From a bacterium (lineage in GTDB: Bacteria > UBA8248), in NCBI GenBank assembly GCA_965207065.1, contig OZ242260.1, positions 704,001-768,000 on the forward strand: a stretch of DNA of 64,000 nt. Reading direction: 5' to 3'. The notes beneath the pieces were generated by a model. The model searched no databases, had not been told where the DNA came from, and saw only the letters and a list, made by a program, of their open reading frames with translations. Position 1 is the stretch's first letter, and each line of letters starts with the position of its first letter. Made by a program: the position numbers and the translations under genes. Shown here in pieces: positions 1-64,000 of the stretch.

Positions 1-30
1 GACGATCGCCTGCTTCTTTGAGACGCGCAT
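1..30 (-). CDS. possible 5' end of a gene running off the left edge (MRVSKKQAIV...)
   Basis: ATG at 30-28 on the minus strand, with GAGAG just upstream. Only 10 codons are visible; they resemble an SDR-like N-terminus. Confidence 0.25.
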   Translation of the reverse strand, partial: MRVSKKQAIV

Positions 31-178
31 CTCTCGAATCCGCCAAGACGCCTGAAAATACAAGAATAATCAAAACGAAGCCGAACCTTCCGCGACTCGT
101 GATCCCGATTGAAGGCGGTGGATTCGCGGCGTAGAATGCCCGCGCATTTCCCATACAGGATCATTCAGGAGGCTTGCT

Positions 179-1279
179 TTGGCGCTTTTCGACAGGAACG
201 AACTCGGCGTCGCCGTCGTGGGCGCCGGACGCATCGGCACGCACCGCTCGCGCCTCGCGGCGCAACACCCGGCCGTTCGCTTTCTCGCCATCTCGGACGC
301 AGAGCCCGAACGCGCCGAGGCCTTGGGCTCCCGCGTGGGGGCGCAGGTGGTGTCGGGAAGCAACGAGGAGGTCATCTCCCACCCCGACGTCGGCGCCGTC
401 ATCGTTTCGACTTCGGAGTTCGCCCATGTGGAGCCGGTGCTTCAGGCTCTGGAACTCGGCAAGCCGGTTCTCGTGGAAAAGCCGATCGCCATGACGCTTG
501 AAGACGCCGACCGGCTGCTCACCACTGCGGAGAAATACGAGACAGACCTGCGGGTGGGCTACATCATGCGATACAAGCGGCGTTATTTCCTGGGGAAAGA
601 ACAGATACAGCAGGGCCGTCTGGGAAGGCTCATCGGCGCAACGGGCCGCGTATTCAACACCAGGGCGCAGGCGTTCGAGATATTGAAACGCTCGGCGGAC
701 GCCACGCCCGTTCTCGACGTGCTCACCTACTGGGTCGACATGATGTGCTGGTTTATGGAAGGAAACCCGCCGGTGGAGGTGATATGCCGGGGAGGAGGCT
801 TCGTCTTCAAGGAGGCGGGATATCCGAAGGTGGACGACGTGAGCTGGTCGATCATCACCTTCGCCGACGGCGCGACCGTGAACCTGGGCATCTGCTACGC
901 GCTGCCCGCGAAATACCCCACCGCGGGGCAGAGCATCCGCCTGGAAGTCATCGGCACGGACGGCGTGATGCTCTTCGATGAGGACCACAAGGAGAACATC
1001 CTCTACACCGAAAAGGGCTACCCGCACGCCTACGTTCCAGACCACAATCTGCCGATGGTCTTTCTCGGCAGCACGTCCTCAGGCGACTGGGCGCTCGACA
1101 CCATGTACGGCCCCATCGGCGATGAGACGAGGAACTGGCTGGACCACCTCTCCACGGGGCGGCCCTGCCATCTCGCCACGGCGGAAGACGCGCGTCAGAC
1201 CCTGGAGGTGACCATCGCCATGGAGGAATCGGCCCGCACCGGCGACGCCGTGAGACTCCCTTTGGGAGAGGGGCACTAG
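179..1279 (+). CDS. Gfo/Idh/MocA family oxidoreductase
   Basis: N-terminal VVGAGRIG Rossmann motif and VLVEKP motif; GGAGG RBS before the TTG start. Confidence 0.9.
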   Translation: MALFDRNELGVAVVGAGRIGTHRSRLAAQHPAVRFLAISDAEPERAEALGSRVGAQVVSGSNEEVISHPDVGAVIVSTSEFAHVEPVLQALELGKPVLVEKPIAMTLEDADRLLTTAEKYETDLRVGYIMRYKRRYFLGKEQIQQGRLGRLIGATGRVFNTRAQAFEILKRSADATPVLDVLTYWVDMMCWFMEGNPPVEVICRGGGFVFKEAGYPKVDDVSWSIITFADGATVNLGICYALPAKYPTAGQSIRLEVIGTDGVMLFDEDHKENILYTEKGYPHAYVPDHNLPMVFLGSTSSGDWALDTMYGPIGDETRNWLDHLSTGRPCHLATAEDARQTLEVTIAMEESARTGDAVRLPLGEGH

Positions 1280-1412
1280 GGCATAATGCTTTTTTGCTTG
1301 AATAAATGGCGCGCGCCGTGCCATACCAGTATGCAGGCGGTGAATCCGGCGCCGCGCGCGACACAAGATGAAGCGAAGGTGGGAAATACTTCCCCGGTGA
1401 ATGGTCTTTAGA

Positions 1413-2939
1413 ATGAACCAAGCAAATCCGTTTCACGCCAGAAAGAGCGGCATCCTGATGCATCCCACCTCATTGCCGAGCGAGACGGGCTTCGGCGATC
1501 TGGGCCCCAGGGCATTCGAGTTCGTCGACCAACTCGCAGCCTCCGGCCAGAGCTGGTGGCAGATGCTGCCCGTATGTCCGACCGACGAGACGGGTTCTCC
1601 TTACGTTTCCTCATCCACGTTCGCAGGAAATCCGCTCCTGATATCGCTCGATACGCTCGCCGAAGAAGGGCTGTTCTCCCCGAAAGCTCTGGTAAACCAC
1701 CGCCCGCCAGCTGGGGGGAAAATCGAACCGGTCCAAGCGCTCCAAGCCCAGGAATCGCTTCTCGCAGATGCGTTCGAGGCATTCTCGAACGGCGGCGGTG
1801 CAAACGAAGCGGCATACACGGAGTTCTGCGAGTCGCAAGCAGGATGGCTGGCCGATTACGCGAGGTTCCGTGCGCTCAAGCGTGCGTTCGGCGGCTCCGC
1901 CTGGTGGGAGTGGCCCGAGGATTCAGGGCACAAGGACCCCGACGATCCCGCCTTCGATAAAAACATCCGCTACACGCAATTCGAGCAGTTCATCTTCCAC
2001 CGCCAATGGCGCGCACTCAAGGAATACGCCGCAGGGAAAGGGGTCGGCCTGATCGGCGACATCCCCATCTACGTCGCCCATGATTCGGCCGACGTATGGG
2101 CGAAGACGCACCTGTTCGAACTCGATGAATCGCGCAGGCCGACCGCCTACGCCGGTGCGCCGCCCGATTACTTCAACCAGGACGGCCAGCATTGGGGGAA
2201 CCCCCTCTACGACTGGGCCGCGCACTTTGATGAGAATTTCGCCTGGTGGAAGATGCGCATGGCCGTGAACGTCACCCGGTTCAACGCGTTGCGCCTCGAT
2301 CATTTCATCGGCTTCGCGCGCTTCTGGGCGATTCCTGCGGATGCGGAATCACCCAAAGACGGCGCCTGGCGCGAAGGGCCGGGAGAGGCCATTTTCAGCG
2401 CACTGGAGGAAGAATTGGGCGCGTTGCCGCTCATCGCCGAAGATCTGGGTTCGGTGGGAGACGACGTGCACGCCCTGCGCGATCGTTTCGGTCTGCCGAG
2501 TATGCGCGTGTTGCAGTTCGCCTTCGACGGCAGCCCGGACAACCCGCATCTGCCCCACAACATTCCCGAGAACGCGGTGGTCTACACCGGCACGCACGAC
2601 AACGACACCGCCCAGGGCTGGTTCCACGGCGGGGACCCGATTCTGCGCAACGAAACGCCCGCAGGCTTCGCCATATCGCGCGCCTCGGCGCTCAGGACCT
2701 TCGGCGGCGAACCGGAGGACATCCACTGGTCGATGATCCGAGCGGCGATGAAATCACAGGCCGCGCTCGCCATCATCCCCGCCCAGGACGTCCTGGGCCT
2801 CGGCAACGAAGGCCGCATGAACCGCCCCGGCGTCCCGGAGGGCAACTGGGTCTGGCGGATGAGCGAAGGCGCATGGAACGGGGAAATTGAGGCGCGACTC
2901 TTAAGCATGACGCAGAAAAGCGGCCGGGCGCCCGAGTGA
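1413..2939 (+). CDS. malQ: 4-alpha-glucanotransferase (amylomaltase, GH77)
   Basis: SGILMHPTSLP, WQMLP, GDIPIYV, GQHWGNPLY, RLDHFIGF, IAEDLG, YTGTHDNDT and RMNRPG...NW motifs. Start may be 1401 or 1413. Confidence 0.95.
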   Translation: MNQANPFHARKSGILMHPTSLPSETGFGDLGPRAFEFVDQLAASGQSWWQMLPVCPTDETGSPYVSSSTFAGNPLLISLDTLAEEGLFSPKALVNHRPPAGGKIEPVQALQAQESLLADAFEAFSNGGGANEAAYTEFCESQAGWLADYARFRALKRAFGGSAWWEWPEDSGHKDPDDPAFDKNIRYTQFEQFIFHRQWRALKEYAAGKGVGLIGDIPIYVAHDSADVWAKTHLFELDESRRPTAYAGAPPDYFNQDGQHWGNPLYDWAAHFDENFAWWKMRMAVNVTRFNALRLDHFIGFARFWAIPADAESPKDGAWREGPGEAIFSALEEELGALPLIAEDLGSVGDDVHALRDRFGLPSMRVLQFAFDGSPDNPHLPHNIPENAVVYTGTHDNDTAQGWFHGGDPILRNETPAGFAISRASALRTFGGEPEDIHWSMIRAAMKSQAALAIIPAQDVLGLGNEGRMNRPGVPEGNWVWRMSEGAWNGEIEARLLSMTQKSGRAPE

Positions 2940-3133
2940 GGACCGTCACCCTCCATCAAAATTCCTTTTCAAGCACAACTTGGCACATACCTCTATTTTA
3001 TTCCATGTCGTAACGAATTCCGTTCAACATTCCCTAATGTCTTAATATATTCCACTTGACACAAGCGCGATCTTGTGGAATAACATCAATCGAATCGCGG
3101 ATGTTCCGTGAACCGTTAATTGGAGGTTGTGAC

Positions 3134-3847
3134 ATGGATAATGACACCCTGGTTCCCGTTTACCTTTCCCTTCGTACATTTCTTGGTGCGATCGCAAACT
3201 TGAGGGAAAATGGACTTCCGAGCAAAGTCGACAAGTCCGTGTTTGGTTCAAGGTCTGGTGCAGATCAATCTCAAATTATAAGTGCATTCAAGTTCCTTGG
3301 CCTTATTGATATGGAAAACAATACACAACAAATCCTCAGGGAATTGGTTAATTGCCAAGAAAAATCAATAGAAGAAAAAAGCATTTTAGGAAAAATTCTT
3401 GCTGACCGTTACTCAAAAGTTTTCGAGCTTAACCTGCAAACTGCCACTCCCATGCAAGTTTCAACAACAATCGGTGAATATGGCTCTAAAGGGACAACCA
3501 AGGATCGTGCCGTTCGATTTTTAATTAAAGTTTTAGAATATTGTGAGATAGACATATCTCCAAGACTGACCGAGGGAAACCGTACTAGGCGCCGCTCCTC
3601 CACCAACAATGCTAAAAATGGTGGCTCTAAATCTCCTAAACAGAAGAAGAAACAAGATGACAAGCTTACGGAATCTGCACCTAGTCGTCAGGCTATGAAA
3701 ACAATCAACTTGCCTGAAGCCAAAGGCGAATTGTCTGTCACTGGCACATTCAATCCATTTGAGTTGGTTGGAGGTGAACGTGAACTTGTGTTTGGAATTA
3801 TTGATTTGATGGAAGAATACGAGAAGAAAGCTAAATCGTCTTCGTAA
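3134..3847 (+). CDS. hypothetical protein (DUF5343-like) in an AT-rich islet
   Basis: GGAGG RBS at 3122-3126 before ATG 3134. N-terminal P-x-KVDKS...IISAFKFLGLID pattern and a basic low-complexity linker. Visibly more AT-rich than neighbouring genes. Confidence 0.6.
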   Translation: MDNDTLVPVYLSLRTFLGAIANLRENGLPSKVDKSVFGSRSGADQSQIISAFKFLGLIDMENNTQQILRELVNCQEKSIEEKSILGKILADRYSKVFELNLQTATPMQVSTTIGEYGSKGTTKDRAVRFLIKVLEYCEIDISPRLTEGNRTRRRSSTNNAKNGGSKSPKQKKKQDDKLTESAPSRQAMKTINLPEAKGELSVTGTFNPFELVGGERELVFGIIDLMEEYEKKAKSSS

Positions 3848-3878
3848 TTTAATAACATTGAAAGAAAGGAAAGCCGTT

Positions 3879-3968
3879 ATGAGAAGATTTCTAGCCTCTA
3901 TGTTTTATTGCTCACCGAGCATGGAGGCGATAACCATAAAAAAGGGCCACTCCCTGAAGCCCTCATAA
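3879..3968 (+). CDS. possible 29-aa small ORF (MRRFLASMFYCSPSMEAITIKKGHSLKPS)
   Basis: AAGGA upstream of ATG 3879; TAA at 3966-3968. Overlaps the candidate sRNA on the opposite strand. Confidence 0.25.
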   Translation: MRRFLASMFYCSPSMEAITIKKGHSLKPS

Positions 3969-3985
3969 GCACAGGGGAGTGGCCC
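3938..3985 (-). terminator. intrinsic terminator-like hairpin plus U-tract
   Basis: GGGCCACTCCC (3944-3954) pairs with GGGAGTGGCCC (3975-3985). The A6 run at 3938-3943 reads as U6 after the hairpin on the minus strand. Confidence 0.75.
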
Positions 3986-4024
3986 ATGGTGGGTCCCATT
4001 CTCAAGATTGCCTAAGCCAGACCC
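3938..4024 (-). ncRNA. candidate small RNA (~87 nt, two hairpins)
   Basis: Minus-strand promoter directly upstream, a 5' GGGUC...GACCC stem, then a terminator hairpin with U6. Confidence 0.5.
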
Positions 4025-4030
4025 AAAAAT

Positions 4031-4059
4031 ATTATCATGCTATCTTGCTTACAATGCAA
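4031..4059 (-). promoter_or_regulatory. sigma70-type promoter TTGCAT-N17-GATAAT
   Basis: Reverse complements of 4054-4059 and 4031-4036 with an exact 17-nt spacer. Overlapped by the inverted repeat TCTTGC-N7-GCAAGA (4043-4061). Confidence 0.55.
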
Positions 4060-4112
4060 GAGAACGATTTAGTCATCACCATTATTGCGGGGAGATAAAA
4101 TCCCATTCCCCC

Positions 4113-4640
4113 TCACCTCACGGGCGGAATCTCGAAGGCGTTCAGGGTCAGGGAGATGGCCGTATAAAAGCCCACGAGGGCGGTTAAGTCGACGACACCC
4201 TTCTCGCCCAGGAGAGTAAACGCCTCCTGATAGGCGGCGTCCGACGCCTTTTTGGTTTCGAGCAACTCGGTGCAATACCTGTAAACGCAAAGTTCAAGCT
4301 CCGTGCCCCCGGTGGGCGTTTCCTGCACCATCACCGCGGCGACGAGGGCGGGCGTCAGACCGCTGGCGAGCGCTTGCGCCTCGTGCGCGGAATAAGCGTA
4401 GGTCGCCCCCATGTGGCGCGTCGTGATGATGATGACGAGTTCGCGGATGTCTTCGGTGATGACGCTTTCCTCATAATAAAACTTCATGAGATTGCGCAGG
4501 GCGATGACAAGGCCGGGGCTTCTCAACCAGGCGCCGAAAGGCCCGCGCACGCCGCCGCGCTGGTTGGCGATGAGATCCTCATAGGCTTCTTTCTGACGGG
4601 GCGGCATAGATTCGGGTTCAAGCGGTGCGAGACGGCTCAT
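4113..4640 (-). CDS. carboxymuconolactone decarboxylase / AhpD-like family protein
   Basis: RGGVRGPFGAWLRSP, RELVII...Y...H and LGEKGVVDLTALVGFY patterns. Confidence 0.8.
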   Translation of the reverse strand: MSRLAPLEPESMPPRQKEAYEDLIANQRGGVRGPFGAWLRSPGLVIALRNLMKFYYEESVITEDIRELVIIITTRHMGATYAYSAHEAQALASGLTPALVAAVMVQETPTGGTELELCVYRYCTELLETKKASDAAYQEAFTLLGEKGVVDLTALVGFYTAISLTLNAFEIPPVR

Positions 4641-4728
4641 CGGCAGCTCTCCTTATGGCGTCGTTCGTTCATGAATTTTGCTACAATGGCGAAAATATCC
4701 GTTTCTCTTATTCTAAGCGAGGTATCTC

Positions 4729-5154
4729 ATGAACTTCGAAGATGCAAGACCGTTTATGGAGAAAAACCACAAGGGGGTGGTCACGAGCTTGAGGCCGGAC
4801 GGCACGGCGCAATCGAGCGTCATCGTTTGCGGAGCGTATGAGGACTGCGCGGCGTTCGTCATCGTGCGCGGCTGGTCGGTGAAGCTGGGGAACCTGCGCA
4901 AGAACCCCCAGTGCACGGTGCTCTACGTCACCCCCGACTGGCGCACCTGGGTGAGCGTGGAGGGGAAGGCCAGACTCTTCGACTACGAAAACACCGACAA
5001 AGAGGATATGCGCGTGATGTTCCGCGAGGTGTTTCGCGCCTGCGGGGACTCGGACCATCCCGACTGGGAGGAATACGACCAGGCGATGGTGGACCAGGGC
5101 GCAGTGGCCGTGCTGGTCACGCCCGAGCGCGTCTACGGGCGTCTACCGGCTTAA
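4729..5154 (+). CDS. PPOX-class (pyridoxamine 5'-phosphate oxidase-like, putatively F420-dependent) oxidoreductase
   Basis: VVTSLRPDGTAQSS, KLGNLRKNP, VSVEG and HPDWEEYDQAM motifs. Confidence 0.8.
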   Translation: MNFEDARPFMEKNHKGVVTSLRPDGTAQSSVIVCGAYEDCAAFVIVRGWSVKLGNLRKNPQCTVLYVTPDWRTWVSVEGKARLFDYENTDKEDMRVMFREVFRACGDSDHPDWEEYDQAMVDQGAVAVLVTPERVYGRLPA

Positions 5155-6080
5155 TCCTCGAGCGATTCGAGGAAGGCGGCGATGCCCTCATCGAGTGAGA
5201 AGCTGTGCCGCCAGCCGGTTTTCTGCGCAAACGCGCTTGCGTCGAGACCGATTCTGAACACCTCGCCCGCGCGCAAGGGCGCGCGCTCCACGCTCACGGG
5301 GGTTTCGCCCATCCGGCGGCAGAGGATATCCAGCAGCGTCTCCACTTCGGTGACGACGCCCGTACCGATGTTGTAGGCCCCGCCGTCCGCACCGCCTTTC
5401 GCCGCAGTGGTGAACGCATCGACCACGTCTTTCACATAGACGTAATCGCGCCCCGCGCGGCCGTGTCCATAGAGCGTGAGGGGCTCGGCATTCGTCAGTT
5501 TTTCCGCAAAAATCGATATCACGCCCGCATCGAGAGAGGGGCGCTGCCTTGGCCCGTACACGTTGGCGAGACGCAGCGATACGACGGGCAGCCCGAAATA
5601 CGCCCCGTAGAAGGCGAGATGCCGCTCGCCCGCCACCTTGCTCATGCCGTAATGGGAGGCGGGTGCAAGCGGGCAGTTCTCATCCACAATCTCCTCTTCG
5701 GGATCGCCGTAGCAGGCTCCGCCCGTTGCGGCGTAGATGACTCGGGGCATGGAACCCATGCTCCTGGCCGCTTCCAGGACGCTGAGCGTGCCCAGGACGT
5801 TCACGCGCGCATCCAGGAGGGGATCGGCCAGGCTGTGCGTCACGCTCGACTGGGCCGCCAGATGGTGGATGACGGCGGGAGAAGCCTCGTCCACCACGCG
5901 GCGCATGAACCCCGCATCGGCTATGTCGCCCTCGCAAAAAACCGCTCCGGTGGAAATGTCCTCCACCAGGCCAGAGGCGAGATTATCCACCACCCAGACG
6001 GAATCACCCGCTTCCAGGCAGGCTTCCACCACATGAGAGCCGATGAAACCGGCGCCTCCGGTCACCAACACGTTCGCCAT
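5151..6080 (-). CDS. NAD-dependent epimerase/dehydratase (UDP-glucose 4-epimerase-like)
   Basis: TGGAGFIGSH, HLAAQ, YGMSK (YxxxK) and NVYGPRQ motifs. Confidence 0.9.
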   Translation of the reverse strand: MANVLVTGGAGFIGSHVVEACLEAGDSVWVVDNLASGLVEDISTGAVFCEGDIADAGFMRRVVDEASPAVIHHLAAQSSVTHSLADPLLDARVNVLGTLSVLEAARSMGSMPRVIYAATGGACYGDPEEEIVDENCPLAPASHYGMSKVAGERHLAFYGAYFGLPVVSLRLANVYGPRQRPSLDAGVISIFAEKLTNAEPLTLYGHGRAGRDYVYVKDVVDAFTTAAKGGADGGAYNIGTGVVTEVETLLDILCRRMGETPVSVERAPLRAGEVFRIGLDASAFAQKTGWRHSFSLDEGIAAFLESLED

Positions 6081-6268
6081 ACGGAATCCTCAATTCATAT
6101 CAAAATGCAGCAATTGCGCGAAAATCCAACCATCACGGATTGCGGCTCGGATTTCAACCACGGGCCGTGTTTTGACAGAGTGTGGGAAAATTGCGATTCG
6201 GGGATTGCGATGCGATGCGCCTTTGGGAACCACTGCCTTTAAGGGGGTTGTTGAAAGACCTCTTTCCG

Positions 6269-6384
6269 CCTCATCCTGAGTAGCGGTGAAACCGCGTATC
6301 GAAGGATGCCCTCTCCCCCAGCGCGAGGCGTTCGACTCCCCTCGCCCTTCGATACGCCGCCTTCGGCGGCTACTCAAGGTGAGG
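6269..6384. repeat. inverted pair of REP-like palindromic units
   Basis: CCTCATCCTGAGTAGC...GCGTATCGAAGG (6269-6305) and its near reverse complement CCTTCGATACGC...GCTACTCAAGGTGAGG (6346-6384). Confidence 0.75.
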
Positions 6385-6420
6385 GAGGAGCGGCGTCGCG
6401 AGTCAAACGCGATTGATGAA

Positions 6421-6526
6421 GAGTTGTTGAAAAAGCCCTTGAGTAGGGAAAGGCAACCCCCTTGAAAGAGAAACCCCATAAGGGCAACCCCCCCTACTCT
6501 CTAAAAGGGGTCTTTTTCAACAACTC
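6421..6526. mobile_element. 106-bp MITE-like unit with perfect 15-bp terminal inverted repeats
   Basis: GAGTTGTTGAAAAAG (6421-6435) / CTTTTTCAACAACTC (6512-6526), plus an internal GAGTAGGG / CCCTACTC pair. Confidence 0.75.
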
Positions 6527-6677
6527 CTTGAGGGTCTGGCTTCCCGAGGGGAAAGCCAGACGATGAAGCCGAGCGGTTTGTGTGAAGGCTGAATCGATGG
6601 GGGGACATGCCATAGAAAAAAACTCCCCCCACCGACTCCCCCTCAAAGGGTTGTTGAAAAAGCTCCATGCGGCAGAG

Positions 6678-6715
6678 TTTGTCGTCATTCCGGCGCATAC
6701 CGGAATGACGACAAA
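6678..6715. repeat. perfect 16-bp stem hairpin (REP/RPE-like)
   Basis: TTTGTCGTCATTCCGG-cgcata-CCGGAATGACGACAAA. Confidence 0.8.
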
Positions 6716-6729
6716 AACCGCATTCACCC

Positions 6730-6855
6730 GTAGGGGCGGCCCCCCGTGGCCGCCCGTATCGGATATGTCCATCCACGTGGTTGCGCTTCGAAGGGACAGG
6801 CACAGAGGCATCGAACTGGTCACAGCCTCGGACAGGCACGGGGGCCTGTCCCTAC
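6730..6855. repeat. inverted pair of GTAG-family REP elements
   Basis: GTAGGGGCGGCCCCCCGTGGCCGCCC at 6730 and GGACAGGCACGGGGGCCTGTCCCTAC ending at 6855 (GTAG tetranucleotide plus GC hairpin on opposite strands). Confidence 0.75.
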
Positions 6856-7123
6856 AAACCATCTACTTGCAGGCTATCCATACGGGTTTTTCAACAGACC
6901 CCTTAAGGGGGGAGTTGATTATTCACACCTCTTTTCCGGCAATTATCATCATGGAAGGAAGTGAATTTAACCAAGCCTGAGAGAGGAACAATTCAGAACA
7001 ATTGAATGCTCGGCGAATTACGAGCACAAACCCCGAAATCGCCCCGTTCGCTTTGCCGGAACCAACTGCTCCTGATAGCCTTGGCGTCGCCGTCAACAAG
7101 TTCGTCGCAAGGAGAAATGCGTT

Positions 7124-8116
7124 TTGGCCAAGTATCTCGTAACAGGAGCCGCCGGCTTCATCGCCTCCAGGGTGTGTGAATTCCTGTTGGATGAGGGCCA
7201 CGCCGTCGTGGGGGTCGACGACATGAACGACGCATACGACACGCGGCTGAAGGACTACCGGCTCGCGCGTCTCAAGGCGCGGCCCGGCTTCGTTTTTCAT
7301 GAAGCCGACATCACCCGTCCCGACCCCTTGCGCGCGTTGTTCACGCAAAACGCCAAAGGAGACGCACCGCCTTTCGACGCCGCCCTGAACCTGGCCGCGC
7401 GCGCCGGCGTAAGGCAGTCCATCGAGAATCCCTGGGTGTATTTCGAGACCAACGTCACCGGCGCGCTGAACCTGCTGGAGCTCTGCAAGGAATTCGGCGT
7501 GATGAAGTTCGTGCTCGCCTCCACCTCGAGCGCCTATGGGGCGGATACGCCCGCACCTTTCCGGGAGGACGCCCCGAGCGACAGGCCGCTATCGCCCTAC
7601 GCGGCCTCCAAGAAAGCGGCCGAGACGCTCTGCCACACCTATCACCACCTGTTCGGGATCGACGTGAGCGTGCTGCGCTACTTCACCGTATACGGCCCGG
7701 CCGGGCGGCCCGACATGAGCCTTTTCCGCTTCACGCAGTGGATAGCCGAGGGAAAACCCGTCCTCGTCTATGGAGACGGAACGCAGGAGCGCGATTTCAC
7801 CTACGTGGACGACATCGCCCGGGGCACTATCGCGGCCATCAAGCCGGTCGCGTATGAAATCATCAATCTGGGGTCGGATGAGCCCGTCGTCCTGAACGAC
7901 GCGATCGCCCGCATCGAGGCCCTGGTGGAGAAAAAAGCCCTGATTCGCCACGAGGAGATGAACCCCGCGGACGTCAAGGCTACATGGGCGAACATCGAGA
8001 AGGCGGAGAGGCTCTTGGGCTGGCGGCCCCGGGTGGGGTTCTCGGACGGCCTCGCGCATCTGGTGGAGTGGTACGCAGCCAACCGCGAATGGACGAAGGA
8101 TATTCGTACCGGCTAG
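7124..8116 (+). CDS. NAD-dependent epimerase (UDP-glucuronate 4-epimerase-like)
   Basis: TGAAGFIA, LAARAGVR, ASTSSAYG, YAASKK, RYFTVYGPAGRPDM and RDFTYVDDI motifs; AAGGAG RBS before the TTG start. Confidence 0.9.
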   Translation: MAKYLVTGAAGFIASRVCEFLLDEGHAVVGVDDMNDAYDTRLKDYRLARLKARPGFVFHEADITRPDPLRALFTQNAKGDAPPFDAALNLAARAGVRQSIENPWVYFETNVTGALNLLELCKEFGVMKFVLASTSSAYGADTPAPFREDAPSDRPLSPYAASKKAAETLCHTYHHLFGIDVSVLRYFTVYGPAGRPDMSLFRFTQWIAEGKPVLVYGDGTQERDFTYVDDIARGTIAAIKPVAYEIINLGSDEPVVLNDAIARIEALVEKKALIRHEEMNPADVKATWANIEKAERLLGWRPRVGFSDGLAHLVEWYAANREWTKDIRTG

Positions 8117-8214
8117 CGAAGCCCCGGTGGCTACATTCCCCCGCGCGTTACCGCTCCGGGGCGTGATGCTCTACACTGAGGATAACTTTCACCCCACTAC
8201 CGGCAGGAGATGAC

Positions 8215-9252
8215 ATGAAAGCGATGGTATTGGCGGAGGCGGGCGCGCCCTTCGTCCTGGAGGAACGGCCCATCCCCGTAGCGGGGCCGGGCGAGGCGGT
8301 GGCGCGCGTGCTGGCCTGCGGCTCGGGGCTTACGATCGAACACACCCGGGCGGGCCGCATGGGCGGGAATTTCCCGCTCGTGATAGGGCATGAGATCACC
8401 GCAGAGATCACGCAGGTGGGCGCGGGCGTGGAGGAACTCAGCGAAGGGACGCCCGTGACGGCGTATTACTATTTCACCTGCGGGCGCTGCCGCTGGTGCC
8501 GCGTTAACCGCGAGACCCTGTGCGATAATCTCGCCGGTCACGTCGGACGCCAGATGGACGGCGGCTACGCCGAGTACATCAAGCTGCCCGCCAGAAGCTT
8601 CATCCCCCTGCCCGAGGGGCTGGACTACAAGGGGCATCCCGCCGAGGTGGGCGTCATCTCGGACGCCATCGCCACGCCGTACAAGGTGGTCGGCCACGCG
8701 GGAATTCGCCCGATGGAGAACGTGGCCGTGGTGGGCGGCGGCGGCGGCGTGGGAATCCACATGGTGATGATGGCGCGCTGGGCGGGCGCGCGCGTCATCG
8801 CCGTCGACATCGCAGCGGATAAGCTGGGCAAATGCCGCGACATGGGCGCGCACGATACGGTGGATGCCTCCCAGGAGAACCTGGGCGATGCGCTGCGTGA
8901 TTTGACCGGGGGCGCGGGCGTGGACGTCGTCGTCGATTTCGTCTGCACCGCCGAGGGGGTCGAGGGCGGCCTGCGCGGGCTGGGCAAGGGGGGCCGCTTC
9001 CTCGCCATGGGCTCCAACCGGATAGAGCGCTTCCCCTTTTCTCCGCGCGAGTTGCTCCGAGAGGAACAGCAGATCCTGGGCAGCCGCTACGCCACCCGGC
9101 AGGAGGTGATCGACTCGCTCGAAATCGTGGCGCGAGGCGAGGCCTGGCCGCTGGTAAGCGAGACCTACCCGCTCGAGGAGGCCAACCTCGTACACGAACG
9201 ACTGAAAGCGGGCCAAGTCACCGGACGCGCCGCTCTGGTGATGTCTCAATAA
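8215..9252 (+). CDS. zinc-binding (MDR) alcohol dehydrogenase family protein
   Basis: IGHE motif, structural Zn site CGRCRWC...LC, and GGGGGVG NAD-binding loop. Confidence 0.9.
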   Translation: MKAMVLAEAGAPFVLEERPIPVAGPGEAVARVLACGSGLTIEHTRAGRMGGNFPLVIGHEITAEITQVGAGVEELSEGTPVTAYYYFTCGRCRWCRVNRETLCDNLAGHVGRQMDGGYAEYIKLPARSFIPLPEGLDYKGHPAEVGVISDAIATPYKVVGHAGIRPMENVAVVGGGGGVGIHMVMMARWAGARVIAVDIAADKLGKCRDMGAHDTVDASQENLGDALRDLTGGAGVDVVVDFVCTAEGVEGGLRGLGKGGRFLAMGSNRIERFPFSPRELLREEQQILGSRYATRQEVIDSLEIVARGEAWPLVSETYPLEEANLVHERLKAGQVTGRAALVMSQ

Positions 9253-9289
9253 TAGAAGACGCTTTCAGGTCCTTCAGCGCGGGGGTTGC

Positions 9290-10750
9290 TCAATCCGGGG
9301 TCAGCGCCTCCCTGCCAAAGCGCTCAATCGTCTCGAGCGTCTCGCGCACGTCGTCCCATGTCGTGGTGTGGTTGATGATGCAGAACCTGAGCGCGAACTT
9401 CCCCTTGAGAAGGGTGGATGAGACGAACGCCTTGTCGTCCCAGAAGATGCGGGCGAGCATCGTCTTGTTGATCTCCTCAAGCGCCTTATCGTCTAGTCCT
9501 GAGTCCGCCGGATTGACCCGGAAGCACACGACACCCAGCGAGACGGGCGTCAGCATCTCCAGAACCGGGCTCTCGCGGACGTACGCCTCCGCACGTTCGG
9601 CCAGTTCCATGCCCTTCGAGACGGCCTGCCGGAACGCGGCCATGCCGAAGGTCTGCACCGACATCCAGACCTTCAAGGCCCGGAAGGAACGGCTGAGCTG
9701 CAGGCCGCGATCGGAGAAGTTCGGGTGATTCGCGCCCCATATCGTGTCCTGTAAAATATCGTGCCGCACCGCAAACGCATTTTCGAGCGTAGTAACATCC
9801 TTCACGAGCAGGGCGCCCGCCTCGTAGGGCTGAAAGAACCATTTGTGCGCGTCCATTCCGATTGAATCGGCGCGCTCCATGCCCTTCAGGAGATTCTTGC
9901 CCTGCTCGGTGACGGCCGCGAAACCGCCGTAGGCGGCGTCGACGTGCAGCCAGATGCCCTGCGCATCGCAGAAGTCCGCCATCTCCCCGAGCGGGTCGAT
10001 AGCCCCCGTGCTCACCGCTCCGGCGTTGGCGCACACCGCGATAGGATGGAGCCCCGCCGCGCGATCCTCATTCACGGCGCGGGCGAGCGACTCCATATCC
10101 AGGCGGAAGTCTCCATCGCTCGGAAGAAGCCGTATCCGCTCGGGCTTGACGCCGATAATCCGCGCCGCGCGGATATGGGCGCTGTGGCTCTGGTCGCTCA
10201 TGTACACGCTCGCGCGATCGGGATGACCCGACGCTTCGCGCGCCGCGACGAAGGCGTCCAGGCTCGCCGCCGAACCCCCGCTCGTGAAAAGTCCGCCCGC
10301 GCTTTCGGGATAGCCGACCCAGCGCCGGAACCAGTCGATGACGACGAGTTCGAGCTGGCTCGGGCCGCTCGCGACCAGCCAGGTGCATTGGTTGATGGTG
10401 TAGCCTGCGGCCATGAAGTCGGCCAACACGCCGGGCCAGGTGGGTGAGGTCGAAACGAACGCAAGGGAACGGGGATGGTCCAGGCGCAACGAAAACGGGA
10501 GAATATCGCGCGCGGCGCGCTCCAAAACCTCCGACGCCGGACGGGCGGCCTCGGGCGGAGCCTCCATGAGCTGTTTTTCGAGTTCCTGCTGGAAATCCCC
10601 GTCCCACGCGCCTTGCTCGGCCAGATTCCCGCTTCGCTCCACGAGAATTTCCGCCGCCCTGCGCGCCAGATCGAGCATCTCTTCGGGCGCCATCCTGAGG
10701 CCGTCGCTCTCCCCAGCCTGCGCTTCTCTTCTTCCCTCCGAATTATCCAT
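9290..10750 (-). CDS. group II PLP-dependent decarboxylase (aromatic-L-amino-acid decarboxylase-like), copy 1
   Basis: HPR, TSGGS, SDQSHS, GAIDPL, WLHVDAAYGG, DAHKW (PLP lysine) and QLSRSFRALKVW motifs. GGAG RBS favours ATG 10750 over the track start at 10882. Confidence 0.9.
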   Translation of the reverse strand: MDNSEGRREAQAGESDGLRMAPEEMLDLARRAAEILVERSGNLAEQGAWDGDFQQELEKQLMEAPPEAARPASEVLERAARDILPFSLRLDHPRSLAFVSTSPTWPGVLADFMAAGYTINQCTWLVASGPSQLELVVIDWFRRWVGYPESAGGLFTSGGSAASLDAFVAAREASGHPDRASVYMSDQSHSAHIRAARIIGVKPERIRLLPSDGDFRLDMESLARAVNEDRAAGLHPIAVCANAGAVSTGAIDPLGEMADFCDAQGIWLHVDAAYGGFAAVTEQGKNLLKGMERADSIGMDAHKWFFQPYEAGALLVKDVTTLENAFAVRHDILQDTIWGANHPNFSDRGLQLSRSFRALKVWMSVQTFGMAAFRQAVSKGMELAERAEAYVRESPVLEMLTPVSLGVVCFRVNPADSGLDDKALEEINKTMLARIFWDDKAFVSSTLLKGKFALRFCIINHTTTWDDVRETLETIERFGREALTPD

Positions 10751-11119
10751 TACGCATCTCCCATCGTATTGTGACATCGGAATAGAACATGGGGTGGTGC
10801 CAAAGAGACTGTTGCGGAGCCTTGCTCCCAGCGTCCCGTCCCACCCGAGCAGCCGGTCTTGCGTAACGGATATTCCCGTCACTTCATGTGTCGCATGCCG
10901 TCAATCTTCATTGATACGAATGAGGTTGTCAAAGAGAAAGGGCAAGCAGACCCCAGCCGACGGATGCCGGGAGGGCGTATCAGGAAAACGCAGCCAGGCA
11001 ATGGATACACATTACACAGATAGCGAACGATATTCGTTTCCTTTCAGCCCCATTTCTGGTGACTTGACCGGCAAATATCCAGCCGCTACAGGAATCGGGA
11101 AACGCAGGGAAGCGACCTC

Positions 11120-12583
11120 CTAACCATTTTCCTGCGCCAAAGCCTCTCCCCCGAACCGCTCAATCGTCTCAAGCGTCTCGCGCACGTCGTCCCATGTCGT
11201 GTTGTGGTTGATGATGCAGAACCTGAGCGCGAATCTCCCTTTGAGAAGCGTGGATGAGACGAACGCCTTATCGTCCCAGAAGATGCGGGCGAGAACCGTT
11301 TTGTTGATCTCCCCCAGCGCTTCCTCGTCGAGGTCCGCTTCCGCCGGACTCACCCGGAAGCAAACAATCCCCAGCGACACGGGCGTCAGCATCTCCAGAA
11401 CCGGGCTCTCGCGAACGTACTCCTCGGCTTGTGCGGCCAGTTCCATGCCCTTGGAGACGGCCCGCCGGAACGCGGCCATGCCGAAGGTCTGCACCGACAT
11501 CCAGACCTTGAGCGCCCGGAACGAGCGGCTCAGCTGCAGACCGCGATCCGAGAAATTCGGGTGGTTCGCGCCCCATATCGTGTCCTGGAGAATGTCGTGC
11601 CGCACCGCGAAGGCGCGCTCGAGTGTTGCCACGTCCTTCACGAGCAGGGCGCCCGCCTCGTAGGGCTGGAAGAACCATTTGTGCGCGTCCATCCCGATCG
11701 AATCGGCGCGCTCCATTCCTGCGAGGAGTTCCCTGCCCCGCTCCGTGACGGCCGCGAAGCCGCCATAAGCGGCGTCGACGTGCAGCCAGATTCCGTGCGC
11801 CTCGCAGAAATCCGCCATCTCCCCGAGCGGGTCGATCGCCCCCGTGCTGGAGGCTCCGGCGTTGGCGCACACCGCGATGGGATGGAGGCCCGCGGCGCGA
11901 TCTTCCGCCACGGCGCGCGTGAGCGCCTCCATGTCCAGGCGGAAGCGTTCATCGCTCGGGAGCAGCCGGATGCGTTCGGGCCGTATACCGATGATCCTTG
12001 CCGCGCGGACGTGCGCGCTGTGGCTCTGATCGGCCATGTAAACGCTCGCGCGATCGGGATGACCCGCCGCTTCGCGCGCCGCGACGAAGGCGTCCACGCT
12101 GGCAGCCGAACCACCGCTCGTGAAAAGCCCGCCCGCGCCCTCGGGGTAACCGATCCAGCGACGGAACCAGTCGATGACGACCAGTTCGAGCTGGCTCGGG
12201 CCGCTCGCGACAAGCCAGGTGCATTGATTGACGTGGAAGCCCGAAGCCATGAAGTCGGCCAGCACCCCGGGCCAGGTGGGCGAGGAGGGGATGAAGCCGA
12301 AGAAGCGGGGATGATCGTTACGCCCCGTGAGGGGGAGTATCTCGCGCGCGGCGCGCTCTAAAACCTCCAGCGCCGGGCGGCCTTCCTCGGGCGGAGTCGC
12401 CATCAGTTGCTTTTCGAGTTCCTGCTGAAAATCTCCGTCCCAGGCGCCCTCTTCGGGGAGCCTCTCGATGCGCTCCACCAATAGTTCCGACGCCCTGCGC
12501 GCAAGCTCAAGCATCGTCTCGGGCGTCATATGGAGGTTATCGCTCCCCAGGTCCGAAGCGGCTCTTCTCTCAGAATCTGCCAT
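11120..12583 (-). CDS. group II PLP-dependent decarboxylase (aromatic-L-amino-acid decarboxylase-like), copy 2
   Basis: Same motifs as copy 1, with long stretches identical. Confidence 0.9.
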   Translation of the reverse strand: MADSERRAASDLGSDNLHMTPETMLELARRASELLVERIERLPEEGAWDGDFQQELEKQLMATPPEEGRPALEVLERAAREILPLTGRNDHPRFFGFIPSSPTWPGVLADFMASGFHVNQCTWLVASGPSQLELVVIDWFRRWIGYPEGAGGLFTSGGSAASVDAFVAAREAAGHPDRASVYMADQSHSAHVRAARIIGIRPERIRLLPSDERFRLDMEALTRAVAEDRAAGLHPIAVCANAGASSTGAIDPLGEMADFCEAHGIWLHVDAAYGGFAAVTERGRELLAGMERADSIGMDAHKWFFQPYEAGALLVKDVATLERAFAVRHDILQDTIWGANHPNFSDRGLQLSRSFRALKVWMSVQTFGMAAFRRAVSKGMELAAQAEEYVRESPVLEMLTPVSLGIVCFRVSPAEADLDEEALGEINKTVLARIFWDDKAFVSSTLLKGRFALRFCIINHNTTWDDVRETLETIERFGGEALAQENG

Positions 12584-13068
12584 TACACCTCACCTGCCAT
12601 CCAGTAAACAACTATTCACCAAAGCGACTACCAAGGCTCTATCGCAGATTACCCCACAACTGCGCTCCCTCTCGCACGCAGTCGGGCGCGGAGCAAGCGA
12701 ACCTCCTGGATATTTTCAGTGTCGCACTCCAAAACTATGATGGACTCACTTCGCTCAGTCAAGATAATTTGAGGGATTTTCGCACTTGCGGAGTCGTCAG
12801 AAGCACCCGACGCAGGGTGCCCCAAACAATGTTGACCAAGAATGATGCCGCTAGTTGCCAAACACGAAGAAATTTTATAAGGTATTGAGCGCATTTCTCA
12901 GAGAAGTAGTCCTGAATGACTACGCCCTCTGTTCGAAAATTTGAGGGTGGGGTTGTGTTGATGCGGGATGAGGTATTACGCTAGGCATATTATACTTGTT
13001 GCCAAGGCATACACCCTCGGGGTATCAGATCAATACAAATCTCACGCTGTTGGGAGGCAGAGCCAAGC

Positions 13069-13407
13069 ATGGAAATCAAGACTGAGCAGGAAAACGGGAC
13101 CTTGGTCGTGCAGGTAGATGGCCGCATCGACGGAGCCACTGCCCCGGAATTCGAGAGCACCATAAAGAACATTATCAGCGAAGACGACCACGCCGTCATT
13201 GTAAATTTCGAGGGGGTCTCGTATATCAGCAGCGCCGGCCTCCGCGCCGTTCTTCTCGTCGCCAAGCAGCTAAGCCAAAGCAACACGAAGTTCGCCCTGT
13301 ACGCGCTCGGAGAACTGACGCGCGAAGTTTTCGAGATATCCGGTTTCGACCGCATTATTCAAATACACGCATCGAAAGCGGACGCGCTTGCAGCGACCGC
13401 GAACTGA
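13069..13407 (+). CDS. STAS-domain anti-sigma factor antagonist (RsbV/SpoIIAA-like)
   Basis: GRIDG, VSYISSAGLR (phosphorylatable Ser) and EVFEISGF motifs; GGGAGG RBS. Confidence 0.92.
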   Translation: MEIKTEQENGTLVVQVDGRIDGATAPEFESTIKNIISEDDHAVIVNFEGVSYISSAGLRAVLLVAKQLSQSNTKFALYALGELTREVFEISGFDRIIQIHASKADALAATAN

Positions 13408-13548
13408 CAACCGAAAGACAAGAAACAGGGAACGAAAAACGCTTTCTCGGGCGTCTCGCCTGATGGATTCGCGCGCCGCGCTTCTTGTCGCGGCCTTCGC
13501 AATCCTACATATCCCTTGAAATCTTTCAGGTTCGGAAGTTGGAACGGA

Positions 13549-15738
13549 TTACCGGGGTAAGTCGATTATCATCTCCGTGTATTCGTCCGGTTCGGTTTCG
13601 ACCCGTATGTGTCCCCCATGCTGACGAATAATGTCGCTGGAGAGCGATAGGCCAAGCCCGGTGCCCTTGTCCGTCGGCTTGGTCGTGAAGAAGGGGTTGA
13701 ATATCTTCTCGGCGACTTCGGGCGGCATACCACTCCCGTTGTCGCGAATGCGTACCTCGATGCCATCCGGCCTGCACTTGGTGGCGACCCTGAGGGTGGG
13801 ATCGTAGCGCGGCGCATCTTCGGCCGAGGAGGCGGAGAGTTTTTGTCGCTTCTCGTCGGTGGCGTAGCAGGCGTTGCTCACCATGTTCAAGAAGACGCGG
13901 CCCAAATCCTGCGGAATGGCATCGAACTCCACCATATCCGGGTCCAAATCCCAATCGAGCGTGATGTTGAAATTCGGATCGGCCGCCCGTGCGCTGTGGT
14001 AGGCGAGACGCGCGTGTTCCTCGATCAGGGTATTGATGTTGGTCGGCTGCGCATCGCCCGAACCCCTGCCCATCTGGAGCATGCTCTCCACGATATTGTT
14101 GGCCCGCTCCCCATGCTCGCGGATGCGCTGGAGGTTGCCGGTGAGGTCTTCGCCGATTTCGGTGATGACCTCGATCGGATCTTCCTCGTCCTGTTTTTTC
14201 TCTTCCTTCTCCGGTTCTTGTCCGTTCTCCTGTCCGTTGCCGCCGTGAGTCTCCACCTTTCCCAGCTCTTCCATCAATTCTTCCATCAACTCCTCGGAGA
14301 CTTCCGAGAAGTTCTTGATGAAGTTCAGCGGATTTCTGATCTCGTGGGCGACGCCCGCCGTCAGTTCACCGAGCGCCGCGAGTTTCTCGCGCATGACGAT
14401 CTGATCCTGCGCTTTCTCCAGATCGCCGAGCGCGCTTTCGAGTTCTTCGTTCTTGCCCTTGATTTCCTCGGCCAGTTTTTCCACCAGGTTCAGACGCTGC
14501 ACCTCCAGGGCGTGGCGACGGAAGATCTCGAGCGCCGCGGCCATTTCCGCGACTTCGTCCTGTCCGCCGATATCGACTTTCTCCTCCAGATCGCCATCGG
14601 CCATCCGGCGCATGCGGTCCGAAAGCTGCCCGAGCCGACGCGAAAGTACGCGGCCGATGAACAGCCAGCCGATCAGCACGGCGCCGATGAAACTGATGGC
14701 GCTCAGCGCGAGCAGGATGTTGCTGCCGGTGCTGATGGCCTGGGCGGAATCCTGGGTGGCCTGTTTTGCGCTCTTGCGGGCCGTGCTCACCAGCGTTTCG
14801 GTGGCGGCCAGAATTTTCGCTTCCAGGGATTCGTGAAAAGAGAGCAACTCACCCTGTTTCCTCTCGAGCGCCAGTTCGCCCGCCCGCAGGTTGAACCCTC
14901 CCTCCTCGCCGTTACTCAGCTCGATCATCTGCTCGAAAAGAGGCTCGAGGGCAGCGCGCACCGGAACGTTCCCGAGCGCGCCCAGGCGCCGCCTGATGCC
15001 GCGCACCGTGGCCTCGAAACGCTCGCGCAGCGGCTCGAGCAGGGCGGCGTCCGATACGCTGAAGGCGGTGGCGAGAAGCTGCGCCGCGATGGTGGCGTCC
15101 GACCTCAGACCGGCGATGTAGCGGTAGAGGTTGATTCCCTCTTCCGAGAAGTGTTGCTCGCGCGGGACGGACGGCTTGTCGATTTTGCTGAAGCCCGTCA
15201 TGGCGAAGAACAGCTGATCGTCGATGGCGGGAACCATGACGTTGCTCAATTCCTTGCGCACCCACGTGAGCTGGAGCTGCAGCGTATCGTGCGAATCGGT
15301 GAGGTCGAAGCGCTGCAGCACCAATCGTTTGATGGCGGTGAGGTTTTCGATGAGCACGTCGCCGAGTTTCTTGATGCGCAGGGAGATTTCCTGATTGCCT
15401 CCCTGGCGTATCAGCGCCGCCAGCGCTTTCTCGAACGCCTCCTGGTCCTTGGCGACCTCGGTGGCTATCTGCTCCAGATTATCGGGATTCACCACAGCGG
15501 CCAGGCGAGGCGCCGCGGCCACCAGGGCGCTGCTGTGCTGAGCGGTTCCAAAGGCGCTCGCCAGGAATGGAACGGTGCCCTCGTTCACGCGATTCTGCAC
15601 CCCTCCCACGAATGCGAACGAGACCCATGCGACCACGCTCGCGATGACGGTGAGAGAGGCGGCGGCGCCGATGCTGAGGTAGAGCTGCGTCGATATCTGG
15701 TAACGCTTGTCCAGAAGGATTTTCAGCGCGCTTTTCAT
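13549..15738 (-). CDS. membrane sensor histidine kinase (helical TorS-like periplasmic domain, HAMP, HisKA, HATPase)
   Basis: Two TM segments, HAMP (MADGDL...DEVAEM), H-box VAHEIRNP, N-box LNMVSNA, DNGSG, FNPFFTTK and GTGLGL. ATG 15738 overlaps the stop of the upstream gene (ATGA). Confidence 0.9.
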   Translation of the reverse strand: MKSALKILLDKRYQISTQLYLSIGAAASLTVIASVVAWVSFAFVGGVQNRVNEGTVPFLASAFGTAQHSSALVAAAPRLAAVVNPDNLEQIATEVAKDQEAFEKALAALIRQGGNQEISLRIKKLGDVLIENLTAIKRLVLQRFDLTDSHDTLQLQLTWVRKELSNVMVPAIDDQLFFAMTGFSKIDKPSVPREQHFSEEGINLYRYIAGLRSDATIAAQLLATAFSVSDAALLEPLRERFEATVRGIRRRLGALGNVPVRAALEPLFEQMIELSNGEEGGFNLRAGELALERKQGELLSFHESLEAKILAATETLVSTARKSAKQATQDSAQAISTGSNILLALSAISFIGAVLIGWLFIGRVLSRRLGQLSDRMRRMADGDLEEKVDIGGQDEVAEMAAALEIFRRHALEVQRLNLVEKLAEEIKGKNEELESALGDLEKAQDQIVMREKLAALGELTAGVAHEIRNPLNFIKNFSEVSEELMEELMEELGKVETHGGNGQENGQEPEKEEKKQDEEDPIEVITEIGEDLTGNLQRIREHGERANNIVESMLQMGRGSGDAQPTNINTLIEEHARLAYHSARAADPNFNITLDWDLDPDMVEFDAIPQDLGRVFLNMVSNACYATDEKRQKLSASSAEDAPRYDPTLRVATKCRPDGIEVRIRDNGSGMPPEVAEKIFNPFFTTKPTDKGTGLGLSLSSDIIRQHGGHIRVETEPDEYTEMIIDLPR

Positions 15739-16922
15739 CGCTTCTCCGGCCGCAGGATTTTTTCGGTCGAAACGTAGCGGCCGCCCTCTCCGATGACGGT
15801 GAGGAAAACGGCGTCCGAACCCTGGTTGTCGTCTTTGCCGTAGCGGAGCTTGAATCCACCGAGGTCGATGGTGGCCGCGCGGTTCAGACCCTCGAGAAGA
15901 CAGGCGCGATCGGGCTCGCGTCCACACAGTTCGAGGGCGCGGATGGTCAGTCTGCCGGCCATGTAGCCCTCCAGGGAGACGAAGCTGGGAACCGCTCCGG
16001 GCTTGTGAACCTCCAGATCCCGCCGGTAGTCCGCCGCGACCTTGAGATTCTTCGTCGTCGGGAACGGAACAACCTGAGTGACGTAGATGCCGACGCCGGC
16101 GGGGCCGAGTTCATGTACGAGCGCATTGCTGCCCACGAAGGAGAGCGTCACGAAAATCGGATTGAACCCCGTGTGGCGAGCCCAGGCGATAAAGGAAGCA
16201 ACGGGTTTATAGGCTCCCACGAGGACCACGGCCCCGGGGTTTGCGCGTCTGATGTCGAGCAGGGCCGTTTTGACCGCCGTCGTATTCCGTGGATAGACTC
16301 CGGTGACCGCAGGCTTCAGATTGCGCCGCTCGAGTGCGCGGCGAACGCCCCGGTAGCCCGCCAAGCCGAAAGAATCGTCCTGGTAGAGCACGGCGATCTT
16401 CTTGACGCCCAAGTCCTTGATCAGCCGATTCACCATCTCCTCGGTCTCCTGGAAGTAGGAGGCGCGCAGGTTGATGATGTTTTTCCATTTGGGATTGCGC
16501 AAGAAGGCGGCGCCGGTGAAGGGCGCGATATAGGGGACGCCCGCTTTTGCGGCGACCGGAGTGGCCGAGCGCGAGGTGGGCGTGCCGACGGCCCCGATGA
16601 GCGCGAAGACCTTGCTCTGTTCTATCAACCGGCGGGTATTCAGGATGGCGGCTTCGGGTTCATACGCATCGTCGAGGGAAGTGAGTTCGAGCCGGCGTCC
16701 GAAAACGCCGCCGCGCACGTTCGACGCGCGAAAGGCGGCTTCGATGCCGAGGCGCATTTCCTCGCCCAGAGCCCTCGCGGGTCCGGTGAAGGCGGCGGAC
16801 TGGCCGAAGAGAATCCGGTGGGGGGAAACCCCGGGCACGGCCGCTTGCGCTCCCGACACCGAGCAGATTATCGCTGCAGCAAGGAGGATAAGCGTCCGGC
16901 GGATTCTGAGCGAGAGGCTCAT
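15735..16922 (-). CDS. periplasmic substrate-binding protein (LivJ/Peripla_BP_6-like), orphan
   Basis: Signal peptide; GQSAAFTGP, LDDAYEP, GAVGTPT, RASY, YQDDSFG and SLEGY motifs. No permease or ATPase gene in the operon. Confidence 0.88.
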   Translation of the reverse strand: MSLSLRIRRTLILLAAAIICSVSGAQAAVPGVSPHRILFGQSAAFTGPARALGEEMRLGIEAAFRASNVRGGVFGRRLELTSLDDAYEPEAAILNTRRLIEQSKVFALIGAVGTPTSRSATPVAAKAGVPYIAPFTGAAFLRNPKWKNIINLRASYFQETEEMVNRLIKDLGVKKIAVLYQDDSFGLAGYRGVRRALERRNLKPAVTGVYPRNTTAVKTALLDIRRANPGAVVLVGAYKPVASFIAWARHTGFNPIFVTLSFVGSNALVHELGPAGVGIYVTQVVPFPTTKNLKVAADYRRDLEVHKPGAVPSFVSLEGYMAGRLTIRALELCGREPDRACLLEGLNRAATIDLGGFKLRYGKDDNQGSDAVFLTVIGEGGRYVSTEKILRPEKR

Positions 16923-17341
16923 TCACTCCTCCGCTTGACAAGGCGCATGTGGTTCTTGTTCTCCTCCCGTCGATAAGTCACTTCGTCCATCATCGTTCGC
17001 ACCAGATGGATGCCGAGCCCGCCCACGGCACGGTCCTCGATAGTCGATTCCGTGTCCGGGTCGGGGGCGTCGGTCAGGGGATCGAACGGACGGCCGCTGT
17101 CAATAATATCGATGACCACCGACTCCGCGTCCGAGAAGAGTTCAATCTTGATTTCACCTTCTTCTCCTTCGCTGCTGCCGTGGTGAACGACGTTGAGCAC
17201 CAGTTCTTCGAGCACGAGGTCGACCTGGAATTCGATGTCGGGCGGCCAATCCTGCTCGCGGCTGAATTCCCCGATGGCGGATTGAATGCGCGGGAGATCG
17301 GCGGCTTCGAACCCCATGGTCAATGAAAGTTTCGCGCTCAT
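16919..17341 (-). CDS. anti-sigma factor Ser/Thr kinase (RsbW/SpoIIAB-like)
   Basis: EELVLNVVHHG (N-box), IDSGRPFDP and GGLGIHLV motifs. Confidence 0.92.
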   Translation of the reverse strand: MSAKLSLTMGFEAADLPRIQSAIGEFSREQDWPPDIEFQVDLVLEELVLNVVHHGSSEGEEGEIKIELFSDAESVVIDIIDSGRPFDPLTDAPDPDTESTIEDRAVGGLGIHLVRTMMDEVTYRREENKNHMRLVKRRSE

Positions 17342-18552
17342 TCGCTCCCCCCGCGGCGGTAAAGGGTCAGACAGGTGATGTCATCGAACTGGGGCGCCCT
17401 GCCTGCGAATTCCTTCACCGCGTCGAAAATCTTGTCGTTGATCTCCTTGGCGGAGGACGGCGACGCGCCTCCGAGAATCCCCAGAAGGCGATCAAGGCCG
17501 AATTGTTCGGTCTTCACGTTCTCGGCCTCCGTCACGCCGTCGGTATAGAGAATGAGGGCTTCGCCGGGCGCGAGAGTCGCATTGTACATGTCGTAGCTGA
17601 ATTCCGGCGCGATCCCCAGAGCTACTCCCGGTTGCTGGGCAAGCAGGCTCGATGAGCCGTCGGCGTGAATGATGACCGGGGGGTTGTGGCCGCCGTTGGC
17701 ATACACCATTTCTCCGGTCTTGGATTCGAAAAAAGCGAAGAAGACGGTGACGAACATCGCGGCCTCGTTGTTTTCCTGAAGCAGCCGGTTCACTTCGCTG
17801 AGCACGTCGCCGGGCCGGAGTAGACGATTCACCTCGCCGAGCACCTCGCCCGGATTCGCGCGCGCGACGGCGACGCTGTTGAGCAGCGTGCGGCTCGACA
17901 TCATGAAGAGCGCGGCGGGCACGCCCTTGCCCGAAACGTCGGCGACCGTGATGCCGATGCGGTCGCCGCCGAGGTTGATCACGTCGAAGAAATCGCCCCC
18001 CACATCCCGGGCCGGCACCATGCCAGCGTAGATTTCGTAGTCGGGGCTCTCGGGAAACTTGGTCGGCAGGATCGACTGCTGCATCTTGCTGGCCAGGTCG
18101 AGGTCACTTCTGAGAGCGACCAGCTTGTCGCGCGCCTCAAGGGCTTCGCGCAGCATGGCGAGGTGTTCGAGGGTCCGATCGATGGTGATACGCAAATCCT
18201 CGAAATCGATCGGCTTGGTGACGAAATCAAACGCGCCCCTGTTCATCGCCGTGCGGATATTCTTCATGTCCCCATACGCCGAAACGACCACGGAACGCAC
18301 GTTGGGGTCGACCGAGGGGATTTGCTTGAGCAGCGTCAGGCCGTCCATCTCCGGCATGTTGATGTCGGTGAGCACCATGTCAATAGGATCGCCGCCGTTC
18401 TCGTTCAAGCGTTCGAGCGCCTCGACTCCGTTGCGCGCGAATACGAACGAATAGCGGCCCCGCCGAATCTCGCGCCGCATGCGCTGCAGCACGAGTTGTT
18501 CGAGATCGGGCTCATCGTCCACCACGAGTATCCTGTGGGGCTCTTCCATCAC
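17338..18552 (-). CDS. response regulator fused to SpoIIE/PP2C phosphatase (RsbU/RsbY-like)
   Basis: REC domain (VVDDE, TDINMP, KP), then VGGDFFD, ADVSGKG, NGGH, YTDGVTEA and DDIT. Confidence 0.93.
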   Translation of the reverse strand: MMEEPHRILVVDDEPDLEQLVLQRMRREIRRGRYSFVFARNGVEALERLNENGGDPIDMVLTDINMPEMDGLTLLKQIPSVDPNVRSVVVSAYGDMKNIRTAMNRGAFDFVTKPIDFEDLRITIDRTLEHLAMLREALEARDKLVALRSDLDLASKMQQSILPTKFPESPDYEIYAGMVPARDVGGDFFDVINLGGDRIGITVADVSGKGVPAALFMMSSRTLLNSVAVARANPGEVLGEVNRLLRPGDVLSEVNRLLQENNEAAMFVTVFFAFFESKTGEMVYANGGHNPPVIIHADGSSSLLAQQPGVALGIAPEFSYDMYNATLAPGEALILYTDGVTEAENVKTEQFGLDRLLGILGGASPSSAKEINDKIFDAVKEFAGRAPQFDDITCLTLYRRGGSE

Positions 18553-18989
18553 GACCTCCCTTCCGTCAACATCTTGTCGCGCGCCTCGAACGCCTCTCGT
18601 ATCTCCCCGAGATGCTTCATCGACTTGTCGATGGTATTCCGCAGGTCCTCAAAATCAATCGGCTTGTTGAGGAAATCGAATGCGCCCCTGTTCATAGCCG
18701 TGCGGATGTTTTTCATGTCTCCATATGCGGAGACGATGACGCAGCGCAGCTTGGGGTCATATGCCGGAATTTGCTCGAGCAAAGTGAGGCCGTCCATCTC
18801 CGGCATGTTGATGTCGGTGATGACGATGTCGATTCCATTGTCTCCGCTCAGGCATTCGAGCGCTTCGACCCCGTTGCGCGCGTATACGAACGAATAGCGA
18901 CCGCTGCGAATCTCGCGCCGCATTCGCTGATTCACGAGGTCTTCGAGGTCCGGTTCATCATCCACCACGAGTATCCGGCAGGTTTCCAT
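18549..18989 (-). CDS. stand-alone response regulator receiver protein
   Basis: VVDDE, TDINMP and KP motifs; near-duplicate of the N-terminus of the next gene. GAGGAG upstream of ATG 18989. Confidence 0.88.
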   Translation of the reverse strand: METCRILVVDDEPDLEDLVNQRMRREIRSGRYSFVYARNGVEALECLSGDNGIDIVITDINMPEMDGLTLLEQIPAYDPKLRCVIVSAYGDMKNIRTAMNRGAFDFLNKPIDFEDLRNTIDKSMKHLGEIREAFEARDKMLTEGRS

Positions 18990-19403
18990 TTTCCTGACTA
19001 TCTCCTCATTGCCCCTGCTGCGCTCGCCCAGCGGATCCGACAAATACGAATCCCAGCTAAATGTATAAAAGACTTACCCTTCGCGCAACTCATTTTTTAA
19101 CTTCACCCATGCAATCCGAGGAGCGGAGCAGCGGTTTGCAACCCTCTGAAGCCCAGGCTCCTACTGCGCACGACCACGGCTCGACACCACTGCTCCAGCG
19201 GATTTCATCCATCATGAATCCTCTCCCGCGAGCAACTCGGCCTCGCGAGCCCGTTAGCAGACCCTGGGCCGAACGGGGATAAGACCTCGAATATTTCATC
19301 TGCCGCCTGCTTGTCCCGACCCTGGTGTTTGCGTATCTTGAGGCGCGACCCATCGAGTGGTCCTGAAGCCGCCGACCACCGCAACATCGAGAAAGGTTCC
19401 TCC

Positions 19404-19991
19404 TTGTCCAGAAAAGCCAAGAGAAAAAAGCAACGTCCCCGACCCGCCGAGCACGGCTCTTCGCGCCAGGCGAGAGCCAGAGGCTCCAGGAACAAGCGTA
19501 CGGCCCCGCTCGTGTGGGCGATCGTCATCGTCGCGGTCGTCATCGGCGTCTACTACTTTACAGGCGCATCCGCGAACAAAGCGCGCAACGTGCCCTCCCT
19601 CGGCAACCGCCACATCCGCGTCGGCACGAGCGGCGCCATCTCCTATAACACGGAGCCTCCTACCTCGGGTCCCCATTACCCGACCATCGTCCGCTGGGGC
19701 GTTCACCGGAGCCCGATCGACAAGGGCTTCCAGGTGCACAACCTGGAAGACGGCGGCGTTCTCGTGCAGTATAACTGTTCCGATTGTCCCGAACTCGTGA
19801 AAAAACTCGGAAATCTGGTGCGAGACTACCCGAAGTTCGTCATTCTCGCCCCGTATCCCTCCATGAAGCACAGAATCGCGCTCACCGCCTGGGGCAAGAT
19901 AGACACGCTGGAGGCTTTTGACGAAAAGCGCATCACCGCCTTCATCGACGCCTATCGCGGCCTTGACCACCACCCGAGGGGGAGGCGATAG
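19404..19991 (+). CDS. DUF3105-domain membrane-anchored protein
   Basis: YNTEPPTSGPHY, VHNLEDGGVLVQYNC and IALTAWG motifs; one TM after a basic N-terminus. Start TTG 19404 is inferred. Confidence 0.8.
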   Translation: MSRKAKRKKQRPRPAEHGSSRQARARGSRNKRTAPLVWAIVIVAVVIGVYYFTGASANKARNVPSLGNRHIRVGTSGAISYNTEPPTSGPHYPTIVRWGVHRSPIDKGFQVHNLEDGGVLVQYNCSDCPELVKKLGNLVRDYPKFVILAPYPSMKHRIALTAWGKIDTLEAFDEKRITAFIDAYRGLDHHPRGRR

Positions 19992-20070
19992 GGGTTCTCA
20001 AGAACGGTGGACGGTAATACCCCGCGCGCGATGCGACGGGACAATACCGAAGCGCGCCCGCACGGGCTTC

Positions 20071-21816
20071 TCAACTCCCTGTGACCCTTCCCGTCCCGGG
20101 GACCTCCACTCGAACGGTCACGATGTCCGTGTCGTGATATTGCTGGTGGCGGACCGACGATGCGAGGTGGCGCAGCAGCCTGAGCGAGACTTCGCGCTCG
20201 ATGGGCGCGCCTGCCGTCTGCTCGCCGAGCAGCGCGATTTTATCCTGCAGGTTCTCCTCCCCGCCCGCGGCGACGAACTCCATCACTGCGCCGCCGTCTT
20301 CCTTATGCGCCACCACGAGCAGCCGCCTTCGCTCGCGGTCCTCATCTGCTTCATCCTGACGCAGAATCGTCAGCAGCGTCTCCTCGCCCACGGCGTCGAG
20401 GCGTTGCGCCATCGCCTCATCCCAGCCGCCGGCGGAGGCGAAATCACCGAGAAAATCCCGTATCTTCGGAAGCGCCGAGATGTCGAACGCCACCTCGATA
20501 CGGCTGCGCCGCGGCTCGGTGAGTTCGACGAACAAGGTCATGATCATGGCGACGAGTCCGCCGGCCGTCATTCCGTTGTTCAGAAGGCCGCCAGCGAACC
20601 CCGTGAAATAATCCGGGAAGATCACGCCGTTCTGGAAGCCGACGCCCGCCCAGAACGCGACGCCCGCCACCAGCCCCTTGCGGTAGTCGATCCCGTCCTG
20701 AACGACCATCCGCATGCCGACAATGAAGAGCATCGCCAGCAACACGGTGATGTAGGCAGCGGCGACCGGGGCCGGTATCGCCAGCACCAGGGCGACCAGC
20801 TTGGGCAAAAACGCCAGGGAGAGAAACACCAGCCCGGCGGCGATTCCCACGCTGCGCGCGCCGACGCCGGTGAGTTCGGTGACGGACACGCTCGTCGAAT
20901 AGGTCGTGTTCGGCACCGTCGCCAACAGACCGGAGAGCAGGTTGCCCACACCGTCGGCCGCCACCGCGCCCTGCACCGCCTTGAAATCCACCGCCCGGGG
21001 CCGCCGCCAGGACACGCGCTGGATAGCGGCGCCGTCGCCCACGGTTTCGATGGCGCCGATTAAGGTCACGAACACGAACCCGGGAAGAAGCGTCCAGAAA
21101 ACCGGCCCGAAGCTCAGGTCCAGGCCCGGCCACGCGCCTTGGGGAAGACCGACCCACGAAGCCCCGGCGACGCGGGCCGTATCGTAGATGCCGAAATAAC
21201 CGCCGATTATCGAGCCCGTAACCACACCGATCACCGGCGCCCACAGGCGCAGCGCCCCCGTCGCCTTGAGCGCGATGCCGACGATGACGGTCACCGCCGC
21301 CAGCGCGCTCAGCGGAGCGGCGAGCGGCGAGCTGCCCTTCGGCACGTCATCGAGCATGTTGAAGACGATGGGCATCACCGTCACCGCTATCAGCATGATG
21401 ACGGTTCCCGCGACGGTCGGCGTCAGCACACGCCGGAACAGCGAGAGCCTTTCTGAGAGCACGAACTGAAACAGCGAGGAGGCGAGAACCAGCGTGGCGA
21501 GCATCCCCGGTCCTCCCTTGGCGAGCGCCGCGATGCAGACCGCGATGAAAGCGCCCGAGGTGCCCATGATGAGCACGTAGCCCGCGCCGAAGCGGCCGAC
21601 CCTGTACGCCTGGAGCATCGTGGTCGCGCCGCAGACCGCCAGGCCGGCGAACACGGCCCACGAGAGATAATCCTCCGTTCCGCCGGCGGCCCGCACCACG
21701 ATCAACGGCGTGAACACAATGCCGCCCACGCAGAGGATGGCGAGCTGCATCCCCAGACCGAACGAGAGCAGGGGCGGCGGTTTTTCGTCGGCTTCGTAGC
21801 GGACGTCGGTGTTCAT
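20071..21816 (-). CDS. NCS2 (uracil/xanthine) permease fused to a C-terminal degenerate HATPase/RsbW-like domain
   Basis: MQLA...TP, TMLQ, MGTSGAF, TPTVAGTVIMLIA, IETVGD, ADGVGN and PNTTYS (NCS2 signature region), then ~150 soluble residues that align by eye with the 16919-17341 protein. Confidence 0.85.
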   Translation of the reverse strand: MNTDVRYEADEKPPPLLSFGLGMQLAILCVGGIVFTPLIVVRAAGGTEDYLSWAVFAGLAVCGATTMLQAYRVGRFGAGYVLIMGTSGAFIAVCIAALAKGGPGMLATLVLASSLFQFVLSERLSLFRRVLTPTVAGTVIMLIAVTVMPIVFNMLDDVPKGSSPLAAPLSALAAVTVIVGIALKATGALRLWAPVIGVVTGSIIGGYFGIYDTARVAGASWVGLPQGAWPGLDLSFGPVFWTLLPGFVFVTLIGAIETVGDGAAIQRVSWRRPRAVDFKAVQGAVAADGVGNLLSGLLATVPNTTYSTSVSVTELTGVGARSVGIAAGLVFLSLAFLPKLVALVLAIPAPVAAAYITVLLAMLFIVGMRMVVQDGIDYRKGLVAGVAFWAGVGFQNGVIFPDYFTGFAGGLLNNGMTAGGLVAMIMTLFVELTEPRRSRIEVAFDISALPKIRDFLGDFASAGGWDEAMAQRLDAVGEETLLTILRQDEADEDRERRRLLVVAHKEDGGAVMEFVAAGGEENLQDKIALLGEQTAGAPIEREVSLRLLRHLASSVRHQQYHDTDIVTVRVEVPGTGRVTGS

Positions 21817-22092
21817 GTGCTGATCGGAACCCTTGGCGCTCAATGTCGTATCCTTCCCGGCCGGCAAGCGGGTCTGCGGTGGAGCGGAAACCCATGCTCG
21901 ATATGCTTCGTAGCGGATAGCCAAGTTTCTCACACCACTTCCGGCCCCTCAAGAAAAAAACCCTGCGAAGGATACCGACGGGCAAAATAGCTCATCCGGC
22001 GCGATGTCAGGGATGAATTCGGGGTTGGGGGGGAGCTTGAGGGGAAAAATAGCATAATTTATGTTTTTTTCCGGCGAAAGGTTATATTTTTA

Positions 22093-22120
22093 TTGACGAG
22101 GCGATCACGGCGCATATACT
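22093..22120 (+). promoter_or_regulatory. sigma70-type promoter TTGACG-N16-TATACT upstream of the NHLP precursor
   Basis: Near-consensus -35 and -10 boxes, preceded by an AT-rich UP-like tract (22081-22092). Confidence 0.65.
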
Positions 22121-22262
22121 TTCCTTAAGTTGTTATTTTTTTCCGGAGCGAAGAGGCGGAATATCACCGCTCTCAGACGCTTGCTGCCGCATGGCCCCCC
22201 GGCCATGGGAGGAATCTCACACCACCCGCAATCGGGCGGCATTTTGTGGAGAACGCGAAGCA

Positions 22263-22550
22263 GTGAAAACCATCGAGGAAGTAAGAGAGGGTATCATCCG
22301 AAAAGCCAGCGAGAACGAGGCGTTCCGCTCCGAATTGCTTACCGACCCCAAGGCCGCCATCGAGAAGGAACTGGGGGTCACCATTCCCGAGGGATTCAAG
22401 ATCGGCGTGCACCAGGACAACCTCATGAGCATCAACCTGGTGTTGCCGCCTGCCGAATTGAGCGAGGCGGACCTCAACGCCGTCGTGGCCGGCTCGGGGT
22501 CCATGCTGGACCTTGCCAGCGCCTGGAACAGCTTGAACCAGAACTCCTGA
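22263..22550 (+). CDS. NHLP-leader (nitrile-hydratase-like) RiPP precursor peptide, 95 aa
   Basis: IIRKASENEAFRSELLTDPKAAIEKELGVTIP...VH....LVLPP..ELSEADLNAVVAG matches the NHLP leader pattern. Predicted core SGSMLDLASAWNSLNQNS. GGAG RBS before GTG 22263. Confidence 0.9.
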   Translation: MKTIEEVREGIIRKASENEAFRSELLTDPKAAIEKELGVTIPEGFKIGVHQDNLMSINLVLPPAELSEADLNAVVAGSGSMLDLASAWNSLNQNS

Positions 22551-22747
22551 TGCGATATACCGAAACAGTTCCATAATTTGCTCGACAGGTTTGCCGGAAA
22601 ACCCCGGGAGGGGCAGGTGCGGGAAACCTCCTTGCGGGTTTATGCGGCTCTGCGACCCGCTTCACTGAAGGGAGACCAAGGGGCCGAGTTTGCTCATCGT
22701 CGCCTTGATAAAAATGGATACATCCTGCTCAGAAACAGGATTAGACG

Positions 22748-23842
22748 ATGGCTGAGAATTTCGGGGATGTCTTTCCCAGGCTGCGCCGCTTTATTCCATC
22801 CTCCCTGCTCGACGGCCCGTGGCGGGGTCGCCTGGAGGAGCGCGTCGGTGAACTTCCGGGTTGGCTGACGCTCAATTACGCGGCGTTCGAGTTCCGGCTG
22901 GGAGACCCTGCGCCCGCCGCCGATTATTTCGTATCGCTCGCGCCGGGGCGGCCGTCTTTGGAGTATTTCGTTCGTCAGGGCGAGGACGCAAAGCCCGATT
23001 CCCCGGAGGCGGCCCTCGGCCGGGTCTTCGCCCGCATGAACGGAGTGGCTCCCCCTTCCGAACCCTCTCTCGCCGGCTGGTTCAGGGCGTCGATGCTCGA
23101 ATACGACATCGCGGAGGTCCCTTCGGACCTGAACCCGGCCCCGGGCGTATTCCTGGCGCTGCAGCCCGAGTCAGAACTGGATAAAGATGTCGCGGGTTCG
23201 AGAACCCCCGACCGCCTGGCCGCCGCCATAGCGAATGCGGTCGGGTGGGAGGAGGACGAGGAGGAGCGCAGATCCGTGGAGCGGGTCTTCGCCGCCTTGC
23301 CCCGTGACGGCGTGGTGGACCAGATCGGCGCCGTGGCGCAGCGAGAGCCGCGCTCCATACGCCTCATCATGGACGGGTTGAAGCAGCGAAACATGCCGGC
23401 GTTGCTCAAGCGGCTGAAGTGGGAAGGCTCCGCCCGGAAGGTGATGGACATTCTGGAGGAGATGCGTGACGTGACGCCCGTCTTCCGGCTGGCCGTGGAC
23501 GTCGCCGCGAACGGGGTGGGTCCGCGCCTGGGCCTCGAGATGTACAGGCCGAGGAAACCCTCGAACCTCGACTACTGGCTCACGTCCGGGCGCAACGCCT
23601 GGCGTCCCGTCGTGGACTACCTCGAAGAGATGAAATGGTGCCTGCCGGAGAAGGGAGCCGGGCTGCGCGCCTTCCCGGGAATCGAGCGGCTCTTCGAGGA
23701 AAAAGGCATGTCCATCCTCTACAAGGGGATCAACCACTTCAAGCTCTCGATCGAGGGCGACGCCATCGAGGCCAAGGCCTACGCCGCCCTCGCCTACTTC
23801 CGGCTCTACGCCGACTCGGAGGGTGAGTCCGGGCAGGCGTGA
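22748..23842 (+). CDS. uncharacterised 364-aa protein, candidate RiPP maturase (possible ABBA-fold prenyltransferase)
   Basis: Long ORF with host-like codon usage right after the precursor. Motifs FEFRL, LEYD, PGVFL, QIG...IRL, AVDV...GPRLGLE and HFKL...EAKAY. The function is inferred only. Confidence 0.55.
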   Translation: MAENFGDVFPRLRRFIPSSLLDGPWRGRLEERVGELPGWLTLNYAAFEFRLGDPAPAADYFVSLAPGRPSLEYFVRQGEDAKPDSPEAALGRVFARMNGVAPPSEPSLAGWFRASMLEYDIAEVPSDLNPAPGVFLALQPESELDKDVAGSRTPDRLAAAIANAVGWEEDEEERRSVERVFAALPRDGVVDQIGAVAQREPRSIRLIMDGLKQRNMPALLKRLKWEGSARKVMDILEEMRDVTPVFRLAVDVAANGVGPRLGLEMYRPRKPSNLDYWLTSGRNAWRPVVDYLEEMKWCLPEKGAGLRAFPGIERLFEEKGMSILYKGINHFKLSIEGDAIEAKAYAALAYFRLYADSEGESGQA

Positions 23843-24200
23843 CGGTGGGATGAAAACAGAAAGCCGTTCAAGTACGACAATACCCCCTGCCCCTCTCCCG
23901 CCACGAATACGACGTCCTCGCACCGGACGTGCTCGCAGAACGCCAAGGGGCGGATTTCCACGCGAAACGGGGGACTGCTCTTTTTCAGGACTTCCTTGCT
24001 ATCGCAGGCGCGGCGGTTTCGGGCGGGTTCTCAGAACGCGGGCATGTCGAGGCCCGATTCGCGGCGCGTCATCCTCCGCGCGGGTGAACACACGGGGAAC
24101 GCCGGGATTTCAAGATACGGCGAATCTTCATGTTTTCGATAATTCCCTGATATCTTATCTATTTGAATTGCATATGGTTACATGATATCCGCGCCCCGGA

Positions 24201-24229
24201 TTGACACCCCGGAAGCCCCTTTTTACTAT
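24201..24229 (+). promoter_or_regulatory. sigma70-type promoter TTGACA-N17-TACTAT
   Basis: Consensus -35 with 17-nt spacing, upstream of the cytochrome c' gene. Confidence 0.5.
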
Positions 24230-24276
24230 GGGGCATTCTTGGGAAGAGCCGTCCAGGCCGCCAATGAGGAGTGGAT

Positions 24277-24750
24277 ATGCGAATCGGGAAATGGGTGTGC
24301 GCGCTGGTGTGCGTGGTCTTGATGGCGGTGGTTTTTCTTCCCTCTTTTACCGCAGGCCAGGACGAGCAGACGATGCGCGGCGTGCAAAGGGTGCGCGTGC
24401 GCACGATGAAGAGCATCAGCCGCGCGATGCGCCGGGTCAAGGTCTACACCAAGAAGGCGAACTACAAGCGCGTCGCGGCGGCGGCGGAGGAAATCGCGCT
24501 GCTCTCGGCGGCGATTCCTTATCTCAGCCCCAAGGGCAGCGCTTTCGGCAAGACGCGGATCAAGGCGGAAGTCTGGAGCCGTTTCGACGACTACACGAAA
24601 ATCGCCAGAGATTCGGCGCAAATCGCGAGAGACGTCGCCAAAGCGGCTCAGGCGAAAGATAAGGATGCCGTGCTGAAAGCGTTCAGCGCCTTGTCGGACA
24701 GCTGCACGCAGTGCCACAAGCCGTTCCGCAAGAAAAAGAAAAGAAAATAA
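24277..24750 (+). CDS. cytochrome c' / class II cytochrome c
   Basis: Signal peptide, R...MK N-terminal helix, VW..FDDY, and a C-terminal CTQCH heme motif followed by FR. GAGGAG RBS. Confidence 0.85.
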   Translation: MRIGKWVCALVCVVLMAVVFLPSFTAGQDEQTMRGVQRVRVRTMKSISRAMRRVKVYTKKANYKRVAAAAEEIALLSAAIPYLSPKGSAFGKTRIKAEVWSRFDDYTKIARDSAQIARDVAKAAQAKDKDAVLKAFSALSDSCTQCHKPFRKKKKRK

Positions 24751-24785
24751 GCCACAGCCGCTCCACACAGGTTCGAGGACGCGCA

Positions 24786-25669
24786 TTGATCACCCGGCCC
24801 ACGGTTCCCGGGCCGACCCGGATACGAAACCGCCGAAATTCAAGGCTCCCCCGGGAGCGGCGGATTGTCATTTTCATATTTTCGGGCCCGAGGCGGAGTA
24901 TCCCTACGCCGAGCCCAGGCGGTACACGCCCGTTCAGGTACTGGAGAACGACTACCGGAAGATGGCCGGCGTTCTGGGCCTGGAACGGGGCGTCGTGGTG
25001 CAGGCGAGTCCCTATGGCGCGGACAACGCAAGAGTGCTCGAGGCGATTCGCGTCTTAGGACCGGGCTATGTCGGCGTGGGCGTGGTGGATGCGGACGCCT
25101 CTGAGGAGCGGCTCGATGAGTTGAACCGGCTCGGCATCCGGGGCGCCCGCATCAACATGGCTTCGGGAGGCAGAAGCGGAATCGAGCGGATGAGTGAGTT
25201 GGCCGCCAAAATCAAGGATTTCGGCTGGCACATGCAGTTTCATTTACACGCCGGGCAGTTGCCCGTTTATGAAGAGCAGTTCTGGAGACTGCCGGTCGAC
25301 GTGGTGTTCGACCACATGGGTCTTTTCCCCGCGGATTTGCCAATCACGCACCCCGATTTCAGGCTGCTGCTTCGTTTGCTCGAAAGCGGGAACGTATGGG
25401 TGAAGCTGAGCGGCGCCGAGCGCATCTCCAGGAGCGGCTCTCCTTACCACGACGCCATCCCCGTGGCGCGCGCCTTGATTGACGCCGCACCCGAGCGAGT
25501 GGTGTGGGGGACCGATTGGCCGCACACGAACGTGAAGCCCATCATTCCCAATGACGGGGATTTGATGGACCTTCTCGCGGAATTCGCGCCTGAGGACAGC
25601 GTGCGCCGGAGAATACTGGTGGAGAACCCTTGCGCCCTCTACGGGTTCGAGGAACGGAAATCCCTCTGA
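24786..25669 (+). pseudogene. amidohydrolase (LigI/2-pyrone-4,6-dicarboxylate lactonase-like) with an apparent 1-bp deletion near 24814
   Basis: DPDTKPPKFKAPPGAADCHFHIFGP...YTP lies upstream of and in frame with ATG 24962, but the RBS plus TTG start (24786) is in another frame. Downstream motifs VVVQAS, FDHMG, WVKLSG and WGTDWPH. Confidence 0.7.
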
Positions 25670-25690
25670 GGCGGGATAGCCTTCTCGGGG

Positions 25691-27139
25691 TCAGTTCCCC
25701 AGTTTTTCCCGGAGTATCTCCTGTAAGGCTTTGGGGTTGGCCTTGCCTCCGGTGGCCTTCATCGCCTGGCCGACGAAAAAGCCCATGAGCTTCGTTTTTC
25801 CGCCCCGGTAGGCTTCGACTTCTTCGGGGTTTGACGCAATTACATCCTCCACGACGCTCTCGATGGCGCTCGTGTCCGTGATCTGCCTTAATCCTTTCTC
25901 TTCCACGATGGTCTCGGGGTCTTTGCCGCTCTCCGCCACCTGGTCGAACACAGTCTTTGCGATTTTCCCGCTGATAGTGCCGTCGTTGATGAGCAAGATC
26001 ATCCTGGCCAGCCGCTCGGGCGGTATGGGACATTCCTCGATGGTGATCTTTCGTTCGTTCAACAGGCGCAACACGTCGCCCATCACCCAGTTGCTCGCCG
26101 CCTTGGCCTGCTCTTTCCCGGCGGCCTCGACGACCTTATCGAAATAGGCGGCCAGTTCCTTCTCCGCCGTGAGAACTTCCGCATCGTACCGGGGGAGGCC
26201 GAATTCGTCCTGAAAGCGTTTGCTTTTCGCGTCGGGAAGCTCCGGCAGTTGCGCACGGACTTCATCGAGCCATTTCGCGTCCACGGTCAGGGGCACCAGA
26301 TCGGGGTCCGGGAAATAGCGGTAATCATGCGCGTATTCCTTCGATCGCATTCCCCGCGTTACGCCGGCGGACTCGTCCCAGAGCCTGGTTTCCTGGTGAA
26401 TGACGCCGCCGGAATCCAGGATTTCGCGCTGGCGCTTTTCTTCATGCTCGAGCGCTCGCCTGAGATTCCGAAAAGAATTCATATTCTTGATTTCCACCTT
26501 CTCGCCGAATTTCTCCGACCCTTCCGGCCTGAGAGAAATATTGGCGTCGCACCGCAGGCTGCCTTCCTGCATGTTGCCGTCGGAAATATCCAGGTAACGC
26601 ACCAGGGTACGGATTTTCCGCATGTAGGATTCGGCGTCTTCGGGGTTTCTCAGTTCCGGTTCTGAAACAATTTCCAGAAGCGGCACGCCGGCGCGGTTGA
26701 GATCGGAATAGGAATGGTTCGGGTCTCCCAGTTCGTCGCCATGAATCAGCTTGCCGGCGTCTTCTTCCATATGGATTCTCGTGAGATTGATGCTCAAGTC
26801 ACGCCCGTCTTTAGTTGCGAAATGAACACGTCCCCCCGTGCAAATAGGCTCTTCGTATTGGCTGATTTGATATCCCTTGGGGAGGTCCGGATAGAAGTAA
26901 TGTTTCCGGGCGAACCGACAGACAGGCGCAACCTCCGCCCCGACGGCCAGGCCAAGCCTCAGGGTGGACTCCACGACTTCACGATTCAGAACCGGCAGTA
27001 CGCCGGGCAGCCCGAGGTCTACCGTGCAGGTATATTCGTTCGCTCCGCCTCCGAATGCGGCGCTTGAACCGCAGAATATCTTGCTTTCCGTATTCAGCTG
27101 GGCGTGCACTTCAAGGCCGATTACCGTTTCGTAAGCCAT
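25691..27139 (-). CDS. gatB: aspartyl/glutamyl-tRNA amidotransferase subunit B
   Basis: VIGLEVHAQL, RKHYFYPDLPKGYQISQ, HMEEDAGK, GSLRCDANIS and YRYFPDPDL motifs. Confidence 0.98.
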   Translation of the reverse strand: MAYETVIGLEVHAQLNTESKIFCGSSAAFGGGANEYTCTVDLGLPGVLPVLNREVVESTLRLGLAVGAEVAPVCRFARKHYFYPDLPKGYQISQYEEPICTGGRVHFATKDGRDLSINLTRIHMEEDAGKLIHGDELGDPNHSYSDLNRAGVPLLEIVSEPELRNPEDAESYMRKIRTLVRYLDISDGNMQEGSLRCDANISLRPEGSEKFGEKVEIKNMNSFRNLRRALEHEEKRQREILDSGGVIHQETRLWDESAGVTRGMRSKEYAHDYRYFPDPDLVPLTVDAKWLDEVRAQLPELPDAKSKRFQDEFGLPRYDAEVLTAEKELAAYFDKVVEAAGKEQAKAASNWVMGDVLRLLNERKITIEECPIPPERLARMILLINDGTISGKIAKTVFDQVAESGKDPETIVEEKGLRQITDTSAIESVVEDVIASNPEEVEAYRGGKTKLMGFFVGQAMKATGGKANPKALQEILREKLGN

Positions 27140-27163
27140 CATCCCCCTCAATCAAAATGCGGA

Positions 27164-28636
27164 TCAGAGCGGCGGGAGCGCTTCGTGGTGCGTCGTCGCG
27201 CTTTCGAATGCCGCCGCTGCCTGAAGAATCGTTTTTTCGGCAAATGGTTTTCCTACCAATTGAAGCCCGATCGGCAGCCCTCTGGAAGTAAATCCGCAAG
27301 GTTGGCTGATGCCGGGAAGGCCGGCCAGATTACAGGGTATGGTCAGAATATCAGAGAGATACATGCTGATGGGATCATCAAGGCGCTCACCAATCTCGAA
27401 AGCGGGGGTAGGAGCCGTGGCCGACAGCACAACGTCGACCTCCTCGAACGCGGCCTTGAAATCCTGGCAAATCAGCGTGCGGACTTTTTGCGCCTTCGTA
27501 TAATAGGCGTCGTAATATCCGGAAGACAGCGCATAGGTACCCAGCATGATTCGGCGTTTTACCTCGTCCCCAAAGCCGTTTTCCCGGCTGGTTGCGTACA
27601 TGCCGAACAGGGAACCAAATGTGGAATCTCCTTGTTTGCGCAGGCCGAAGCGGACGCCATCGTAACGCGCCAGGTTGCTGCTCGCCTCCGCGGGGGCGAG
27701 AATGTAATAGACGGGCAAGGCATATTCGGTATTGGGCAGAGAAATTTCGAGAATTTCCGCTCCCTGTTCCTCGAAGACGGCGATCGCCTTTTGAGTCGCA
27801 GCCTCGACCTCGGGATCCATCCCCTCGATAAAGTATTCTTCGGGAATACCGATCTTCAGTCCCCGGACTCCGGCTCCGAGATTTTTCGTGTAATCAGGGA
27901 CGGGCTCATCGGCCGAAGTGGAATCACGGGAGTCGTGTCCACTGACGGCGCCCAGCAAGATGGCTGCGTCCCGGACGTTTTTCGCAAAAGGGCCGATTTG
28001 GTCGAGAGAGCTGGCGAAGGCGATGAGTCCGTAGCGTGAAATGCGTCCGTAAGTGGGCTTCATGCCCACGACGCCGCAGCATGCCGCCGGCTGACGTATG
28101 GAGCCCCCGGTATCCGAACCCAGGGAGACGACGCAGGACCGCGACGCGACGGCGGCAGCGGACCCGCCGCTGCTGCCTCCCGGGATGGTTTTCAGGTTCC
28201 ATGGATTGTGGGTCGGCCCGAACGCGCTTTGCTCGCACGATGAACCCATGGCGAATTCGTCCATGTTCAGTTTGCCGAGTATGACCGCGCCTGCGTCCTT
28301 GAGCCGGGCCACGACGGTGGCGTCATACGGGGCTTCGAAATTCTCCAGAAACCGGGAAGCGCACGTGGTCTTCGTGCCTTTCATGCAAAGGAGGTCTTTT
28401 ACGGCCACGGGGACTCCGAGAAGGGGAGAACCGTGATCTCCGGCGCCGATTTTCGCATCGGCGGCGCGGGCGGCGCTGAGGGCTTCATCTTCGAGAACGC
28501 TCAAATAGGCGTGCACCTTCGCTTCAGTATCGTCGATGCGTTCAAGATAGGCCCTGGTCAGCTCCTCCGCGCTGAATTCCCTTGCTCTCAGGCTCTCCAG
28601 GATTTCCGTGATGCCGAGTTGAAGCAGATCGTTCAT
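27164..28636 (-). CDS. gatA: aspartyl/glutamyl-tRNA amidotransferase subunit A
   Basis: [41 protein letters not shown] and [11 protein letters not shown] motifs; GAGGAG RBS. Confidence 0.98.
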
Positions 28637-28805
28637 TCGCACTCCTCGTCCGTGTGTCCGTTAAAGCGTCTTGAATCGAGAGAAAACACCACAGGCGGCC
28701 CGCTCGTCAAACCCGCGCCGCCGGAATTTTCCGCGGGCACAGGATAAGGGCCGGTTCCGCTCAGGAGTAACCGGCCATCGACCCGGCTCTTGCGGGCGCG
28801 GGCGT

Positions 28806-29567
28806 TCAGTTTCCCTCATGGCTGCTCAGCAAAAAAGTGGCGTAGCCGAGAAGCTGCTTTCCGCCGCCGTCGTGGTAGACCTCAAGGTCTTGCTGCCAGC
28901 TGTCCAACACGTCCTGGGCTTCGCGTGAATCCGCATACTCAAGCCGGTTCTCGATAATGGAGCGCGCCTGGGGAGCCAGAAAGGATTCCCAGGCGGCTTC
29001 CGATTCGTGCTCCACGAATGCAACGTCATATCCCTGTTCTGTAAAGTGGCCCCGGAATTCCTCCACGTCAATCGGTTCGCAGGGAAGGTAGGCGTCGAGC
29101 CATCTCGCCAGTCGTTCGGAGTCGACGTCTTCATCTTCGGGTTTCCAGACCAGACCGGAATAGGCAATCCATCCCCCGGGCTTCACTACCCGGGTCAGAC
29201 TCCTCAGCTTGCTCGTGCCGCTCGAGGGGTAAGCGGGACCGCACAAAAGCGCCAGATCGAAGTAATTGTCGTCGAAGGGAAAATCATCGCTCGAATGCGC
29301 CAGCAAATCGATGAGATGGGACAGATCTTCGAATAAAATTCGCCGTCTTCCGTCTTCCACGAACTCGGGGCGATCATCAAGGCCGATCCCCGAACACCCG
29401 AACATCCGTGCGAGCGAAATGACGCTTCCTCCCTTGCCGCACGATGCGTCGAACACCAGAAGATCCGCCGACAAGCCGATGTGCTCGCCAATCTTTTTGA
29501 GCGTGTCTTCCGATATGGGAGCGAGGAAGTGATTGTGTTTGAAACGCTCGAATATGTCGGGTTGCAT
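28806..29567 (-). CDS. class I SAM-dependent methyltransferase-like protein
   Basis: VFDASCGKGG (motif I variant), FPFDDNYFD and RVVKPGG. Confidence 0.8.
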   Translation of the reverse strand: MQPDIFERFKHNHFLAPISEDTLKKIGEHIGLSADLLVFDASCGKGGSVISLARMFGCSGIGLDDRPEFVEDGRRRILFEDLSHLIDLLAHSSDDFPFDDNYFDLALLCGPAYPSSGTSKLRSLTRVVKPGGWIAYSGLVWKPEDEDVDSERLARWLDAYLPCEPIDVEEFRGHFTEQGYDVAFVEHESEAAWESFLAPQARSIIENRLEYADSREAQDVLDSWQQDLEVYHDGGGKQLLGYATFLLSSHEGN

Positions 29568-29588
29568 GAAACGGGCTGTGAACCGGTA

Positions 29589-29696
29589 TTAAAAAATCGA
29601 GAGGCCGATTAAGTCGAGCATCAAGATAATCGTGCTCAAGCCCAGGATTCCACCGATGATGAGGGCCAACAATCCGAAAAGTTTTCCGTACACCAT
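29589..29696 (-). CDS. 35-aa hydrophobic small protein (MVYGKLFGLLALIIGGILGLSTIILMLDLIGLSIF)
   Basis: AGGAG RBS, ATG at 29696 and TAA at 29591-29589. Fills the gap between two co-oriented genes. Confidence 0.7.
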   Translation of the reverse strand: MVYGKLFGLLALIIGGILGLSTIILMLDLIGLSIF

Positions 29697-29720
29697 GACT
29701 GCTTTCTCCTAGAACAACGG

Positions 29721-30644
29721 CTATTTCTTTTTGCTTTTTCCCTTTGTTGGTGTTTTGGCAGGCTGCGACTTGCTGATCTGCATGAATACCTTGCCGTCTT
29801 TCAATACAGTAACACTTCCTGTCGATTCACTGATAGCGAACGATATGGCTGTGCTTACTTCCGTTATACCCGCTCCGGCCATGTGACGCGAACCCAGCCC
29901 CGGGGGCAAATCATTCTCAGGCGCCGCGTTCAGGTGCCTGCCGGCGGCTTCGATGATTCCGTCTCCCCGAATGACGAACGCGCCGTCGATAGCGCTGAAT
30001 TCCTTGACGGTCTCGCGCAGGGCCGGGTCCATGATGTTTCTTTGCTCTTCCGGGTATCCATGGAAGGGATTGATGACGAGTTGGCGTGAATACTGCAGCA
30101 CGAGATCATGATCCCCCAGAACAAAAAGCGCGCCGCGAGGTTTTCCTTCCCGCCCTTCGGCGCCGAGTTCGAGAGCGAGCGACAAGACCGTTTCGAACAC
30201 CTTCGGGTCTACGCCCTCAACGGCGCTTTGCGTTTCCGATGTTTGGAGCATTTCTTTCTCGCGATCCAAATGAAAGACCATGAGCGTGTCAATTTCTTCG
30301 TTCTCAGGCAAGCCTGAAAGGCAAACCACGGTGTCGTTTTGCGTGATGGAGCCTTCACTCAAAGCGATCACGACACCCATCTTGATGATGTCGATTCGAT
30401 TCAGGGACAAGGCGGGCAATTGCATTACCTTGCAACCCCGTTTTTCCAGTTCTTCGTAAAGGTCGGGGGTGGAAGTGGTGGTGAAATGCTCTACGCCGTC
30501 GGGCAGATCCATCAAGGCGTCCAGATCCTTCATCGCGTCCGCATGAATAAAAATGGCCTTGGCTTCGAGTTCATTGCAGATTTGTGAAGCCGCGGCGATG
30601 ATGCTTTCGCTGAGGCCGGCTTGTTTTTCGGCCGTTTCTCTCAC
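29721..30644 (-). CDS. diadenylate cyclase (DisA_N domain, DacZ-like architecture)
   Basis: EGREGKPRGALFVLGD, IDGAFVI (DGA), GLGSRHMAG and AISESTG motifs; soluble N-terminal domain and no TM segment. Confidence 0.85.
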   Translation of the reverse strand: MRETAEKQAGLSESIIAAASQICNELEAKAIFIHADAMKDLDALMDLPDGVEHFTTTSTPDLYEELEKRGCKVMQLPALSLNRIDIIKMGVVIALSEGSITQNDTVVCLSGLPENEEIDTLMVFHLDREKEMLQTSETQSAVEGVDPKVFETVLSLALELGAEGREGKPRGALFVLGDHDLVLQYSRQLVINPFHGYPEEQRNIMDPALRETVKEFSAIDGAFVIRGDGIIEAAGRHLNAAPENDLPPGLGSRHMAGAGITEVSTAISFAISESTGSVTVLKDGKVFMQISKSQPAKTPTKGKSKKK

Positions 30645-30646
30645 CT

Positions 30647-32119
30647 TTATCCCTTTCCTTCCAGTGCTACGTAGAATGTCGTGCCTTTCCGTTCGATCAC
30701 CAGCAGATTTCCTTTTTTTTCTCCTTTTTTCAGCGCTTCTTGCAACTGTTTCGTATCGGCAATCGCTTTCCGATTGGCTTCTACAATGACGTCACCCCGG
30801 CGTAACCCGGCCATGGCTGCGGGACTATCGGGCAACACGTTGGAGATGACGACGCCCTTCTTTGCTTTCGCCCCGATTTGCTTTCTGAGTTCAGGTGTCA
30901 GGTTTTGCCCCTCGATACCCAGTTTTTTCTGGAGCGCCGGTTTTGATGCTTTCGCTATTTCCTCCGAAGCTCCGGGCAACTTGCCGACTTGAATGGTGAA
31001 GTCGCGCTTCTTGCCGTCCCGAATGATGCCGACTTCGGCGTTGGAGCCCGGCTTCAAGTCGGCCGCGGCAAGAGAGAGTTGACGGGGGTTTTTGATTTTT
31101 TTCTCATTGATGCTTACGATCACGTCGCCTCTTTTGATGCCGGCTTTTTTCGCAGGCGCATTTTCAATCACGTTAGAGACCAGAGCGCCTTGGGTTTCTT
31201 TCAGGCCCAATTCTTTCGCCAGACTTTCATTGACGGGTTGAATGGATACGCCCAGAAATCCACGGGTAACGACTCCCTTGCGAAGCTGAGGGAGCAGTTT
31301 CTTCGCTATATTAATCGGTATCGCGAAACCAATACCGATATTTCCGCCGCCTCTGCTGAAGATGGCGGTGTTGATGCCCACGACGTTTCCATTCAAATCG
31401 AAGAGGGGTCCACCACTGTTTCCCGGATTGATGGAGGCGTCGGTTTGAATAAAGTTATCGAACCGGCTCGAACCGATAACGCGCCCTTTGGCGCTGACGA
31501 TTCCGGCCGTCACCGTATGGGATAAGCCGAATGGGTTTCCTATGGCCATTACCCAGTCGCCTACGCGAAGTTTTTCGCTGTCTCCGAGCTTCACCGCGGT
31601 GAAAGTATCACCAGGTTTCGTTTCTACCTGGAGAAGCGCGATATCGGTTTGGGGGTCACGGCCCACGACCTTCGCTTTTCTCTTTCTTTTATCTTTGAAG
31701 CGGACGGTTATTTTAGATGCATTTTCGACAACATGATTATTCGTAACGACCAGACCGTTATCGGTCACGATGAAGCCCGAACCCAGGTTCTGCTGTCTGG
31801 GTTGTGGGCGTAACCCACCACGTGGTCCGCGGCGGAAAGGTCTTTCATGAAAACGTCTGAAAAATTCGTTCCACAAATCGCCAGGAAATCCTGGAAAATC
31901 GCCTCTTGAACTCGTTTCAACCTTTGTTTCCGTGCTGATATTCACCACGGCGGGGCTTAATTTTTCCGCCAACCCGGCCAGGGACGGCAGCTTTCCCGCG
32001 CCGACTGCGGATTGGGCATTGACCGGTGCGAAAAACAAGGTCAAGCCTAACAATATCGTGATGAAGGGGGAGGTTGAGCCCATCGATTTGAATTTGGAAA
32101 GATAAAGAGAGTTCCGCAT
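30647..32119 (-). CDS. degP: HtrA/DegP (Do) family serine protease with two PDZ domains
   Basis: PAVVNI, GSGFI, TNNHVV, DIALL and QTDASINPGNSGGP motifs; two GDVI PDZ repeats. Confidence 0.9.
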   Translation of the reverse strand: MRNSLYLSKFKSMGSTSPFITILLGLTLFFAPVNAQSAVGAGKLPSLAGLAEKLSPAVVNISTETKVETSSRGDFPGFPGDLWNEFFRRFHERPFRRGPRGGLRPQPRQQNLGSGFIVTDNGLVVTNNHVVENASKITVRFKDKRKRKAKVVGRDPQTDIALLQVETKPGDTFTAVKLGDSEKLRVGDWVMAIGNPFGLSHTVTAGIVSAKGRVIGSSRFDNFIQTDASINPGNSGGPLFDLNGNVVGINTAIFSRGGGNIGIGFAIPINIAKKLLPQLRKGVVTRGFLGVSIQPVNESLAKELGLKETQGALVSNVIENAPAKKAGIKRGDVIVSINEKKIKNPRQLSLAAADLKPGSNAEVGIIRDGKKRDFTIQVGKLPGASEEIAKASKPALQKKLGIEGQNLTPELRKQIGAKAKKGVVISNVLPDSPAAMAGLRRGDVIVEANRKAIADTKQLQEALKKGEKKGNLLVIERKGTTFYVALEGKG

Positions 32120-32385
32120 TTTTTCCCTTCTCCATGCATCAACTGTACCGGCGGCAACAAACACCACATCACTGGTTTTAGATATACCAAAGTTCCATCC
32201 ATGTGAAAATGGGCAAATAGCTGAAAAAAGATTGATTGTCGCTTTCATGCGGGTTCATGTGGTTGTAAGGGCACGATTCTCGGCCATCCGCATCGACGCG
32301 AGGCGAACGGAGGGATATTCTCTCCACCATCCGGAAAGAACCGGCCGCGATGTCATCCGGGAGAGTTTCTTGAAAAGATGAGCGC

Positions 32386-33261
32386 ATGAGTCTCGAATCC
32401 CAAACCATTCTACTGGCCATTTCGGCGGCCTTCGTGAGCGCGGCGACGAATATCACCTTCGCGCCCGCCTTGCGGCAGATGGGTTCGTTCGCCCTGGCGC
32501 AGTTCAACAACCTGGGCAACACCTTGATGCTGGGGGTCATCGGATTCTGGCTGTACGAGCCGGGGAGTTTTCGCTGGGAGGCGTTCGCCTGGTTCGGCGT
32601 TCTGGGCGTGATGAACTACAGCATCAACCGCTGGGTGTTCTACACCGGCATGAACATCGTCGGCCCCGCGCGCCACATCACCATCACGAGCATGGTTCCG
32701 CTTCCCAGCCTGTTTCTGGCGGTCATTTTCCTGGGAGAAGAACCCGGCCTCTGGGTATTGTTCGGAACGCTTCTCGTCGTCTTAGGGATTGCCGCCGTGA
32801 GCTATGAGCCTTCGGGCGGAAGGTGGTTCCGCGTAGGCATCGGCTGGTCGCTCATGAGCATGCTCATGCTGGTGGGCAGCGCGTTCATGCGAAAACAGGG
32901 AATGTCGTACATGGCGGCGCCCGCCCTGCTCACCGCATGGTCGGCCATGGTCGCCATCCCCACCTCAGAGGGTTTGCGGCATTTCCTGCCGAAACGTTAT
33001 TTCCAATGGGGCTCGAAGCGCTATCTTCCCCTGCTGGTGTTTGGAACGATCATCAACGGGCTGATGCAAATCCTCATCAACCTCTCCTTGAAGGGAAAAC
33101 TCTCACTGGCGGTTCCCATCCTGAGCAGCACGCCGATTTTCGCCTTGTGCCTTTCCGCTTTGTTTCTGCGCGACATCGAACGCCTGAACGCGCGCGTGGT
33201 GGTGGGCATATGCATCGCCGTGCTGGGCATCGTGGCCGTAAGCATCGGCCGGCACGGCTAA
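32386..33261 (+). CDS. DMT/EamA family transporter
   Basis: About 10 TM segments; LAVIFLGE and SSTPIF motifs. Confidence 0.85.
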   Translation: MSLESQTILLAISAAFVSAATNITFAPALRQMGSFALAQFNNLGNTLMLGVIGFWLYEPGSFRWEAFAWFGVLGVMNYSINRWVFYTGMNIVGPARHITITSMVPLPSLFLAVIFLGEEPGLWVLFGTLLVVLGIAAVSYEPSGGRWFRVGIGWSLMSMLMLVGSAFMRKQGMSYMAAPALLTAWSAMVAIPTSEGLRHFLPKRYFQWGSKRYLPLLVFGTIINGLMQILINLSLKGKLSLAVPILSSTPIFALCLSALFLRDIERLNARVVVGICIAVLGIVAVSIGRHG

Positions 33262-33268
33262 CCCCGCC

Positions 33269-34138
33269 ATGGACAACACGATGGGAATCATCTGGGCGCT
33301 GGCCGCGGCTGTCATGGCGGCGTTCACGGGCGTACTCGCCGCGCGGCCCTTGCGCCACATGGGCCTGATGTCCGCCACCCTGCTCACGAACATCTTCAAC
33401 ATGCTCGTTCTGGCCCTTTTCGGCTGGTGGGAATACGACCCCGAGGACGTCTCGCTCGAAGGAATGCTCTGGTTCGCCCTTTTGGGCGTCACCGCCTACA
33501 GCTACGGGCGTCTGGTGTACTACAAGGCCATCGACTCCATCGGCCCGCCCCGGCTGATGACGCTCATGAGCACATCCCCTTTGCTCAGCCTGTCCCTGGC
33601 CGTCCTTTACCTGGGCGAGGAGCCCGGCCCGGCCGTTCTGGGGGGCACAGGCCTCGTGGTGGCGGGCGTCATTCTGGTGAGCTATGAACCCGCCAAGGGA
33701 CGCTGGTTTCAGCCGGGAATTCTCTGGGGTTTCGCCAGCGCCGTCTCTTTGGGCGTGAGCGTGTTCATCCGCAAGAAAGGCCTGGACGCCATGCCGAGCA
33801 TCGCTCTCACGGTCGCGTGGTCGAACATGGTGAGCATCCCCATCATCTATAGCCTGAGATACCTCTCCCCGCCTGCGCTGTTCGACTGGGGGCCGCGCTG
33901 GGCGGTCGTGACCATCATCGTGGTCGGCGTGCTGAACTCGGGCAACCAGCTCCTCTACAACCTCGCCATCATCAATTCAGACGTCAGCGTCGTCGGCCCC
34001 ATCATCGCCTCGATGCCGATCTTTTCGGTCATTTTCACCGTCCTCATGCTGCGCGACATGACCCGCGTGCGCCCCCGTCTCGTCTGGGGCGTATGCGTCA
34101 CGGTGACCGGAATGGCCGCCGTCGCGCTCGGCCGCTGA
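33269..34138 (+). CDS. DMT/EamA family transporter (paralog of the preceding gene)
   Basis: About 10 TM segments; shares LGEEPG and VSYEP..GRWF..GI.W with the upstream gene. Confidence 0.85.
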   Translation: MDNTMGIIWALAAAVMAAFTGVLAARPLRHMGLMSATLLTNIFNMLVLALFGWWEYDPEDVSLEGMLWFALLGVTAYSYGRLVYYKAIDSIGPPRLMTLMSTSPLLSLSLAVLYLGEEPGPAVLGGTGLVVAGVILVSYEPAKGRWFQPGILWGFASAVSLGVSVFIRKKGLDAMPSIALTVAWSNMVSIPIIYSLRYLSPPALFDWGPRWAVVTIIVVGVLNSGNQLLYNLAIINSDVSVVGPIIASMPIFSVIFTVLMLRDMTRVRPRLVWGVCVTVTGMAAVALGR

Positions 34139-34263
34139 GGCGCGGTAGCCCCGAAACCGACCCCGAAACGCGCCGCATGTATGCGACCCCTATACCCTTT
34201 CGCGTCCTTCGCGGAGTGGTCTCGAAAGAAGAGAGGGGCGACCAAGAACGATGAACGGTTTTT

Positions 34264-34435
34264 GCAGGGACAGCCCCTCCCCGGGGGTTGTCCCACAGGC
34301 CGCGACCACGGACAGGCACGGAGGTCTGTCCCTGTGGAACCCCTCCCCGGTCGGCAAAGCAGTTCCTTCCTTCCCGGTCGGAACTGATCTTCATCGGTCG
34401 CGTCAATTCCTCTCGTATTCGGGCTGTTGAAAAAC
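34264..34435. repeat. degenerate REP pair and MITE-end copy related to the 6.2-6.9 kb repeats
   Basis: GGACAGGCACGGAGGTCTGTCCCT (34310-34333) matches 6830-6853 at 22 of 24 positions. GGGCTGTTGAAAAAC at 34421 resembles the TIR. Confidence 0.65.
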
Positions 34436-34850
34436 CACCCCGGCGCCTTTCCGCCTTGTTCGGTCCATTCCTCCTGCCTGGTTCGGAACGGACCCTCCCC
34501 CACCGGGACGAAGGCGCATCTGACCGCATTTGCCTTCGGGGGTTTTCGCGCCGGTGGTGTATGCTGGAAAGGCCGCCCGTTTGCCTTTGGTTTTTCAGGA
34601 GGTGCTGCCCGCAGGAATCGGGCCGTCGCCCGGACGAGGCGCGGGAGGCGCAATATGCAAACAATAATCCCTGAAAAATTCGATAAATATCGATAAATTC
34701 ACGGGGTATTTCGATAAATTTCCGGCAAATAATTTGCTCTGGAATGGGCGCAGAAGTAACGACGCAGGGGCATTCTGACATGAACCGCGACTCCCACGAT
34801 GACGGCAAATGCGGGGAGTTGCGTGCGCCCCCATCCGGCGCGGGAAGGGT

Positions 34851-36068
34851 CTACATGGCGCCCGCGAAGGCCTCTCCCGCGAGGAGCCCGCCGAGCTTCA
34901 AGCGCGTCGTGTCGTTCAGCCCGTCGATGTGGTAGCACATCATCGCGTCGCGCAGGTGGCGCTCGGCCGGGTGGGTGTCCATATAGCCGTTGCCGCCGAA
35001 GATGTTCATCCCCTTGATGCAGACCTGGGGCGCCATCTCTGATGCGAACAGGGCGGCGCGCATGCCCTCCTTGTGGTCGTATTCGTCGTCCCCCGCCGTA
35101 TCCGCGTGCCAGGCCGCGCGCCAGACGGTGTCCCGCGCGACGGTGATGTTCACGTACATGTCGGCGAGAATCTCGCGAATCCGCGCGTGCTCGATGATGG
35201 GCTTTCCGCCCTGCACGCGCTCCCTCGCGTAGGCGTGGGCGTCCTCGAAGGCGGCGCGGGCGATGCCGACGCCGAAGGTGGCCGTGGTCGGCGAGTGGCG
35301 CGAGAAGACGCGGGCCATATAGGGCAGGCCGCCGTCCACCTCGCTAAGGCGCCATTTTTCAGGTACTTCAGCGTTCTCGAAGATGAGCTCGCCGTTCATC
35401 AGAAGCCGCGCGCCGAGCTTGCCGTGGATGATTCCGTGCCGGAAGCCGGGTATCTCATCCGTCATGATGAACATGGTGGTTCCCTCGTTGACGGGGACGT
35501 TCGGGTTGGTCCTCGCCACGATGAAATTGATGTTGCTCATCGACGCGCAGGCGATGAAGTGCTTCTTGCCGTTCAGTATCCAGGTGTCGCCCTGCCTGAC
35601 GGCGGAGAGCCGCGCGCCGCCGTCGATGTTCGTGGCGGGCATGATGTTGTCCGTGCCCGCCTGGGGCTCCGTCATGCCGATGGCCATGGTGGAGGTGTCC
35701 ACGTCCATATAGCGGGGCAGGAACTCCGCGCGCTGCTCCTCGGTGGTGAAGTGGCAGAGCATCTTGGCGAGCTTCCAGTTCTGGTGGATGACGGAGGCGA
35801 AGCCCGCCTCGCCCTGGAAAAGCTCCTCCAGCAGGACCACGTGGGCGAATATGCCGAAACCCTCGCCGCCCAACTCCTTTGGCGTCGTGAGTGTCCGGAT
35901 GCCCGCTGCCGAGGCCTTTCTGAGCGCATCCAGGGGAAAGGAACTCGTCGGATCGATTCCGTTCTGGCGGTCCCACTCGGCCGCATAGGGCCGCAACTCG
36001 TTCTTCGAGAATTCAGCAATCTTGCTCTGCCAGGCTTTCAGTTCGTCGTCCAGAATATAATCAACCAT
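34851..36068 (-). CDS. acyl-CoA dehydrogenase family protein
   Basis: MTEPQAGTD, WILNGKKHFI, RERVQGGKPI, FGGNGY and ERHLRDA motifs. Confidence 0.9.
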   Translation of the reverse strand: MVDYILDDELKAWQSKIAEFSKNELRPYAAEWDRQNGIDPTSSFPLDALRKASAAGIRTLTTPKELGGEGFGIFAHVVLLEELFQGEAGFASVIHQNWKLAKMLCHFTTEEQRAEFLPRYMDVDTSTMAIGMTEPQAGTDNIMPATNIDGGARLSAVRQGDTWILNGKKHFIACASMSNINFIVARTNPNVPVNEGTTMFIMTDEIPGFRHGIIHGKLGARLLMNGELIFENAEVPEKWRLSEVDGGLPYMARVFSRHSPTTATFGVGIARAAFEDAHAYARERVQGGKPIIEHARIREILADMYVNITVARDTVWRAAWHADTAGDDEYDHKEGMRAALFASEMAPQVCIKGMNIFGGNGYMDTHPAERHLRDAMMCYHIDGLNDTTRLKLGGLLAGEAFAGAM

Positions 36069-36090
36069 GTCGGCTCCCTCGCAAGAAGGT

Positions 36091-37065
36091 TCACGAACCT
36101 GAATTTCGCTCCTGTGTCTTCTCCAACCCCTTGTTTTTCCGGTATATACGAATCAACTCCGAATCCCGCGCCCGCGCCGCCTCCCGGGCCGATTCCTCCG
36201 TCCATTTATAAAACCCCTCGCCGCTCTTGATGCCGAGCAGGTTCTTCTCGACCATCTCGTCCACAAAGGGGCTGGGTTCCGACCGGTGGTCCAGGGAGGG
36301 CTGAATATGCCGGTGCACGTCGCGCAAAACGTCCATTCCCGAGAAATCATTGAGCTTGCACAACCCCAAGGCCGGAAAGAGAGGGGCTATCGAGCGCCAT
36401 ACGGCATCGACGTCTTCGGGGCGCGCATAGCCCTTCTCCACGATATGAAAGGCCTCGCGCCTGAGCGCCGTCGTGAGCCTCACCCCGATGTGCCCGGGCA
36501 CTTCCCGGCACACGATGGGCTCTTTTCCCGCTATTTCGAGTAACTCGCACGTGATCCGCGTCGTGTCCGGACTCGTCCGGCGGCCGGCCACCACTTCCAC
36601 GACAGGTATGAGATGAGGCGGGGTGTAATTGTGCGTGACGATGCAGCGCTCGGGGTGAGTCGTTCGCGCAGAAATATCTGTCATCCCCAGGCCCGAGGTC
36701 TCGCTCGCCAATATCACGTCGGGCGGAGCAATTGCGTCCATCTTCTCGAAAACTTCCTGTTTGAGCGATATAATTTCACTCACCGCCTCGACGACGAAAT
36801 CACCGCCCTGGACGGCTTCGTGAAAGTCCTGCGTTTGGGTGATGCGCTCTGAAATATCGCGCGCGTCTGAATCACCCAACGCTTCCGCATCGACAAGAAT
36901 ATCAAGGCTTTTTGCGATTTCAGCGCGCGCGCGGCCCGCGCTCTCCGGGCTTCGGTTGAACGTGATAACGCTATAATTCGCCAAAGCGAACTGCAACGCC
37001 ACGCCCCGGCCCACGTATCCACCCCCGATGACAGCGACGTTTCGGATATCGCTTGTCTCGCGCAT
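36091..37065 (-). CDS. 3-hydroxyacyl-CoA dehydrogenase family protein
   Basis: VIGGGYVG, VVEAVSE...K, ILASETS, HPER...H...PPHLIPVVEV and GIKSGEGFY motifs. Confidence 0.88.
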   Translation of the reverse strand: MRETSDIRNVAVIGGGYVGRGVALQFALANYSVITFNRSPESAGRARAEIAKSLDILVDAEALGDSDARDISERITQTQDFHEAVQGGDFVVEAVSEIISLKQEVFEKMDAIAPPDVILASETSGLGMTDISARTTHPERCIVTHNYTPPHLIPVVEVVAGRRTSPDTTRITCELLEIAGKEPIVCREVPGHIGVRLTTALRREAFHIVEKGYARPEDVDAVWRSIAPLFPALGLCKLNDFSGMDVLRDVHRHIQPSLDHRSEPSPFVDEMVEKNLLGIKSGEGFYKWTEESAREAARARDSELIRIYRKNKGLEKTQERNSGS

Positions 37066-37187
37066 AATGGCTCCCGGTATGGAATGGACTCGAGGTATGG
37101 GTGAAAATGTATCACAGGCGCGTTTCCGAGGCCATGAGGGCTACTCGAAGTCTGCCGTGCGAATAACGGATAGCCAAGGGAGTATTG

Positions 37188-38288
37188 ATGGGAAAACGAA
37201 CGATTTTCTTTTTTTTGCTCGGCATCGCCCTGGCTTCCTGCAGCGGCGAGGGGGAATTCTCCCCGACAGGAAACTTGAACACCCCCCGGCACGGACATAC
37301 GGCCACAAAACTCGAATCAGGCGAAATACTCATCGCCGCGGGCCTCACGAAAACCTCTCCGCTCAATGATTTCGAGATATTCGACCCGGCCCAGGGGATT
37401 TTCAAGCCCTACAAGATTCAAGGCCTGCGCAGCCGGGGATGGCACAAGGCGATCCTCCTCAAGGGTGGAGTGCTGATTTCCGGTGGTTGGACGAATGGCG
37501 GGGAGGCGCTCAGAGATTCATATCTCATGCAGTCCGGCGGGGGAGTCCTCGTACGCGCCATGATGAAGTATGGCCGCTATGACCACACGATGACAAAGCT
37601 GCCCACCGGAGACGTACTCATCGCCGGCGGCAACGACGGGAAAAACGCCATTCGTCATCTGGAAATATACGCGCCCGACAAGAGGCGCTTCATCCCGGCG
37701 CGCAGGCCCATGCTCATGGCGCGCCAGCAGCACAGCGCCACAGCGTTGTCTGGAGGCGATGTCCTCATCCTGGGAGGCGCGGAAGGAAAAGGGGCGCGCT
37801 ACGCGGAGCTTTTCCAGCCCTCCCGAGGGAGAACGCGACTGGTCCGAAGCCTGACGACGCAAAGAAGCCGCCACAGCGCCACGCGACTGAAGGACGGGAG
37901 AGTTCTCATCGCAGGCGGCCTGGGAAAAGAAAAAACGCTAGATAGCGCAGAAATCTTCAACCCGGCGACGGAGAAATTCACCCCGCTGGAAAGCAAACTG
38001 CGCGTCAACCGCCAGCAACATACCGCCATTTTGCTCCCGGACGGAAGAGTCGTGCTGATCGGCGGCTGGGGCGGCGAGGGGCGGACCCTCGCCGGCGCGG
38101 AAGTGTACGAGCCCGAGAAAGGATGCTTCTGGCAGGTGGGAGTCGAAATGAAATATCCCAGACGCCTCCATACGGCCACTTCGCTGGGAGGAGGGCGGGT
38201 TCTCATCACAGGGGGCGCAACCGACAACGAAGTTCTGAAATCAGCGGAAATTCTCACCATCAAGCAGGAAGGGAAAAGCGGATGCTGA
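37188..38288 (+). CDS. kelch-repeat beta-propeller lipoprotein
   Basis: Lipobox LASC; seven R-x-x-H-[TSK]-[AM]-x-x-L...G-x-[VI]L[IL]-x-[GA]G repeats. Confidence 0.88.
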   Translation: MGKRTIFFFLLGIALASCSGEGEFSPTGNLNTPRHGHTATKLESGEILIAAGLTKTSPLNDFEIFDPAQGIFKPYKIQGLRSRGWHKAILLKGGVLISGGWTNGGEALRDSYLMQSGGGVLVRAMMKYGRYDHTMTKLPTGDVLIAGGNDGKNAIRHLEIYAPDKRRFIPARRPMLMARQQHSATALSGGDVLILGGAEGKGARYAELFQPSRGRTRLVRSLTTQRSRHSATRLKDGRVLIAGGLGKEKTLDSAEIFNPATEKFTPLESKLRVNRQQHTAILLPDGRVVLIGGWGGEGRTLAGAEVYEPEKGCFWQVGVEMKYPRRLHTATSLGGGRVLITGGATDNEVLKSAEILTIKQEGKSGC

Positions 38289-38349
38289 GCTTCTGGATAT
38301 CCCGATTACTACGGACAATCATATAACCTGACCAAACGAGGAGCACCGT

Positions 38350-39555
38350 ATGACTTTGAAGCATACCCGCCAACGGGACAACCAGCAATGGATTCTGGAT
38401 TACATCGCCAAGACGGCCGGAATGGTCCAGAACTTCGAAGACGATAAGTTCGAGCTTCCCAAGGGCGTAAAGAACTACAAGATGATCAGCAAGCTCCAAG
38501 GCGAGGACGCTGAGCACAAAGAAGAAATCGCCCGGGTGGCGGAGGAAGCCGGCATGCGGGAAACGGCTCTTGAACTCTACATCCAGGCGTCGGAATCATA
38601 CCGCAAAGGACAACACGTCATCTTTGAAGACAATCATCCGCAGAAGATCAAGCTCCACGCCGGGTTGATTCGCTGCTATGACCGCGCCATGGCTCTGGCC
38701 GATTACCCGGTGGAGCGAATCGAAGTTCCCTTTGAGGGTCAGGAGATTCAAATCATTCTCCATCTCCTGCCGGAAGGGAGAAAAGCTCCGTGCATCATTT
38801 ACATTCCCGGCATGGACCAGACGAAAGAGTTTTATCCCTACATCCTGCAGAACGACATGATTCGGCGGGGCATGCACGCTTGCGCCATCGATGGCCCCGG
38901 ACAAGGAATCTCCAACATGCGCAAGATCCGCGTGACCGAGAATAACTATGAGCGCGCCGTTTCGGCGGTAGTCGATTACCTTGTGACACGCGAGGAAATC
39001 GAGGCGGAAAAAATCGGCGTCTTCGGCATCAGCATGGGTTCATACTGGGCGCCGCTCGCCGCAGCGATGGACGACAGGATCAAGGCCTGCGCGGGCGGCA
39101 GCGCCACCTTTTCTGACAAGCACGTGATCTTCGGTGAAGCGTCTCCGCGCTTCAAGCAAATCTTCATGTACATGGCCGGATACACGGAAGAAGACGCCTT
39201 TGATGAGATGGCTTCGAAGATGACGCTCAAGGGCTGCGGGGAGAAAATCTCCTGCCCGACGCTATTGGCCACCGGAGAATTCGACCCGCTGAGCCATTTG
39301 GAAGATGCTCTCCGCTTTTTCGACGAGATCAAAGCGCCCAAGGAATTGTGGGTGCTGGAAAACGAGTTCCACAGGGTGTGGGGAATGCAGGGCCTGGGCA
39401 ACCTGGACCTGAACCCCTGGGCCGTGGATTGGTTAAGAAAAGCGCTAAGCGGAGAAATTTCCGACGATCATGACAAGACCGTCTACATCAGACAAAAATC
39501 GGGCCGCGGCGCCTTGAGCGGTCCCATTCCGGACGATCATCCCAGGCGATGGTGA
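38350..39555 (+). CDS. alpha/beta hydrolase (2,6-dihydroxypseudooxynicotine hydrolase/FrsA-like)
   Basis: PGMDQTKE, DGPGQG, GISMG nucleophile elbow, GEFDPL and a C-terminal His. Confidence 0.85.
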   Translation: MTLKHTRQRDNQQWILDYIAKTAGMVQNFEDDKFELPKGVKNYKMISKLQGEDAEHKEEIARVAEEAGMRETALELYIQASESYRKGQHVIFEDNHPQKIKLHAGLIRCYDRAMALADYPVERIEVPFEGQEIQIILHLLPEGRKAPCIIYIPGMDQTKEFYPYILQNDMIRRGMHACAIDGPGQGISNMRKIRVTENNYERAVSAVVDYLVTREEIEAEKIGVFGISMGSYWAPLAAAMDDRIKACAGGSATFSDKHVIFGEASPRFKQIFMYMAGYTEEDAFDEMASKMTLKGCGEKISCPTLLATGEFDPLSHLEDALRFFDEIKAPKELWVLENEFHRVWGMQGLGNLDLNPWAVDWLRKALSGEISDDHDKTVYIRQKSGRGALSGPIPDDHPRRW

Positions 39556-39786
39556 AAGGTATCAAGGCACATGTAAAAGCACCACGCCGCATACGTTCTT
39601 TCTGTACACCCACTGGTTGAGCGCTTGGCTGCATGTTCGGAATACTTCGAACTCTTTGCGCATTCATTGTGAACCGACGATGGTGTAGTATTCACGACAA
39701 AAAGCGCCGGCTACGTCCTTGAAAATGGGCCTTCCCTTTCGAGGCTCTGGAAAAAGCCGGCGCGCATTCACCATGCTGGAGACGAA

Positions 39787-40878
39787 TTGGCCGTTCAATT
39801 TCATTGGGCTTTGTGCTCGTTTAATGCGGGCGATGGCCATCAAATCAACCCCGCAGTCCCGGAGCGTTCCGCCACACTGGATTATCTGGCCCGTGTCGCG
39901 CAAGCGGCCGAAGACGCCGGGTGCGTCAACATTCTGGTGCCGACGGGCACGCACTGTCTGGATGCCTGGCAGACGGCATCCGCTCTGGCGACCCAGACGA
40001 AGAAAATCAAATTTCTGGTCGCCTTCCGCCCCGGTCTCGTGGGTCCGGTCTACGCCGCCCAGCAGGCGAACACGCTCGATTACTTCACGAAAGGCCGCTT
40101 ATCCTTGAACGTCGTCTCGGGCGCGAACTCTGCAGACCTCAGACGCTATGGCTACCATGCGCCTCATGACGAAAGATACGAGGTGACCGAGGAATTTCTG
40201 GATATCGTACATCGCCTCTGGCAAGAAGACGGGCCCGTCAATTACAAGGGGAGCTTCTTCCATGTGGAAGACGCCCACGTCTGGCCGAAGCGCTATTCGG
40301 ACCCTCACCCCACTATCTTTTTGGCGGGCAGTTCTCCCGGTGGAAAGCGAGTCGCCGCGCACTTCGGCGACGTTCACGTCTACTTCGCCTATGAACCCGA
40401 AACAGTGGCGAAGGAAATCAAAGAGGTCAAAAAACTGGAAAAAGAATACGAGCGAGTAGCCCCCCTCGAATTCGGAGTTCGCCACTGCGTCTGCGTGCGG
40501 GAGACAAAACAGGAAGCGAGGCGCGCCGTGGAAGGCTGGCTGAACGACAGCGACATCGGCAATACCGCCACCTGGGCGGATTCGGTTCGCCTGAGCGAAT
40601 CCACCAGCCAGGCGCGCATCAACGAAATGGCATCGAGAGATTCCCTTTGGCTCACCGACACCATCTGGATGGGCGTGAACAAGGTGCGCGCCGGCGGGGC
40701 CACTACTTTCGTTGGCACACCGCAGATGGTGGCGGACCAGTTCCGAGAATACATTGACGCCGGCGTGACGCATTTCATCATGCACGGCTGGCCTTATCTG
40801 GAAGAAGCGCAGATATTCGGTCGCGAGGTTCTGCCGCTGCTCAAGGACGTGGAGCCGGTGATTCTACCCAACCCTTGA
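39787..40878 (+). CDS. LLM-class flavin-dependent monooxygenase (SsuD-like)
   Basis: YLARVAQAAE, LVPTG, KFLVAFRPG, GRLSLNVVSG, HDERY and VGTPQMVA motifs. Confidence 0.88.
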   Translation: MAVQFHWALCSFNAGDGHQINPAVPERSATLDYLARVAQAAEDAGCVNILVPTGTHCLDAWQTASALATQTKKIKFLVAFRPGLVGPVYAAQQANTLDYFTKGRLSLNVVSGANSADLRRYGYHAPHDERYEVTEEFLDIVHRLWQEDGPVNYKGSFFHVEDAHVWPKRYSDPHPTIFLAGSSPGGKRVAAHFGDVHVYFAYEPETVAKEIKEVKKLEKEYERVAPLEFGVRHCVCVRETKQEARRAVEGWLNDSDIGNTATWADSVRLSESTSQARINEMASRDSLWLTDTIWMGVNKVRAGGATTFVGTPQMVADQFREYIDAGVTHFIMHGWPYLEEAQIFGREVLPLLKDVEPVILPNP

Positions 40879-41008
40879 GAGAACGAATAAATATGCTTAT
40901 GCATGTTTTACGAGATGAACGAGAAATGTGTAATGACAATGTGCGATTAAAGTTCACATTTTCGCCGATCCCGCATCAGGCGATGAAAATCCATCAAAGG
41001 AGGTTGTA

Positions 41009-42271
41009 ATGCCAGGCTATCCCGTAAACGGCGACTTGGAACCCACCACAGAGAATTGGCGGATATCGCAGCACTGCTTCTCCGAGGAAATCCGCTCGCA
41101 GATGACGCTTCCGGAGAAATTCCAGCTTTGCGACATCACCCTGAGGGAAGGCAGGCAGCTTCCCGGAGTGTCCCTGAGGCGGGATGAGGTGATCCGCATC
41201 GCCGATGCGCTCGTCGACGCCGGCGTGAGCATGGTGCAGATGCACCACGACGACCCTTTGGAAATCGAGGAGGTGAAAAAGCGCCACCCCGACCTCATCG
41301 TGGAAGCCCTCGTGCACCCCACCGCGGTTCTGAATCCCGAACTCGCCAAGGTGGAAGTCGACATGAACGTGGAACACGGCGCGGACTATACGACCCTTTG
41401 CTTCTCCTTCTCCCCGAACCAGATGTGCCTGTTCGAATCGATGGCCGGAGACCCGAACATCACCATCGAACAGGCTATCGAGCGGGCCTGCGGCTCCGTG
41501 GCCTACGCCCGGGAGAAATCTGGCCCGGACAGGAAAGTGGGCTGCCTGATCCAGGACTGCACGCGCATCCCGATCGAACGACTCGCCGAAGTATGCGGCA
41601 AACTCGTGGACTCGGGCGCGGACATGATCAAGCTCGACGACATCAACGGCATGGCGATCACGCCGGTATACACATACGTCGTTCGCGAGATGAAGCGCCT
41701 GCTGCCAGGCACGCAAATCGGCCTCCACACCCACAACGACATCGGCATGGCATGCGCCGCTTTGTATGCGGGGCTAGAAGGCGGAGCGGACCTCATCGAC
41801 GCCTGCGTAAACGGGCTGGGCGAGCGCGCCCACATCGCGCCCCTGGCGGAAGTCGCCGCCGTGATTCAGATCTACTACGGCATCGACTGCGGGATTAAGC
41901 TCGAGAAAATGTATGAACTCTCGAGACTCGTCTCCGACATCATGAAGTGGCCCATGACGGACACCATGCCCTTCGTCGGGAAAACGGCTTTTTCGCATTT
42001 GGTCGAAGTGCATTATTGCGTGCCCGATACGGAGGAGGGCTTCTGGGCGTATTCGTGCATGAAGCCCGAGATGTTCGGAAACGGCATGCACAATCTCCTG
42101 GGCCATTATTCGGGCAACTGGGCGGTGCGCACCAAGGCGCGGGAACTGGGCCTCGACCTCCCGCAGGAGAAGGAAAAAGACGTGGTCGAGCGGGTCCGCA
42201 CCGAAATCCGCTGGCGCAAACGCCAACTGGGGAACGAGGAATTCGAGGCCATCGTCCGGGAAGTTTGCTGA
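41009..42271 (+). CDS. DRE-TIM metallolyase (isopropylmalate/homocitrate synthase superfamily), divergent
   Basis: DITLREGRQ, HTHND and NGLGERA motifs; no C-terminal regulatory domain. Confidence 0.82.
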   Translation: MPGYPVNGDLEPTTENWRISQHCFSEEIRSQMTLPEKFQLCDITLREGRQLPGVSLRRDEVIRIADALVDAGVSMVQMHHDDPLEIEEVKKRHPDLIVEALVHPTAVLNPELAKVEVDMNVEHGADYTTLCFSFSPNQMCLFESMAGDPNITIEQAIERACGSVAYAREKSGPDRKVGCLIQDCTRIPIERLAEVCGKLVDSGADMIKLDDINGMAITPVYTYVVREMKRLLPGTQIGLHTHNDIGMACAALYAGLEGGADLIDACVNGLGERAHIAPLAEVAAVIQIYYGIDCGIKLEKMYELSRLVSDIMKWPMTDTMPFVGKTAFSHLVEVHYCVPDTEEGFWAYSCMKPEMFGNGMHNLLGHYSGNWAVRTKARELGLDLPQEKEKDVVERVRTEIRWRKRQLGNEEFEAIVREVC

Positions 42272-42340
42272 ATAAAAAAACGCTTTTTTCGATCAATCAC
42301 GCTTGAATTCCGGGGAATGATTCCCTGGTAAGGAGAAGAC

Positions 42341-43117
42341 ATGAAACTCGAAGGCAAAGTCGCATTCATCACGGGCGCATCCGGCGGCATCGGCGGCGCC
42401 ATCGCTCGCTCCTACGCCAGCGAGGGCGCGAACCTCGCCCTGGCCGCCCGTTCCGTGGACAAGCTCGAAGCGCTCGCCGGGGAGATAGAGGCCATGGGGC
42501 GAAAGGCGCTCGTCTGTCCTTGCGACGTTCTGAAGGACGAGGACATTCTCGATTCGCTGCGCAAAACGGTCGACGCGCTCGGCCCCATCGACATCTTGGT
42601 GAACAACGCGGGCATCGTGAGCTTCGAGGCGGTCCATGAGCTTCCCGACGAAGTTTGGGAGCGCACCATGCAAATCAACGCCAAGGCGCCGTTCACGGCG
42701 ATCCGAGAGGTATTGCCCTCGATGCTCGAGCGCAAATCGGGAAAGATCATCAACGTGGCGTCTGTTTCGGGGAAAATCGGCCTGGCTTACAGGAGCGCCT
42801 ATGCGGCGTCGAAACACGCCGTTCTGGGTCTCACCAAGGCGCTCTCCGCCGAAGTCGCCCCCTTCGGCATCACGGCGAACTGCATCTGCCCCACATTTGT
42901 CTCCACCGGCATGTTCGAGGAAAGCATCCAGAAATGGGCCGATGAAACGGGCAAGACCTTTGAAGAACAATCGGAGGAGCTCAGGAACAGGGTGCCGATG
43001 AAGCGCTTCATCGATCCGGAAGAATGCGCTCCGCTTGCGCTTCTTCTGGCGTGTGAGGACTCAGGCGGCATTACGGGCCAGGCCATCAACGTGGACGGCG
43101 GCTTCGTTCAATTCTAA
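42341..43117 (+). CDS. short-chain dehydrogenase/reductase
   Basis: TGASGGIG, NNAG and YAASK motifs. Confidence 0.92.
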   Translation: MKLEGKVAFITGASGGIGGAIARSYASEGANLALAARSVDKLEALAGEIEAMGRKALVCPCDVLKDEDILDSLRKTVDALGPIDILVNNAGIVSFEAVHELPDEVWERTMQINAKAPFTAIREVLPSMLERKSGKIINVASVSGKIGLAYRSAYAASKHAVLGLTKALSAEVAPFGITANCICPTFVSTGMFEESIQKWADETGKTFEEQSEELRNRVPMKRFIDPEECAPLALLLACEDSGGITGQAINVDGGFVQF

Positions 43118-43130
43118 ACGGGAGACCCGC

Positions 43131-43880
43131 ATGCGGCTGAAAGATAAGGCGGCCATCATCACGGGAGCGGGCAGCGGTCTGGGCGAGGCCATCGCCAGGC
43201 GCTTCGCGGCCGAGGGCGCGTCTTTACTCATCTGCGACAAAAAAGCCCGGGCCGTCCAGGCCCTCTCGGAGGAGCTATCCGTGCATGCGCCCGGCGTTCT
43301 GGCTTGTGAGGCCGACGTTTCGGATTCCGCCGCCGTGGGGGAGATGGTCGAGTCCTGCCTGAAGGCATTTGGACGAATCGACATTCTCATCAACAACGCG
43401 GGCATCTCACCCAAGAAGGGATATCTCGAATACACGGAAGCAGACTGGGACGCCGTGATCGACGTGAACCTGAAGGGAGAATACCTCTGCGCCCGCGCCG
43501 TCTCGGAGCACATGATGGAGAGGCGCTATGGCCGCATCGTCAATCTCTCATCATCCGCATGGCGTTCGGGCGGCTTTGCGGGCGGAATCCCCTACACATC
43601 GGCAAAAGCCGGCGTCATCGGCCTCACGCGCTCGCTCGCCAAAACGCTTGGGCCTTACGGCATCACCGTGAACGCCATCGCGCCCGGCCCCACGGCCACG
43701 CCGCTTACGGACGAATGGCTCCCCGCCCGCACCGATGAGATAGTGAAACAGATTCCACTCGGCCGCGTGGGCAAACCCCTGGACGTGGCCAACGCCGCGC
43801 TATTCCTGGCCTCGGACGAAGCGGAATACATCACGGGCATCTGCCTGGACGTGAACGGCGGCATCGCCATGGGTGGGTGA
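43131..43880 (+). CDS. short-chain dehydrogenase/reductase (FabG-like)
   Basis: TGAGSGLG, NNAG, YTSAK and NAIAPG motifs; GGGAG RBS before ATG 43131. Confidence 0.92.
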   Translation: MRLKDKAAIITGAGSGLGEAIARRFAAEGASLLICDKKARAVQALSEELSVHAPGVLACEADVSDSAAVGEMVESCLKAFGRIDILINNAGISPKKGYLEYTEADWDAVIDVNLKGEYLCARAVSEHMMERRYGRIVNLSSSAWRSGGFAGGIPYTSAKAGVIGLTRSLAKTLGPYGITVNAIAPGPTATPLTDEWLPARTDEIVKQIPLGRVGKPLDVANAALFLASDEAEYITGICLDVNGGIAMGG

Positions 43881-43935
43881 TCCATCTAGATGAGACGGCG
43901 ACAAGATTTCGAGAATTATCCAGAGTAGTTTGATC

Positions 43936-44358
43936 TTAGGTAGAACCTTCCGGCGAAGTTATCGTTTGCTTCTCCTGCTCTGGCGAAGGTGATGCTTGAC
44001 GCCCCCCGAAATAAAATCCGATAACGGAACCGGCAAGAGTGCCGAAAGCGGTGATGACCTGCTCGAAATGATTCGGAAATACCCCAGCGCCAAATACCAA
44101 AATGTTTATGAACGAACCGACGATCAACAAAGCCAACATCGCCCGCACAGAACCTCTGGGAAAGTTCAAGCCCCTAAGAGATTTGGAAGATTCATCAGAT
44201 CGTCGAGCCCAATTTGCATAAAAGGGCGCCCCTATCAAAACCAGCAACACCAACAATAATTCAATCCAAAAAAGCGGTTCTTGAAGCCAAATGATTTCAG
44301 TAGCTTTATTTCCTGATTCAACCTGTTGGGTGGCGGCGTGCGCTATACTCGTAAACAT
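43936..44358 (-). CDS. small 3-TM hypothetical membrane protein, AT-richer than its flanks
   Basis: AAGGAG RBS; three hydrophobic segments; GLNFPRGSVRA and IGFYFG motifs. Confidence 0.7.
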   Translation of the reverse strand: MFTSIAHAATQQVESGNKATEIIWLQEPLFWIELLLVLLVLIGAPFYANWARRSDESSKSLRGLNFPRGSVRAMLALLIVGSFINILVFGAGVFPNHFEQVITAFGTLAGSVIGFYFGGRQASPSPEQEKQTITSPEGST

Positions 44359-44696
44359 GAGAAATCTCCTTCTCATTCGTTCTATTCAACCGAGCAGTAT
44401 TGTCGATGAATTGTTGCGCTAATTCAAGGATGCGATTCCGTTGATAGTGGTGGCCTATTCAGGGCTTTTTTGTCATTGGCGAAATGGCAGTGATTCAAGC
44501 GCGCTCCAACGCTCCGCTTGCAATTTTCCGTCCTGCATGACACCCTTTTTCGGTTCATGAGTCATTGTTCGAGCATTCGTCGAGACAGCGCATTCTCCGC
44601 CACCTCATTGAGTTCGGGGAGATGGGTAGCGACATGTTATCGACATGAATTCAGAAAACCGAATCCGAGATATTACATATTGGAGAGGAGCCCGTC

Positions 44697-45854
44697 ATGA
44701 ACCTGCCTTTTGATGACAACAAGCTCAGCGCCTTGATGGAAGACCAGGGAGCGGACGTCGTTCTCGCCACTTCAAAGGAAAACGTCCGTTACCTGCTCGG
44801 CGGCTATCAATTCTTCTTTTTCGCCCACAAGGACGCCATCGGCGTAAGCCGCTACCAGCCGATAGTGGGCCTCCCCAAGGGTGCGCCCGATAAAGCGTTC
44901 TACATCGGAAACATCATGGAGGGCTGGCAGCAGGAAGTCGAACCCCTGTGGGTGCCCGAGAAGAGAAACAACCAGTGGCACACCGATCAGGCCGGCAAGG
45001 ACGCGGCCGATTTCATCCGCAGGCTCGGCCACGAGAAAGGCACCGTGGCGGTGGAGAAATGCTTCCTGCCGGCGGACTCATACGAGGCGCTTCAGGAGGA
45101 ATTGCCCGACGCGAAATTCATCGACGCCGTCTACCTGCTCGAGGAACTCCGGGCCGTGAAGCAGCCCCACGAACTCACCTTGCTCAAGGACGCTTCGGAA
45201 ACCATCGTCGAGTGCATGCTCGACGTCATGAAGAGCACTCCTCCGGGCACCACCATGTACGAGGTGGCGGACGAGATGAAAAAACTCGAGACCCAAAGGG
45301 GACTCGACTTCGAGTACTGCCTCACCTGCACGGGGCCCAGTTTCAACCGCGCCCCCTCGAACGCGACATGGGATGAGGGGAACATCCTCTCGCTCGATTC
45401 GGGCGGGAACAAGCAGGGATACCTGGGCGATCTTTGCCGCATGGCCGTTTTGGGAGAACCCACGACGCTCATGGAGGATTTGCTCGGTGAAATCCAGGCA
45501 GTGCAGACGGCCGCGCGCGCGGTCGTACGCCCGGGAGTCACGGGACAGGAAATCTACGACGCCGCTCTCAAAGAGCAGGCCAAATGCGAGCACGACGACC
45601 AGATGGTCTTCCTGGCGCATGGCATGGGCATCATCCAGCACGAAGCGCCGCACCTCACCTCCTCGGGCGTCGTGCCCTACCCCGCCACCTATGAGACCAG
45701 GGGTCTCGAACCCGGAATGGTGGTGTCCATCGAAACTGACATTAAAAACCCCGAAGTCGGCTTCGTGAAGCTCGAGGACACCGTGGTCGTCACCGAAGAC
45801 GGGTCGGTTGGCTACGGCGACGAAGGACGGGGCTGGAACCGAGGCGGCGCATAG
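44697..45854 (+). CDS. M24 (Xaa-Pro peptidase/creatinase-like) family hydrolase
   Basis: LRAVK, LDSGG, GDLCR, HGMG...HEAP, SIE and LEDTVVVT motifs. Confidence 0.88.
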   Translation: MNLPFDDNKLSALMEDQGADVVLATSKENVRYLLGGYQFFFFAHKDAIGVSRYQPIVGLPKGAPDKAFYIGNIMEGWQQEVEPLWVPEKRNNQWHTDQAGKDAADFIRRLGHEKGTVAVEKCFLPADSYEALQEELPDAKFIDAVYLLEELRAVKQPHELTLLKDASETIVECMLDVMKSTPPGTTMYEVADEMKKLETQRGLDFEYCLTCTGPSFNRAPSNATWDEGNILSLDSGGNKQGYLGDLCRMAVLGEPTTLMEDLLGEIQAVQTAARAVVRPGVTGQEIYDAALKEQAKCEHDDQMVFLAHGMGIIQHEAPHLTSSGVVPYPATYETRGLEPGMVVSIETDIKNPEVGFVKLEDTVVVTEDGSVGYGDEGRGWNRGGA

Positions 45855-45886
45855 ATTCCAATTCGTGAACGGTAAGGAAGAAGCAG

Positions 45887-47062
45887 GTGGATTTTCGTAT
45901 CAACCCCGAAAATAAAGATTTGCTCGAACGCGCGAAAGTCTACGCAAAGGAAATCCTGGCCCCGAGAGCCGAGAAAATCGACGAGGAAGGAATTTTTCCC
46001 CGCGAGAATTTCAACGATCTGGCCAAAGAGGGTTTCACCTCCCTGACGCTTCCAAAAGACCTGGGCGGCAGAGACCTCTACGAGGACACCGCCACCTACT
46101 CGATGGTCCTCTACGAATTGTCCAAGGGCTGTACCAATACGGCCATGCTATTCCATATGCACAGCTCCATCTCGCACGTCATCACCTATCTGGGAACGGA
46201 TGAGCAAAAGCACAGGTACGGCGAAATCATAAGAAGCGGAAAAATCATCGCGAGCTACGCGAGCGAGAACACCTCGAGCCTCCACGGCGTCTGGCGCATG
46301 GAGACCAAGGCGATTCGGGACGGCGACGTATACCGGATCAACGGCAGGAAATACTTCTGCTCCATGGCCGGCGAGGCGGATTACTACGTGCTTTGGGTGC
46401 AGCTCGAAGGGGAGGAAGACCTTACGAAAAGCCTGGGGCTCCTCATCGCTCCCTCGGACAATCCCGGCTTCAAGATAGATCAGGAGTGGAACTCCTTCGC
46501 CATGCGCGGAACGATGAGCCACTCGATGATATACGACGACGTGAAGATACCGGTGGAGGATCTGGTGGGCCGGGGCGGAGACCCGATACGCCCGGACGTT
46601 CTGCCCAAGTTCGGTTTCGGCTATTCCGCCGTCTACCTGGGCGCCGGCGGCGGCGCCTTCGACTGGGTGGTCAACTACGCGCAAACCCGAAAGCTCATGC
46701 CAGACAACGTGCCCATCGCCTCTTATCCCGCCATACAGCGCCAGATAGGGGAGATGAAAATAGCGCTCGAGGGGGCGATTCTCATGCTCCAGAGAGCGGG
46801 CTGGATGATCAACGCCCACGGCGCGGACAAAGCGTACGGCGCCATCAACGAGGCGAAATACGTTTGCGCGGAAGCGTCCGCCTTCATTACGGAAAAAGCG
46901 ATCAAGGTCGCCGGCGGCCCGGGACTGTTCCGGCACAATCCGCTACAGCGCTTTCACCGCGAGGCGAGAGCCGGCCTCATCATGCCGCCCAACACGGAAA
47001 AGTGCCTGGAACTCACCGCCAAAACCGTGCTCGAGGGCAGTGCGAACATGCTGGGCTCATAA
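45887..47062 (+). CDS. acyl-CoA dehydrogenase-fold flavoprotein, copy A
   Basis: FPRENF, INGRKYFCS, MRGTMS and LQRFHREARAG motifs. Confidence 0.85.
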   Translation: MDFRINPENKDLLERAKVYAKEILAPRAEKIDEEGIFPRENFNDLAKEGFTSLTLPKDLGGRDLYEDTATYSMVLYELSKGCTNTAMLFHMHSSISHVITYLGTDEQKHRYGEIIRSGKIIASYASENTSSLHGVWRMETKAIRDGDVYRINGRKYFCSMAGEADYYVLWVQLEGEEDLTKSLGLLIAPSDNPGFKIDQEWNSFAMRGTMSHSMIYDDVKIPVEDLVGRGGDPIRPDVLPKFGFGYSAVYLGAGGGAFDWVVNYAQTRKLMPDNVPIASYPAIQRQIGEMKIALEGAILMLQRAGWMINAHGADKAYGAINEAKYVCAEASAFITEKAIKVAGGPGLFRHNPLQRFHREARAGLIMPPNTEKCLELTAKTVLEGSANMLGS

Positions 47063-47082
47063 CCGATGGAGGAAAATCGCCG

Positions 47083-48654
47083 ATGAGTGAAAACGCGAAA
47101 CTTCCTCCCTATTTCCGTCCCCCGCTCGAATATCCCGATTACGCGTTCCACGGCCTGCTCAAGACGGCGTGCGCGCGCCGCCCGGACGCAATCGCCCTGG
47201 TGGACGGGGATATCCACATGAGCTTCCGGGAACTCGACGTACTCTCGAACGCCTGCGCCCGCGCCATGCTCACCGAGGGTATCGGAATCGGGGACCGCGT
47301 CGGCCTGTTCCTGCCGAATTCAGCCGAATTCGAAATCGCCGCTTTCGGCGCATCGAAGATAGGCGCCGTCTTCACGCCGATGAACCCCGCCTACAAGAAA
47401 ACCGAGGCTGCTTATCAGCTAAGCGATTCGGGCGCTAAGATTCTGATCACAACGGCGGAGGGAGCCGCCGTGGTTCGAGAAGTGCAGAAAAACCTCCCGA
47501 CGCTTGAATCCGTCATCGTCACGGATGAGGATGGGGGAGACATTCGCTTCAATGAGTGGATAGGCGGGCACTCGCCTGAGAACCTGCCAGAGCCTGAAAT
47601 CGACTTTGCCCAGGATTTAATCGCCCTGCCCTATTCGAGCGGCACGACGGGTCTTCCCAAGGGCGTGATGCTCACCCACAGGAATCTGGTGTCGAACTAC
47701 CACCAGTGCGTGGCGAACCATCAAATCACGGACCGGGATTCGGGCCTCCTGTTCCTGCCGCTTTATCACATCTACGGCGCGCTGATCATGGGTTCGCTGA
47801 TTCTCGCAGGCGCCACCCATGTATTGATGAATCGCTTCACCGTGCCTGACGCCCTGCGTCTCGTGGAAGAACACAAGCTCACACTCTTCTTTGGCGTACC
47901 GCCTGCGCTCCTGGCGATCGCGCATCATGAAAATCTGGGCGACTACGACCTTTCCTCCCTGAGGTACATCATGAGCGGGGCGGCACCCCTGCCGCCCGAG
48001 GTGAGACGCATCGTGCAGGAAAGGACGGGCGTACTCACCTTCATGGGCTACGGACTGACCGAAGCCTCGCCTCTCACGCACCTGAACCCTCCGGTGGAGG
48101 CTCTCATCCGGGAAGAGTCCGTAGGGCCTCCCGTCTCCGATCAAGAACAGAAAATCGTCGACGTCGAGACGGGAACAAAAGAACTGCCCGTGGGCGAGGC
48201 GGGCGAGTTGATCATCAAGGGTCCCCACATCATGAAGGGCTACTGGAACGCGCCCGAGGCCACGGCCGAGGCGCTGCGTGACGGCTGGCTCCATACGGGC
48301 GACATCGGGCGGGTGGACGAGCAGGGCTACGTCTATCTGATGGACAGGAAAAAGGAGATGATCAAATACAAGGGCTTCTCCGTCGCGCCCGCCGAGCTGG
48401 AAGCCTGTCTGCACCTACACCCCGACGTTGCGGACGCGGCTGTCGTCCCCCGCGAGGACCCCGCAGCGGGTGAAATTCCGATGGCCTTCGTGGTTCCCAA
48501 AGAAGGCGTCCAGATCGACGAAGAGGCCTTGATGGAATTCGTGAACGAAAAAGTCGCGGGCTACAAGCAAATTCGCGCGGTGGCCTTTATCGACGCAATC
48601 CCGAAATCGGGCAGCGGGAAAATACTGCGCCGCTTACTGAAAGAACAAACATAA
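47083..48654 (+). CDS. acyl/aryl-CoA ligase (AMP-binding; 4-coumarate-CoA ligase/long-chain-like)
   Basis: YSSGTTGLPKG, GYGLTE, WLHTGD, DRKKEMIK and PKSGSGKI motifs; GGAGG RBS before ATG 47083. Confidence 0.92.
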   Translation: MSENAKLPPYFRPPLEYPDYAFHGLLKTACARRPDAIALVDGDIHMSFRELDVLSNACARAMLTEGIGIGDRVGLFLPNSAEFEIAAFGASKIGAVFTPMNPAYKKTEAAYQLSDSGAKILITTAEGAAVVREVQKNLPTLESVIVTDEDGGDIRFNEWIGGHSPENLPEPEIDFAQDLIALPYSSGTTGLPKGVMLTHRNLVSNYHQCVANHQITDRDSGLLFLPLYHIYGALIMGSLILAGATHVLMNRFTVPDALRLVEEHKLTLFFGVPPALLAIAHHENLGDYDLSSLRYIMSGAAPLPPEVRRIVQERTGVLTFMGYGLTEASPLTHLNPPVEALIREESVGPPVSDQEQKIVDVETGTKELPVGEAGELIIKGPHIMKGYWNAPEATAEALRDGWLHTGDIGRVDEQGYVYLMDRKKEMIKYKGFSVAPAELEACLHLHPDVADAAVVPREDPAAGEIPMAFVVPKEGVQIDEEALMEFVNEKVAGYKQIRAVAFIDAIPKSGSGKILRRLLKEQT

Positions 48655-48691
48655 AATTCGTTTTCATTTTCAAACTCTTTAACGAGAATTC

Positions 48692-49867
48692 ATGGACCTA
48701 CGCCTAAACCCGAAAATCGAGACCCTGATCGCCCAAGCCAGAGAACTCGCTCAAAACGTACTGGCCCTTTACGCTGACCAATGCGATCAGGAACAGCGCT
48801 TTCCGCGAGAGAGTTTCGACGCCTTGACTCGGGAGGGCTTCACGCGCCTCACGCTGCCCGAGTCCTACGGCGGACAAGCGCTCTGGAGCGACCCCGTCTG
48901 CTACGCCATGGTGTTTCACGAACTGAGCAAGGGCTGCACGAACACCGCCATGACGCTGCACATGCACAGCTCGATTCTATATTTTCTCCTCACACTCTCC
49001 GATGAAGAGCAAAAAAACCGCTTCGCAGAGGCGGCTGCGAACGGCGCCATCTTCGGCAGCCATGCAGGCGAGGCGGCCTCCAGCCCCCAGTGGAACCGCA
49101 CCATCACCACGCGCGCACGCAAGGAGGGCGATGTATACGTCATCAACGGCCAGAAGTATTTTTGCTCCATGGCCGGGGAGGCGGATTATTACGTGCTCTG
49201 GTGCCTGCTCGAAGGAGTGGAGGAACTCCAAGCCGGCCTGCGCTGGGCGGTTCTGGACAAAAACCTCTCCGGCATCACTATCCCGAGCCGCTGGGACGCC
49301 TTCGCCATGCGGGGCACGGCCAGCCACTCGCTCGCCTATGAGGACGTGCGGGTTCCGGCACGCAACATCGTCGGCACGGGTGAGGGTATCCTCCAGCCCG
49401 ATTTCGTGCCCCGGTTCGGCCTGGGATACTCCGCCGTCTATCTGGGCGCGGGCGCCGCCGCGCTGGACTGGATTGTGGACTACGCACTCAATCGCAAACT
49501 CCTGCCCGACAACGTGCCTATCGCGAGCTACCCGGCGATTCAGCGCCAGATCGGGGAGATGAAAATTGCTTACGAAACCGCGCTCATCATGATCCAGAAA
49601 GCCGCCTGGGTGCTGGAGACCCAGGGCGCAGCCAAGGCCATTCCCTTCATCAACGAGGCGAAATACACCGCTTCGGAAGCGGCGGCTTCCATGACGGAAA
49701 AGGCGCTCAAAATCGCGGGCGGACCCGGCCTGATGAACGACAAGCCGCTCCAGCGTTTCCACCGCGACGCCAGGGCCGCGCTGGTGATGCCTCCCAGTAC
49801 GGAGAAGTGTCTGCAAATGGCGTCGAACTTCGTTTTGAGTCAAAATGAGGCGGCATCCATCTTCTAA
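48692..49867 (+). CDS. acyl-CoA dehydrogenase-fold flavoprotein, copy B
   Basis: Shares LSKGCTNTAM, KYFCSMAGEADYYVLW and DNVPIASYPAIQRQIGEMKIA with copy A. Confidence 0.85.
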   Translation: MDLRLNPKIETLIAQARELAQNVLALYADQCDQEQRFPRESFDALTREGFTRLTLPESYGGQALWSDPVCYAMVFHELSKGCTNTAMTLHMHSSILYFLLTLSDEEQKNRFAEAAANGAIFGSHAGEAASSPQWNRTITTRARKEGDVYVINGQKYFCSMAGEADYYVLWCLLEGVEELQAGLRWAVLDKNLSGITIPSRWDAFAMRGTASHSLAYEDVRVPARNIVGTGEGILQPDFVPRFGLGYSAVYLGAGAAALDWIVDYALNRKLLPDNVPIASYPAIQRQIGEMKIAYETALIMIQKAAWVLETQGAAKAIPFINEAKYTASEAAASMTEKALKIAGGPGLMNDKPLQRFHRDARAALVMPPSTEKCLQMASNFVLSQNEAASIF

Positions 49868-49897
49868 GTCCAATAAAATTCTCGTGAGGGAGAGCGC

Positions 49898-51571
49898 ATG
49901 AAAAGCGGCAACGGCTCCGACCTGTTCCTGGAAACACTCATCGACGAGGGTGTCTATTGCATGTTCGGCAACCCGGGCACCACCGAACTGCCCCTCATGG
50001 ACGCGCTGGTGAACGAGAGCAGGCTCGATTACATCCTCTGCCTCCAGGAGTCCGTCACCATCGGCGCGGCGGAGGGCTACGCCTACGCCACCGGCGGCGT
50101 GGGCGTGGTGAACCTCCACGTGGCGCCCGGCCTCGGCAACGCCATGGGCATGCTCTACAACATCAAACGTGCCGGCACGCCACTCATCGTCACGGCGGGT
50201 AACCAGGGCCAGCGCGGCCAACTCTCCGAGCCCGTGCTCTGGGACGATTTGCCGCGCATGGCGGAGCCGCTCACCAAATGGTCCTACGAGGTGCGCCGGG
50301 TGGAGGATCTGGAGCAAAGCGTCCGCCGGGCGATAAAATACGCGCTCACGCCGCCCACGGGTCCGGTCTTCCTCTCATTGCCCGGTGACGTCATGCTCGC
50401 GGAGACGGGAGGCCTCACGGGCCGTCCCACGCGGCTTTCGAGCGCGTTTCCCGCGCCTGCGGAATCCATCGAACGCGCGGCGCAGATGCTCGCCGAAGCC
50501 GAGAACCCCTACATCGTCACCGGTTCGCGCGTCACCCGCTCGGGTGCGGTGGACGAAGTCGCCCGGCTGGCGGAGCGCATCGGGGCGAAGGTGTTTTCCG
50601 ACAACCGTCCCAATTCCCTCTCGGTCTCCCTCACCCATCCCCTGTACGCGGGAGAACTCCTGAACACCATCGAACCGCTGCTGGACCAGATAGAAGACGC
50701 GGACGTCGTGTTCTTCATCGGCACGGAGACCTACACCTTCTCCTTCCCGCCGGAAGGTCCGCTGGCCCCGCGCGGCGCGCGGATCATTCACCTGGACCTG
50801 GACCCCTGGGAGATCGGCAAGAACTTCCCCGTCGACGTCGCCATGCTGGGAGACCCGAAGACCACGCTCGTCGAACTCACCGGGGCGGTGGAGAAGAAAC
50901 TGGGTGAGGCGGGCATCCATAGCGCGGGAGAGCGCCGCGCGTGGCTCGAGAAGGAACTGGCGGCCTCCAGAAGAGAGATCGCCCCCAAGGCAGGCGACGA
51001 CAGCGGCACCCTGACGAAAGAAACATTCCAGGCCGCTTTCGGTGAAGCTCTGCCCCAAGGGACGGCGCTGGTGGATGAATCCCTCACCATGGGGCACGGG
51101 GGCGGCTTGAAAAGCGCGATAGCGGGGAAGGTAGATTCGCTGTTCGGCATGAAGGGAGGCGGCATCGGCCTGGGCCTGCCCAGCGCGCTGGGCGTCAAGA
51201 AAGCCCTGCCCGATACGCCCGTGGTCTGCCTCTCGGGAGACGGCTCCGCGATGTACGCCATTCAGGCGCTCTGGAGCGCCGCGAAATACGACCTGGACGC
51301 CGTGTTCGTGATTCTGAACAACAAGAGCTACCGCATCCTCAAAGAGCGAGTCCTGAGGCTCGACGGCAAGACGCAGGAGTACCGGCAATTCGTCGCCATG
51401 GATTTCAAGGAGCCCGAACTCGATTTCATCCAGATGGCGCATTCCATGGGCGTGGACGCCATCCGGGCGAAAACGCCGGCGGAACTCAAAGAGGCCATGG
51501 GAAAAGGACTGGCGAGCGGCAAGCCGTACCTGATCGACGCCCACATCGAATACGAACGCCTGGAGAATTAA
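49898..51571 (+). CDS. thiamine diphosphate-dependent enzyme (benzoylformate decarboxylase-like)
   Basis: FGNPGTTELP, NLHVAPGLGNAMG, PTGPVFLSLP and the GDGS...NN ThDP motif. Confidence 0.88.
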   Translation: MKSGNGSDLFLETLIDEGVYCMFGNPGTTELPLMDALVNESRLDYILCLQESVTIGAAEGYAYATGGVGVVNLHVAPGLGNAMGMLYNIKRAGTPLIVTAGNQGQRGQLSEPVLWDDLPRMAEPLTKWSYEVRRVEDLEQSVRRAIKYALTPPTGPVFLSLPGDVMLAETGGLTGRPTRLSSAFPAPAESIERAAQMLAEAENPYIVTGSRVTRSGAVDEVARLAERIGAKVFSDNRPNSLSVSLTHPLYAGELLNTIEPLLDQIEDADVVFFIGTETYTFSFPPEGPLAPRGARIIHLDLDPWEIGKNFPVDVAMLGDPKTTLVELTGAVEKKLGEAGIHSAGERRAWLEKELAASRREIAPKAGDDSGTLTKETFQAAFGEALPQGTALVDESLTMGHGGGLKSAIAGKVDSLFGMKGGGIGLGLPSALGVKKALPDTPVVCLSGDGSAMYAIQALWSAAKYDLDAVFVILNNKSYRILKERVLRLDGKTQEYRQFVAMDFKEPELDFIQMAHSMGVDAIRAKTPAELKEAMGKGLASGKPYLIDAHIEYERLEN

Positions 51572-51577
51572 GGGCGC

Positions 51578-52828
51578 TCAGGCAACGCCCATTTTCTCGC
51601 CATAGGCTTCGAGCGCCTGTTCGAAACAGGCGAGAGGCGCGCGCACCACGCCCGCGCCCACCTGGCCGACGCCGGGTTCCTTGTGGGCGATGCCAGTGTT
51701 GATGACGGGCGTGACGCCCAACTTCACCACCTTGGTGATGTCTATCCCTGTGGGAACCCCCTGAAAATCAAGAGCCGGAATCGTCCACTCGGGGTTTCGG
51801 CCCTGGGTGATCTCGTACATGGAGCGCGAAAAATTCAGCGCGTCCGCTGCGCTCCCCGCCCCCACGAACCCGACGACAGCGGGCGCCGCGGCCATGGCGA
51901 ATCCCCCCAGCCCCATCGTCTCGATGATCGTGGAATCGCCCATGTCCGGGTTGGCGTCGTCCTCACCGAAGCCTGGGAAATACAGCCCCTCTGGCATCTC
52001 CACCGGCGCGGTGAACCACGCATCCCCCGTCGCGCTCACCCGTACCCCGAAGTCCGTTCCGTTGCGGCACATCGCCGTGACGATGCTCGACGCCTCGATA
52101 CCGCGCACCGGGTCCATCACCGCCTTCCCGGTCGCCATCGCGACGTTCAGGAAGAACTGATCGTTTCCGCCGATGAAGGACAACACCTCTTCCAGCGCCT
52201 TGCTCTCCCTCACGACACGCGCCAGCGCAGGCGCCGCCTCGCGCATGAAGAGGCTCGTGCAGGCCACGTTGCGCTGGTGCATCTCGTCACCCATCGAAAG
52301 CCCCCGTGCGACGATGCTCTTGAGCGGCAGCCCTCCCGTGGCCTTAAGGGCGTCCGAGAGCGCGGGCCCGAGACGCTCCGCCAGCCAGCGAAGCCGGTTC
52401 AGCACCTCTTCGTCGTTTCCGCCGAAGCGCATCACCTTTCCCAGACCCTCGTTCAGGGTGCAATACGCCCGGTTCCCGAATTTCCTGTTCTCCACGATCA
52501 TCACCGGCATCGAGCGCGTGGTGATGCCCGTCATGGGGCCGACGGCGTCGAAATGATGATTCGGGTGGAAGGCGACGCCGCCCGAGGCGGCGAGCGCTTC
52601 GCCCGAGGCCAAATCGCCCGCCCAGCCCTCCAGGACGGCCGCCCCCGCAATCGCCCCGCGCAGTGGGCCGCACATCCGCTCCCACTCGATCGGGGGGCCG
52701 GCATGAAGGAGAACGCCATCCTCCAGACCCGGTATCACTTCGCCCGCCGGGCGCACGTCCACCAGGACGGGTTCCGCTTCAGTGATGCGGCTTAGCGCTT
52801 CTGCATTCGCGTCCGAGATCACGCCCAT
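51578..52828 (-). CDS. DUF1116 (YlbE/YahG-like) protein
   Basis: LLHAGPP, AVGPMTG, NEGLGKVMRFG, MGDEMHQRN, RNG, DMGDS and INTGIAH...GQVGAG motifs. Confidence 0.85.
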   Translation of the reverse strand: MGVISDANAEALSRITEAEPVLVDVRPAGEVIPGLEDGVLLHAGPPIEWERMCGPLRGAIAGAAVLEGWAGDLASGEALAASGGVAFHPNHHFDAVGPMTGITTRSMPVMIVENRKFGNRAYCTLNEGLGKVMRFGGNDEEVLNRLRWLAERLGPALSDALKATGGLPLKSIVARGLSMGDEMHQRNVACTSLFMREAAPALARVVRESKALEEVLSFIGGNDQFFLNVAMATGKAVMDPVRGIEASSIVTAMCRNGTDFGVRVSATGDAWFTAPVEMPEGLYFPGFGEDDANPDMGDSTIIETMGLGGFAMAAAPAVVGFVGAGSAADALNFSRSMYEITQGRNPEWTIPALDFQGVPTGIDITKVVKLGVTPVINTGIAHKEPGVGQVGAGVVRAPLACFEQALEAYGEKMGVA

Positions 52829-54088
52829 CTATTCCATCTCCCGCCAGGTTGTCTGCGCGACGTTCTCCACGATGATGCGCCCGCCTTTCACCACGAATCT
52901 CTTCTCGGGCTGATCGATGAGGATATCGTCTAAATTCACCGAATCGAGCACCACGAAATCGGCCGCGCAGCCGGGCCTCAGGCCATAGCCCTCCTCCACT
53001 CCCAAGGCCTTCGCGCCGTTGGTCGTGAAAAGCCGGGGAATCACGCTCCTGTCCGCTGCGCCGCTCATGTGGAGTGTGTGGGCGAGGAGAAGACCGATTT
53101 CCAGCAAATCGCCGCGTCCAGAGGGCGTAAAGGCGTTGCGGATGTTGTTCGATGAAACGGCCACGTTGACGCCCCCACTCAGCAGGTCCTTCACGGGCGC
53201 GAGGCTTCTGAAGCGAGGCGGCTCCTCTCCCCTGCCGCCCAGGAACAAATCCGTCGCCGGCAAGGGCAGGACGGAGATGCCCGCCTCGAGAATCTGCTCG
53301 ATGACCGGCGCGGCCTCATCCGGCGACATCGCGCCCAGGGAGGTGAGATGACCGACGGCCACCCTGCCCTGCAAGCCTGCGGCCATCGTGCGGGCGGCCA
53401 CGGATTCGACCTTCTTCACCCGGGGGTCGTCCGCGAAATCGAGATGAAAATCCAGGCCGCAGCCGAACGTCTCGGCCATCGCGAAGACAATATCCAGGTG
53501 CCGCTCGGGGTCCAGGTCGTTATACGGGATACCGCCCACGAGGTCCCCGCCCATCCGCATGGCCTCGCGCATCAAATCCTCCGTTCCCGGCTGCTGCTCG
53601 ATGCCTTCCTGCGGAAAAACGACGAGTTGAAAATCCGCCACGCCTGCGTACTTCTCCTTGAGCGCCAGAGCGACTTCCACTCCCTTCAGCCCGACGATGG
53701 GGTCGACCTCCACCTGCGTGCGAAACCAGGTGGCGCCGTTCCGGATGCACATGCGCAGCGCACGCTCGGCGCGCTCCATGATGTCTTGTTTCGTGACGCC
53801 TTTCTTGAGCGCCAGGGTGATGGAGATGGCGTCCTCGAGCGTGCCGGAAAGATTGGGCTCCCGCTCTTCCAGAAACGCCTTGTCCAGATGAATGTGGCTC
53901 TCCACGAACGCGGGCAGCACGACGCGGGCCTCCAAATCGATTTCCTCGCATCCCGCCTCGCTTTCGAGCCCCGGTGAAATTCTCGAAAACCGGCCCCCGG
54001 CGACACGCAAGTCCACCAAAGGGCCGCTTGAGTCGATCCTAGCGTACCTGAAAATTCTTTCGTCCGTCATCTCGGCGCTCATGACCAT
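52829..54088 (-). CDS. cytosine deaminase-like metal-dependent amidohydrolase
   Basis: ESHIHLDKA, VFPQEG, VGGIP, DFHLD, GHLTS and ADFVV motifs. Confidence 0.87.
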   Translation of the reverse strand: MVMSAEMTDERIFRYARIDSSGPLVDLRVAGGRFSRISPGLESEAGCEEIDLEARVVLPAFVESHIHLDKAFLEEREPNLSGTLEDAISITLALKKGVTKQDIMERAERALRMCIRNGATWFRTQVEVDPIVGLKGVEVALALKEKYAGVADFQLVVFPQEGIEQQPGTEDLMREAMRMGGDLVGGIPYNDLDPERHLDIVFAMAETFGCGLDFHLDFADDPRVKKVESVAARTMAAGLQGRVAVGHLTSLGAMSPDEAAPVIEQILEAGISVLPLPATDLFLGGRGEEPPRFRSLAPVKDLLSGGVNVAVSSNNIRNAFTPSGRGDLLEIGLLLAHTLHMSGAADRSVIPRLFTTNGAKALGVEEGYGLRPGCAADFVVLDSVNLDDILIDQPEKRFVVKGGRIIVENVAQTTWREME

Positions 54089-54242
54089 TTAACCTGAATG
54101 AAACATCACCCTAACAGATACGAAACGCGCATCGCCCACAGTCGCAAAAATGGAAAAGCTTGACACTGCGAACTCTATCTTTCCGCGTGGATTTTCGCCA
54201 GCGAAAAAGGCGGAAACGGGAAAAACCCCGTTTCACGTCAAC

Positions 54243-54272
54243 TTGACCCACACCTGGAATCGTGAACATAAT
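54243..54272 (+). promoter_or_regulatory. possible sigma70 promoter TTGACC-N18-CATAAT for the ABC transporter operon
   Basis: Near-consensus boxes in the divergent intergenic region. Confidence 0.4.
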
Positions 54273-54386
54273 GAAAGCCTCAGGACCATATATCATCTGG
54301 GTTTCCGTGCGGGTTGAAGACCCGGTAACGCGCAGTGGGAGATTTGCTTTTAAGGTGCGCCGTCAGCGGATAAAAGCGAGATATGA

Positions 54387-55484
54387 ATGACCACCCTCAG
54401 CTTCGCGAACATTCTCGTTCTTAGTTATAATTCCCTCTCCTACGCCGCAATTTTGTTCCTACTGGCGAGCGGGCTCTCGCTCATCTTCGGCGTGATGCGC
54501 ATCGTGAACCTCGCGCACGCCGCTTTTTTCCTCTTCGCCGGCTATCTCGCCCTGGAATTCTATAACATCATTTTCGGCTCCCTGAGCCTGATGCCGAGAA
54601 TCATCCAGCTCGTTTCGTGGGCCCTGCTCTATTTCGCATGGCGGGGACTCACGCTATACATCGCTCCCAAACACGCAGCGCTGGCGCTGCTCCTCGCATA
54701 CATCGTAATGGAAGTTTTGTGCAGCCTGATATGGAGCTTCAGATTCTTCGAACTCTTCTTCCCGCACGTGCCCGTCAAACCGGTCGACAGGATCAATTTT
54801 CCGGGGATGATGGCCGCCATCGTCGTCGCGCTCACCATCGCGGCGCTGTGCGGGATGTTCATCGAGCGTTTTTTCCTGCGCCTTCTCGGACAGGACACGC
54901 TCGCGCAGGTGCTGGTGACCATCGGCTTCGCATTCATCTTACAAGACGGCTCGCTCTACACCTGGGGCGGTGACAACTTCATGCTCAAACAACCCTGGCC
55001 GCTCAACTTCAGCGCCGTCGTCGGGGGCCTGTCGCTGCCCCAGTACCGCGGTTTCATGATCGTCATCGCCGTCCTGGTGGCCGCCGCCCTGTTCCTGGGG
55101 ATAGAGCGCACCCGCCTCGGCGCCATCATGCGCGCGGCGGTGGACGACCCCGAGATGGCGCGCGGCATCGGCATCAACACCAACGTCGTGCAAATGTCAA
55201 TATTCGCCATCGGGGCGCTGCTCGCCGCCACGGGCGGCGTGGTGGGCGGCGCGTTCTTCGGCGTCTACCCGGGTCTCGACTTCGAGATACTTCCCTACGC
55301 GTTCGCCGTGGTGATCATCGGGGGACTCGGCAGCCTGGGCGGCGCCGTCCTCGGCAGCATTGTCGTCGGCTTCATCGAGAATTTCGGGACCGCGCTGTTT
55401 CCCGAACTCTCCTATTTCGCACTCTTCGCGCCCATGGCCATCATTCTGGCGATCAAGCCGACCGGGCTGTTCGGAAAGGGTTAA
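54387..55484 (+). CDS. branched-chain amino acid-type ABC permease (LivH-like)
   Basis: GLSLIFGVMRIVNLAH, RTRLG..MRA and VIIGGLGS motifs. Confidence 0.9.
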   Translation: MTTLSFANILVLSYNSLSYAAILFLLASGLSLIFGVMRIVNLAHAAFFLFAGYLALEFYNIIFGSLSLMPRIIQLVSWALLYFAWRGLTLYIAPKHAALALLLAYIVMEVLCSLIWSFRFFELFFPHVPVKPVDRINFPGMMAAIVVALTIAALCGMFIERFFLRLLGQDTLAQVLVTIGFAFILQDGSLYTWGGDNFMLKQPWPLNFSAVVGGLSLPQYRGFMIVIAVLVAAALFLGIERTRLGAIMRAAVDDPEMARGIGINTNVVQMSIFAIGALLAATGGVVGGAFFGVYPGLDFEILPYAFAVVIIGGLGSLGGAVLGSIVVGFIENFGTALFPELSYFALFAPMAIILAIKPTGLFGKG

Positions 55485-55487
55485 GTC

Positions 55488-56513
55488 TTGTTGGAGAACC
55501 TGGCGGAAAAAAGAAGAGTGCTCATCGTGCTGGGCGTCTTCGTCGCTCTCGGAGTCATAACGCCGTTTCTCGACCTTTTCATGCAGAGCCTGGTGACGGA
55601 GATCCTCGTGTTCGGCATCCTGGCCATGAGCCTGGACCTGCTGCTGGGGTTCACCGGGCTGGCCTCTCTGGGACACGCCGCCTATTTCGGCGTCGCCTCC
55701 TACACCACGGCCATCATCATGACGAAAGAAGACTGGACGTGGACCTTCGCCGCCTTCCAGTGGGCGGACTCGCTGGGACTGGGCCTTTTCTACATCTTCA
55801 TATTCGCGTTGGTCGTCGCCACGGCCTTCGCCGCGTTCTTCGGTTTTCTGGCCATCCGCGCGGTGGGCGTGTATTTCCTGATGATCACCCTCTCGCTCGC
55901 CATGGTCATCTGGGGTCTGGCGTACCGCTGGAGCGCCGTGACGGAAGGGGACAACGGCATCAACGTGCTGGGGAGACCATCCCTGTTCGGCATATCGCTG
56001 GAATCGGAAATGCCGTTCTTCTACTTCACGCTCGCGGTGTTCCTGATCTGCCTGGGCCTGATGTACATGTTCGTGAGAAGTCCATTCGGAAAAACGCTGG
56101 TCGGCATCAGGGAGCGCGAGGAGCGCATGCAAATGCTCGGCTACAACATCTGGCTCCACAAATATCTCGCGTTCATAATCGCGGGCGTATTCAGCGGCGT
56201 GGCGGGCGTGATGTGGACGCTGTTCAACCTCTTCGTGAGTCCGCCGGACATCGAACTCATCACCTCGGCCGAGGCGCTCTTCATGGTGGCGCTGGGCGGA
56301 CCCGCCACGTTGATCGGCCCGGTGATCGGCTCGGCCATCATCCGCTCGCTGCAGCAGTTCATCAGCATCTACGTGGAACGCTGGCCGCTGATTCTGGGCG
56401 CCATCTACATCATCACCATCATGTTGGGACGCCTCTACGGCGTCGAGGGAATACTCGGATTGTTCGGCAAGTTCCGCAAACCCGCCGCCCCGTCGGAAAC
56501 CCCGGAGGGTTGA
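55488..56513 (+). CDS. branched-chain amino acid-type ABC permease (LivM-like)
   Basis: LLLGFTGLASLGHAAYFG, YFLMITL, SPFG...IRE and LGG...GP motifs. Confidence 0.9.
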   Translation: MLENLAEKRRVLIVLGVFVALGVITPFLDLFMQSLVTEILVFGILAMSLDLLLGFTGLASLGHAAYFGVASYTTAIIMTKEDWTWTFAAFQWADSLGLGLFYIFIFALVVATAFAAFFGFLAIRAVGVYFLMITLSLAMVIWGLAYRWSAVTEGDNGINVLGRPSLFGISLESEMPFFYFTLAVFLICLGLMYMFVRSPFGKTLVGIREREERMQMLGYNIWLHKYLAFIIAGVFSGVAGVMWTLFNLFVSPPDIELITSAEALFMVALGGPATLIGPVIGSAIIRSLQQFISIYVERWPLILGAIYIITIMLGRLYGVEGILGLFGKFRKPAAPSETPEG

Positions 56514-56566
56514 GGACGGCGCGGCACCGCGTCTCTGATTCGAGACGAAATGAGGGAGGAAAACAG

Positions 56567-57820
56567 ATGAAACGGAAATTTATCACCATCATCGCAGTGC
56601 TCGGCCTCGCCTTCTCTGTCGGCTTCGGCAGCGCCCAGGCGGCCGAGGTGCGCATCGGGTTCATCGCGCCGATGACGGGCATCTTCGCCCAGATCGGCAA
56701 GGACATGAGCAACGGCTTCAAGATGTACATGGCGCACACGAAGAACAAGATGGGCCCACTGGACGTAAAGTTCATCCTCGAGGACTCGACCGGCAAACCG
56801 GCCGTGAACGTGCGCAAGGCGCTCAAGCTCATCAAGCGCGACAAGGTGCACATGTTCATCGGCGGACTGCTCGCCAGCACCGGGTATGCGCTCGCTCCGG
56901 TGGCAAACCGCTTCAAGACGCCCTACATCTCGCCCGTGCCGGCTGCGGACGACCTCACCCAGCGCAAGCTCTTCAAGCACTTCCTGCGCAGCGGCTTCAC
57001 GAGCAGCCAGAACAGCCATCCCCTCGGCGAGTGGGCCTACGACCAGGGCTACCGCAACGTGGTCACCATCGGCGCGGACTACGCTTTCGGCTACGAGACC
57101 GTGGGCGGCTTCCACAAGGCCTTCGAGGCGCGCGGCGGCAAGGTCGTCAAGAAGATCTGGGCGAAACTCGGCACCAAAGACTTCGGCCCCTATCTGCCGC
57201 AGATACCCAAGGACGCCGACGCCATCTTCACCCTGATGGTCGGCCCCATGTCCCTGGCTTTCCCGAAGCAGTTCCGCGCCGCGGGCTTCAAGATGCCGAT
57301 GCTCGGCGGCGTGACGAGCGCGGATGAGTTCATCCTGCCCAGCATGGGCGACGAGGCGCTCGGCTACGTGACGGCCGCGCAGTACAGCGCCGCCCTCGCG
57401 ACGGACAAGAACAAGGCGTTCGTCAAGGAATACCAGCAGCGCTACGGGAAGATGGCCTCCTACTATTCGGAGACCTGCTACACCACTGGCCAGTGGGTGG
57501 ACCTCGCACTCAAGAAAATCGGCTACAAGCCGGACAACAAAGATGCGTTCCTCAAGGCGTTCAAGGCCATCCGCATCGACGCCATCAGAGGGCCGGTGTA
57601 TCTGGACAAATACGGAAATCCGGTGCAGAACAGCTACATCCGCAAGGTGACCCGCGTGAAGGGCGATCGCCTGGGTCTGGGCGTGAAGTCGAACTCGCTC
57701 TGGAACCTCGTTATCAAGACCTACCCGGCCGTGGGTCAGTTCTGGAAGTGGTCGGATAAGGATTTCCTGAAAGACCCTGTGTACAGCAAGAAGTTCCCGC
57801 CGTGCCCGCATTGTAAGTAA
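56567..57820 (+). CDS. ABC substrate-binding protein (LivK/HAAT family)
   Basis: Signal peptide; IGFIAPMTG, DYAFGYE and DFGPY motifs; GGGAGG RBS before ATG 56567. Confidence 0.9.
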   Translation: MKRKFITIIAVLGLAFSVGFGSAQAAEVRIGFIAPMTGIFAQIGKDMSNGFKMYMAHTKNKMGPLDVKFILEDSTGKPAVNVRKALKLIKRDKVHMFIGGLLASTGYALAPVANRFKTPYISPVPAADDLTQRKLFKHFLRSGFTSSQNSHPLGEWAYDQGYRNVVTIGADYAFGYETVGGFHKAFEARGGKVVKKIWAKLGTKDFGPYLPQIPKDADAIFTLMVGPMSLAFPKQFRAAGFKMPMLGGVTSADEFILPSMGDEALGYVTAAQYSAALATDKNKAFVKEYQQRYGKMASYYSETCYTTGQWVDLALKKIGYKPDNKDAFLKAFKAIRIDAIRGPVYLDKYGNPVQNSYIRKVTRVKGDRLGLGVKSNSLWNLVIKTYPAVGQFWKWSDKDFLKDPVYSKKFPPCPHCK

Positions 57821-57832
57821 GGGCGAAATATC

Positions 57833-57863
57833 CCGCCGTCCGGGTTTCACGGCCCGGGCGGCG
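57833..57863 (+). terminator. GC-rich hairpin after the binding-protein gene (mRNA-stabilising or partial terminator)
   Basis: CCGCCGTCCGGG...CCCGGGCGGCGG stem with no clear U-tract. Confidence 0.45.
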
Positions 57864-57902
57864 GATTCGCGCCGGTAAACTTTTCGAAGGAGCAGTCACG
57901 TT

Positions 57903-58658
57903 TTGGCGAACGGGCAATCAGGGCTCGAGCTTGAGAACGTCACCAAGCATTTCGGCGGCCTTCACGCCGTCGAGGACGTGAACCTGCGCCTGAACCTCGG
58001 CGAGCGTCGGGGAATCCTGGGGCCGAACGGAGCGGGCAAGACCACGCTGTTTCACCTGATAACGGGCGTGCTTCCGCTCACCTCGGGCCGCATTCGCCTT
58101 TTCGGACAGGACGTCTCGGGATGGCCCACCCACAAGCGCGTGGCCTTGGGCATGGCGCGCACCTTCCAGATCACCAGCCTTTTCCCCAAGCTCACCGTGC
58201 TCGAGAACGTTCTGCTCGCCGTGCAGGGCTTGCGGAAGATGAAAATGATGATGCTGAAACCACTTTTCAAGTACAAGGACGTGTACGAAAAAGCCGAAAA
58301 GCTGCTGAGTGACGTGAACTTCTGGCATTTGAGGGATCAGGAGGTCCGCAACCTCTCCCATGGGGAGCAGCGCCAGCTCGAGATTGTCCTCGCCCTGGCA
58401 AGTGAGCCCAAGGTTTTGCTTCTCGACGAACCTTCCGCCGGCCTGGCCACGGGAGAATCCCACGAGATGGCCAATTTCCTGAAATCGCTCGACCCCGAAA
58501 TCGCCATTCTCATCATCGAGCACGATCTGGACGTCATATTCGGGGTCGTCTCCCACATCAGCGTTCTGCACTACGGCGAGGTTCTCGCCGAGGGGCCCAG
58601 CGACGACATCCGAAACGACCCCAAGGTGCAGGAAATCTATCTCGGGAAGGCGGATTGA
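57903..58658 (+). CDS. ABC ATP-binding protein (LivG-like)
   Basis: GPNGAGKTT, ARTFQ, LSHGE, LLLDEP and IEHD motifs. Confidence 0.93.
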   Translation: MANGQSGLELENVTKHFGGLHAVEDVNLRLNLGERRGILGPNGAGKTTLFHLITGVLPLTSGRIRLFGQDVSGWPTHKRVALGMARTFQITSLFPKLTVLENVLLAVQGLRKMKMMMLKPLFKYKDVYEKAEKLLSDVNFWHLRDQEVRNLSHGEQRQLEIVLALASEPKVLLLDEPSAGLATGESHEMANFLKSLDPEIAILIIEHDLDVIFGVVSHISVLHYGEVLAEGPSDDIRNDPKVQEIYLGKAD

Positions 58659-58659
58659 C

Positions 58660-59370
58660 GTGTCGACCCTTCTGAGCGTGAACGACATCCATACCTACTA
58701 CGGCGACTCCTACGTCCTTCAGGGCCTGAGCATCCACGTCGACGAGGGGGAGACGCTGGGCATACTCGGAAGAAACGGCATGGGCAAGACGACGCTGATC
58801 AACTCGGTCATGGGTTTCGTTCCGCCGAGACGAGGCGCCATTCATTTCCGGGGAGAGGACATCACCACCACGAACAGCTTCGACATCTCCAAGATGGGAA
58901 TCGGGCTGTGCCCACAGGGCAGGCGCGTGTTCCCGACCCTCTCGGTGCGCGAAAATCTCCTGGTGGCCCAACAGGAGCACGACATGGGCTACCGCTGGAA
59001 TTTCAAGGAAGTCTACGAACTCTTCCCCCGTCTCGGGGAGCGCGCAGGTCAGCGGGCGGGTTCCCTCTCGGGCGGCGAGCAGCAGATGCTGGCCGTGGGC
59101 CGCGCCCTGATGACCAACCCGAGCTGCCTCATCATGGATGAACCCTCCGAAGGGCTCGCGCCCATGATCATCCAGGACATCGGAAACGCCATACAGTCGC
59201 TCAAGGCCGAAGGACTCGCCGTCGTACTCGTGGAGCAGAACGCCGCCTTCGCCGTAAAGACGGTGGACAGGGTTTGCGTCATCGCGAACGGAAAAGTCGT
59301 CTACGAATCTTCGCCGCAGGAATTGTGGGCAAATGAGGAAGTCAGGAAAACCCACCTGGGAATCGGCTGA
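58660..59370 (+). CDS. ABC ATP-binding protein (LivF-like)
   Basis: GRNGMGKTT, LSGGEQQM, DEPSEGLAP and VEQN motifs. Confidence 0.93.
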   Translation: MSTLLSVNDIHTYYGDSYVLQGLSIHVDEGETLGILGRNGMGKTTLINSVMGFVPPRRGAIHFRGEDITTTNSFDISKMGIGLCPQGRRVFPTLSVRENLLVAQQEHDMGYRWNFKEVYELFPRLGERAGQRAGSLSGGEQQMLAVGRALMTNPSCLIMDEPSEGLAPMIIQDIGNAIQSLKAEGLAVVLVEQNAAFAVKTVDRVCVIANGKVVYESSPQELWANEEVRKTHLGIG

Positions 59371-59589
59371 AAAAACCCTCGCGCAACAGAATCCATTCAT
59401 AGTATTCTTGTGTCGTTGTGACGGAAAGTAAAACTACAAATGAAGAGGTGTCCCGAGTTTCACATAAAGAGATGAGGCAGAACACTTGAGCGTCTCTCCC
59501 CATCATCCGAAGGAAGCCCTGTCTTGACGAGGGCGCCGTGGACCTGAATTGACGAACCCGCCGCCATACTCTACGGAAATTCCAAGACG

Positions 59590-61878
59590 ATGATTTCTGT
59601 ACTATTGGACCGCTATACCAACGCCGTTCTACGCTATCGTTGGCCGGTTATCGCGATCGCCACGCTGATCATGCTGCTCACGGGTGTCGGCGCGCTCTTC
59701 ATCGGCGTCACGAACGACTACCGCATCTTGTTCAGCGAAGAAAATCCACAGTACGCCGATTTCAAGGCGCTCGAAAACATTTTTTCCACATCCAACATGG
59801 CGTTCATCGCCATCGCTCCACGAGGGGGCTCGGTGTTCACCCGAGAAGCGCTCGCCGCGCTCGAGGAATTAACCGAAGCCGCGTGGCGAACACCCCATTC
59901 CAGACGGGTCAACTCACTTACGAACTATACCCATAGCCGGGCGAAGGGAGATGAGCTGATCGTCGAGCCGCTCGTCGATGATGCGCGCTCGCTGAGCGAT
60001 GCCGATCTCGCGCGAATCAGGAAAATCGCGCTCGAGTCGCGCGATCTGCCCGGTCGTCTGGTCTCCCGGGAGGGGCATGTGGCCGGGCTGGCGGTCACTT
60101 TCGTCCTGCCCGACGACATGGACGCTGCTGTGGTCTCTATAAACGATTACCTGAACGCTATCTTGAAGAAAGCCGGGGCCAGATACCCGGAAATCGCCTA
60201 CTACCTGAGCGGTGACGTGATCAGTAACCGCACCTTCTCCGTGGCGACTTACAATGATTTCGTCTACCTGGCTCCAATCGTGTTCATCATGATCGTCGTC
60301 ATCAGCACACTTCTTTTGCGCTCGTTTCTCGGCACGTTTTCCATCATCGTCGTGATCGGGTTCGTCATCTTCAACACGATGGGAATTGCGGGCTGGCTCG
60401 GCACGGTGTTCAGCCCCACAAATGCCGGCGTACCGACCATTGTCATGGCGACATGCGTCGCCCACTCAATCCACATCATCACGACCACGCTGCTGGGCAT
60501 GGACCATGGGTTGGACAAGGATGCGGCGATTGCCGAATCGCTTCGGAGCAACGCATGGCCGGTGTTCCTGACTTCGATCACGACCGCTATCGGATTCCTG
60601 AGCCTGAACTACTCGGATTCGCCTCCCGCCCGTATTCTGGGAAATCTCGTGGCGCTCGGCGTGCTGTGGGCCTTCGTCTACTCGATGACCCTGCTGCCGG
60701 CCGTACTTTCGGTTCTGCCGTTGCGCGCACGCCGAATCCCCTCCGGCAAATCCCCTTTTTTCGTCCGATTCGGCGCTTTCGTGGTCAAGCGCCGGGCGTT
60801 CCTGCTCTGTTTCGTCGCCGTTCTGACGGCTGTCCTCATCACAGGTATTCCCCGCAACGAGTTGACAGACAGATGGGCGCACTATTTCGACGAGCGCTAC
60901 CGGTTCCGCCGCGATTCGGATTTCATCTTTGATAACCTGAACAGCATGAATTTCCTGGAATACGCGCTCAAGGCGGGGCGCGAAGGCGGCATCACCGAGC
61001 CTGAATACCTGAAAAAAGTCGAAGCCTTCGCCAATTGGTACCGGGAACAGCCTGAAGTGAGCCACGTCCAGGCTTTTACGGACATCATGAAGCGTCTGAA
61101 CAAGAACATGCACGGCGACGACCCGGCCTACTACAGGCTCCCAAATGATCCGAAGCTCGCCGCGCAATATCTTCTGCTTTATGAATTCTCGCTTCCCTTC
61201 GGCATGGATATCAACGACCGCATCGACGTCGCCAAATCCACGACGCGAATGAGCGTCATGGTTCGCAACCGATCCTCCAAGGATCAGCGCGAACTCGACG
61301 AGCGCGCCAAAGCCTGGCTCAACGCCAACATACCCGAATTCGCTTCCGAGGCATCCGGCATCACCATGATCTTCGCCCATCTATCGCTCAGAAACATCCA
61401 CGGCATGCTGCGCGGCACGATCATCGCCATGCTGATTATCTCTTTACTCCTGATCTGGGTTTTCAAAAGCGTTCGGCTGGGGCTCATCAGCCTCGTGCCC
61501 AACTTTCTCCCCGCCGCCATGACCTTCGGCCTGTGGGGCTATCTGGTCGGCCAGGTGGACTTTGCCGGCTCGTTGATGACCGCCATCGCGTTCGGAATCA
61601 TCGTGGACGATACGATTCACTTCATGAGCCGATATCAAAAAGCCCGCCGGATGGGCTTCCCCGCGCCTGGAGCCGTGCGCGCCGCCTTTCGGATCGTGGG
61701 CCAGGCGCTATGGACGACGACGGCGGTATTGTCACTCAGCTTTTTGGTGTTCGCCACATCGGGGTTCCACGGCAGCAGGACGCTCGGCCTGATGGTGGCG
61801 ATCACGCTCGTATTCGCGCTCCTGGCCGATTTCCTGCTCCTGCCGACCCTGCTGATGGCTCTCGACCGGAAGAAGTGA
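59590..61878 (+). CDS. MMPL/RND family transporter
   Basis: Two repeats of TM plus periplasmic domain plus 5 TM; LTSITTAIGFLSL and GIIVDDTIHF motifs. Confidence 0.9.
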   Translation: MISVLLDRYTNAVLRYRWPVIAIATLIMLLTGVGALFIGVTNDYRILFSEENPQYADFKALENIFSTSNMAFIAIAPRGGSVFTREALAALEELTEAAWRTPHSRRVNSLTNYTHSRAKGDELIVEPLVDDARSLSDADLARIRKIALESRDLPGRLVSREGHVAGLAVTFVLPDDMDAAVVSINDYLNAILKKAGARYPEIAYYLSGDVISNRTFSVATYNDFVYLAPIVFIMIVVISTLLLRSFLGTFSIIVVIGFVIFNTMGIAGWLGTVFSPTNAGVPTIVMATCVAHSIHIITTTLLGMDHGLDKDAAIAESLRSNAWPVFLTSITTAIGFLSLNYSDSPPARILGNLVALGVLWAFVYSMTLLPAVLSVLPLRARRIPSGKSPFFVRFGAFVVKRRAFLLCFVAVLTAVLITGIPRNELTDRWAHYFDERYRFRRDSDFIFDNLNSMNFLEYALKAGREGGITEPEYLKKVEAFANWYREQPEVSHVQAFTDIMKRLNKNMHGDDPAYYRLPNDPKLAAQYLLLYEFSLPFGMDINDRIDVAKSTTRMSVMVRNRSSKDQRELDERAKAWLNANIPEFASEASGITMIFAHLSLRNIHGMLRGTIIAMLIISLLLIWVFKSVRLGLISLVPNFLPAAMTFGLWGYLVGQVDFAGSLMTAIAFGIIVDDTIHFMSRYQKARRMGFPAPGAVRAAFRIVGQALWTTTAVLSLSFLVFATSGFHGSRTLGLMVAITLVFALLADFLLLPTLLMALDRKK

Positions 61879-62254
61879 TGGGCCGGATCGCCTCACCCGT
61901 GAGGTAAAGGGCTCAAGAATATGAATGAATCCTAAGCGGAGGGATTGAGAGTGTACGGGGAAGCCGGAAAAATCCGCCCGGGAATCGGCTGAAATATCTC
62001 TTGCGCTGTGAATGGAATTGACAGTATATTCAAGAAACCACGAGGAAACCATAAAAGATACTGAAACAAATAGTTGCTGATGAAACTTTAAGAGTCAGAT
62101 AGGATTCGAACGGCTTTTCGAAAGTTTACTTACCGCTTTGTTCCAGCGGGACTCAATGAGTAGACGCACATGACTTTCGAAGGCCGCATTCATTTTTCAC
62201 CACGGTAGGGATTCGTGGAAACACGGAATGAACTTCCGGGGAAACCTTACGGCG

Positions 62255-62489
62255 ATGCAAGTACCATCCTCCTACGTTGAAGGCTACGAGCAAAGGGCCC
62301 GTCCTCACGATCAGGAACTGGCGGACCTCTACATCGGGCATACCACCATCGGCGATCCCCTTCTGGACCCGATAATGGAGGAGTTATCTTCCATGCCCGC
62401 CTATGAACTGCACGCGTTTGTCGAGGCGGGCATCGAAGGGCATGACGGCGTTCTCCGATATGCGCCGCAACCCCTTCGCGATTTTTTCA
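62255..62489 (+). pseudogene. N-terminal fragment of an MpaB/rubber-oxygenase-like (DUF2236) protein
   Basis: P..Y..GY...D.ELAD.YI.HTTIGDP...APQPLRDFF recalls the N-terminus of this family. The ORF continuation to 62665 looks unrelated and is far too short for a full protein. Confidence 0.5.
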
Positions 62490-62661
62490 TAGCAAGCAAA
62501 TCGTCAAATCCCAGAATTTCTCGCAGCTTCTGCAGATTTCGGTATACGACGAGGGTGGTATCAGCTACCGTTTGCCCGACCAAGTCAAAGCGTCGGAATC
62601 GAGCAAGTGGTAAGCGATGTCCGCATCCGCGCCCGACCCGTGATGCCGAAGTGATACGCAC

Positions 62662-64000
62662 GTGAAACTGGACCGCTATATCGACGCCGTTCTGCGCCAC
62701 CGGTGGCTGGTGGTCGCACTGGCCGTGTTGATTCTGCTGATCACGGGGGCGGGCGGGCGCTTCATCAAGACCACGAACGACTACCGCATCATGTTCGGCG
62801 AAGACAACCCCCAGCTCGCCGCCTTCAGGGCGCTTGAGAAAACCTTCTCCACATCCGACACCGCGCTCATCGCCGTCGCGCCCCGAAAGGGTTCGGTGTT
62901 CACCAAAGAGGCGCTCGGCGCGCTCGAGGAATTGACCCAAACCGCGTGGAAGACGCCGCATTCGAGCCGGGTCGACTCCCTCACGAACTACAACCACAGC
63001 CGGGCGGAGGGGGACGACCTGATCGTCGAGCCGCTCGTCGACGACGCGAGCGCGCTGATCGACGCCGACCTTGCGCGAATCCGGAAAATCGCGCTGGACG
63101 CCACTGAAATCGCCTGACGCCTCGTCTCCCGTGACGGGCGCGTGGGCGGGCTGGCGATCACTTTTATCCTGCCGGACGACCTCGACGCCGCGGTGATCGA
63201 GATAAGCGATTATCTGAACGCAGCTCTCAAGAAGGCGCGCGCGAAATACCCGAACATCTCCTTTCACCTGACCGGCGACGTCATCATGCACCGCGCCTTC
63301 GCCGACGTCACGAAAGAAGAGCTGGAAACGCTCATGCCGCTCGTGTTCCTCATGATCATCATCGCCACGGCGCTTCTTATGCGCTCGGTGCTGGGCACGC
63401 TGGCCATCGTCGTCTCCATCGTATTCATCCTCATAAACACGCTGGGGGTCGCAGGCTGGATCGGGTCGGTATTCAGCCCCACGAATTCCGGCGTGCCGAT
63501 TATCATCATGGCTATTTCCGTCGCGAACTCGATTCACATCGTCACGGCCACACTGCTGGGCATGGGAAATGGCCTCGACAAGAATGCGTCGATCGCGGCA
63601 TCGCTCCGGAGCAACGCCTGGCCGGTGTTTCTGACTTCGCTCACGACGGCGATCGGTTTTTTAAGCCTGAACACGTCCGATTCACCGCCCTTTCACGTCC
63701 TCGGCAACCTTGTGGCGCTCGGCGTACTGTTCTCCTTCGTCTACGCCATGACGCTGCTGCCGGCGCTGCTCTCGATTCTTCCGCTGCGCGCGCGCCGGAT
63801 TTCGTCCGAGAAATCCTCCTTTTTCGATCGTTTCGGCGACTTCGTCGTAGAACGCCGCGTGCTTCTGCTCACGTTCGTCGCGGTTCTGACGCTCGTCCTC
63901 ATCAGCGGCATTCCCCGAAACGAACTGACCGAGAGATGGGCGCACTACTTCGACGAACGCTACGAGTTCCGGCGCGATACGGATTTCGTATTCGACAACC
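62662..64000 (+). pseudogene. second MMPL/RND paralog interrupted by an in-frame TGA; runs off the window
   Basis: Colinear with 59590-61878. TGA at 63115-63117 sits where the paralog has Gly (LPGRLVSREG vs IA*RLVSRDG), and the frame stays open afterwards to the window edge. Confidence 0.85.

Follow-up and report, generated by a model that had tools for sequence, protein, structure and literature searches.

A partner-switching cassette with a periplasmic binding protein and a predicted TorS-like kinase, and an adjoining NCS2 permease as its candidate output

Pathways of the partner-switching type usually control a sigma factor. The locus described here, part of a 64,000-nucleotide stretch of bacterial DNA (the window), encodes the components of such a pathway next to an NCS2 permease and raises the question of what the pathway controls. 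The window lacks a recognizable sigma factor and the adjoining permease carries what appears to be a dead copy of the pathway's RsbW-like kinase, and because of these two features the pathway may switch uptake directly and not genes. We give about an even chance to a partner switch that is fed by a binding protein and has a nontranscriptional output, in which the phosphorylation switch of a STAS protein acts on the permease. If this is true, a partner switch controls nutrient uptake directly instead of transcription. The features are as follows, with coordinates given as positions within the window in forward-strand numbering.

13069..13407, plus strand: single-domain STAS protein of the anti-sigma antagonist type, 112 amino acids (PF01740, 73.9 bits; TIGR00377, 79.1 bits)
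13549..15738, minus strand: membrane histidine kinase, 729 amino acids (Pfam HAMP, HisKA and HATPase_c)
15735..16922, minus strand: periplasmic binding protein, 395 amino acids, Peripla_BP_6 (LivJ/amide/urea-binding class; PF13458, 191 bits)
16919..17341, minus strand: RsbW/SpoIIAB-like serine kinase, 140 amino acids (PF13581, HATPase_c_2, 97.9 bits)
17338..18552, minus strand: response regulator with a receiver (REC) and a SpoIIE-family PP2C domain, 404 amino acids (PF00072, 85.6 bits; PF07228, 180.2 bits)
18549..18989, minus strand: stand-alone receiver, 146 amino acids (PF00072)
19311..19991, plus strand: DUF3105 membrane protein between the permease and the operon (PF11303, 94.4 bits)
20071..21933, minus strand: ORF of the NCS2 permease (Xan_ur_permease on residues 60 to 432 only)
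20071..20529, minus strand: cytoplasmic domain at the C terminus of the permease, about 150 amino acids, predicted RsbW/SpoIIAB-like fold
20530..21816, minus strand: transmembrane body of the permease, divergent member of the NCS2 family (PF00860, 146.2 bits)

Layout and conservation of the cassette

The minus-strand genes of the cassette run head to tail in the order receiver, REC-PP2C, RsbW-like kinase, periplasmic binding protein and HAMP histidine kinase, and the five are joined by four 4-nucleotide overlaps (GTGA, ATGA, ATGA and ATGA) that were read directly from the sequence. Because of the overlap read at its junction, the start of the histidine kinase was placed at the ATG at 15738, yielding 729 amino acids, and not at the upstream GTG. 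The kinase gene and the plus-strand STAS gene are convergent, with 141 bp between them. The ORFs, the Pfam matches and the junctions thus confirm the layout given in the first-pass annotation, in which five overlapping minus-strand genes converge on a STAS gene. A synteny analysis of homologous operons, also suggested there, covered 80 related loci with about ten phylum labels and showed that 74 of them keep the same succession of REC-PP2C, RsbW, binding protein and kinase genes; the cassette is thus conserved as a unit, and on account of this recurrence the arrangement is not a product of chance. The STAS gene lies upstream in 49 of the 80 loci and is convergent downstream in 28. The DUF3105 gene, found near the cassette in loci L008 to L016, L132 to L134 and L136 at varying positions, is a neighbour within the genus.

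Pfam domains and motif inspection revealed intact catalytic motifs throughout the cassette proteins. Ser55 of the STAS protein, within the sequence YISSAGLR, is the putative phospho-acceptor; it aligns with the serine that follows the aspartate in SpoIIAA (1auz) and with the serine of RsfB (8ih8), and S55, G57, L58 and R59 are invariant among 18 family members. The N, G1 and G2 boxes of the RsbW-like kinase are intact, with E46, N50, D81 and G107-G108-L109-G110 invariant in 20 family members, and a genome search identified it as the sole HATPase_c_2 protein of such size, the three other matches being weak and located inside frames of 755 to 803 amino acids. REC-PP2C, the single SpoIIE-family phosphatase match in the genome, contains the motifs DDE12, TD64INMP, KPI, GGDF, DVSGKG, TDGV and DDIT. 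With catalytic or acceptor residues kept in all three proteins, the REC-PP2C/RsbW/STAS set appears, as previously claimed, to be complete, as far as sequence can indicate. The stand-alone receiver closely duplicates that of REC-PP2C (75.4% identity over 142 amino acids and 77.5% over 413 nucleotides) and was found only in the window's sub-lineage (L008 to L015 and L018), being absent from the remaining related loci and from genomes G022 and G034.

The binding protein and the kinase as candidate input

The histidine kinase is composed of TM1, a periplasmic domain of about 290 amino acids (14719 to 15606), TM2, HAMP, HisKA with H465, and HATPase_c; it has two hydrophobic segments (residues 18 to 49 and 337 to 366), all of the H, N, G1, F and G2 motifs, and no REC or HPt domain according to Pfam. 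The Pfam match to TorS_sensor_domain is weak (22.1 bits, versus a cut-off of 27), and residues 15 to 436 match the TorS N-terminal region of TIGR02956 with 164.9 bits. When the sensor domain was modelled (AF2 pLDDT, 91.6), the top six Foldseek matches were TorS sensor domains, including TorS-TorT complexes, and the match to 3o1i_B had a TMq of 0.75, a TMt of 0.82 and an rmsd of 3.9 over 279 columns, at a sequence identity to TorS of 12 to 16%. The predicted structure therefore indicates that the periplasmic domain folds like TorS, and the earlier description of the kinase as TorS-like is borne out. The binding protein, whose best solved relative is 4kv7 (E value of 1.2e-63), has an N terminus that resembles a signal peptide when read by eye. 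Its stop codon overlaps the start codon of the kinase gene (ATGA), and the binding protein gene precedes the kinase gene in the same 74 of 80 loci, with a median gap of about -1 nucleotide, in line with the joining of the two genes noted before.

We consider the input half of the proposed pathway probable. For the scheme as a whole, we infer the ligand, the transported substrate, all protein contacts and the directions of regulation. The LivJ-class protein would capture a small and probably nitrogen-containing nutrient in the periplasm and dock on the TorS-like domain of the membrane kinase, from which the receiver of REC-PP2C would obtain phosphate. The additional receiver that stands alone may be a sink or a competitor for this phosphate. 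The RsbW-like serine kinase would add a phosphate to Ser55 of the STAS protein, and the PP2C phosphatase would remove it.

The permease tail as candidate output

The permease gene is called in the database as a 581-amino-acid frame from 21816, and the longest ORF extends to 21933. The protein scores 191 bits against TIGR03173 and 167 bits against TIGR00801, both under the respective cut-offs. No Pfam family matched its C-terminal tail, which covers residues about 436 to 581 of the 581-amino-acid form, at an E value of ≤0.01, and alignment with the cassette RsbW family by hhalign gave a probability of only 59.9 (E value of 8.8e-5, 119 columns). Using a predicted structure of the tail (AF2 pLDDT, 76.7), the top 17 Foldseek matches were all anti-sigma kinases (8ih8_C, E value of 5.6e-7), and VIA Z scores were 13.7 for UsfX, 13.4 for the RsbW domain of Rv1364c, 13.1 for RsbW, 12.3 for SpoIIAB and 10.5 for SiaB, versus at most 6.6 for ordinary histidine kinase ATPase domains. 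All three ATP-binding motifs are lost (the N-box Asn, the G1 Asp and the G2 GGLG), and the ATP-lid segment is missing, a loss that could matter for STAS binding. According to this model, the tail is a catalytically dead RsbW-like domain, a fold identity that is new here, and we propose it as a candidate docking site for the STAS protein or RsbW.

In 20 of the genus's 23 genomes, no more than about 3.5 kb separates the part encoding the tail from REC-PP2C; G022 and G034 have the permease gene directly upstream of the cassette and co-directional with it, at a gap of about 120 to 130 bp. Gene rearrangements in the genus have left this adjacency in place, and it is seen again in a different phylum, labelled Latescibacterota: L027 and L029 have a fusion gene within the cassette or next to it, and in 14 of 64 cassette genomes a fusion gene is found within about 5 to 14 kb. 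Co-occurrence of fusion and cassette amounts to 59/64 versus 1/87 in that phylum, 69/70 versus 2/28 in a Chloroflexota class and 20/24 versus 1/27 in the window's phylum, counts that are confounded by shared descent and habitat. The link is weak when the fusion is taken as the starting point: only 2 of 44 fusion-encoding metagenome loci carry the cassette, both of the window's own lineage. Since the fusion is absent from 3 of the 23 genomes of the genus (G024, G028 and G033) and from 15 of 50 cassette genomes of other related loci, it is not a universal output of the cassette. The earlier suggestion that the NCS2 fusion is the target gains a concrete basis in the dead RsbW-like tail, the position of the gene and the co-occurrence, and every other step inferred in the first-pass annotation is likewise compatible with the results. 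We regard the case for the permease tail as the output of the pathway as roughly balanced; either the STAS protein in its dephosphorylated form or RsbW set free by it would dock on the tail and change uptake by the permease, and no sigma factor would be involved.

Alternative outputs and known systems

It is conceivable that the cassette is a partner switch of the canonical kind and affects transcription in trans, with RsbW sequestering a sigma factor encoded elsewhere and the permease a mere neighbour. RsbW belongs to the anti-sigma kinases and is intact, and the available part of PMC6482189 describes action on RpoS by REC-PP2C/STAS systems of Pseudomonas aeruginosa. Within the window, however, a Pfam scan of the 54 non-overlapping ORFs with a length of 90 amino acids or more, several of which match no family, identified no sigma or HTH family, consistent with the first-pass annotation; 19 stretches, mostly unassigned ORFs, were also rescanned at an E value of ≤1. 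A genome-wide search, which that annotation had also proposed, yielded four sigma-70-family genes, none of the SigB/F type, and no match reached the SigB/F/G cut-off (131 bits versus 234, the score that RpoD itself obtains being the same 131). The most plausible target would be the one non-primary full-length sigma factor of the genome, a 324-amino-acid group-2/RpoS/RpoH-like protein (G000:C1:3873411-3874385); yet its gene is located among housekeeping genes for the envelope and for lipids (LysM-SLT, BamD-like, CDP-alcohol phosphatidyltransferase and PlsY). A sigma gene is present within 10 kb of the cassette in only 1 of the 80 related loci, and this is an ECF factor 5.5 kb away. As a transcriptional output would also leave the dead RsbW-like domain on the adjacent permease unexplained, we consider it unlikely.

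A different partner in nitrogen assimilation, such as an ammonium transporter, PII/GlnK or GlnE, is a possible though doubtful target, in which case NCS2 would be a chance neighbour and the tail would serve dimerisation or another STAS protein, for example that encoded at C1:4129586-4129954. The commonest neighbour of the cassette in other genomes is an ammonium transporter (Amt) and not NCS2: of the 80 loci, 26 have Amt within 300 bp and 42 have it within 2.5 kb, with seven phylum labels and at least three different gene orders represented, while PII is about 230 bp or less away in 7 loci and GlnE is directly upstream in 6. Moreover, with 3003 proteins at an E value of ≤0.001, the fusion forms a large family that is mostly found away from the cassette, and this genome has both a second STAS protein and a second permease-RsbW-like fusion. 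On the other hand, the genome's own three Amt genes are not near the window, the Amt proteins encoded next to cassettes have ordinary, short C termini with no added domain, and the fusion-cassette adjacency persists as described above. A nitrogen partner and the permease as output are compatible with each other. Very improbable, in our view, is that the binding protein is an ordinary ABC importer component whose transporter is encoded elsewhere, with the kinase sensing something else. Peripla_BP_6 proteins are mostly ABC transport components, and a Liv-type permease (54387 to 55484) and another Peripla_BP_6 protein (55739 to 57820) are encoded in the window about 37 kb from the cassette. However, as stated earlier for this locus, no ABC permease or ATPase gene adjoins the binding protein gene, conserved neighbours of the cassette in the 80 loci include no ABC components, the binding protein gene abuts or overlaps the kinase gene wherever the order is kept, and the predicted sensor fold is that of TorS, which works via a binding protein and whose complexes with TorT are among the best matches.

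In the RsbK-RsbY-RsbV-RsbW-SigB system of Bacillus cereus, a REC-PP2C response regulator that is phosphorylated by a sensor histidine kinase determines the phosphorylation state of a STAS protein, with the RsbW kinase opposing. Kinase, REC-PP2C, STAS and RsbW are all present in the cassette described here; by contrast, there is no sigB in the locus or the genome, the histidine kinase, which is not of the hybrid type, has a predicted TorS-like sensor with its own binding protein, a duplicated receiver is added, and the organism is diderm, given its BamD-like gene. The input resembles the TMAO-sensing TorT-TorS pair of E. coli and Vibrio parahaemolyticus (PDB 3o1h, 3o1i, 3o1j, 3i9w and 3i9y) in that the binding protein gene is beside the kinase gene and the periplasmic domain is a predicted long helical bundle. 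Unlike TorT, the binding protein belongs to Peripla_BP_6; unlike TorS, the kinase has no REC or HPt domain, and the output is a phosphatase and not a DNA-binding regulator.

As far as the excerpted accounts of HptB-HsbR-HsbA, SypE-SypA, SiaABCD (whose SiaB is also a structural neighbour of the tail, with a Z score of 10.5) and HenR-All4160 describe, a PP2C phosphatase, REC or HAMP linked, and an RsbW-like kinase together control whether a STAS or STAS-like protein with a target other than SigB/F is phosphorylated, and the Anabaena switch, in the part of PMC13555669 available, acts directly on a STAS-domain-bearing enzyme. The targets given in these accounts are a diguanylate cyclase, FlgM/RpoS, a biofilm factor and a glycosyltransferase. 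The candidate target here is a transporter, which bears a dead copy of the kinase partner and not a STAS domain, and the input is a binding protein with a TorS-like kinase. As in SLC26/SulP transporters, the cytoplasmic C terminus of the permease carries one half of a STAS/anti-sigma pair, but with the polarity apparently reversed, the RsbW-like half being on the NCS2 permease and the STAS protein being free and putatively phosphorylatable. The excerpts of the review literature on STAS transporters make no mention of a transporter with an anti-sigma-like domain. The genome itself encodes three SulP-STAS proteins.

Gene content of the cassette and its sensor

The cassette consists of a STAS gene on the plus strand and, convergent with it across 141 bp, five minus-strand genes. 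The gene calls of the first-pass annotation agree with the ORF list and with the Pfam and NCBIfam matches, and its description of minus-strand genes that overlap at their stop and start codons was borne out by the sequence, in which four 4-nt overlaps (GTGA, ATGA, ATGA, and ATGA) can be read. The start of the histidine kinase is fixed by this junction reading as the ATG at position 15738, which gives a protein of 729 aa.

Genes of the cassette, as supported by the ORF list, Pfam, and NCBIfam (positions count from the start of the window)
13069-13407, plus strand, STAS protein
13549-15738, minus strand, histidine kinase
15735-16922, minus strand, Peripla_BP_6 binding protein
16919-17341, minus strand, HATPase_c_2 (RsbW-like) protein
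17338-18552, minus strand, receiver (REC) with SpoIIE/PP2C phosphatase domain
18549-18989, minus strand, stand-alone REC

Residues expected of a partner switch are found throughout these proteins. The STAS protein is a single-domain protein that scores above the cut-offs of both PF01740 and TIGR00377, and its Ser55, invariant in 18/18 family sequences, lines up with the region of the acceptor Ser in SpoIIAA and RsfB. The RsbW-like kinase (PF13581, 97.9 bits) has N, G1, and G2 boxes in which all 20 sequences share E46, N50, D81, and GGLG107-110. In REC-PP2C, the phosphatase domain (PF07228, 180 bits) keeps GGDF, DVSGKG, TDGV, and DDIT, the metal-binding motifs of PP2C phosphatases, and the receiver keeps the DD pair, the aspartate of TD-INMP, and the KP lysine; in the histidine kinase, the H, N, G1, F, and G2 boxes are all present. 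The stand-alone REC shares 75.4% identity over 142 residues with the receiver of REC-PP2C (77.5% in DNA). It is a local duplication, seen only in the sub-lineage of the window, and a role as phosphate sink or competitor would be its simplest reading. A short imperfect tandem duplication, PGEVLGEVNRLLR / PGDVLSEVNRLLQ, was also read from the translation of the PP2C domain (17338-18552, protein residues about 233 to 258).

The N terminus of the binding protein resembles a signal peptide, and two hydrophobic segments of the kinase flank about 290 periplasmic residues. An AlphaFold (AF2) model of this periplasmic part, built from 23 sequences (pLDDT 91.6), returned TorS sensor domains, TorS-TorT complexes among them, as its six best Foldseek matches (for 3o1i_B, TMq 0.75, TMt 0.82, and rmsd 3.9; TMt up to 0.83 among the six). 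Residues 15 to 436 of the kinase match the N-terminal region of the NCBIfam TorS model TIGR02956 with 164.9 bits, and the Pfam TorS sensor PF21689 scores below its cut-off (22.1 versus 27 bits). The binding-protein and kinase genes overlap by ATGA and are neighbors in 74 of the best 80 of at least 570 related loci. The earlier description of a TorS-like kinase paired with a binding protein thus stands for the sensor fold and the gene adjacency; however, it does not extend to the hybrid architecture, as the kinase lacks the REC and HPt domains of TorS, or to the TorT family, as the binding protein is of the Peripla_BP_6 family, with 4kv7 as its nearest solved relative (E 1.2e-63). Because of these two differences, we regard the pair as one that would work like TorT/TorS, by analogy, without being a member of that system.

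A scan of positions 12600 to 22300 found seven promoter-like sites, against a mean of 2.2 in shuffled sequence, and none of them lies at the upstream ends of the operon; terminator-like sites in the same interval are at chance level (9 versus 8.2). Contigs of about 150 to 460 nt from four sequencing runs, three recorded as RNA libraries and one guessed to be RNA, match parts of the STAS, kinase, binding-protein, RsbW, REC-PP2C, REC, DUF3105, and permease genes with 0 to 10 differences. DNA is possibly present in such libraries, and neither level nor strand is visible in these contigs, which are therefore not taken to show that the genes are transcribed or form an operon.

Several other genes of the window were noted. 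Two tandem paralogous genes for group II PLP-dependent decarboxylases (530 and 487 aa; 9290-12583, minus strand) lie just past the STAS gene; among close relatives, L009, L010, and L012 also have both genes beside the cassette, and L013 and L015 have one copy. A 693-aa protein (55739-57820, plus strand) has a Peripla_BP_6 match confined to its C-terminal half (residues 303 to 638) and no Pfam family on its first 300 residues, and its gene stands beside one for a Liv-type ABC permease (54387-55484, plus strand). The gene at 29721-30644 on the minus strand encodes a diadenylate cyclase whose sensor domain is of the DacZ_P type (PF02457 plus PF21755).

Sigma factors, conservation, and nitrogen-related neighbors

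The first-pass annotation had remarked on the lack of any sigma factor or DNA-binding regulator in the window, and no sigma or HTH family was indeed found in its 54 ORFs of at least 90 aa. Extending the search to the genome, a single contig of 4.48 Mb that is 96% complete, gave the same picture: no sigma factor scored above the SigB/F/G cut-off (best SigBFG score 131 bits versus 234). The four sigma-70-family genes of this genome encode RpoD, a 324-aa RpoS/RpoH-like protein whose gene has envelope and lipid genes around it, an ECF factor, and a SigJ-like factor. When these four were used as queries, a sigma gene was found near the cassette in 1/80 loci (best 80 of at least 570), namely, an ECF gene 5.5 kb away in L023. 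The cassette holds the only RsbW-like small kinase and the only SpoIIE-type phosphatase of the genome; STAS domains occur there in two single-domain proteins and in three SulP-STAS transporters. The locus is like the RsbU/RsbW/RsbV module in its STAS protein with a conserved Ser, its RsbW-type GHKL kinase, and its PP2C phosphatase but differs from it in that no cognate SigB/SigF-type sigma factor, which such modules usually encode within their operon, was found in window or genome.

Scanning species-representative genomes with REC-PP2C yielded at least 570 relatives among 601 candidate stretches, of which the best 80 loci, with 60 to 92% identity, were analyzed. Their labels are Latescibacterota, Alpha- and Gammaproteobacteria, Chloroflexota, Acidobacteriota, Gemmatimonadota, Binatia, Opitutales, Acidimicrobiales, and Nitrospinota; for several, the label is simply "bacterium." The synteny comparison suggested earlier upheld the operon, with the order REC-PP2C, RsbW, binding protein, and kinase present in 74/80 loci and a median gap between binding protein and kinase of about -1 nt (best 80 of at least 570). 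Of the same 80, 49 loci have the STAS gene on the operon's strand and upstream of it, 28 have it downstream and convergent, and 3 have it in neither position. Six of these best 80 are incomplete: L025 stops at a contig edge, and three Acidobacteriota loci have no binding protein and kinase. In these three (L056, L058, and L071), the same switch core (STAS, REC-PP2C, and RsbW) stands in a different neighborhood, ahead of two squalene/phytoene-synthase genes and of genes for an amine oxidase, an MMPL transporter, and a LolA-like protein. In a quick REC-PP2C tree labeled with the submitters' own phyla, phylum labels are clustered, yet do not form single clades, branches between phyla are short, and the Latescibacterota label requires at least five changes on well-supported branches. 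This fits lateral spread of the cassette, and we claim no donor or direction.

To survey the neighbors, 1625 ORFs from the best 80 loci were clustered without bias, and cluster representatives were searched against Pfam. The ammonium transporter (Amt) emerged as the sixth commonest family around the cassette; across the best 80 of at least 570 loci, amt lies within 300 bp in 26/80, within 2.5 kb in 42/80, and anywhere in the locus in 46/80, spanning seven phylum labels. Four arrangements were seen: amt followed by a STAS gene convergent to the operon; amt immediately after the kinase; amt, and PII, immediately before STAS; and amt within a set of circularly-permuted-ATP-grasp, alpha-E, and transglutaminase genes. 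The last is exemplified by L073:15383-19282 and similar Chloroflexota loci, as well as L023, L024, and L035, where amt is inserted between the circularly permuted ATP-grasp and alpha-E genes of this known set, downstream of the cassette. Seven of the same best 80 loci have a PII gene at most about 230 bp from the cassette, and GlnE is immediately upstream of it in 6 alphaproteobacterial loci. Since amt, PII, and GlnE neighbor the cassette elsewhere, its signal most likely has to do with nitrogen supply. Among loci of the window's own clade, amt is near the cassette in 0/10 and an NCS2 permease adjoins it in 7/10, and the three amt genes of the window's genome are all located away from the window. 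An extra domain on the cassette-linked Amt proteins was considered and rejected: the extra length of the long ORFs comes from N-terminal over-extension, and the C termini are ordinary, short, and acidic.

The permease tail and its possible link to the cassette

The gene next to the cassette in the window, separated from the operon by a gene for a DUF3105 membrane protein (19311-19991, plus strand), encodes an NCS2 permease (20071-21933, minus strand). Xan_ur_permease (PF00860) is matched above its cut-off with 146 bits and covers the transmembrane body only, and the NCBIfam subfamilies fall below theirs (pbuX, 191 versus 414; ncs2, 167 versus 292). The last 150 residues are conserved in a very large family, with 3003 proteins, mostly of about 585 aa, found at an E value of 0.001 or better. 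Pfam at an E value of up to 1 gave just two unrelated weak matches for this tail and, more generally, no usable family for the unassigned ORFs of the window. A profile comparison (hhalign) aligned the tail family with the RsbW family of the cassette over 119 columns, which span almost all of the RsbW domain (E 8.8e-5, probability 59.9). The AlphaFold model of the tail, from 9 sequences (pLDDT 76.7), has a strand-helix-helix-strand-strand topology, and its best 17 Foldseek matches all belong to the anti-sigma serine kinases, namely, UsfX, RsbW, SpoIIAB, and the Rv1364c RsbW domain (E 5.6e-7 for 8ih8_C). VIA-align over 48,161 chains gave Z scores of 13.7 for UsfX, 13.4 for the Rv1364c RsbW domain, 13.1 for RsbW, 12.3 for SpoIIAB, 10.5 for SiaB, and at most 6.6 for ordinary histidine-kinase ATPase domains. 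Profile comparison, model, Foldseek, and VIA-align thus place the tail, by its predicted fold, with the anti-sigma kinases.

The residues by which these kinases bind ATP are lost from the tail. At the aligned positions, the Asn of the N box is replaced by Thr, Ser, or Ile in 25/25 sequences, the Asp of G1 (Asp-x-Gly) by an invariant Ala, and the GGLG of G2 (GxGxG box) by a 3-residue gap plus Ser; a flanking Trp and Glu-Glu are retained. Given this loss in all three boxes, the tail is a pseudokinase, i.e., a dead anti-sigma-kinase domain and no kinase. Complex prediction of the tail with the STAS protein gave scores of 0.04 and 0.17 relative to a mark of 0.32, which count neither for nor against binding. 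This genome encodes a further NCS2 permease whose tail is the same dead RsbW-like domain (G000:C1:1338032-1339762; L138:7032-8762). Its gene comes just after those for a type I polyketide synthase, a phosphopantetheinyl transferase, and a hydrolase, with a Rieske oxygenase gene also nearby; this context says nothing about its substrate.

In the window's small phylum (51 genomes), an orthologous cassette is present in 23/23 genomes of the genus and one outsider, and the fusion of permease and tail is present in 20/23 of the genus and one other outsider. In all 20 genus genomes with the fusion, a fusion gene lies no more than about 3.5 kb from REC-PP2C. The window has DUF3105 and REC between permease and REC-PP2C, whereas in G022 and G034, which lack the extra receiver, the permease gene is immediately upstream of the cassette and points the same way. 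Permease and cassette have thus stayed adjacent through rearrangements. Among loci labeled Latescibacterota, a fusion gene is inside the cassette region in L027, a few genes off in L029, and 5 kb off in L077. Co-occurrence extends further, in counts that span related genomes and are not independent of descent: a 151-genome sample of the Latescibacterota-labeled phylum has 59 genomes with both, 1 with the fusion alone, 5 with the cassette alone, and 86 with neither; a Chloroflexota class (98 genomes) has 69, 2, 1, and 26, respectively; and 35 of 50 cassette genomes from other related loci have at least one fusion. Physical proximity is less general, with the fusion on the same contig within roughly 5 to 14 kb in 14/64 cassette genomes of the Latescibacterota-labeled sample. 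Counting against a link, the cassette was found in 2/44 metagenome loci with the tail, both of the window's own lineage; many of these contigs are short. Fusion and cassette may also both simply mark one habitat, and DNA runs labeled "sponge metagenome" contain 72 to 77% of the window's sampled words.

A proposed output without a sigma factor

Taking the established behavior of these families as a guide, the input half would run from the binding protein to the TorS-like kinase, on to REC-PP2C, and from there to phosphorylated STAS, with RsbW as its counterpart; by analogy, we consider this course quite probable. The first-pass annotation had suggested the adjoining NCS2 fusion as the target, and in the output that we favor, dephosphorylated STAS would dock on the dead-kinase tail of the permease. 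Because RsbW and SpoIIAB function as dimers, a variant can be envisaged in which released RsbW heterodimerizes with the tail. The chances of this output half, in one form or the other, seem to us about even. A wider scheme is speculative and, on balance, doubtful: STAS might be a phosphorylation-controlled PII-like plug or clutch that is dephosphorylated on a binding-protein signal and docks on the dead-kinase tails of NCS2 permeases or, in other phyla, acts on the Amt encoded with the cassette, so that a partner switch would have been repurposed, sigma-free, into a post-translational switch of nitrogen uptake that passed laterally between unrelated bacteria sharing a habitat.

Partner switches whose output is not a sigma factor are already known. 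As described in PMC13555669, the Anabaena HenR-All4160 partner switch acts directly on a non-sigma protein and to that extent provides a precedent for the direct action proposed here. SulP/SLC26 transporters, according to PMC8256260, carry a STAS domain themselves; the arrangement here would be the mirror image, as the NCS2 permease bears a dead anti-sigma-kinase domain instead. Within the full-text literature outside subscription journals, no paper was found on the cassette, its amt link, or an NCS2 permease with an anti-sigma-like domain. What the locus adds is the fusion and the cassette side by side, kept across a genus, together with the co-occurrence counts.

Partner-switching modules are widespread outside the Firmicutes, and to our knowledge the output of most of them is unknown. 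For one large family of such modules, the locus offers a testable candidate output, a transporter with a dead copy of the anti-sigma kinase. Should STAS or RsbW bind the tail, this would represent a new mode of gating nutrient uptake, give a function to a domain of more than 3000 database proteins, and explain a five-gene cassette of hundreds of uncultured species in about ten phyla. The amt, glnK, and glnE genes beside the cassette in other phyla point to a nitrogen-sensing route alongside the PII system.

The second single-domain STAS gene of the window's genome, whose product is 35% identical to that of the window, is followed directly by a gene of the GPP34/GOLPH3 family, PF05719 (G000:C1:4129586-4130619; L005:7001-8034). 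L027, L029, and L054 also have a GPP34 gene at most about 310 bp from the cassette, immediately upstream of STAS in the first two, and the STAS-GPP34 pairing may be a second output or an accessory of the same switch.

Follow-up and report, generated by a model that had tools for sequence, protein, structure and literature searches.

Within the window, the whole 64,000-nt stretch of bacterial DNA analysed here, the gene for a 95-aa NHLP-type RiPP precursor has a single co-oriented neighbour, an ORF on the plus strand (22748-23842) for a protein of 364 aa. The question raised by this pair is what the larger protein does to the peptide encoded beside it. An earlier note, made from the sequence alone, guessed at an ABBA-barrel prenyltransferase acting on the core Trp within a very compact cluster. 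Based on predicted fold, family and genomic context, the 364-aa PT-barrel (ABBA/DMATS-like) protein is a candidate peptide indole prenyltransferase, and we assign a probability of about 0.65 to the reading that it is leader guided and acts on core Trp88.

Precursor gene and genomic surroundings

The precursor gene occupies 22263-22550 (plus strand, as for every feature of the pair; stop included) within an ORF at 22191-22550, and its 95 residues are counted from the GTG at 22263; a GTG start (VKT...) is common to the precursor orthologs of the Nitrospinota clade, for which 12 distinct GTG-start sequences are listed. An NHLP leader had been claimed for this peptide, with an HMM search as the check, and the TIGR03793 model (leader_NHLP) scores it at 64.6 bits over model positions 3-77 of 77, above the curated cut-off of 50.9. 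The leader comprises 77 aa (22263-22493), carries an L-x4-L motif and terminates in a double-glycine-type AG end (...ELSEADLNAVVAG), the last G of which occupies an invariant column in an alignment of 40 selected precursors. The 18-aa core (22494-22547) contains one Trp, five Ser, three Asn and no Cys, exactly as described before, and the proposed acceptor residue, Trp88, is encoded by TGG at 22524-22526. Without modification, the core has a monoisotopic mass of 1893.853 Da. [quoted passage not shown]

Upstream of the precursor gene lies a candidate sigma-70-like promoter (TTGACG-16 nt-TATACT, 22093-22120). The near-consensus promoter of the earlier note is thus recovered at 10 of 12 positions, as a consensus match alone, and sites of this kind occur twice in the 2.6 kb scanned versus 0.6 +/- 0.7 for shuffles. 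The two genes are separated by a conserved 197-nt spacer (22551-22747, ending ACAGG...ATG), whose mean column identity over 10 orthologous loci is 81%; compared with shuffles, a 203-nt stretch covering it shows no unusual RNA fold (z = 0.31), and Rfam yields no match at gathering scores over the whole window. Contigs from RNA libraries span 22141-22440 in the precursor region and 22604-23417 in the region of the 364-aa gene (4 runs, 3 studies); these records show that the sequences are present in the libraries and do not tell whether, from where or how strongly they are transcribed, and the stretches they leave uncovered (22441-22603 and past 23417) carry no meaning.

The flanking genes encode a xanthine/uracil permease, a cytochrome c' and an amidohydrolase, and two long ORFs farther out, read by eye, are presumably gatB and gatA. 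Adjacent to the pair there is no further RiPP enzyme, the neighbours being housekeeping genes, and the window holds no C39 exporter, in agreement with what had been stated earlier; the single C39 domain of the genome (G000:C1:1426420-1426800) lies approximately 700 kb away in an srp cluster. Of the compact two-gene locus proposed earlier, the pair itself therefore stands, and its self-sufficiency probably does not, since removing the leader and exporting the peptide would depend on the C39-ABC protein of the distant srp cluster. The window locus shares its leader family and habitat with the srp clusters (SrpE, SrpC, SrpI). It was nevertheless rejected as an srp cluster of its own, as it has no YcaO, no halogenase and a core without Cys, and the srp cluster of this genome lies elsewhere.

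Predicted fold of the 364-aa protein

The 364-aa protein matches nothing in Pfam or NCBIfam up to E = 1, consistent with the earlier description of a partner lacking known RiPP-enzyme motifs. The short motifs from which the barrel had been guessed (FEFRL, LEYD, IRL, GPRLGLE, HFKL and EAKAY) are all found in it. The AlphaFold2 model has a mean pLDDT of 91.9 and a pTM of 0.90, and the order of its DSSP elements corresponds to five alpha-alpha-beta-beta units. In a Foldseek search of the PDB, 72 matches were obtained at E <= 1e-3, and all matches listed are aromatic prenyltransferases (TleC, for example, at E 1.7e-6 and TM 0.53/0.55). When the model was aligned by VIA-align against 48,161 representative PDB chains, 19 chains reached Z >= 8, every one of them a PT-barrel prenyltransferase, and the next fold scored Z 5.5. 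The top match was MpnD (Z 16.6, rmsd 4.2 Å over 296 residues, model 1-352), with DMATS1 (15.8), FgaPT2 (15.4) and CymD (15.2) among the indole/DMATS types and NphB (13.3), CloQ (12.4), PatF (12.2), PagF (11.7) and DciF (10.8) among the other PT-barrels. The model thus supports a PT-barrel (ABBA) fold for the 364-aa protein, and the earlier guess is strengthened by a confidently predicted five-fold barrel whose strong relatives are exclusively ABBA, DMATS and cyanobactin prenyltransferases. In two protein-language-model look-ups, the named clusters were likewise all ABBA (Trp_DMAT 0.90/0.89, DUF5838 0.89, PTase_Orf2 0.88), and these serve as leads only.

Both of the folds named beforehand, DMATS and cyanobactin, are matched, and the DMATS type is the closer one (Z 13.9-16.6 versus 10.8-12.2). 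The DMATS-type enzymes (MpnD, CymD, IptA, PriB, TleC and fungal FgaPT2) give the best whole-chain matches, with rmsd values of 4.2-4.8 Å over 284-306 residues; as in these enzymes, a five-fold alpha-alpha-beta-beta barrel is predicted, and indole is the likely acceptor. The NphB/CloQ and cyanobactin types fall at a structural Z of 10.8-13.6. On the other hand, the window enzyme is only 6-12% identical to the DMATS type in structural alignments and is not matched by Trp_DMAT (PF11991), either in the 364-aa protein (E <= 1) or in 60 family members (E <= 10). A genome-wide Trp_DMAT scan also gave no match, but control sequences gave none either. PTase_Orf2 (PF11468) and cyanobactin-type profiles matched neither the 364-aa protein (Pfam, NCBIfam) nor the 60 family members (Pfam, E <= 10); in the latter, Pfam at E <= 10 found no ABBA family and returned scattered chance matches alone. 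The family profile had no match among PDB sequences at E <= 10, its comparison with itself for internal repeats gave a single insignificant match (E 0.13), eight longer or atypical family members contain no fused Pfam domain, and a profile search with A3 returned 78 proteins, none with a Pfam domain. A trans-IDS-like peptide prenyltransferase (ComQ, PalQ) was ruled out, as the model is a beta-barrel and not all-helical, and polyprenyl_synt (Pfam) has no match in the protein.

Conserved residues and catalytic potential

Fold alone shows no function, and the protein belongs to no known sequence family. It may therefore be an inactive leader-binding scaffold or chaperone with a PT-barrel, or it may modify Trp in a different way, using a substrate other than an isoprenoid; PatF, a PT-barrel protein, has been reported to be inactive. 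The pattern of conservation weighs against this reading. Over 62 family members with identities down to 23%, Glu48, His330, Lys332 and Tyr345 are 100% conserved, Asp59, Asp120 and Lys343 98%, Glu118 and Arg205 93%, and Asp251 90%, with Arg199 and Lys302 likewise among the conserved residues. In the model, conserved residues form i/i+2 pairs on predicted barrel strands (Glu48/Arg50, Glu118/Asp120, His330/Lys332 and Lys343/Tyr345), and Arg199, Arg205, Lys302, His330, Lys332, Lys343 and Tyr345 are mostly on predicted barrel strands. The Lys, His and Tyr residues may correspond to the diphosphate site of DMATS enzymes, and Glu48 to their indole-binding Glu. That charged and aromatic strand residues are invariant or almost so in a family of 981 representative clusters argues for a conserved active site. 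Together with the fact that each of the 19 chains at Z >= 8 is a prenyltransferase-family protein, and with a terpene-cyclase-like partner adjoining the paralogue described below, this makes a barrel devoid of prenyltransferase activity unlikely. The predicted complex of enzyme and precursor (ipSAE 0.28 and 0.21 against a mark of 0.32, without controls) has no bearing either way.

Pairing with NHLP precursors and the core Trp

The unnamed, unannotated family of the 364-aa protein comprises at least 981 representative clusters at 50% identity, and no description of it was found in literature searches. Its tree is a quick tree with SH-aLRT support. Relatives of the gene pair occur across sponge-associated bacteria. 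A search for related loci, seeded with a 23-row family alignment, yielded 44 loci from genome contigs, of which 42 contain one or more co-oriented NHLP precursors within 6 kb (up to 13 per locus) and two contain no NHLP gene within that distance. The C39-ABC family was found in 23 of the 44 loci, and in example loci Pfam confirmed C39-ABC along with HlyD and a further ABC protein. In the 4.48-Mb genome of the window there are two NHLP matches above the cut-off (five at E <= 0.1) and two family copies, and each above-cut-off NHLP gene lies less than 200 nt from one copy, a pairing that is more than chance. Across the family, the pairing with NHLP precursors is near-obligate. Prenylation of a free small molecule such as tryptophan or another indole, with the position beside precursor genes being incidental, is very improbable: the closest structural relatives do use free Trp, indolactam and diketopiperazines, but 42 of 44 loci hold a co-oriented NHLP gene, often a C39-ABC and no other tailoring enzyme, and both above-cut-off NHLP genes of this genome are paired with family copies.

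The co-occurrence anticipated in the earlier note thus holds, and it extends to the core, where Trp is the sole recurring residue. The cores of these NHLP precursors have a strong Trp bias. Trp is present in 81 of 85 unique cores, C-terminal in 46 and within the last three residues in 54, the remaining 4 having none, and it accounts for 8.9% of core residues versus 0.06% of leader residues. Among the 40 selected aligned precursors, Trp88 is the sole invariant core column. Its position in the window's clade weighs against it as the acceptor: there the Trp is internal and followed by seven conserved residues, and in most other clades Trp is the last residue. It is conceivable that the PT-barrel enzyme prenylates a different core residue (Ser/Thr, Asn, a Tyr-like residue or the new N-terminus) while Trp is kept for recognition or bioactivity, as cyanobactin prenyltransferases modify several residue types, Ser and Asn abound in the window core, and the fold and context would be identical under both readings. 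However, no core residue besides Trp is common to the four clades, and the nearest structures are indole prenyltransferases rather than the cyanobactin type, so that a non-Trp acceptor appears quite unlikely.

Proposed mechanism and comparison with known systems

For a prenyltransferase acting on Trp88, the following course may be proposed. The leader of the 95-aa NHLP precursor would be bound by the 364-aa PT-barrel enzyme, an isoprenyl group would be transferred from a prenyl diphosphate (DMAPP, GPP, FPP or GGPP) to the indole of Trp88, and the leader would be cleaved after the AG site. Finally, the lipidated peptide would be exported, most likely via the only C39-ABC transporter of the genome, in the distant srp cluster. 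In this scheme we infer catalytic activity, Trp as the acceptor, the donor length, the ring position and the leader dependence, and likewise the processing in trans and the fate of the 7-residue tail past Trp88. Two prenyl-diphosphate synthases are encoded in the genome, near 0.51 and 0.53 Mb, and neither adjoins the window pair; their distance speaks neither for nor against the scheme, as the donor could come from housekeeping pools.

Free Trp or small indoles are the substrates of the known DMATS-type enzymes, whereas the window family is linked to ribosomal precursors that bear a leader. Peptide substrates are used by the PT-barrel enzymes PagF, PatF and DciF of cyanobactin pathways and by the lanthipeptide enzyme MppC, as proposed for the window enzyme, although the cyanobactin enzymes reach only Z 10.8-12.2 and share no sequence-family match with it. 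According to the available text of PMC12715784, cyanobactin prenyltransferases are leader-free and act on macrocycles, whereas MppC depends on its leader, which is long and Nif11-like, and attaches a geranyl group to Trp at indole C5. The window precursors, in contrast to cyanobactin substrates, are linear NHLP peptides from a locus without a macrocyclase. A second parallel is PalQ/PalX of Paenibacillus alvei, where the text available for PMC10853753 describes a single prenyltransferase, a reaction enhanced by the leader and a precursor of the NHLP type whose C-terminal Trp is conserved. Trp prenylation guided by long Nif11/NHLP leaders therefore has precedents in MppC (PMC12715784) and PalQ (PMC10853753). 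PalQ is one of the all-helical enzymes of the isoprenoid synthase superfamily and the window enzyme is a predicted beta-barrel; the relationship is one of functional analogy and not homology.

A paralogue in the srp cluster

The second family copy of this genome is 31% identical to the first and lies inside the srp cluster, next to a precursor with an LCCCW core. Its gene occupies 8420-9538 of locus L008, and the gene of the cyclase-like protein described next occupies 14345-15688 of that locus. The cluster also holds a YcaO gene, a Trp-halogenase-family gene and the genome's only C39 exporter, together with a protein that has an NHLP-fused domain with a predicted fold like that of class II terpene cyclases (model versus drimenol synthase, E 1.1e-11; versus MstE, E 7.8e-10 and TM 0.55/0.68). 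Two of four scanned homologues of this cyclase-like protein pass the Pfam model SQHop_cyclase_C, and the cyclase-like domain also occurs near family members in two related loci (L044 and L047). Of the metagenome loci of the paralogue, 11 of 13 contain such a precursor (10 LCCCW, 1 LSCCL). The published srp core LCCCW follows the same AG site in the accessible text of PMC10858898. Cyclodehydration and Trp bromination are the only chemistry described in the accessible portions of the srp literature; a cyclised terpenoid on Trp does not appear in the parts of that literature found, and neither srp gene names nor prenyl terms occur in PMC12426817 and PMC12537861. [quoted passage not shown]

Implications

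The spread of the pair through sponge-associated bacteria points to lipid-tagged peptides as a large group that is still unstudied. Peptides with a prenylated Trp, such as ComX, kawaguchipeptin and the products of PalX and MppC, are rare, and they are sought after because lipidation alters membrane behaviour and activity. As a tentative extension, the family may carry out Trp lipidation of hypervariable NHLP peptides throughout the sponge microbiome, with the srp paralogue and the NHLP-fused class II terpene cyclase possibly placing a cyclised terpenoid on Trp. If so, the loci would form a natural combinatorial library, with up to 13 precursors each and at least 8 phylum-level groups, and the real srp products would be brominated, thiazoline-bearing peptides with a cyclised terpenoid on Trp; the end products of these well-studied and widely distributed clusters would then need another look. 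If the proposed Trp prenylation is true, a whole class of lipidated RiPPs would currently be overlooked by genome-mining tools, and many single-enzyme loci would each offer a simple, leader-guided, Trp-selective catalyst for peptide lipidation, for which the two-gene module of the window is about the smallest test case to hand.

The two-gene locus

The precursor gene (22263-22550, + strand) begins with GTG, a start common to the orthologues of its clade, and encodes a 95-aa protein that scores 64.6 bits against the NCBIfam NHLP leader model (cut-off 50.9) and covers model positions 3-77 of 77. The leader ends ...ELSEADLNAVVAG, and the core of 18 residues lacks Cys and contains one Trp, five Ser and three Asn. 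A sigma-70-like site, TTGACG-16 nt-TATACT (22093-22120, + strand), is located upstream of this gene and of the co-oriented gene for the 364-aa protein (22748-23842, + strand), for which Pfam and NCBIfam scans gave nothing up to E = 1. The 197-nt spacer between the two genes (22551-22747) is constant in length, with a mean column identity of 81% across ten orthologous loci; RNA fold prediction for it showed nothing unusual or significant, and Rfam gave no match. The locus is flanked by genes for a xanthine/uracil permease, a cytochrome c' and an amidohydrolase and, farther away, by two long ORFs read as gatB and gatA by eye only. The earlier note had described a promoter, an NHLP precursor, this core composition and a partner lacking the motifs of YcaO, radical SAM, LanM and flavin halogenase enzymes; since the checks of precursor, core, partner and neighbours agree, that observation is confirmed in every detail.

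At least half of the sampled words of the stretch are present in 14 sequencing runs, seven of which are labelled sponge metagenome. Both genes are partly covered by contigs that come from RNA libraries (four libraries, three studies), which indicates presence in the libraries and does not prove transcription. Elsewhere in the window, a HATPase_c_2 protein, a response regulator-SpoIIE/PP2C phosphatase fusion and a stand-alone response regulator are encoded side by side (16919-19043, - strand); we read this trio as a candidate partner-switching module with an anti-sigma-type kinase, apparently unrelated to the RiPP locus.

Predicted fold and conserved residues

An AlphaFold2 model of the 364-aa protein, built with a 60-row alignment, reached a mean pLDDT of 91.9 and a pTM of 0.90. 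The DSSP order is HHHEE, HHEE, HHHEE, HHEE, HHHEEE, and the predicted structure is composed of five alpha-alpha-beta-beta units. Foldseek returned 72 PDB matches at E <= 1e-3, and all the matches listed are aromatic prenyltransferases with 8-16% identity (TleC, EpzP, AmbP1/3, PriB, NphB, AnaPT, IptA, CymD, MpnD, CloQ and FamD1). When the model was aligned independently of Foldseek with 48,161 representative chains, 19 chains had Z >= 8, and all 19 are PT-barrel prenyltransferases. DMATS-type indole enzymes rank first (MpnD, Z 16.6; DMATS1, 15.8; FgaPT2, 15.4; CymD, 15.2), the MpnD alignment spanning 296 residues of model positions 1-352 at an rmsd of 4.2 Å; the NphB/CloQ/EpzP/AmbP1 group follows at Z 12.4-13.6, and the cyanobactin type ranks third (PatF, 12.2; PagF, 11.7; DciF, 10.8). 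The first chain below the PT barrels is an unrelated designed barrel at Z 5.5. As modelled, the enzyme is structurally nearer to DMATS enzymes acting on free indoles than to peptide prenyltransferases. Two language-model look-ups, in which the only named clusters were ABBA families, had provided leads that the fold search later bore out, and the earlier guess of an ABBA-barrel fold for 22748-23842 is upheld by the model and the 19 chains.

Conservation was counted over 62 members of the family of the 364-aa protein, with identities down to 23%. E48, H330, K332 and Y345 are 100% conserved; D59, D120 and K343, 98%; E118 and R205, 93%; and D251, 90%, while R199 and K302 are nearly invariant. Most conserved residues are placed on the predicted strands of the barrel as i/i+2 pairs (E48/R50, E118/D120, H330/K332 and K343/Y345), a spacing that points to one face of each modelled strand. 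This face probably lines the barrel lumen, where the residues would provide a putative indole-binding acid and a putative diphosphate site.

An unnamed family and its spread

A word-indexed search with the 364-aa protein found 101 relatives, every one unnamed or 'hypothetical', and when 1.84 billion representatives were searched exhaustively with phmmer, there were 981 at E <= 1e-3, of which 311 remained at E <= 1e-10. Sixty members scanned individually with Pfam matched no prenyltransferase family, and their other matches were inconsistent; the family profile had no match among PDB sequences at E <= 10. A second profile search returned 78 proteins, including Archangium hypothetical proteins, in none of which a Pfam domain was found. 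Among 40 sampled relatives, some of them incomplete, 15 of the 22 same-genus genomes carry 1-8 copies, and the 18 from other genera gave no match at E <= 1e-10. The family is expanded in two same-genus genomes, G010 (eight matches, three of them containing an in-frame TAG or TGA stop) and G002 (four).

A quick tree resolves four well-supported clades: Nitrospinota (16 rows; single precursor, window-type core), Chloroflexota, Gemmatimonadota/Latescibacterota, and a clade of mixed phyla with many Trp-terminated precursors. Because one clade mixes phyla, the tree suggests that the family may have spread horizontally.

Pairing with NHLP precursors and Trp-rich cores

A scan of genomes, one per species, yielded 44 family loci from Nitrospinota, SAR202/Dehalococcoidia, Gemmatimonadota, Latescibacterota, Alpha- and Gammaproteobacteria, Binatia, Spirochaetia and Vicinamibacterales. 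With a profile built from the two precursors of the window genome, NHLP genes were found in 42 of the 44, nearly all co-oriented with the enzyme and up to 13 per locus, which bears out the co-occurrence that the earlier note had proposed to check; in L048 and L051, this profile found none within 6 kb. The window genome itself pairs one to one: NHLP matches exceed the cut-off at two places and the family has two copies, each precursor lying less than 200 nt from one of them. C39-ABC transporters occur in 23 of the 44 loci, and in example loci Pfam scans verified C39-ABC along with a second ABC protein and HlyD. Many loci offer no candidate tailoring enzyme other than the PT-barrel protein.

Locus L023 carries, upstream of the normal precursor, a second, diverged copy (5146-5514, + strand; 68 versus 118 bits) with a degraded leader and a long C-terminal extension; this copy may be decaying. 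Six Gemmatimonadota/Latescibacterota loci (L027-L030, L049 and L052) additionally encode a cytidine-deaminase-like protein, a WelO5-like Fe/2OG enzyme and a protein of 461-478 aa that matches an alpha/alpha-toroid weakly (E 3.4e-4); their cores end ...NCEWGHDHHDEYHVPLGGP, and they seem to form a sub-type with more decoration.

When 127 precursors were cut at the double-glycine column of their alignment, 85 unique cores resulted, with a median of 15 residues. The association of homologues with Trp cores, likewise raised before, holds: Trp is present in 81 of the 85, as the last residue in 46 and within the last three in 54. It makes up 8.9% of core residues versus 0.06% of leader residues, and every core contains it in 39 of 42 loci. 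In 40 hand-chosen precursors, an illustration and not a test, Trp88 is the sole invariant core column. One feature sets the window clade apart: a conserved tail of 7 residues after Trp, within the conserved stretch ...NAWNSLNQNS.

A second copy in an srp-type cluster

The second family copy of the genome (G000:C1:1414437-1415489; 31% identical to the 364-aa protein) belongs to a complete cluster of the srp type, the sponge-derived proteusins, outside the window (G000:C1 about 1414000-1429100; L008, L053, L055). It lies directly downstream of a 772-aa leader-binding domain-YcaO fusion and is convergent with an SrpE-like precursor ending ...AVSAG-LCCCW; the gene string also holds a Trp-halogenase-family gene and the only C39-ABC transporter of the genome, and the cluster an 812-aa FA_desaturase/GlnE-like fusion and two ABC proteins. 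The published srp reports describe an SrpE core, LCCCW, that is cyclodehydrated by SrpC and brominated by SrpI at indole C6 of its C-terminal Trp (PMC10858898, PMC10286304, bioRxiv 10.1101/2023.06.09.544420). The cluster of the genome matches these in its LCCCW precursor, YcaO fusion and Trp-halogenase-family gene. A convergent precursor was found in 11 of 13 metagenome loci of the second copy (LCCCW in ten, LSCCL in one), the remaining two being short contigs.

The same cluster encodes a 446-aa protein (L008 14345-15688, - strand = G000:C1:1420350-1421645) in which a Pro-rich linker joins an NHLP-like N-terminus (41.9 bits, below the cut-off) to a cyclase-like domain. Its model has a pLDDT of 77.5 overall and mostly >90 in the C-terminal domain, which matches class II terpene cyclases (drimenol synthase, E 1.1e-11; MstE, E 7.8e-10, TM 0.55/0.68) and single-domain squalene-hopene-cyclase-like proteins. 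Pfam SQHop_cyclase_C is passed by two of four scanned homologues, the protein of the genome itself scoring 17.6 bits, under the cut-off. There are 1110 homologues, with 76-97% identity across phyla among the 120 listed. The domain keeps a D-L-D-S-T stretch (D222, D224 and S225 invariant, T226 nearly so), which resembles the DxDD acid motif of class II terpene cyclases. The occurrence of proteins of prenyltransferase fold and terpene-cyclase fold side by side in one RiPP cluster lends isoprenoid chemistry independent support from context. The cyclase-like domain also turns up close to family members at loci L044 and L047; in L047 (4282-5554, + strand), an NHLP precursor ORF (core end PQPDW) overlaps it in another frame, an arrangement that may represent either two distinct genes or an NHLP-cyclase fusion broken by a frameshift.

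Proposed mechanism and relation to known systems

In the most likely mechanism, the enzyme would bind the structured leader of the NHLP precursor and/or the L-x4-L region of that leader and place Trp88 at the barrel mouth. The indole would then receive a prenyl cation from a diphosphate that the conserved basic residues hold, and the distant transporter would cut after AG with its C39 domain and export the product. Donor length, position on the ring and what becomes of the tail after Trp88 are likewise inferences.

A review of April 2026 names CaaX-type enzymes, cyanobactin F-family PT barrels and trans-IDS-like enzymes (ComQ, ChrPC, PalQ) as peptide prenyltransferase classes (PMC13290415). 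The window enzyme differs from known systems in three respects: it matches no sequence family, its model is nearer to the free-indole DMATS enzymes, and it would serve linear NHLP precursors. Its pair with the precursor has its closest functional analogue in PalQ/PalX, described as an NHLP precursor with a C-terminal Trp and one prenyltransferase (PMC10853753), although the PalQ fold is helical and unrelated. The closest mechanistic analogue is MppC, a PT barrel reported to need a long Nif11-like leader and to geranylate Trp C5 (PMC12715784); the mpp cluster is reported to encode an SrpI-like halogenase and a terpene synthase as well (PMC11791876).

Trp-prenylated RiPPs and PT barrels are already known, and the srp-cluster paralogue may already be labelled in published supplements. 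Full-text searches of the literature on prenyltransferases and RiPPs, a scope that excludes the founding srp paper, the Chem 2024 paper on polycyclic isoprenoid RiPPs and supplements, found no account of the family, and an orphan, DMATS-like, NHLP-coupled family of such size seems to be new.
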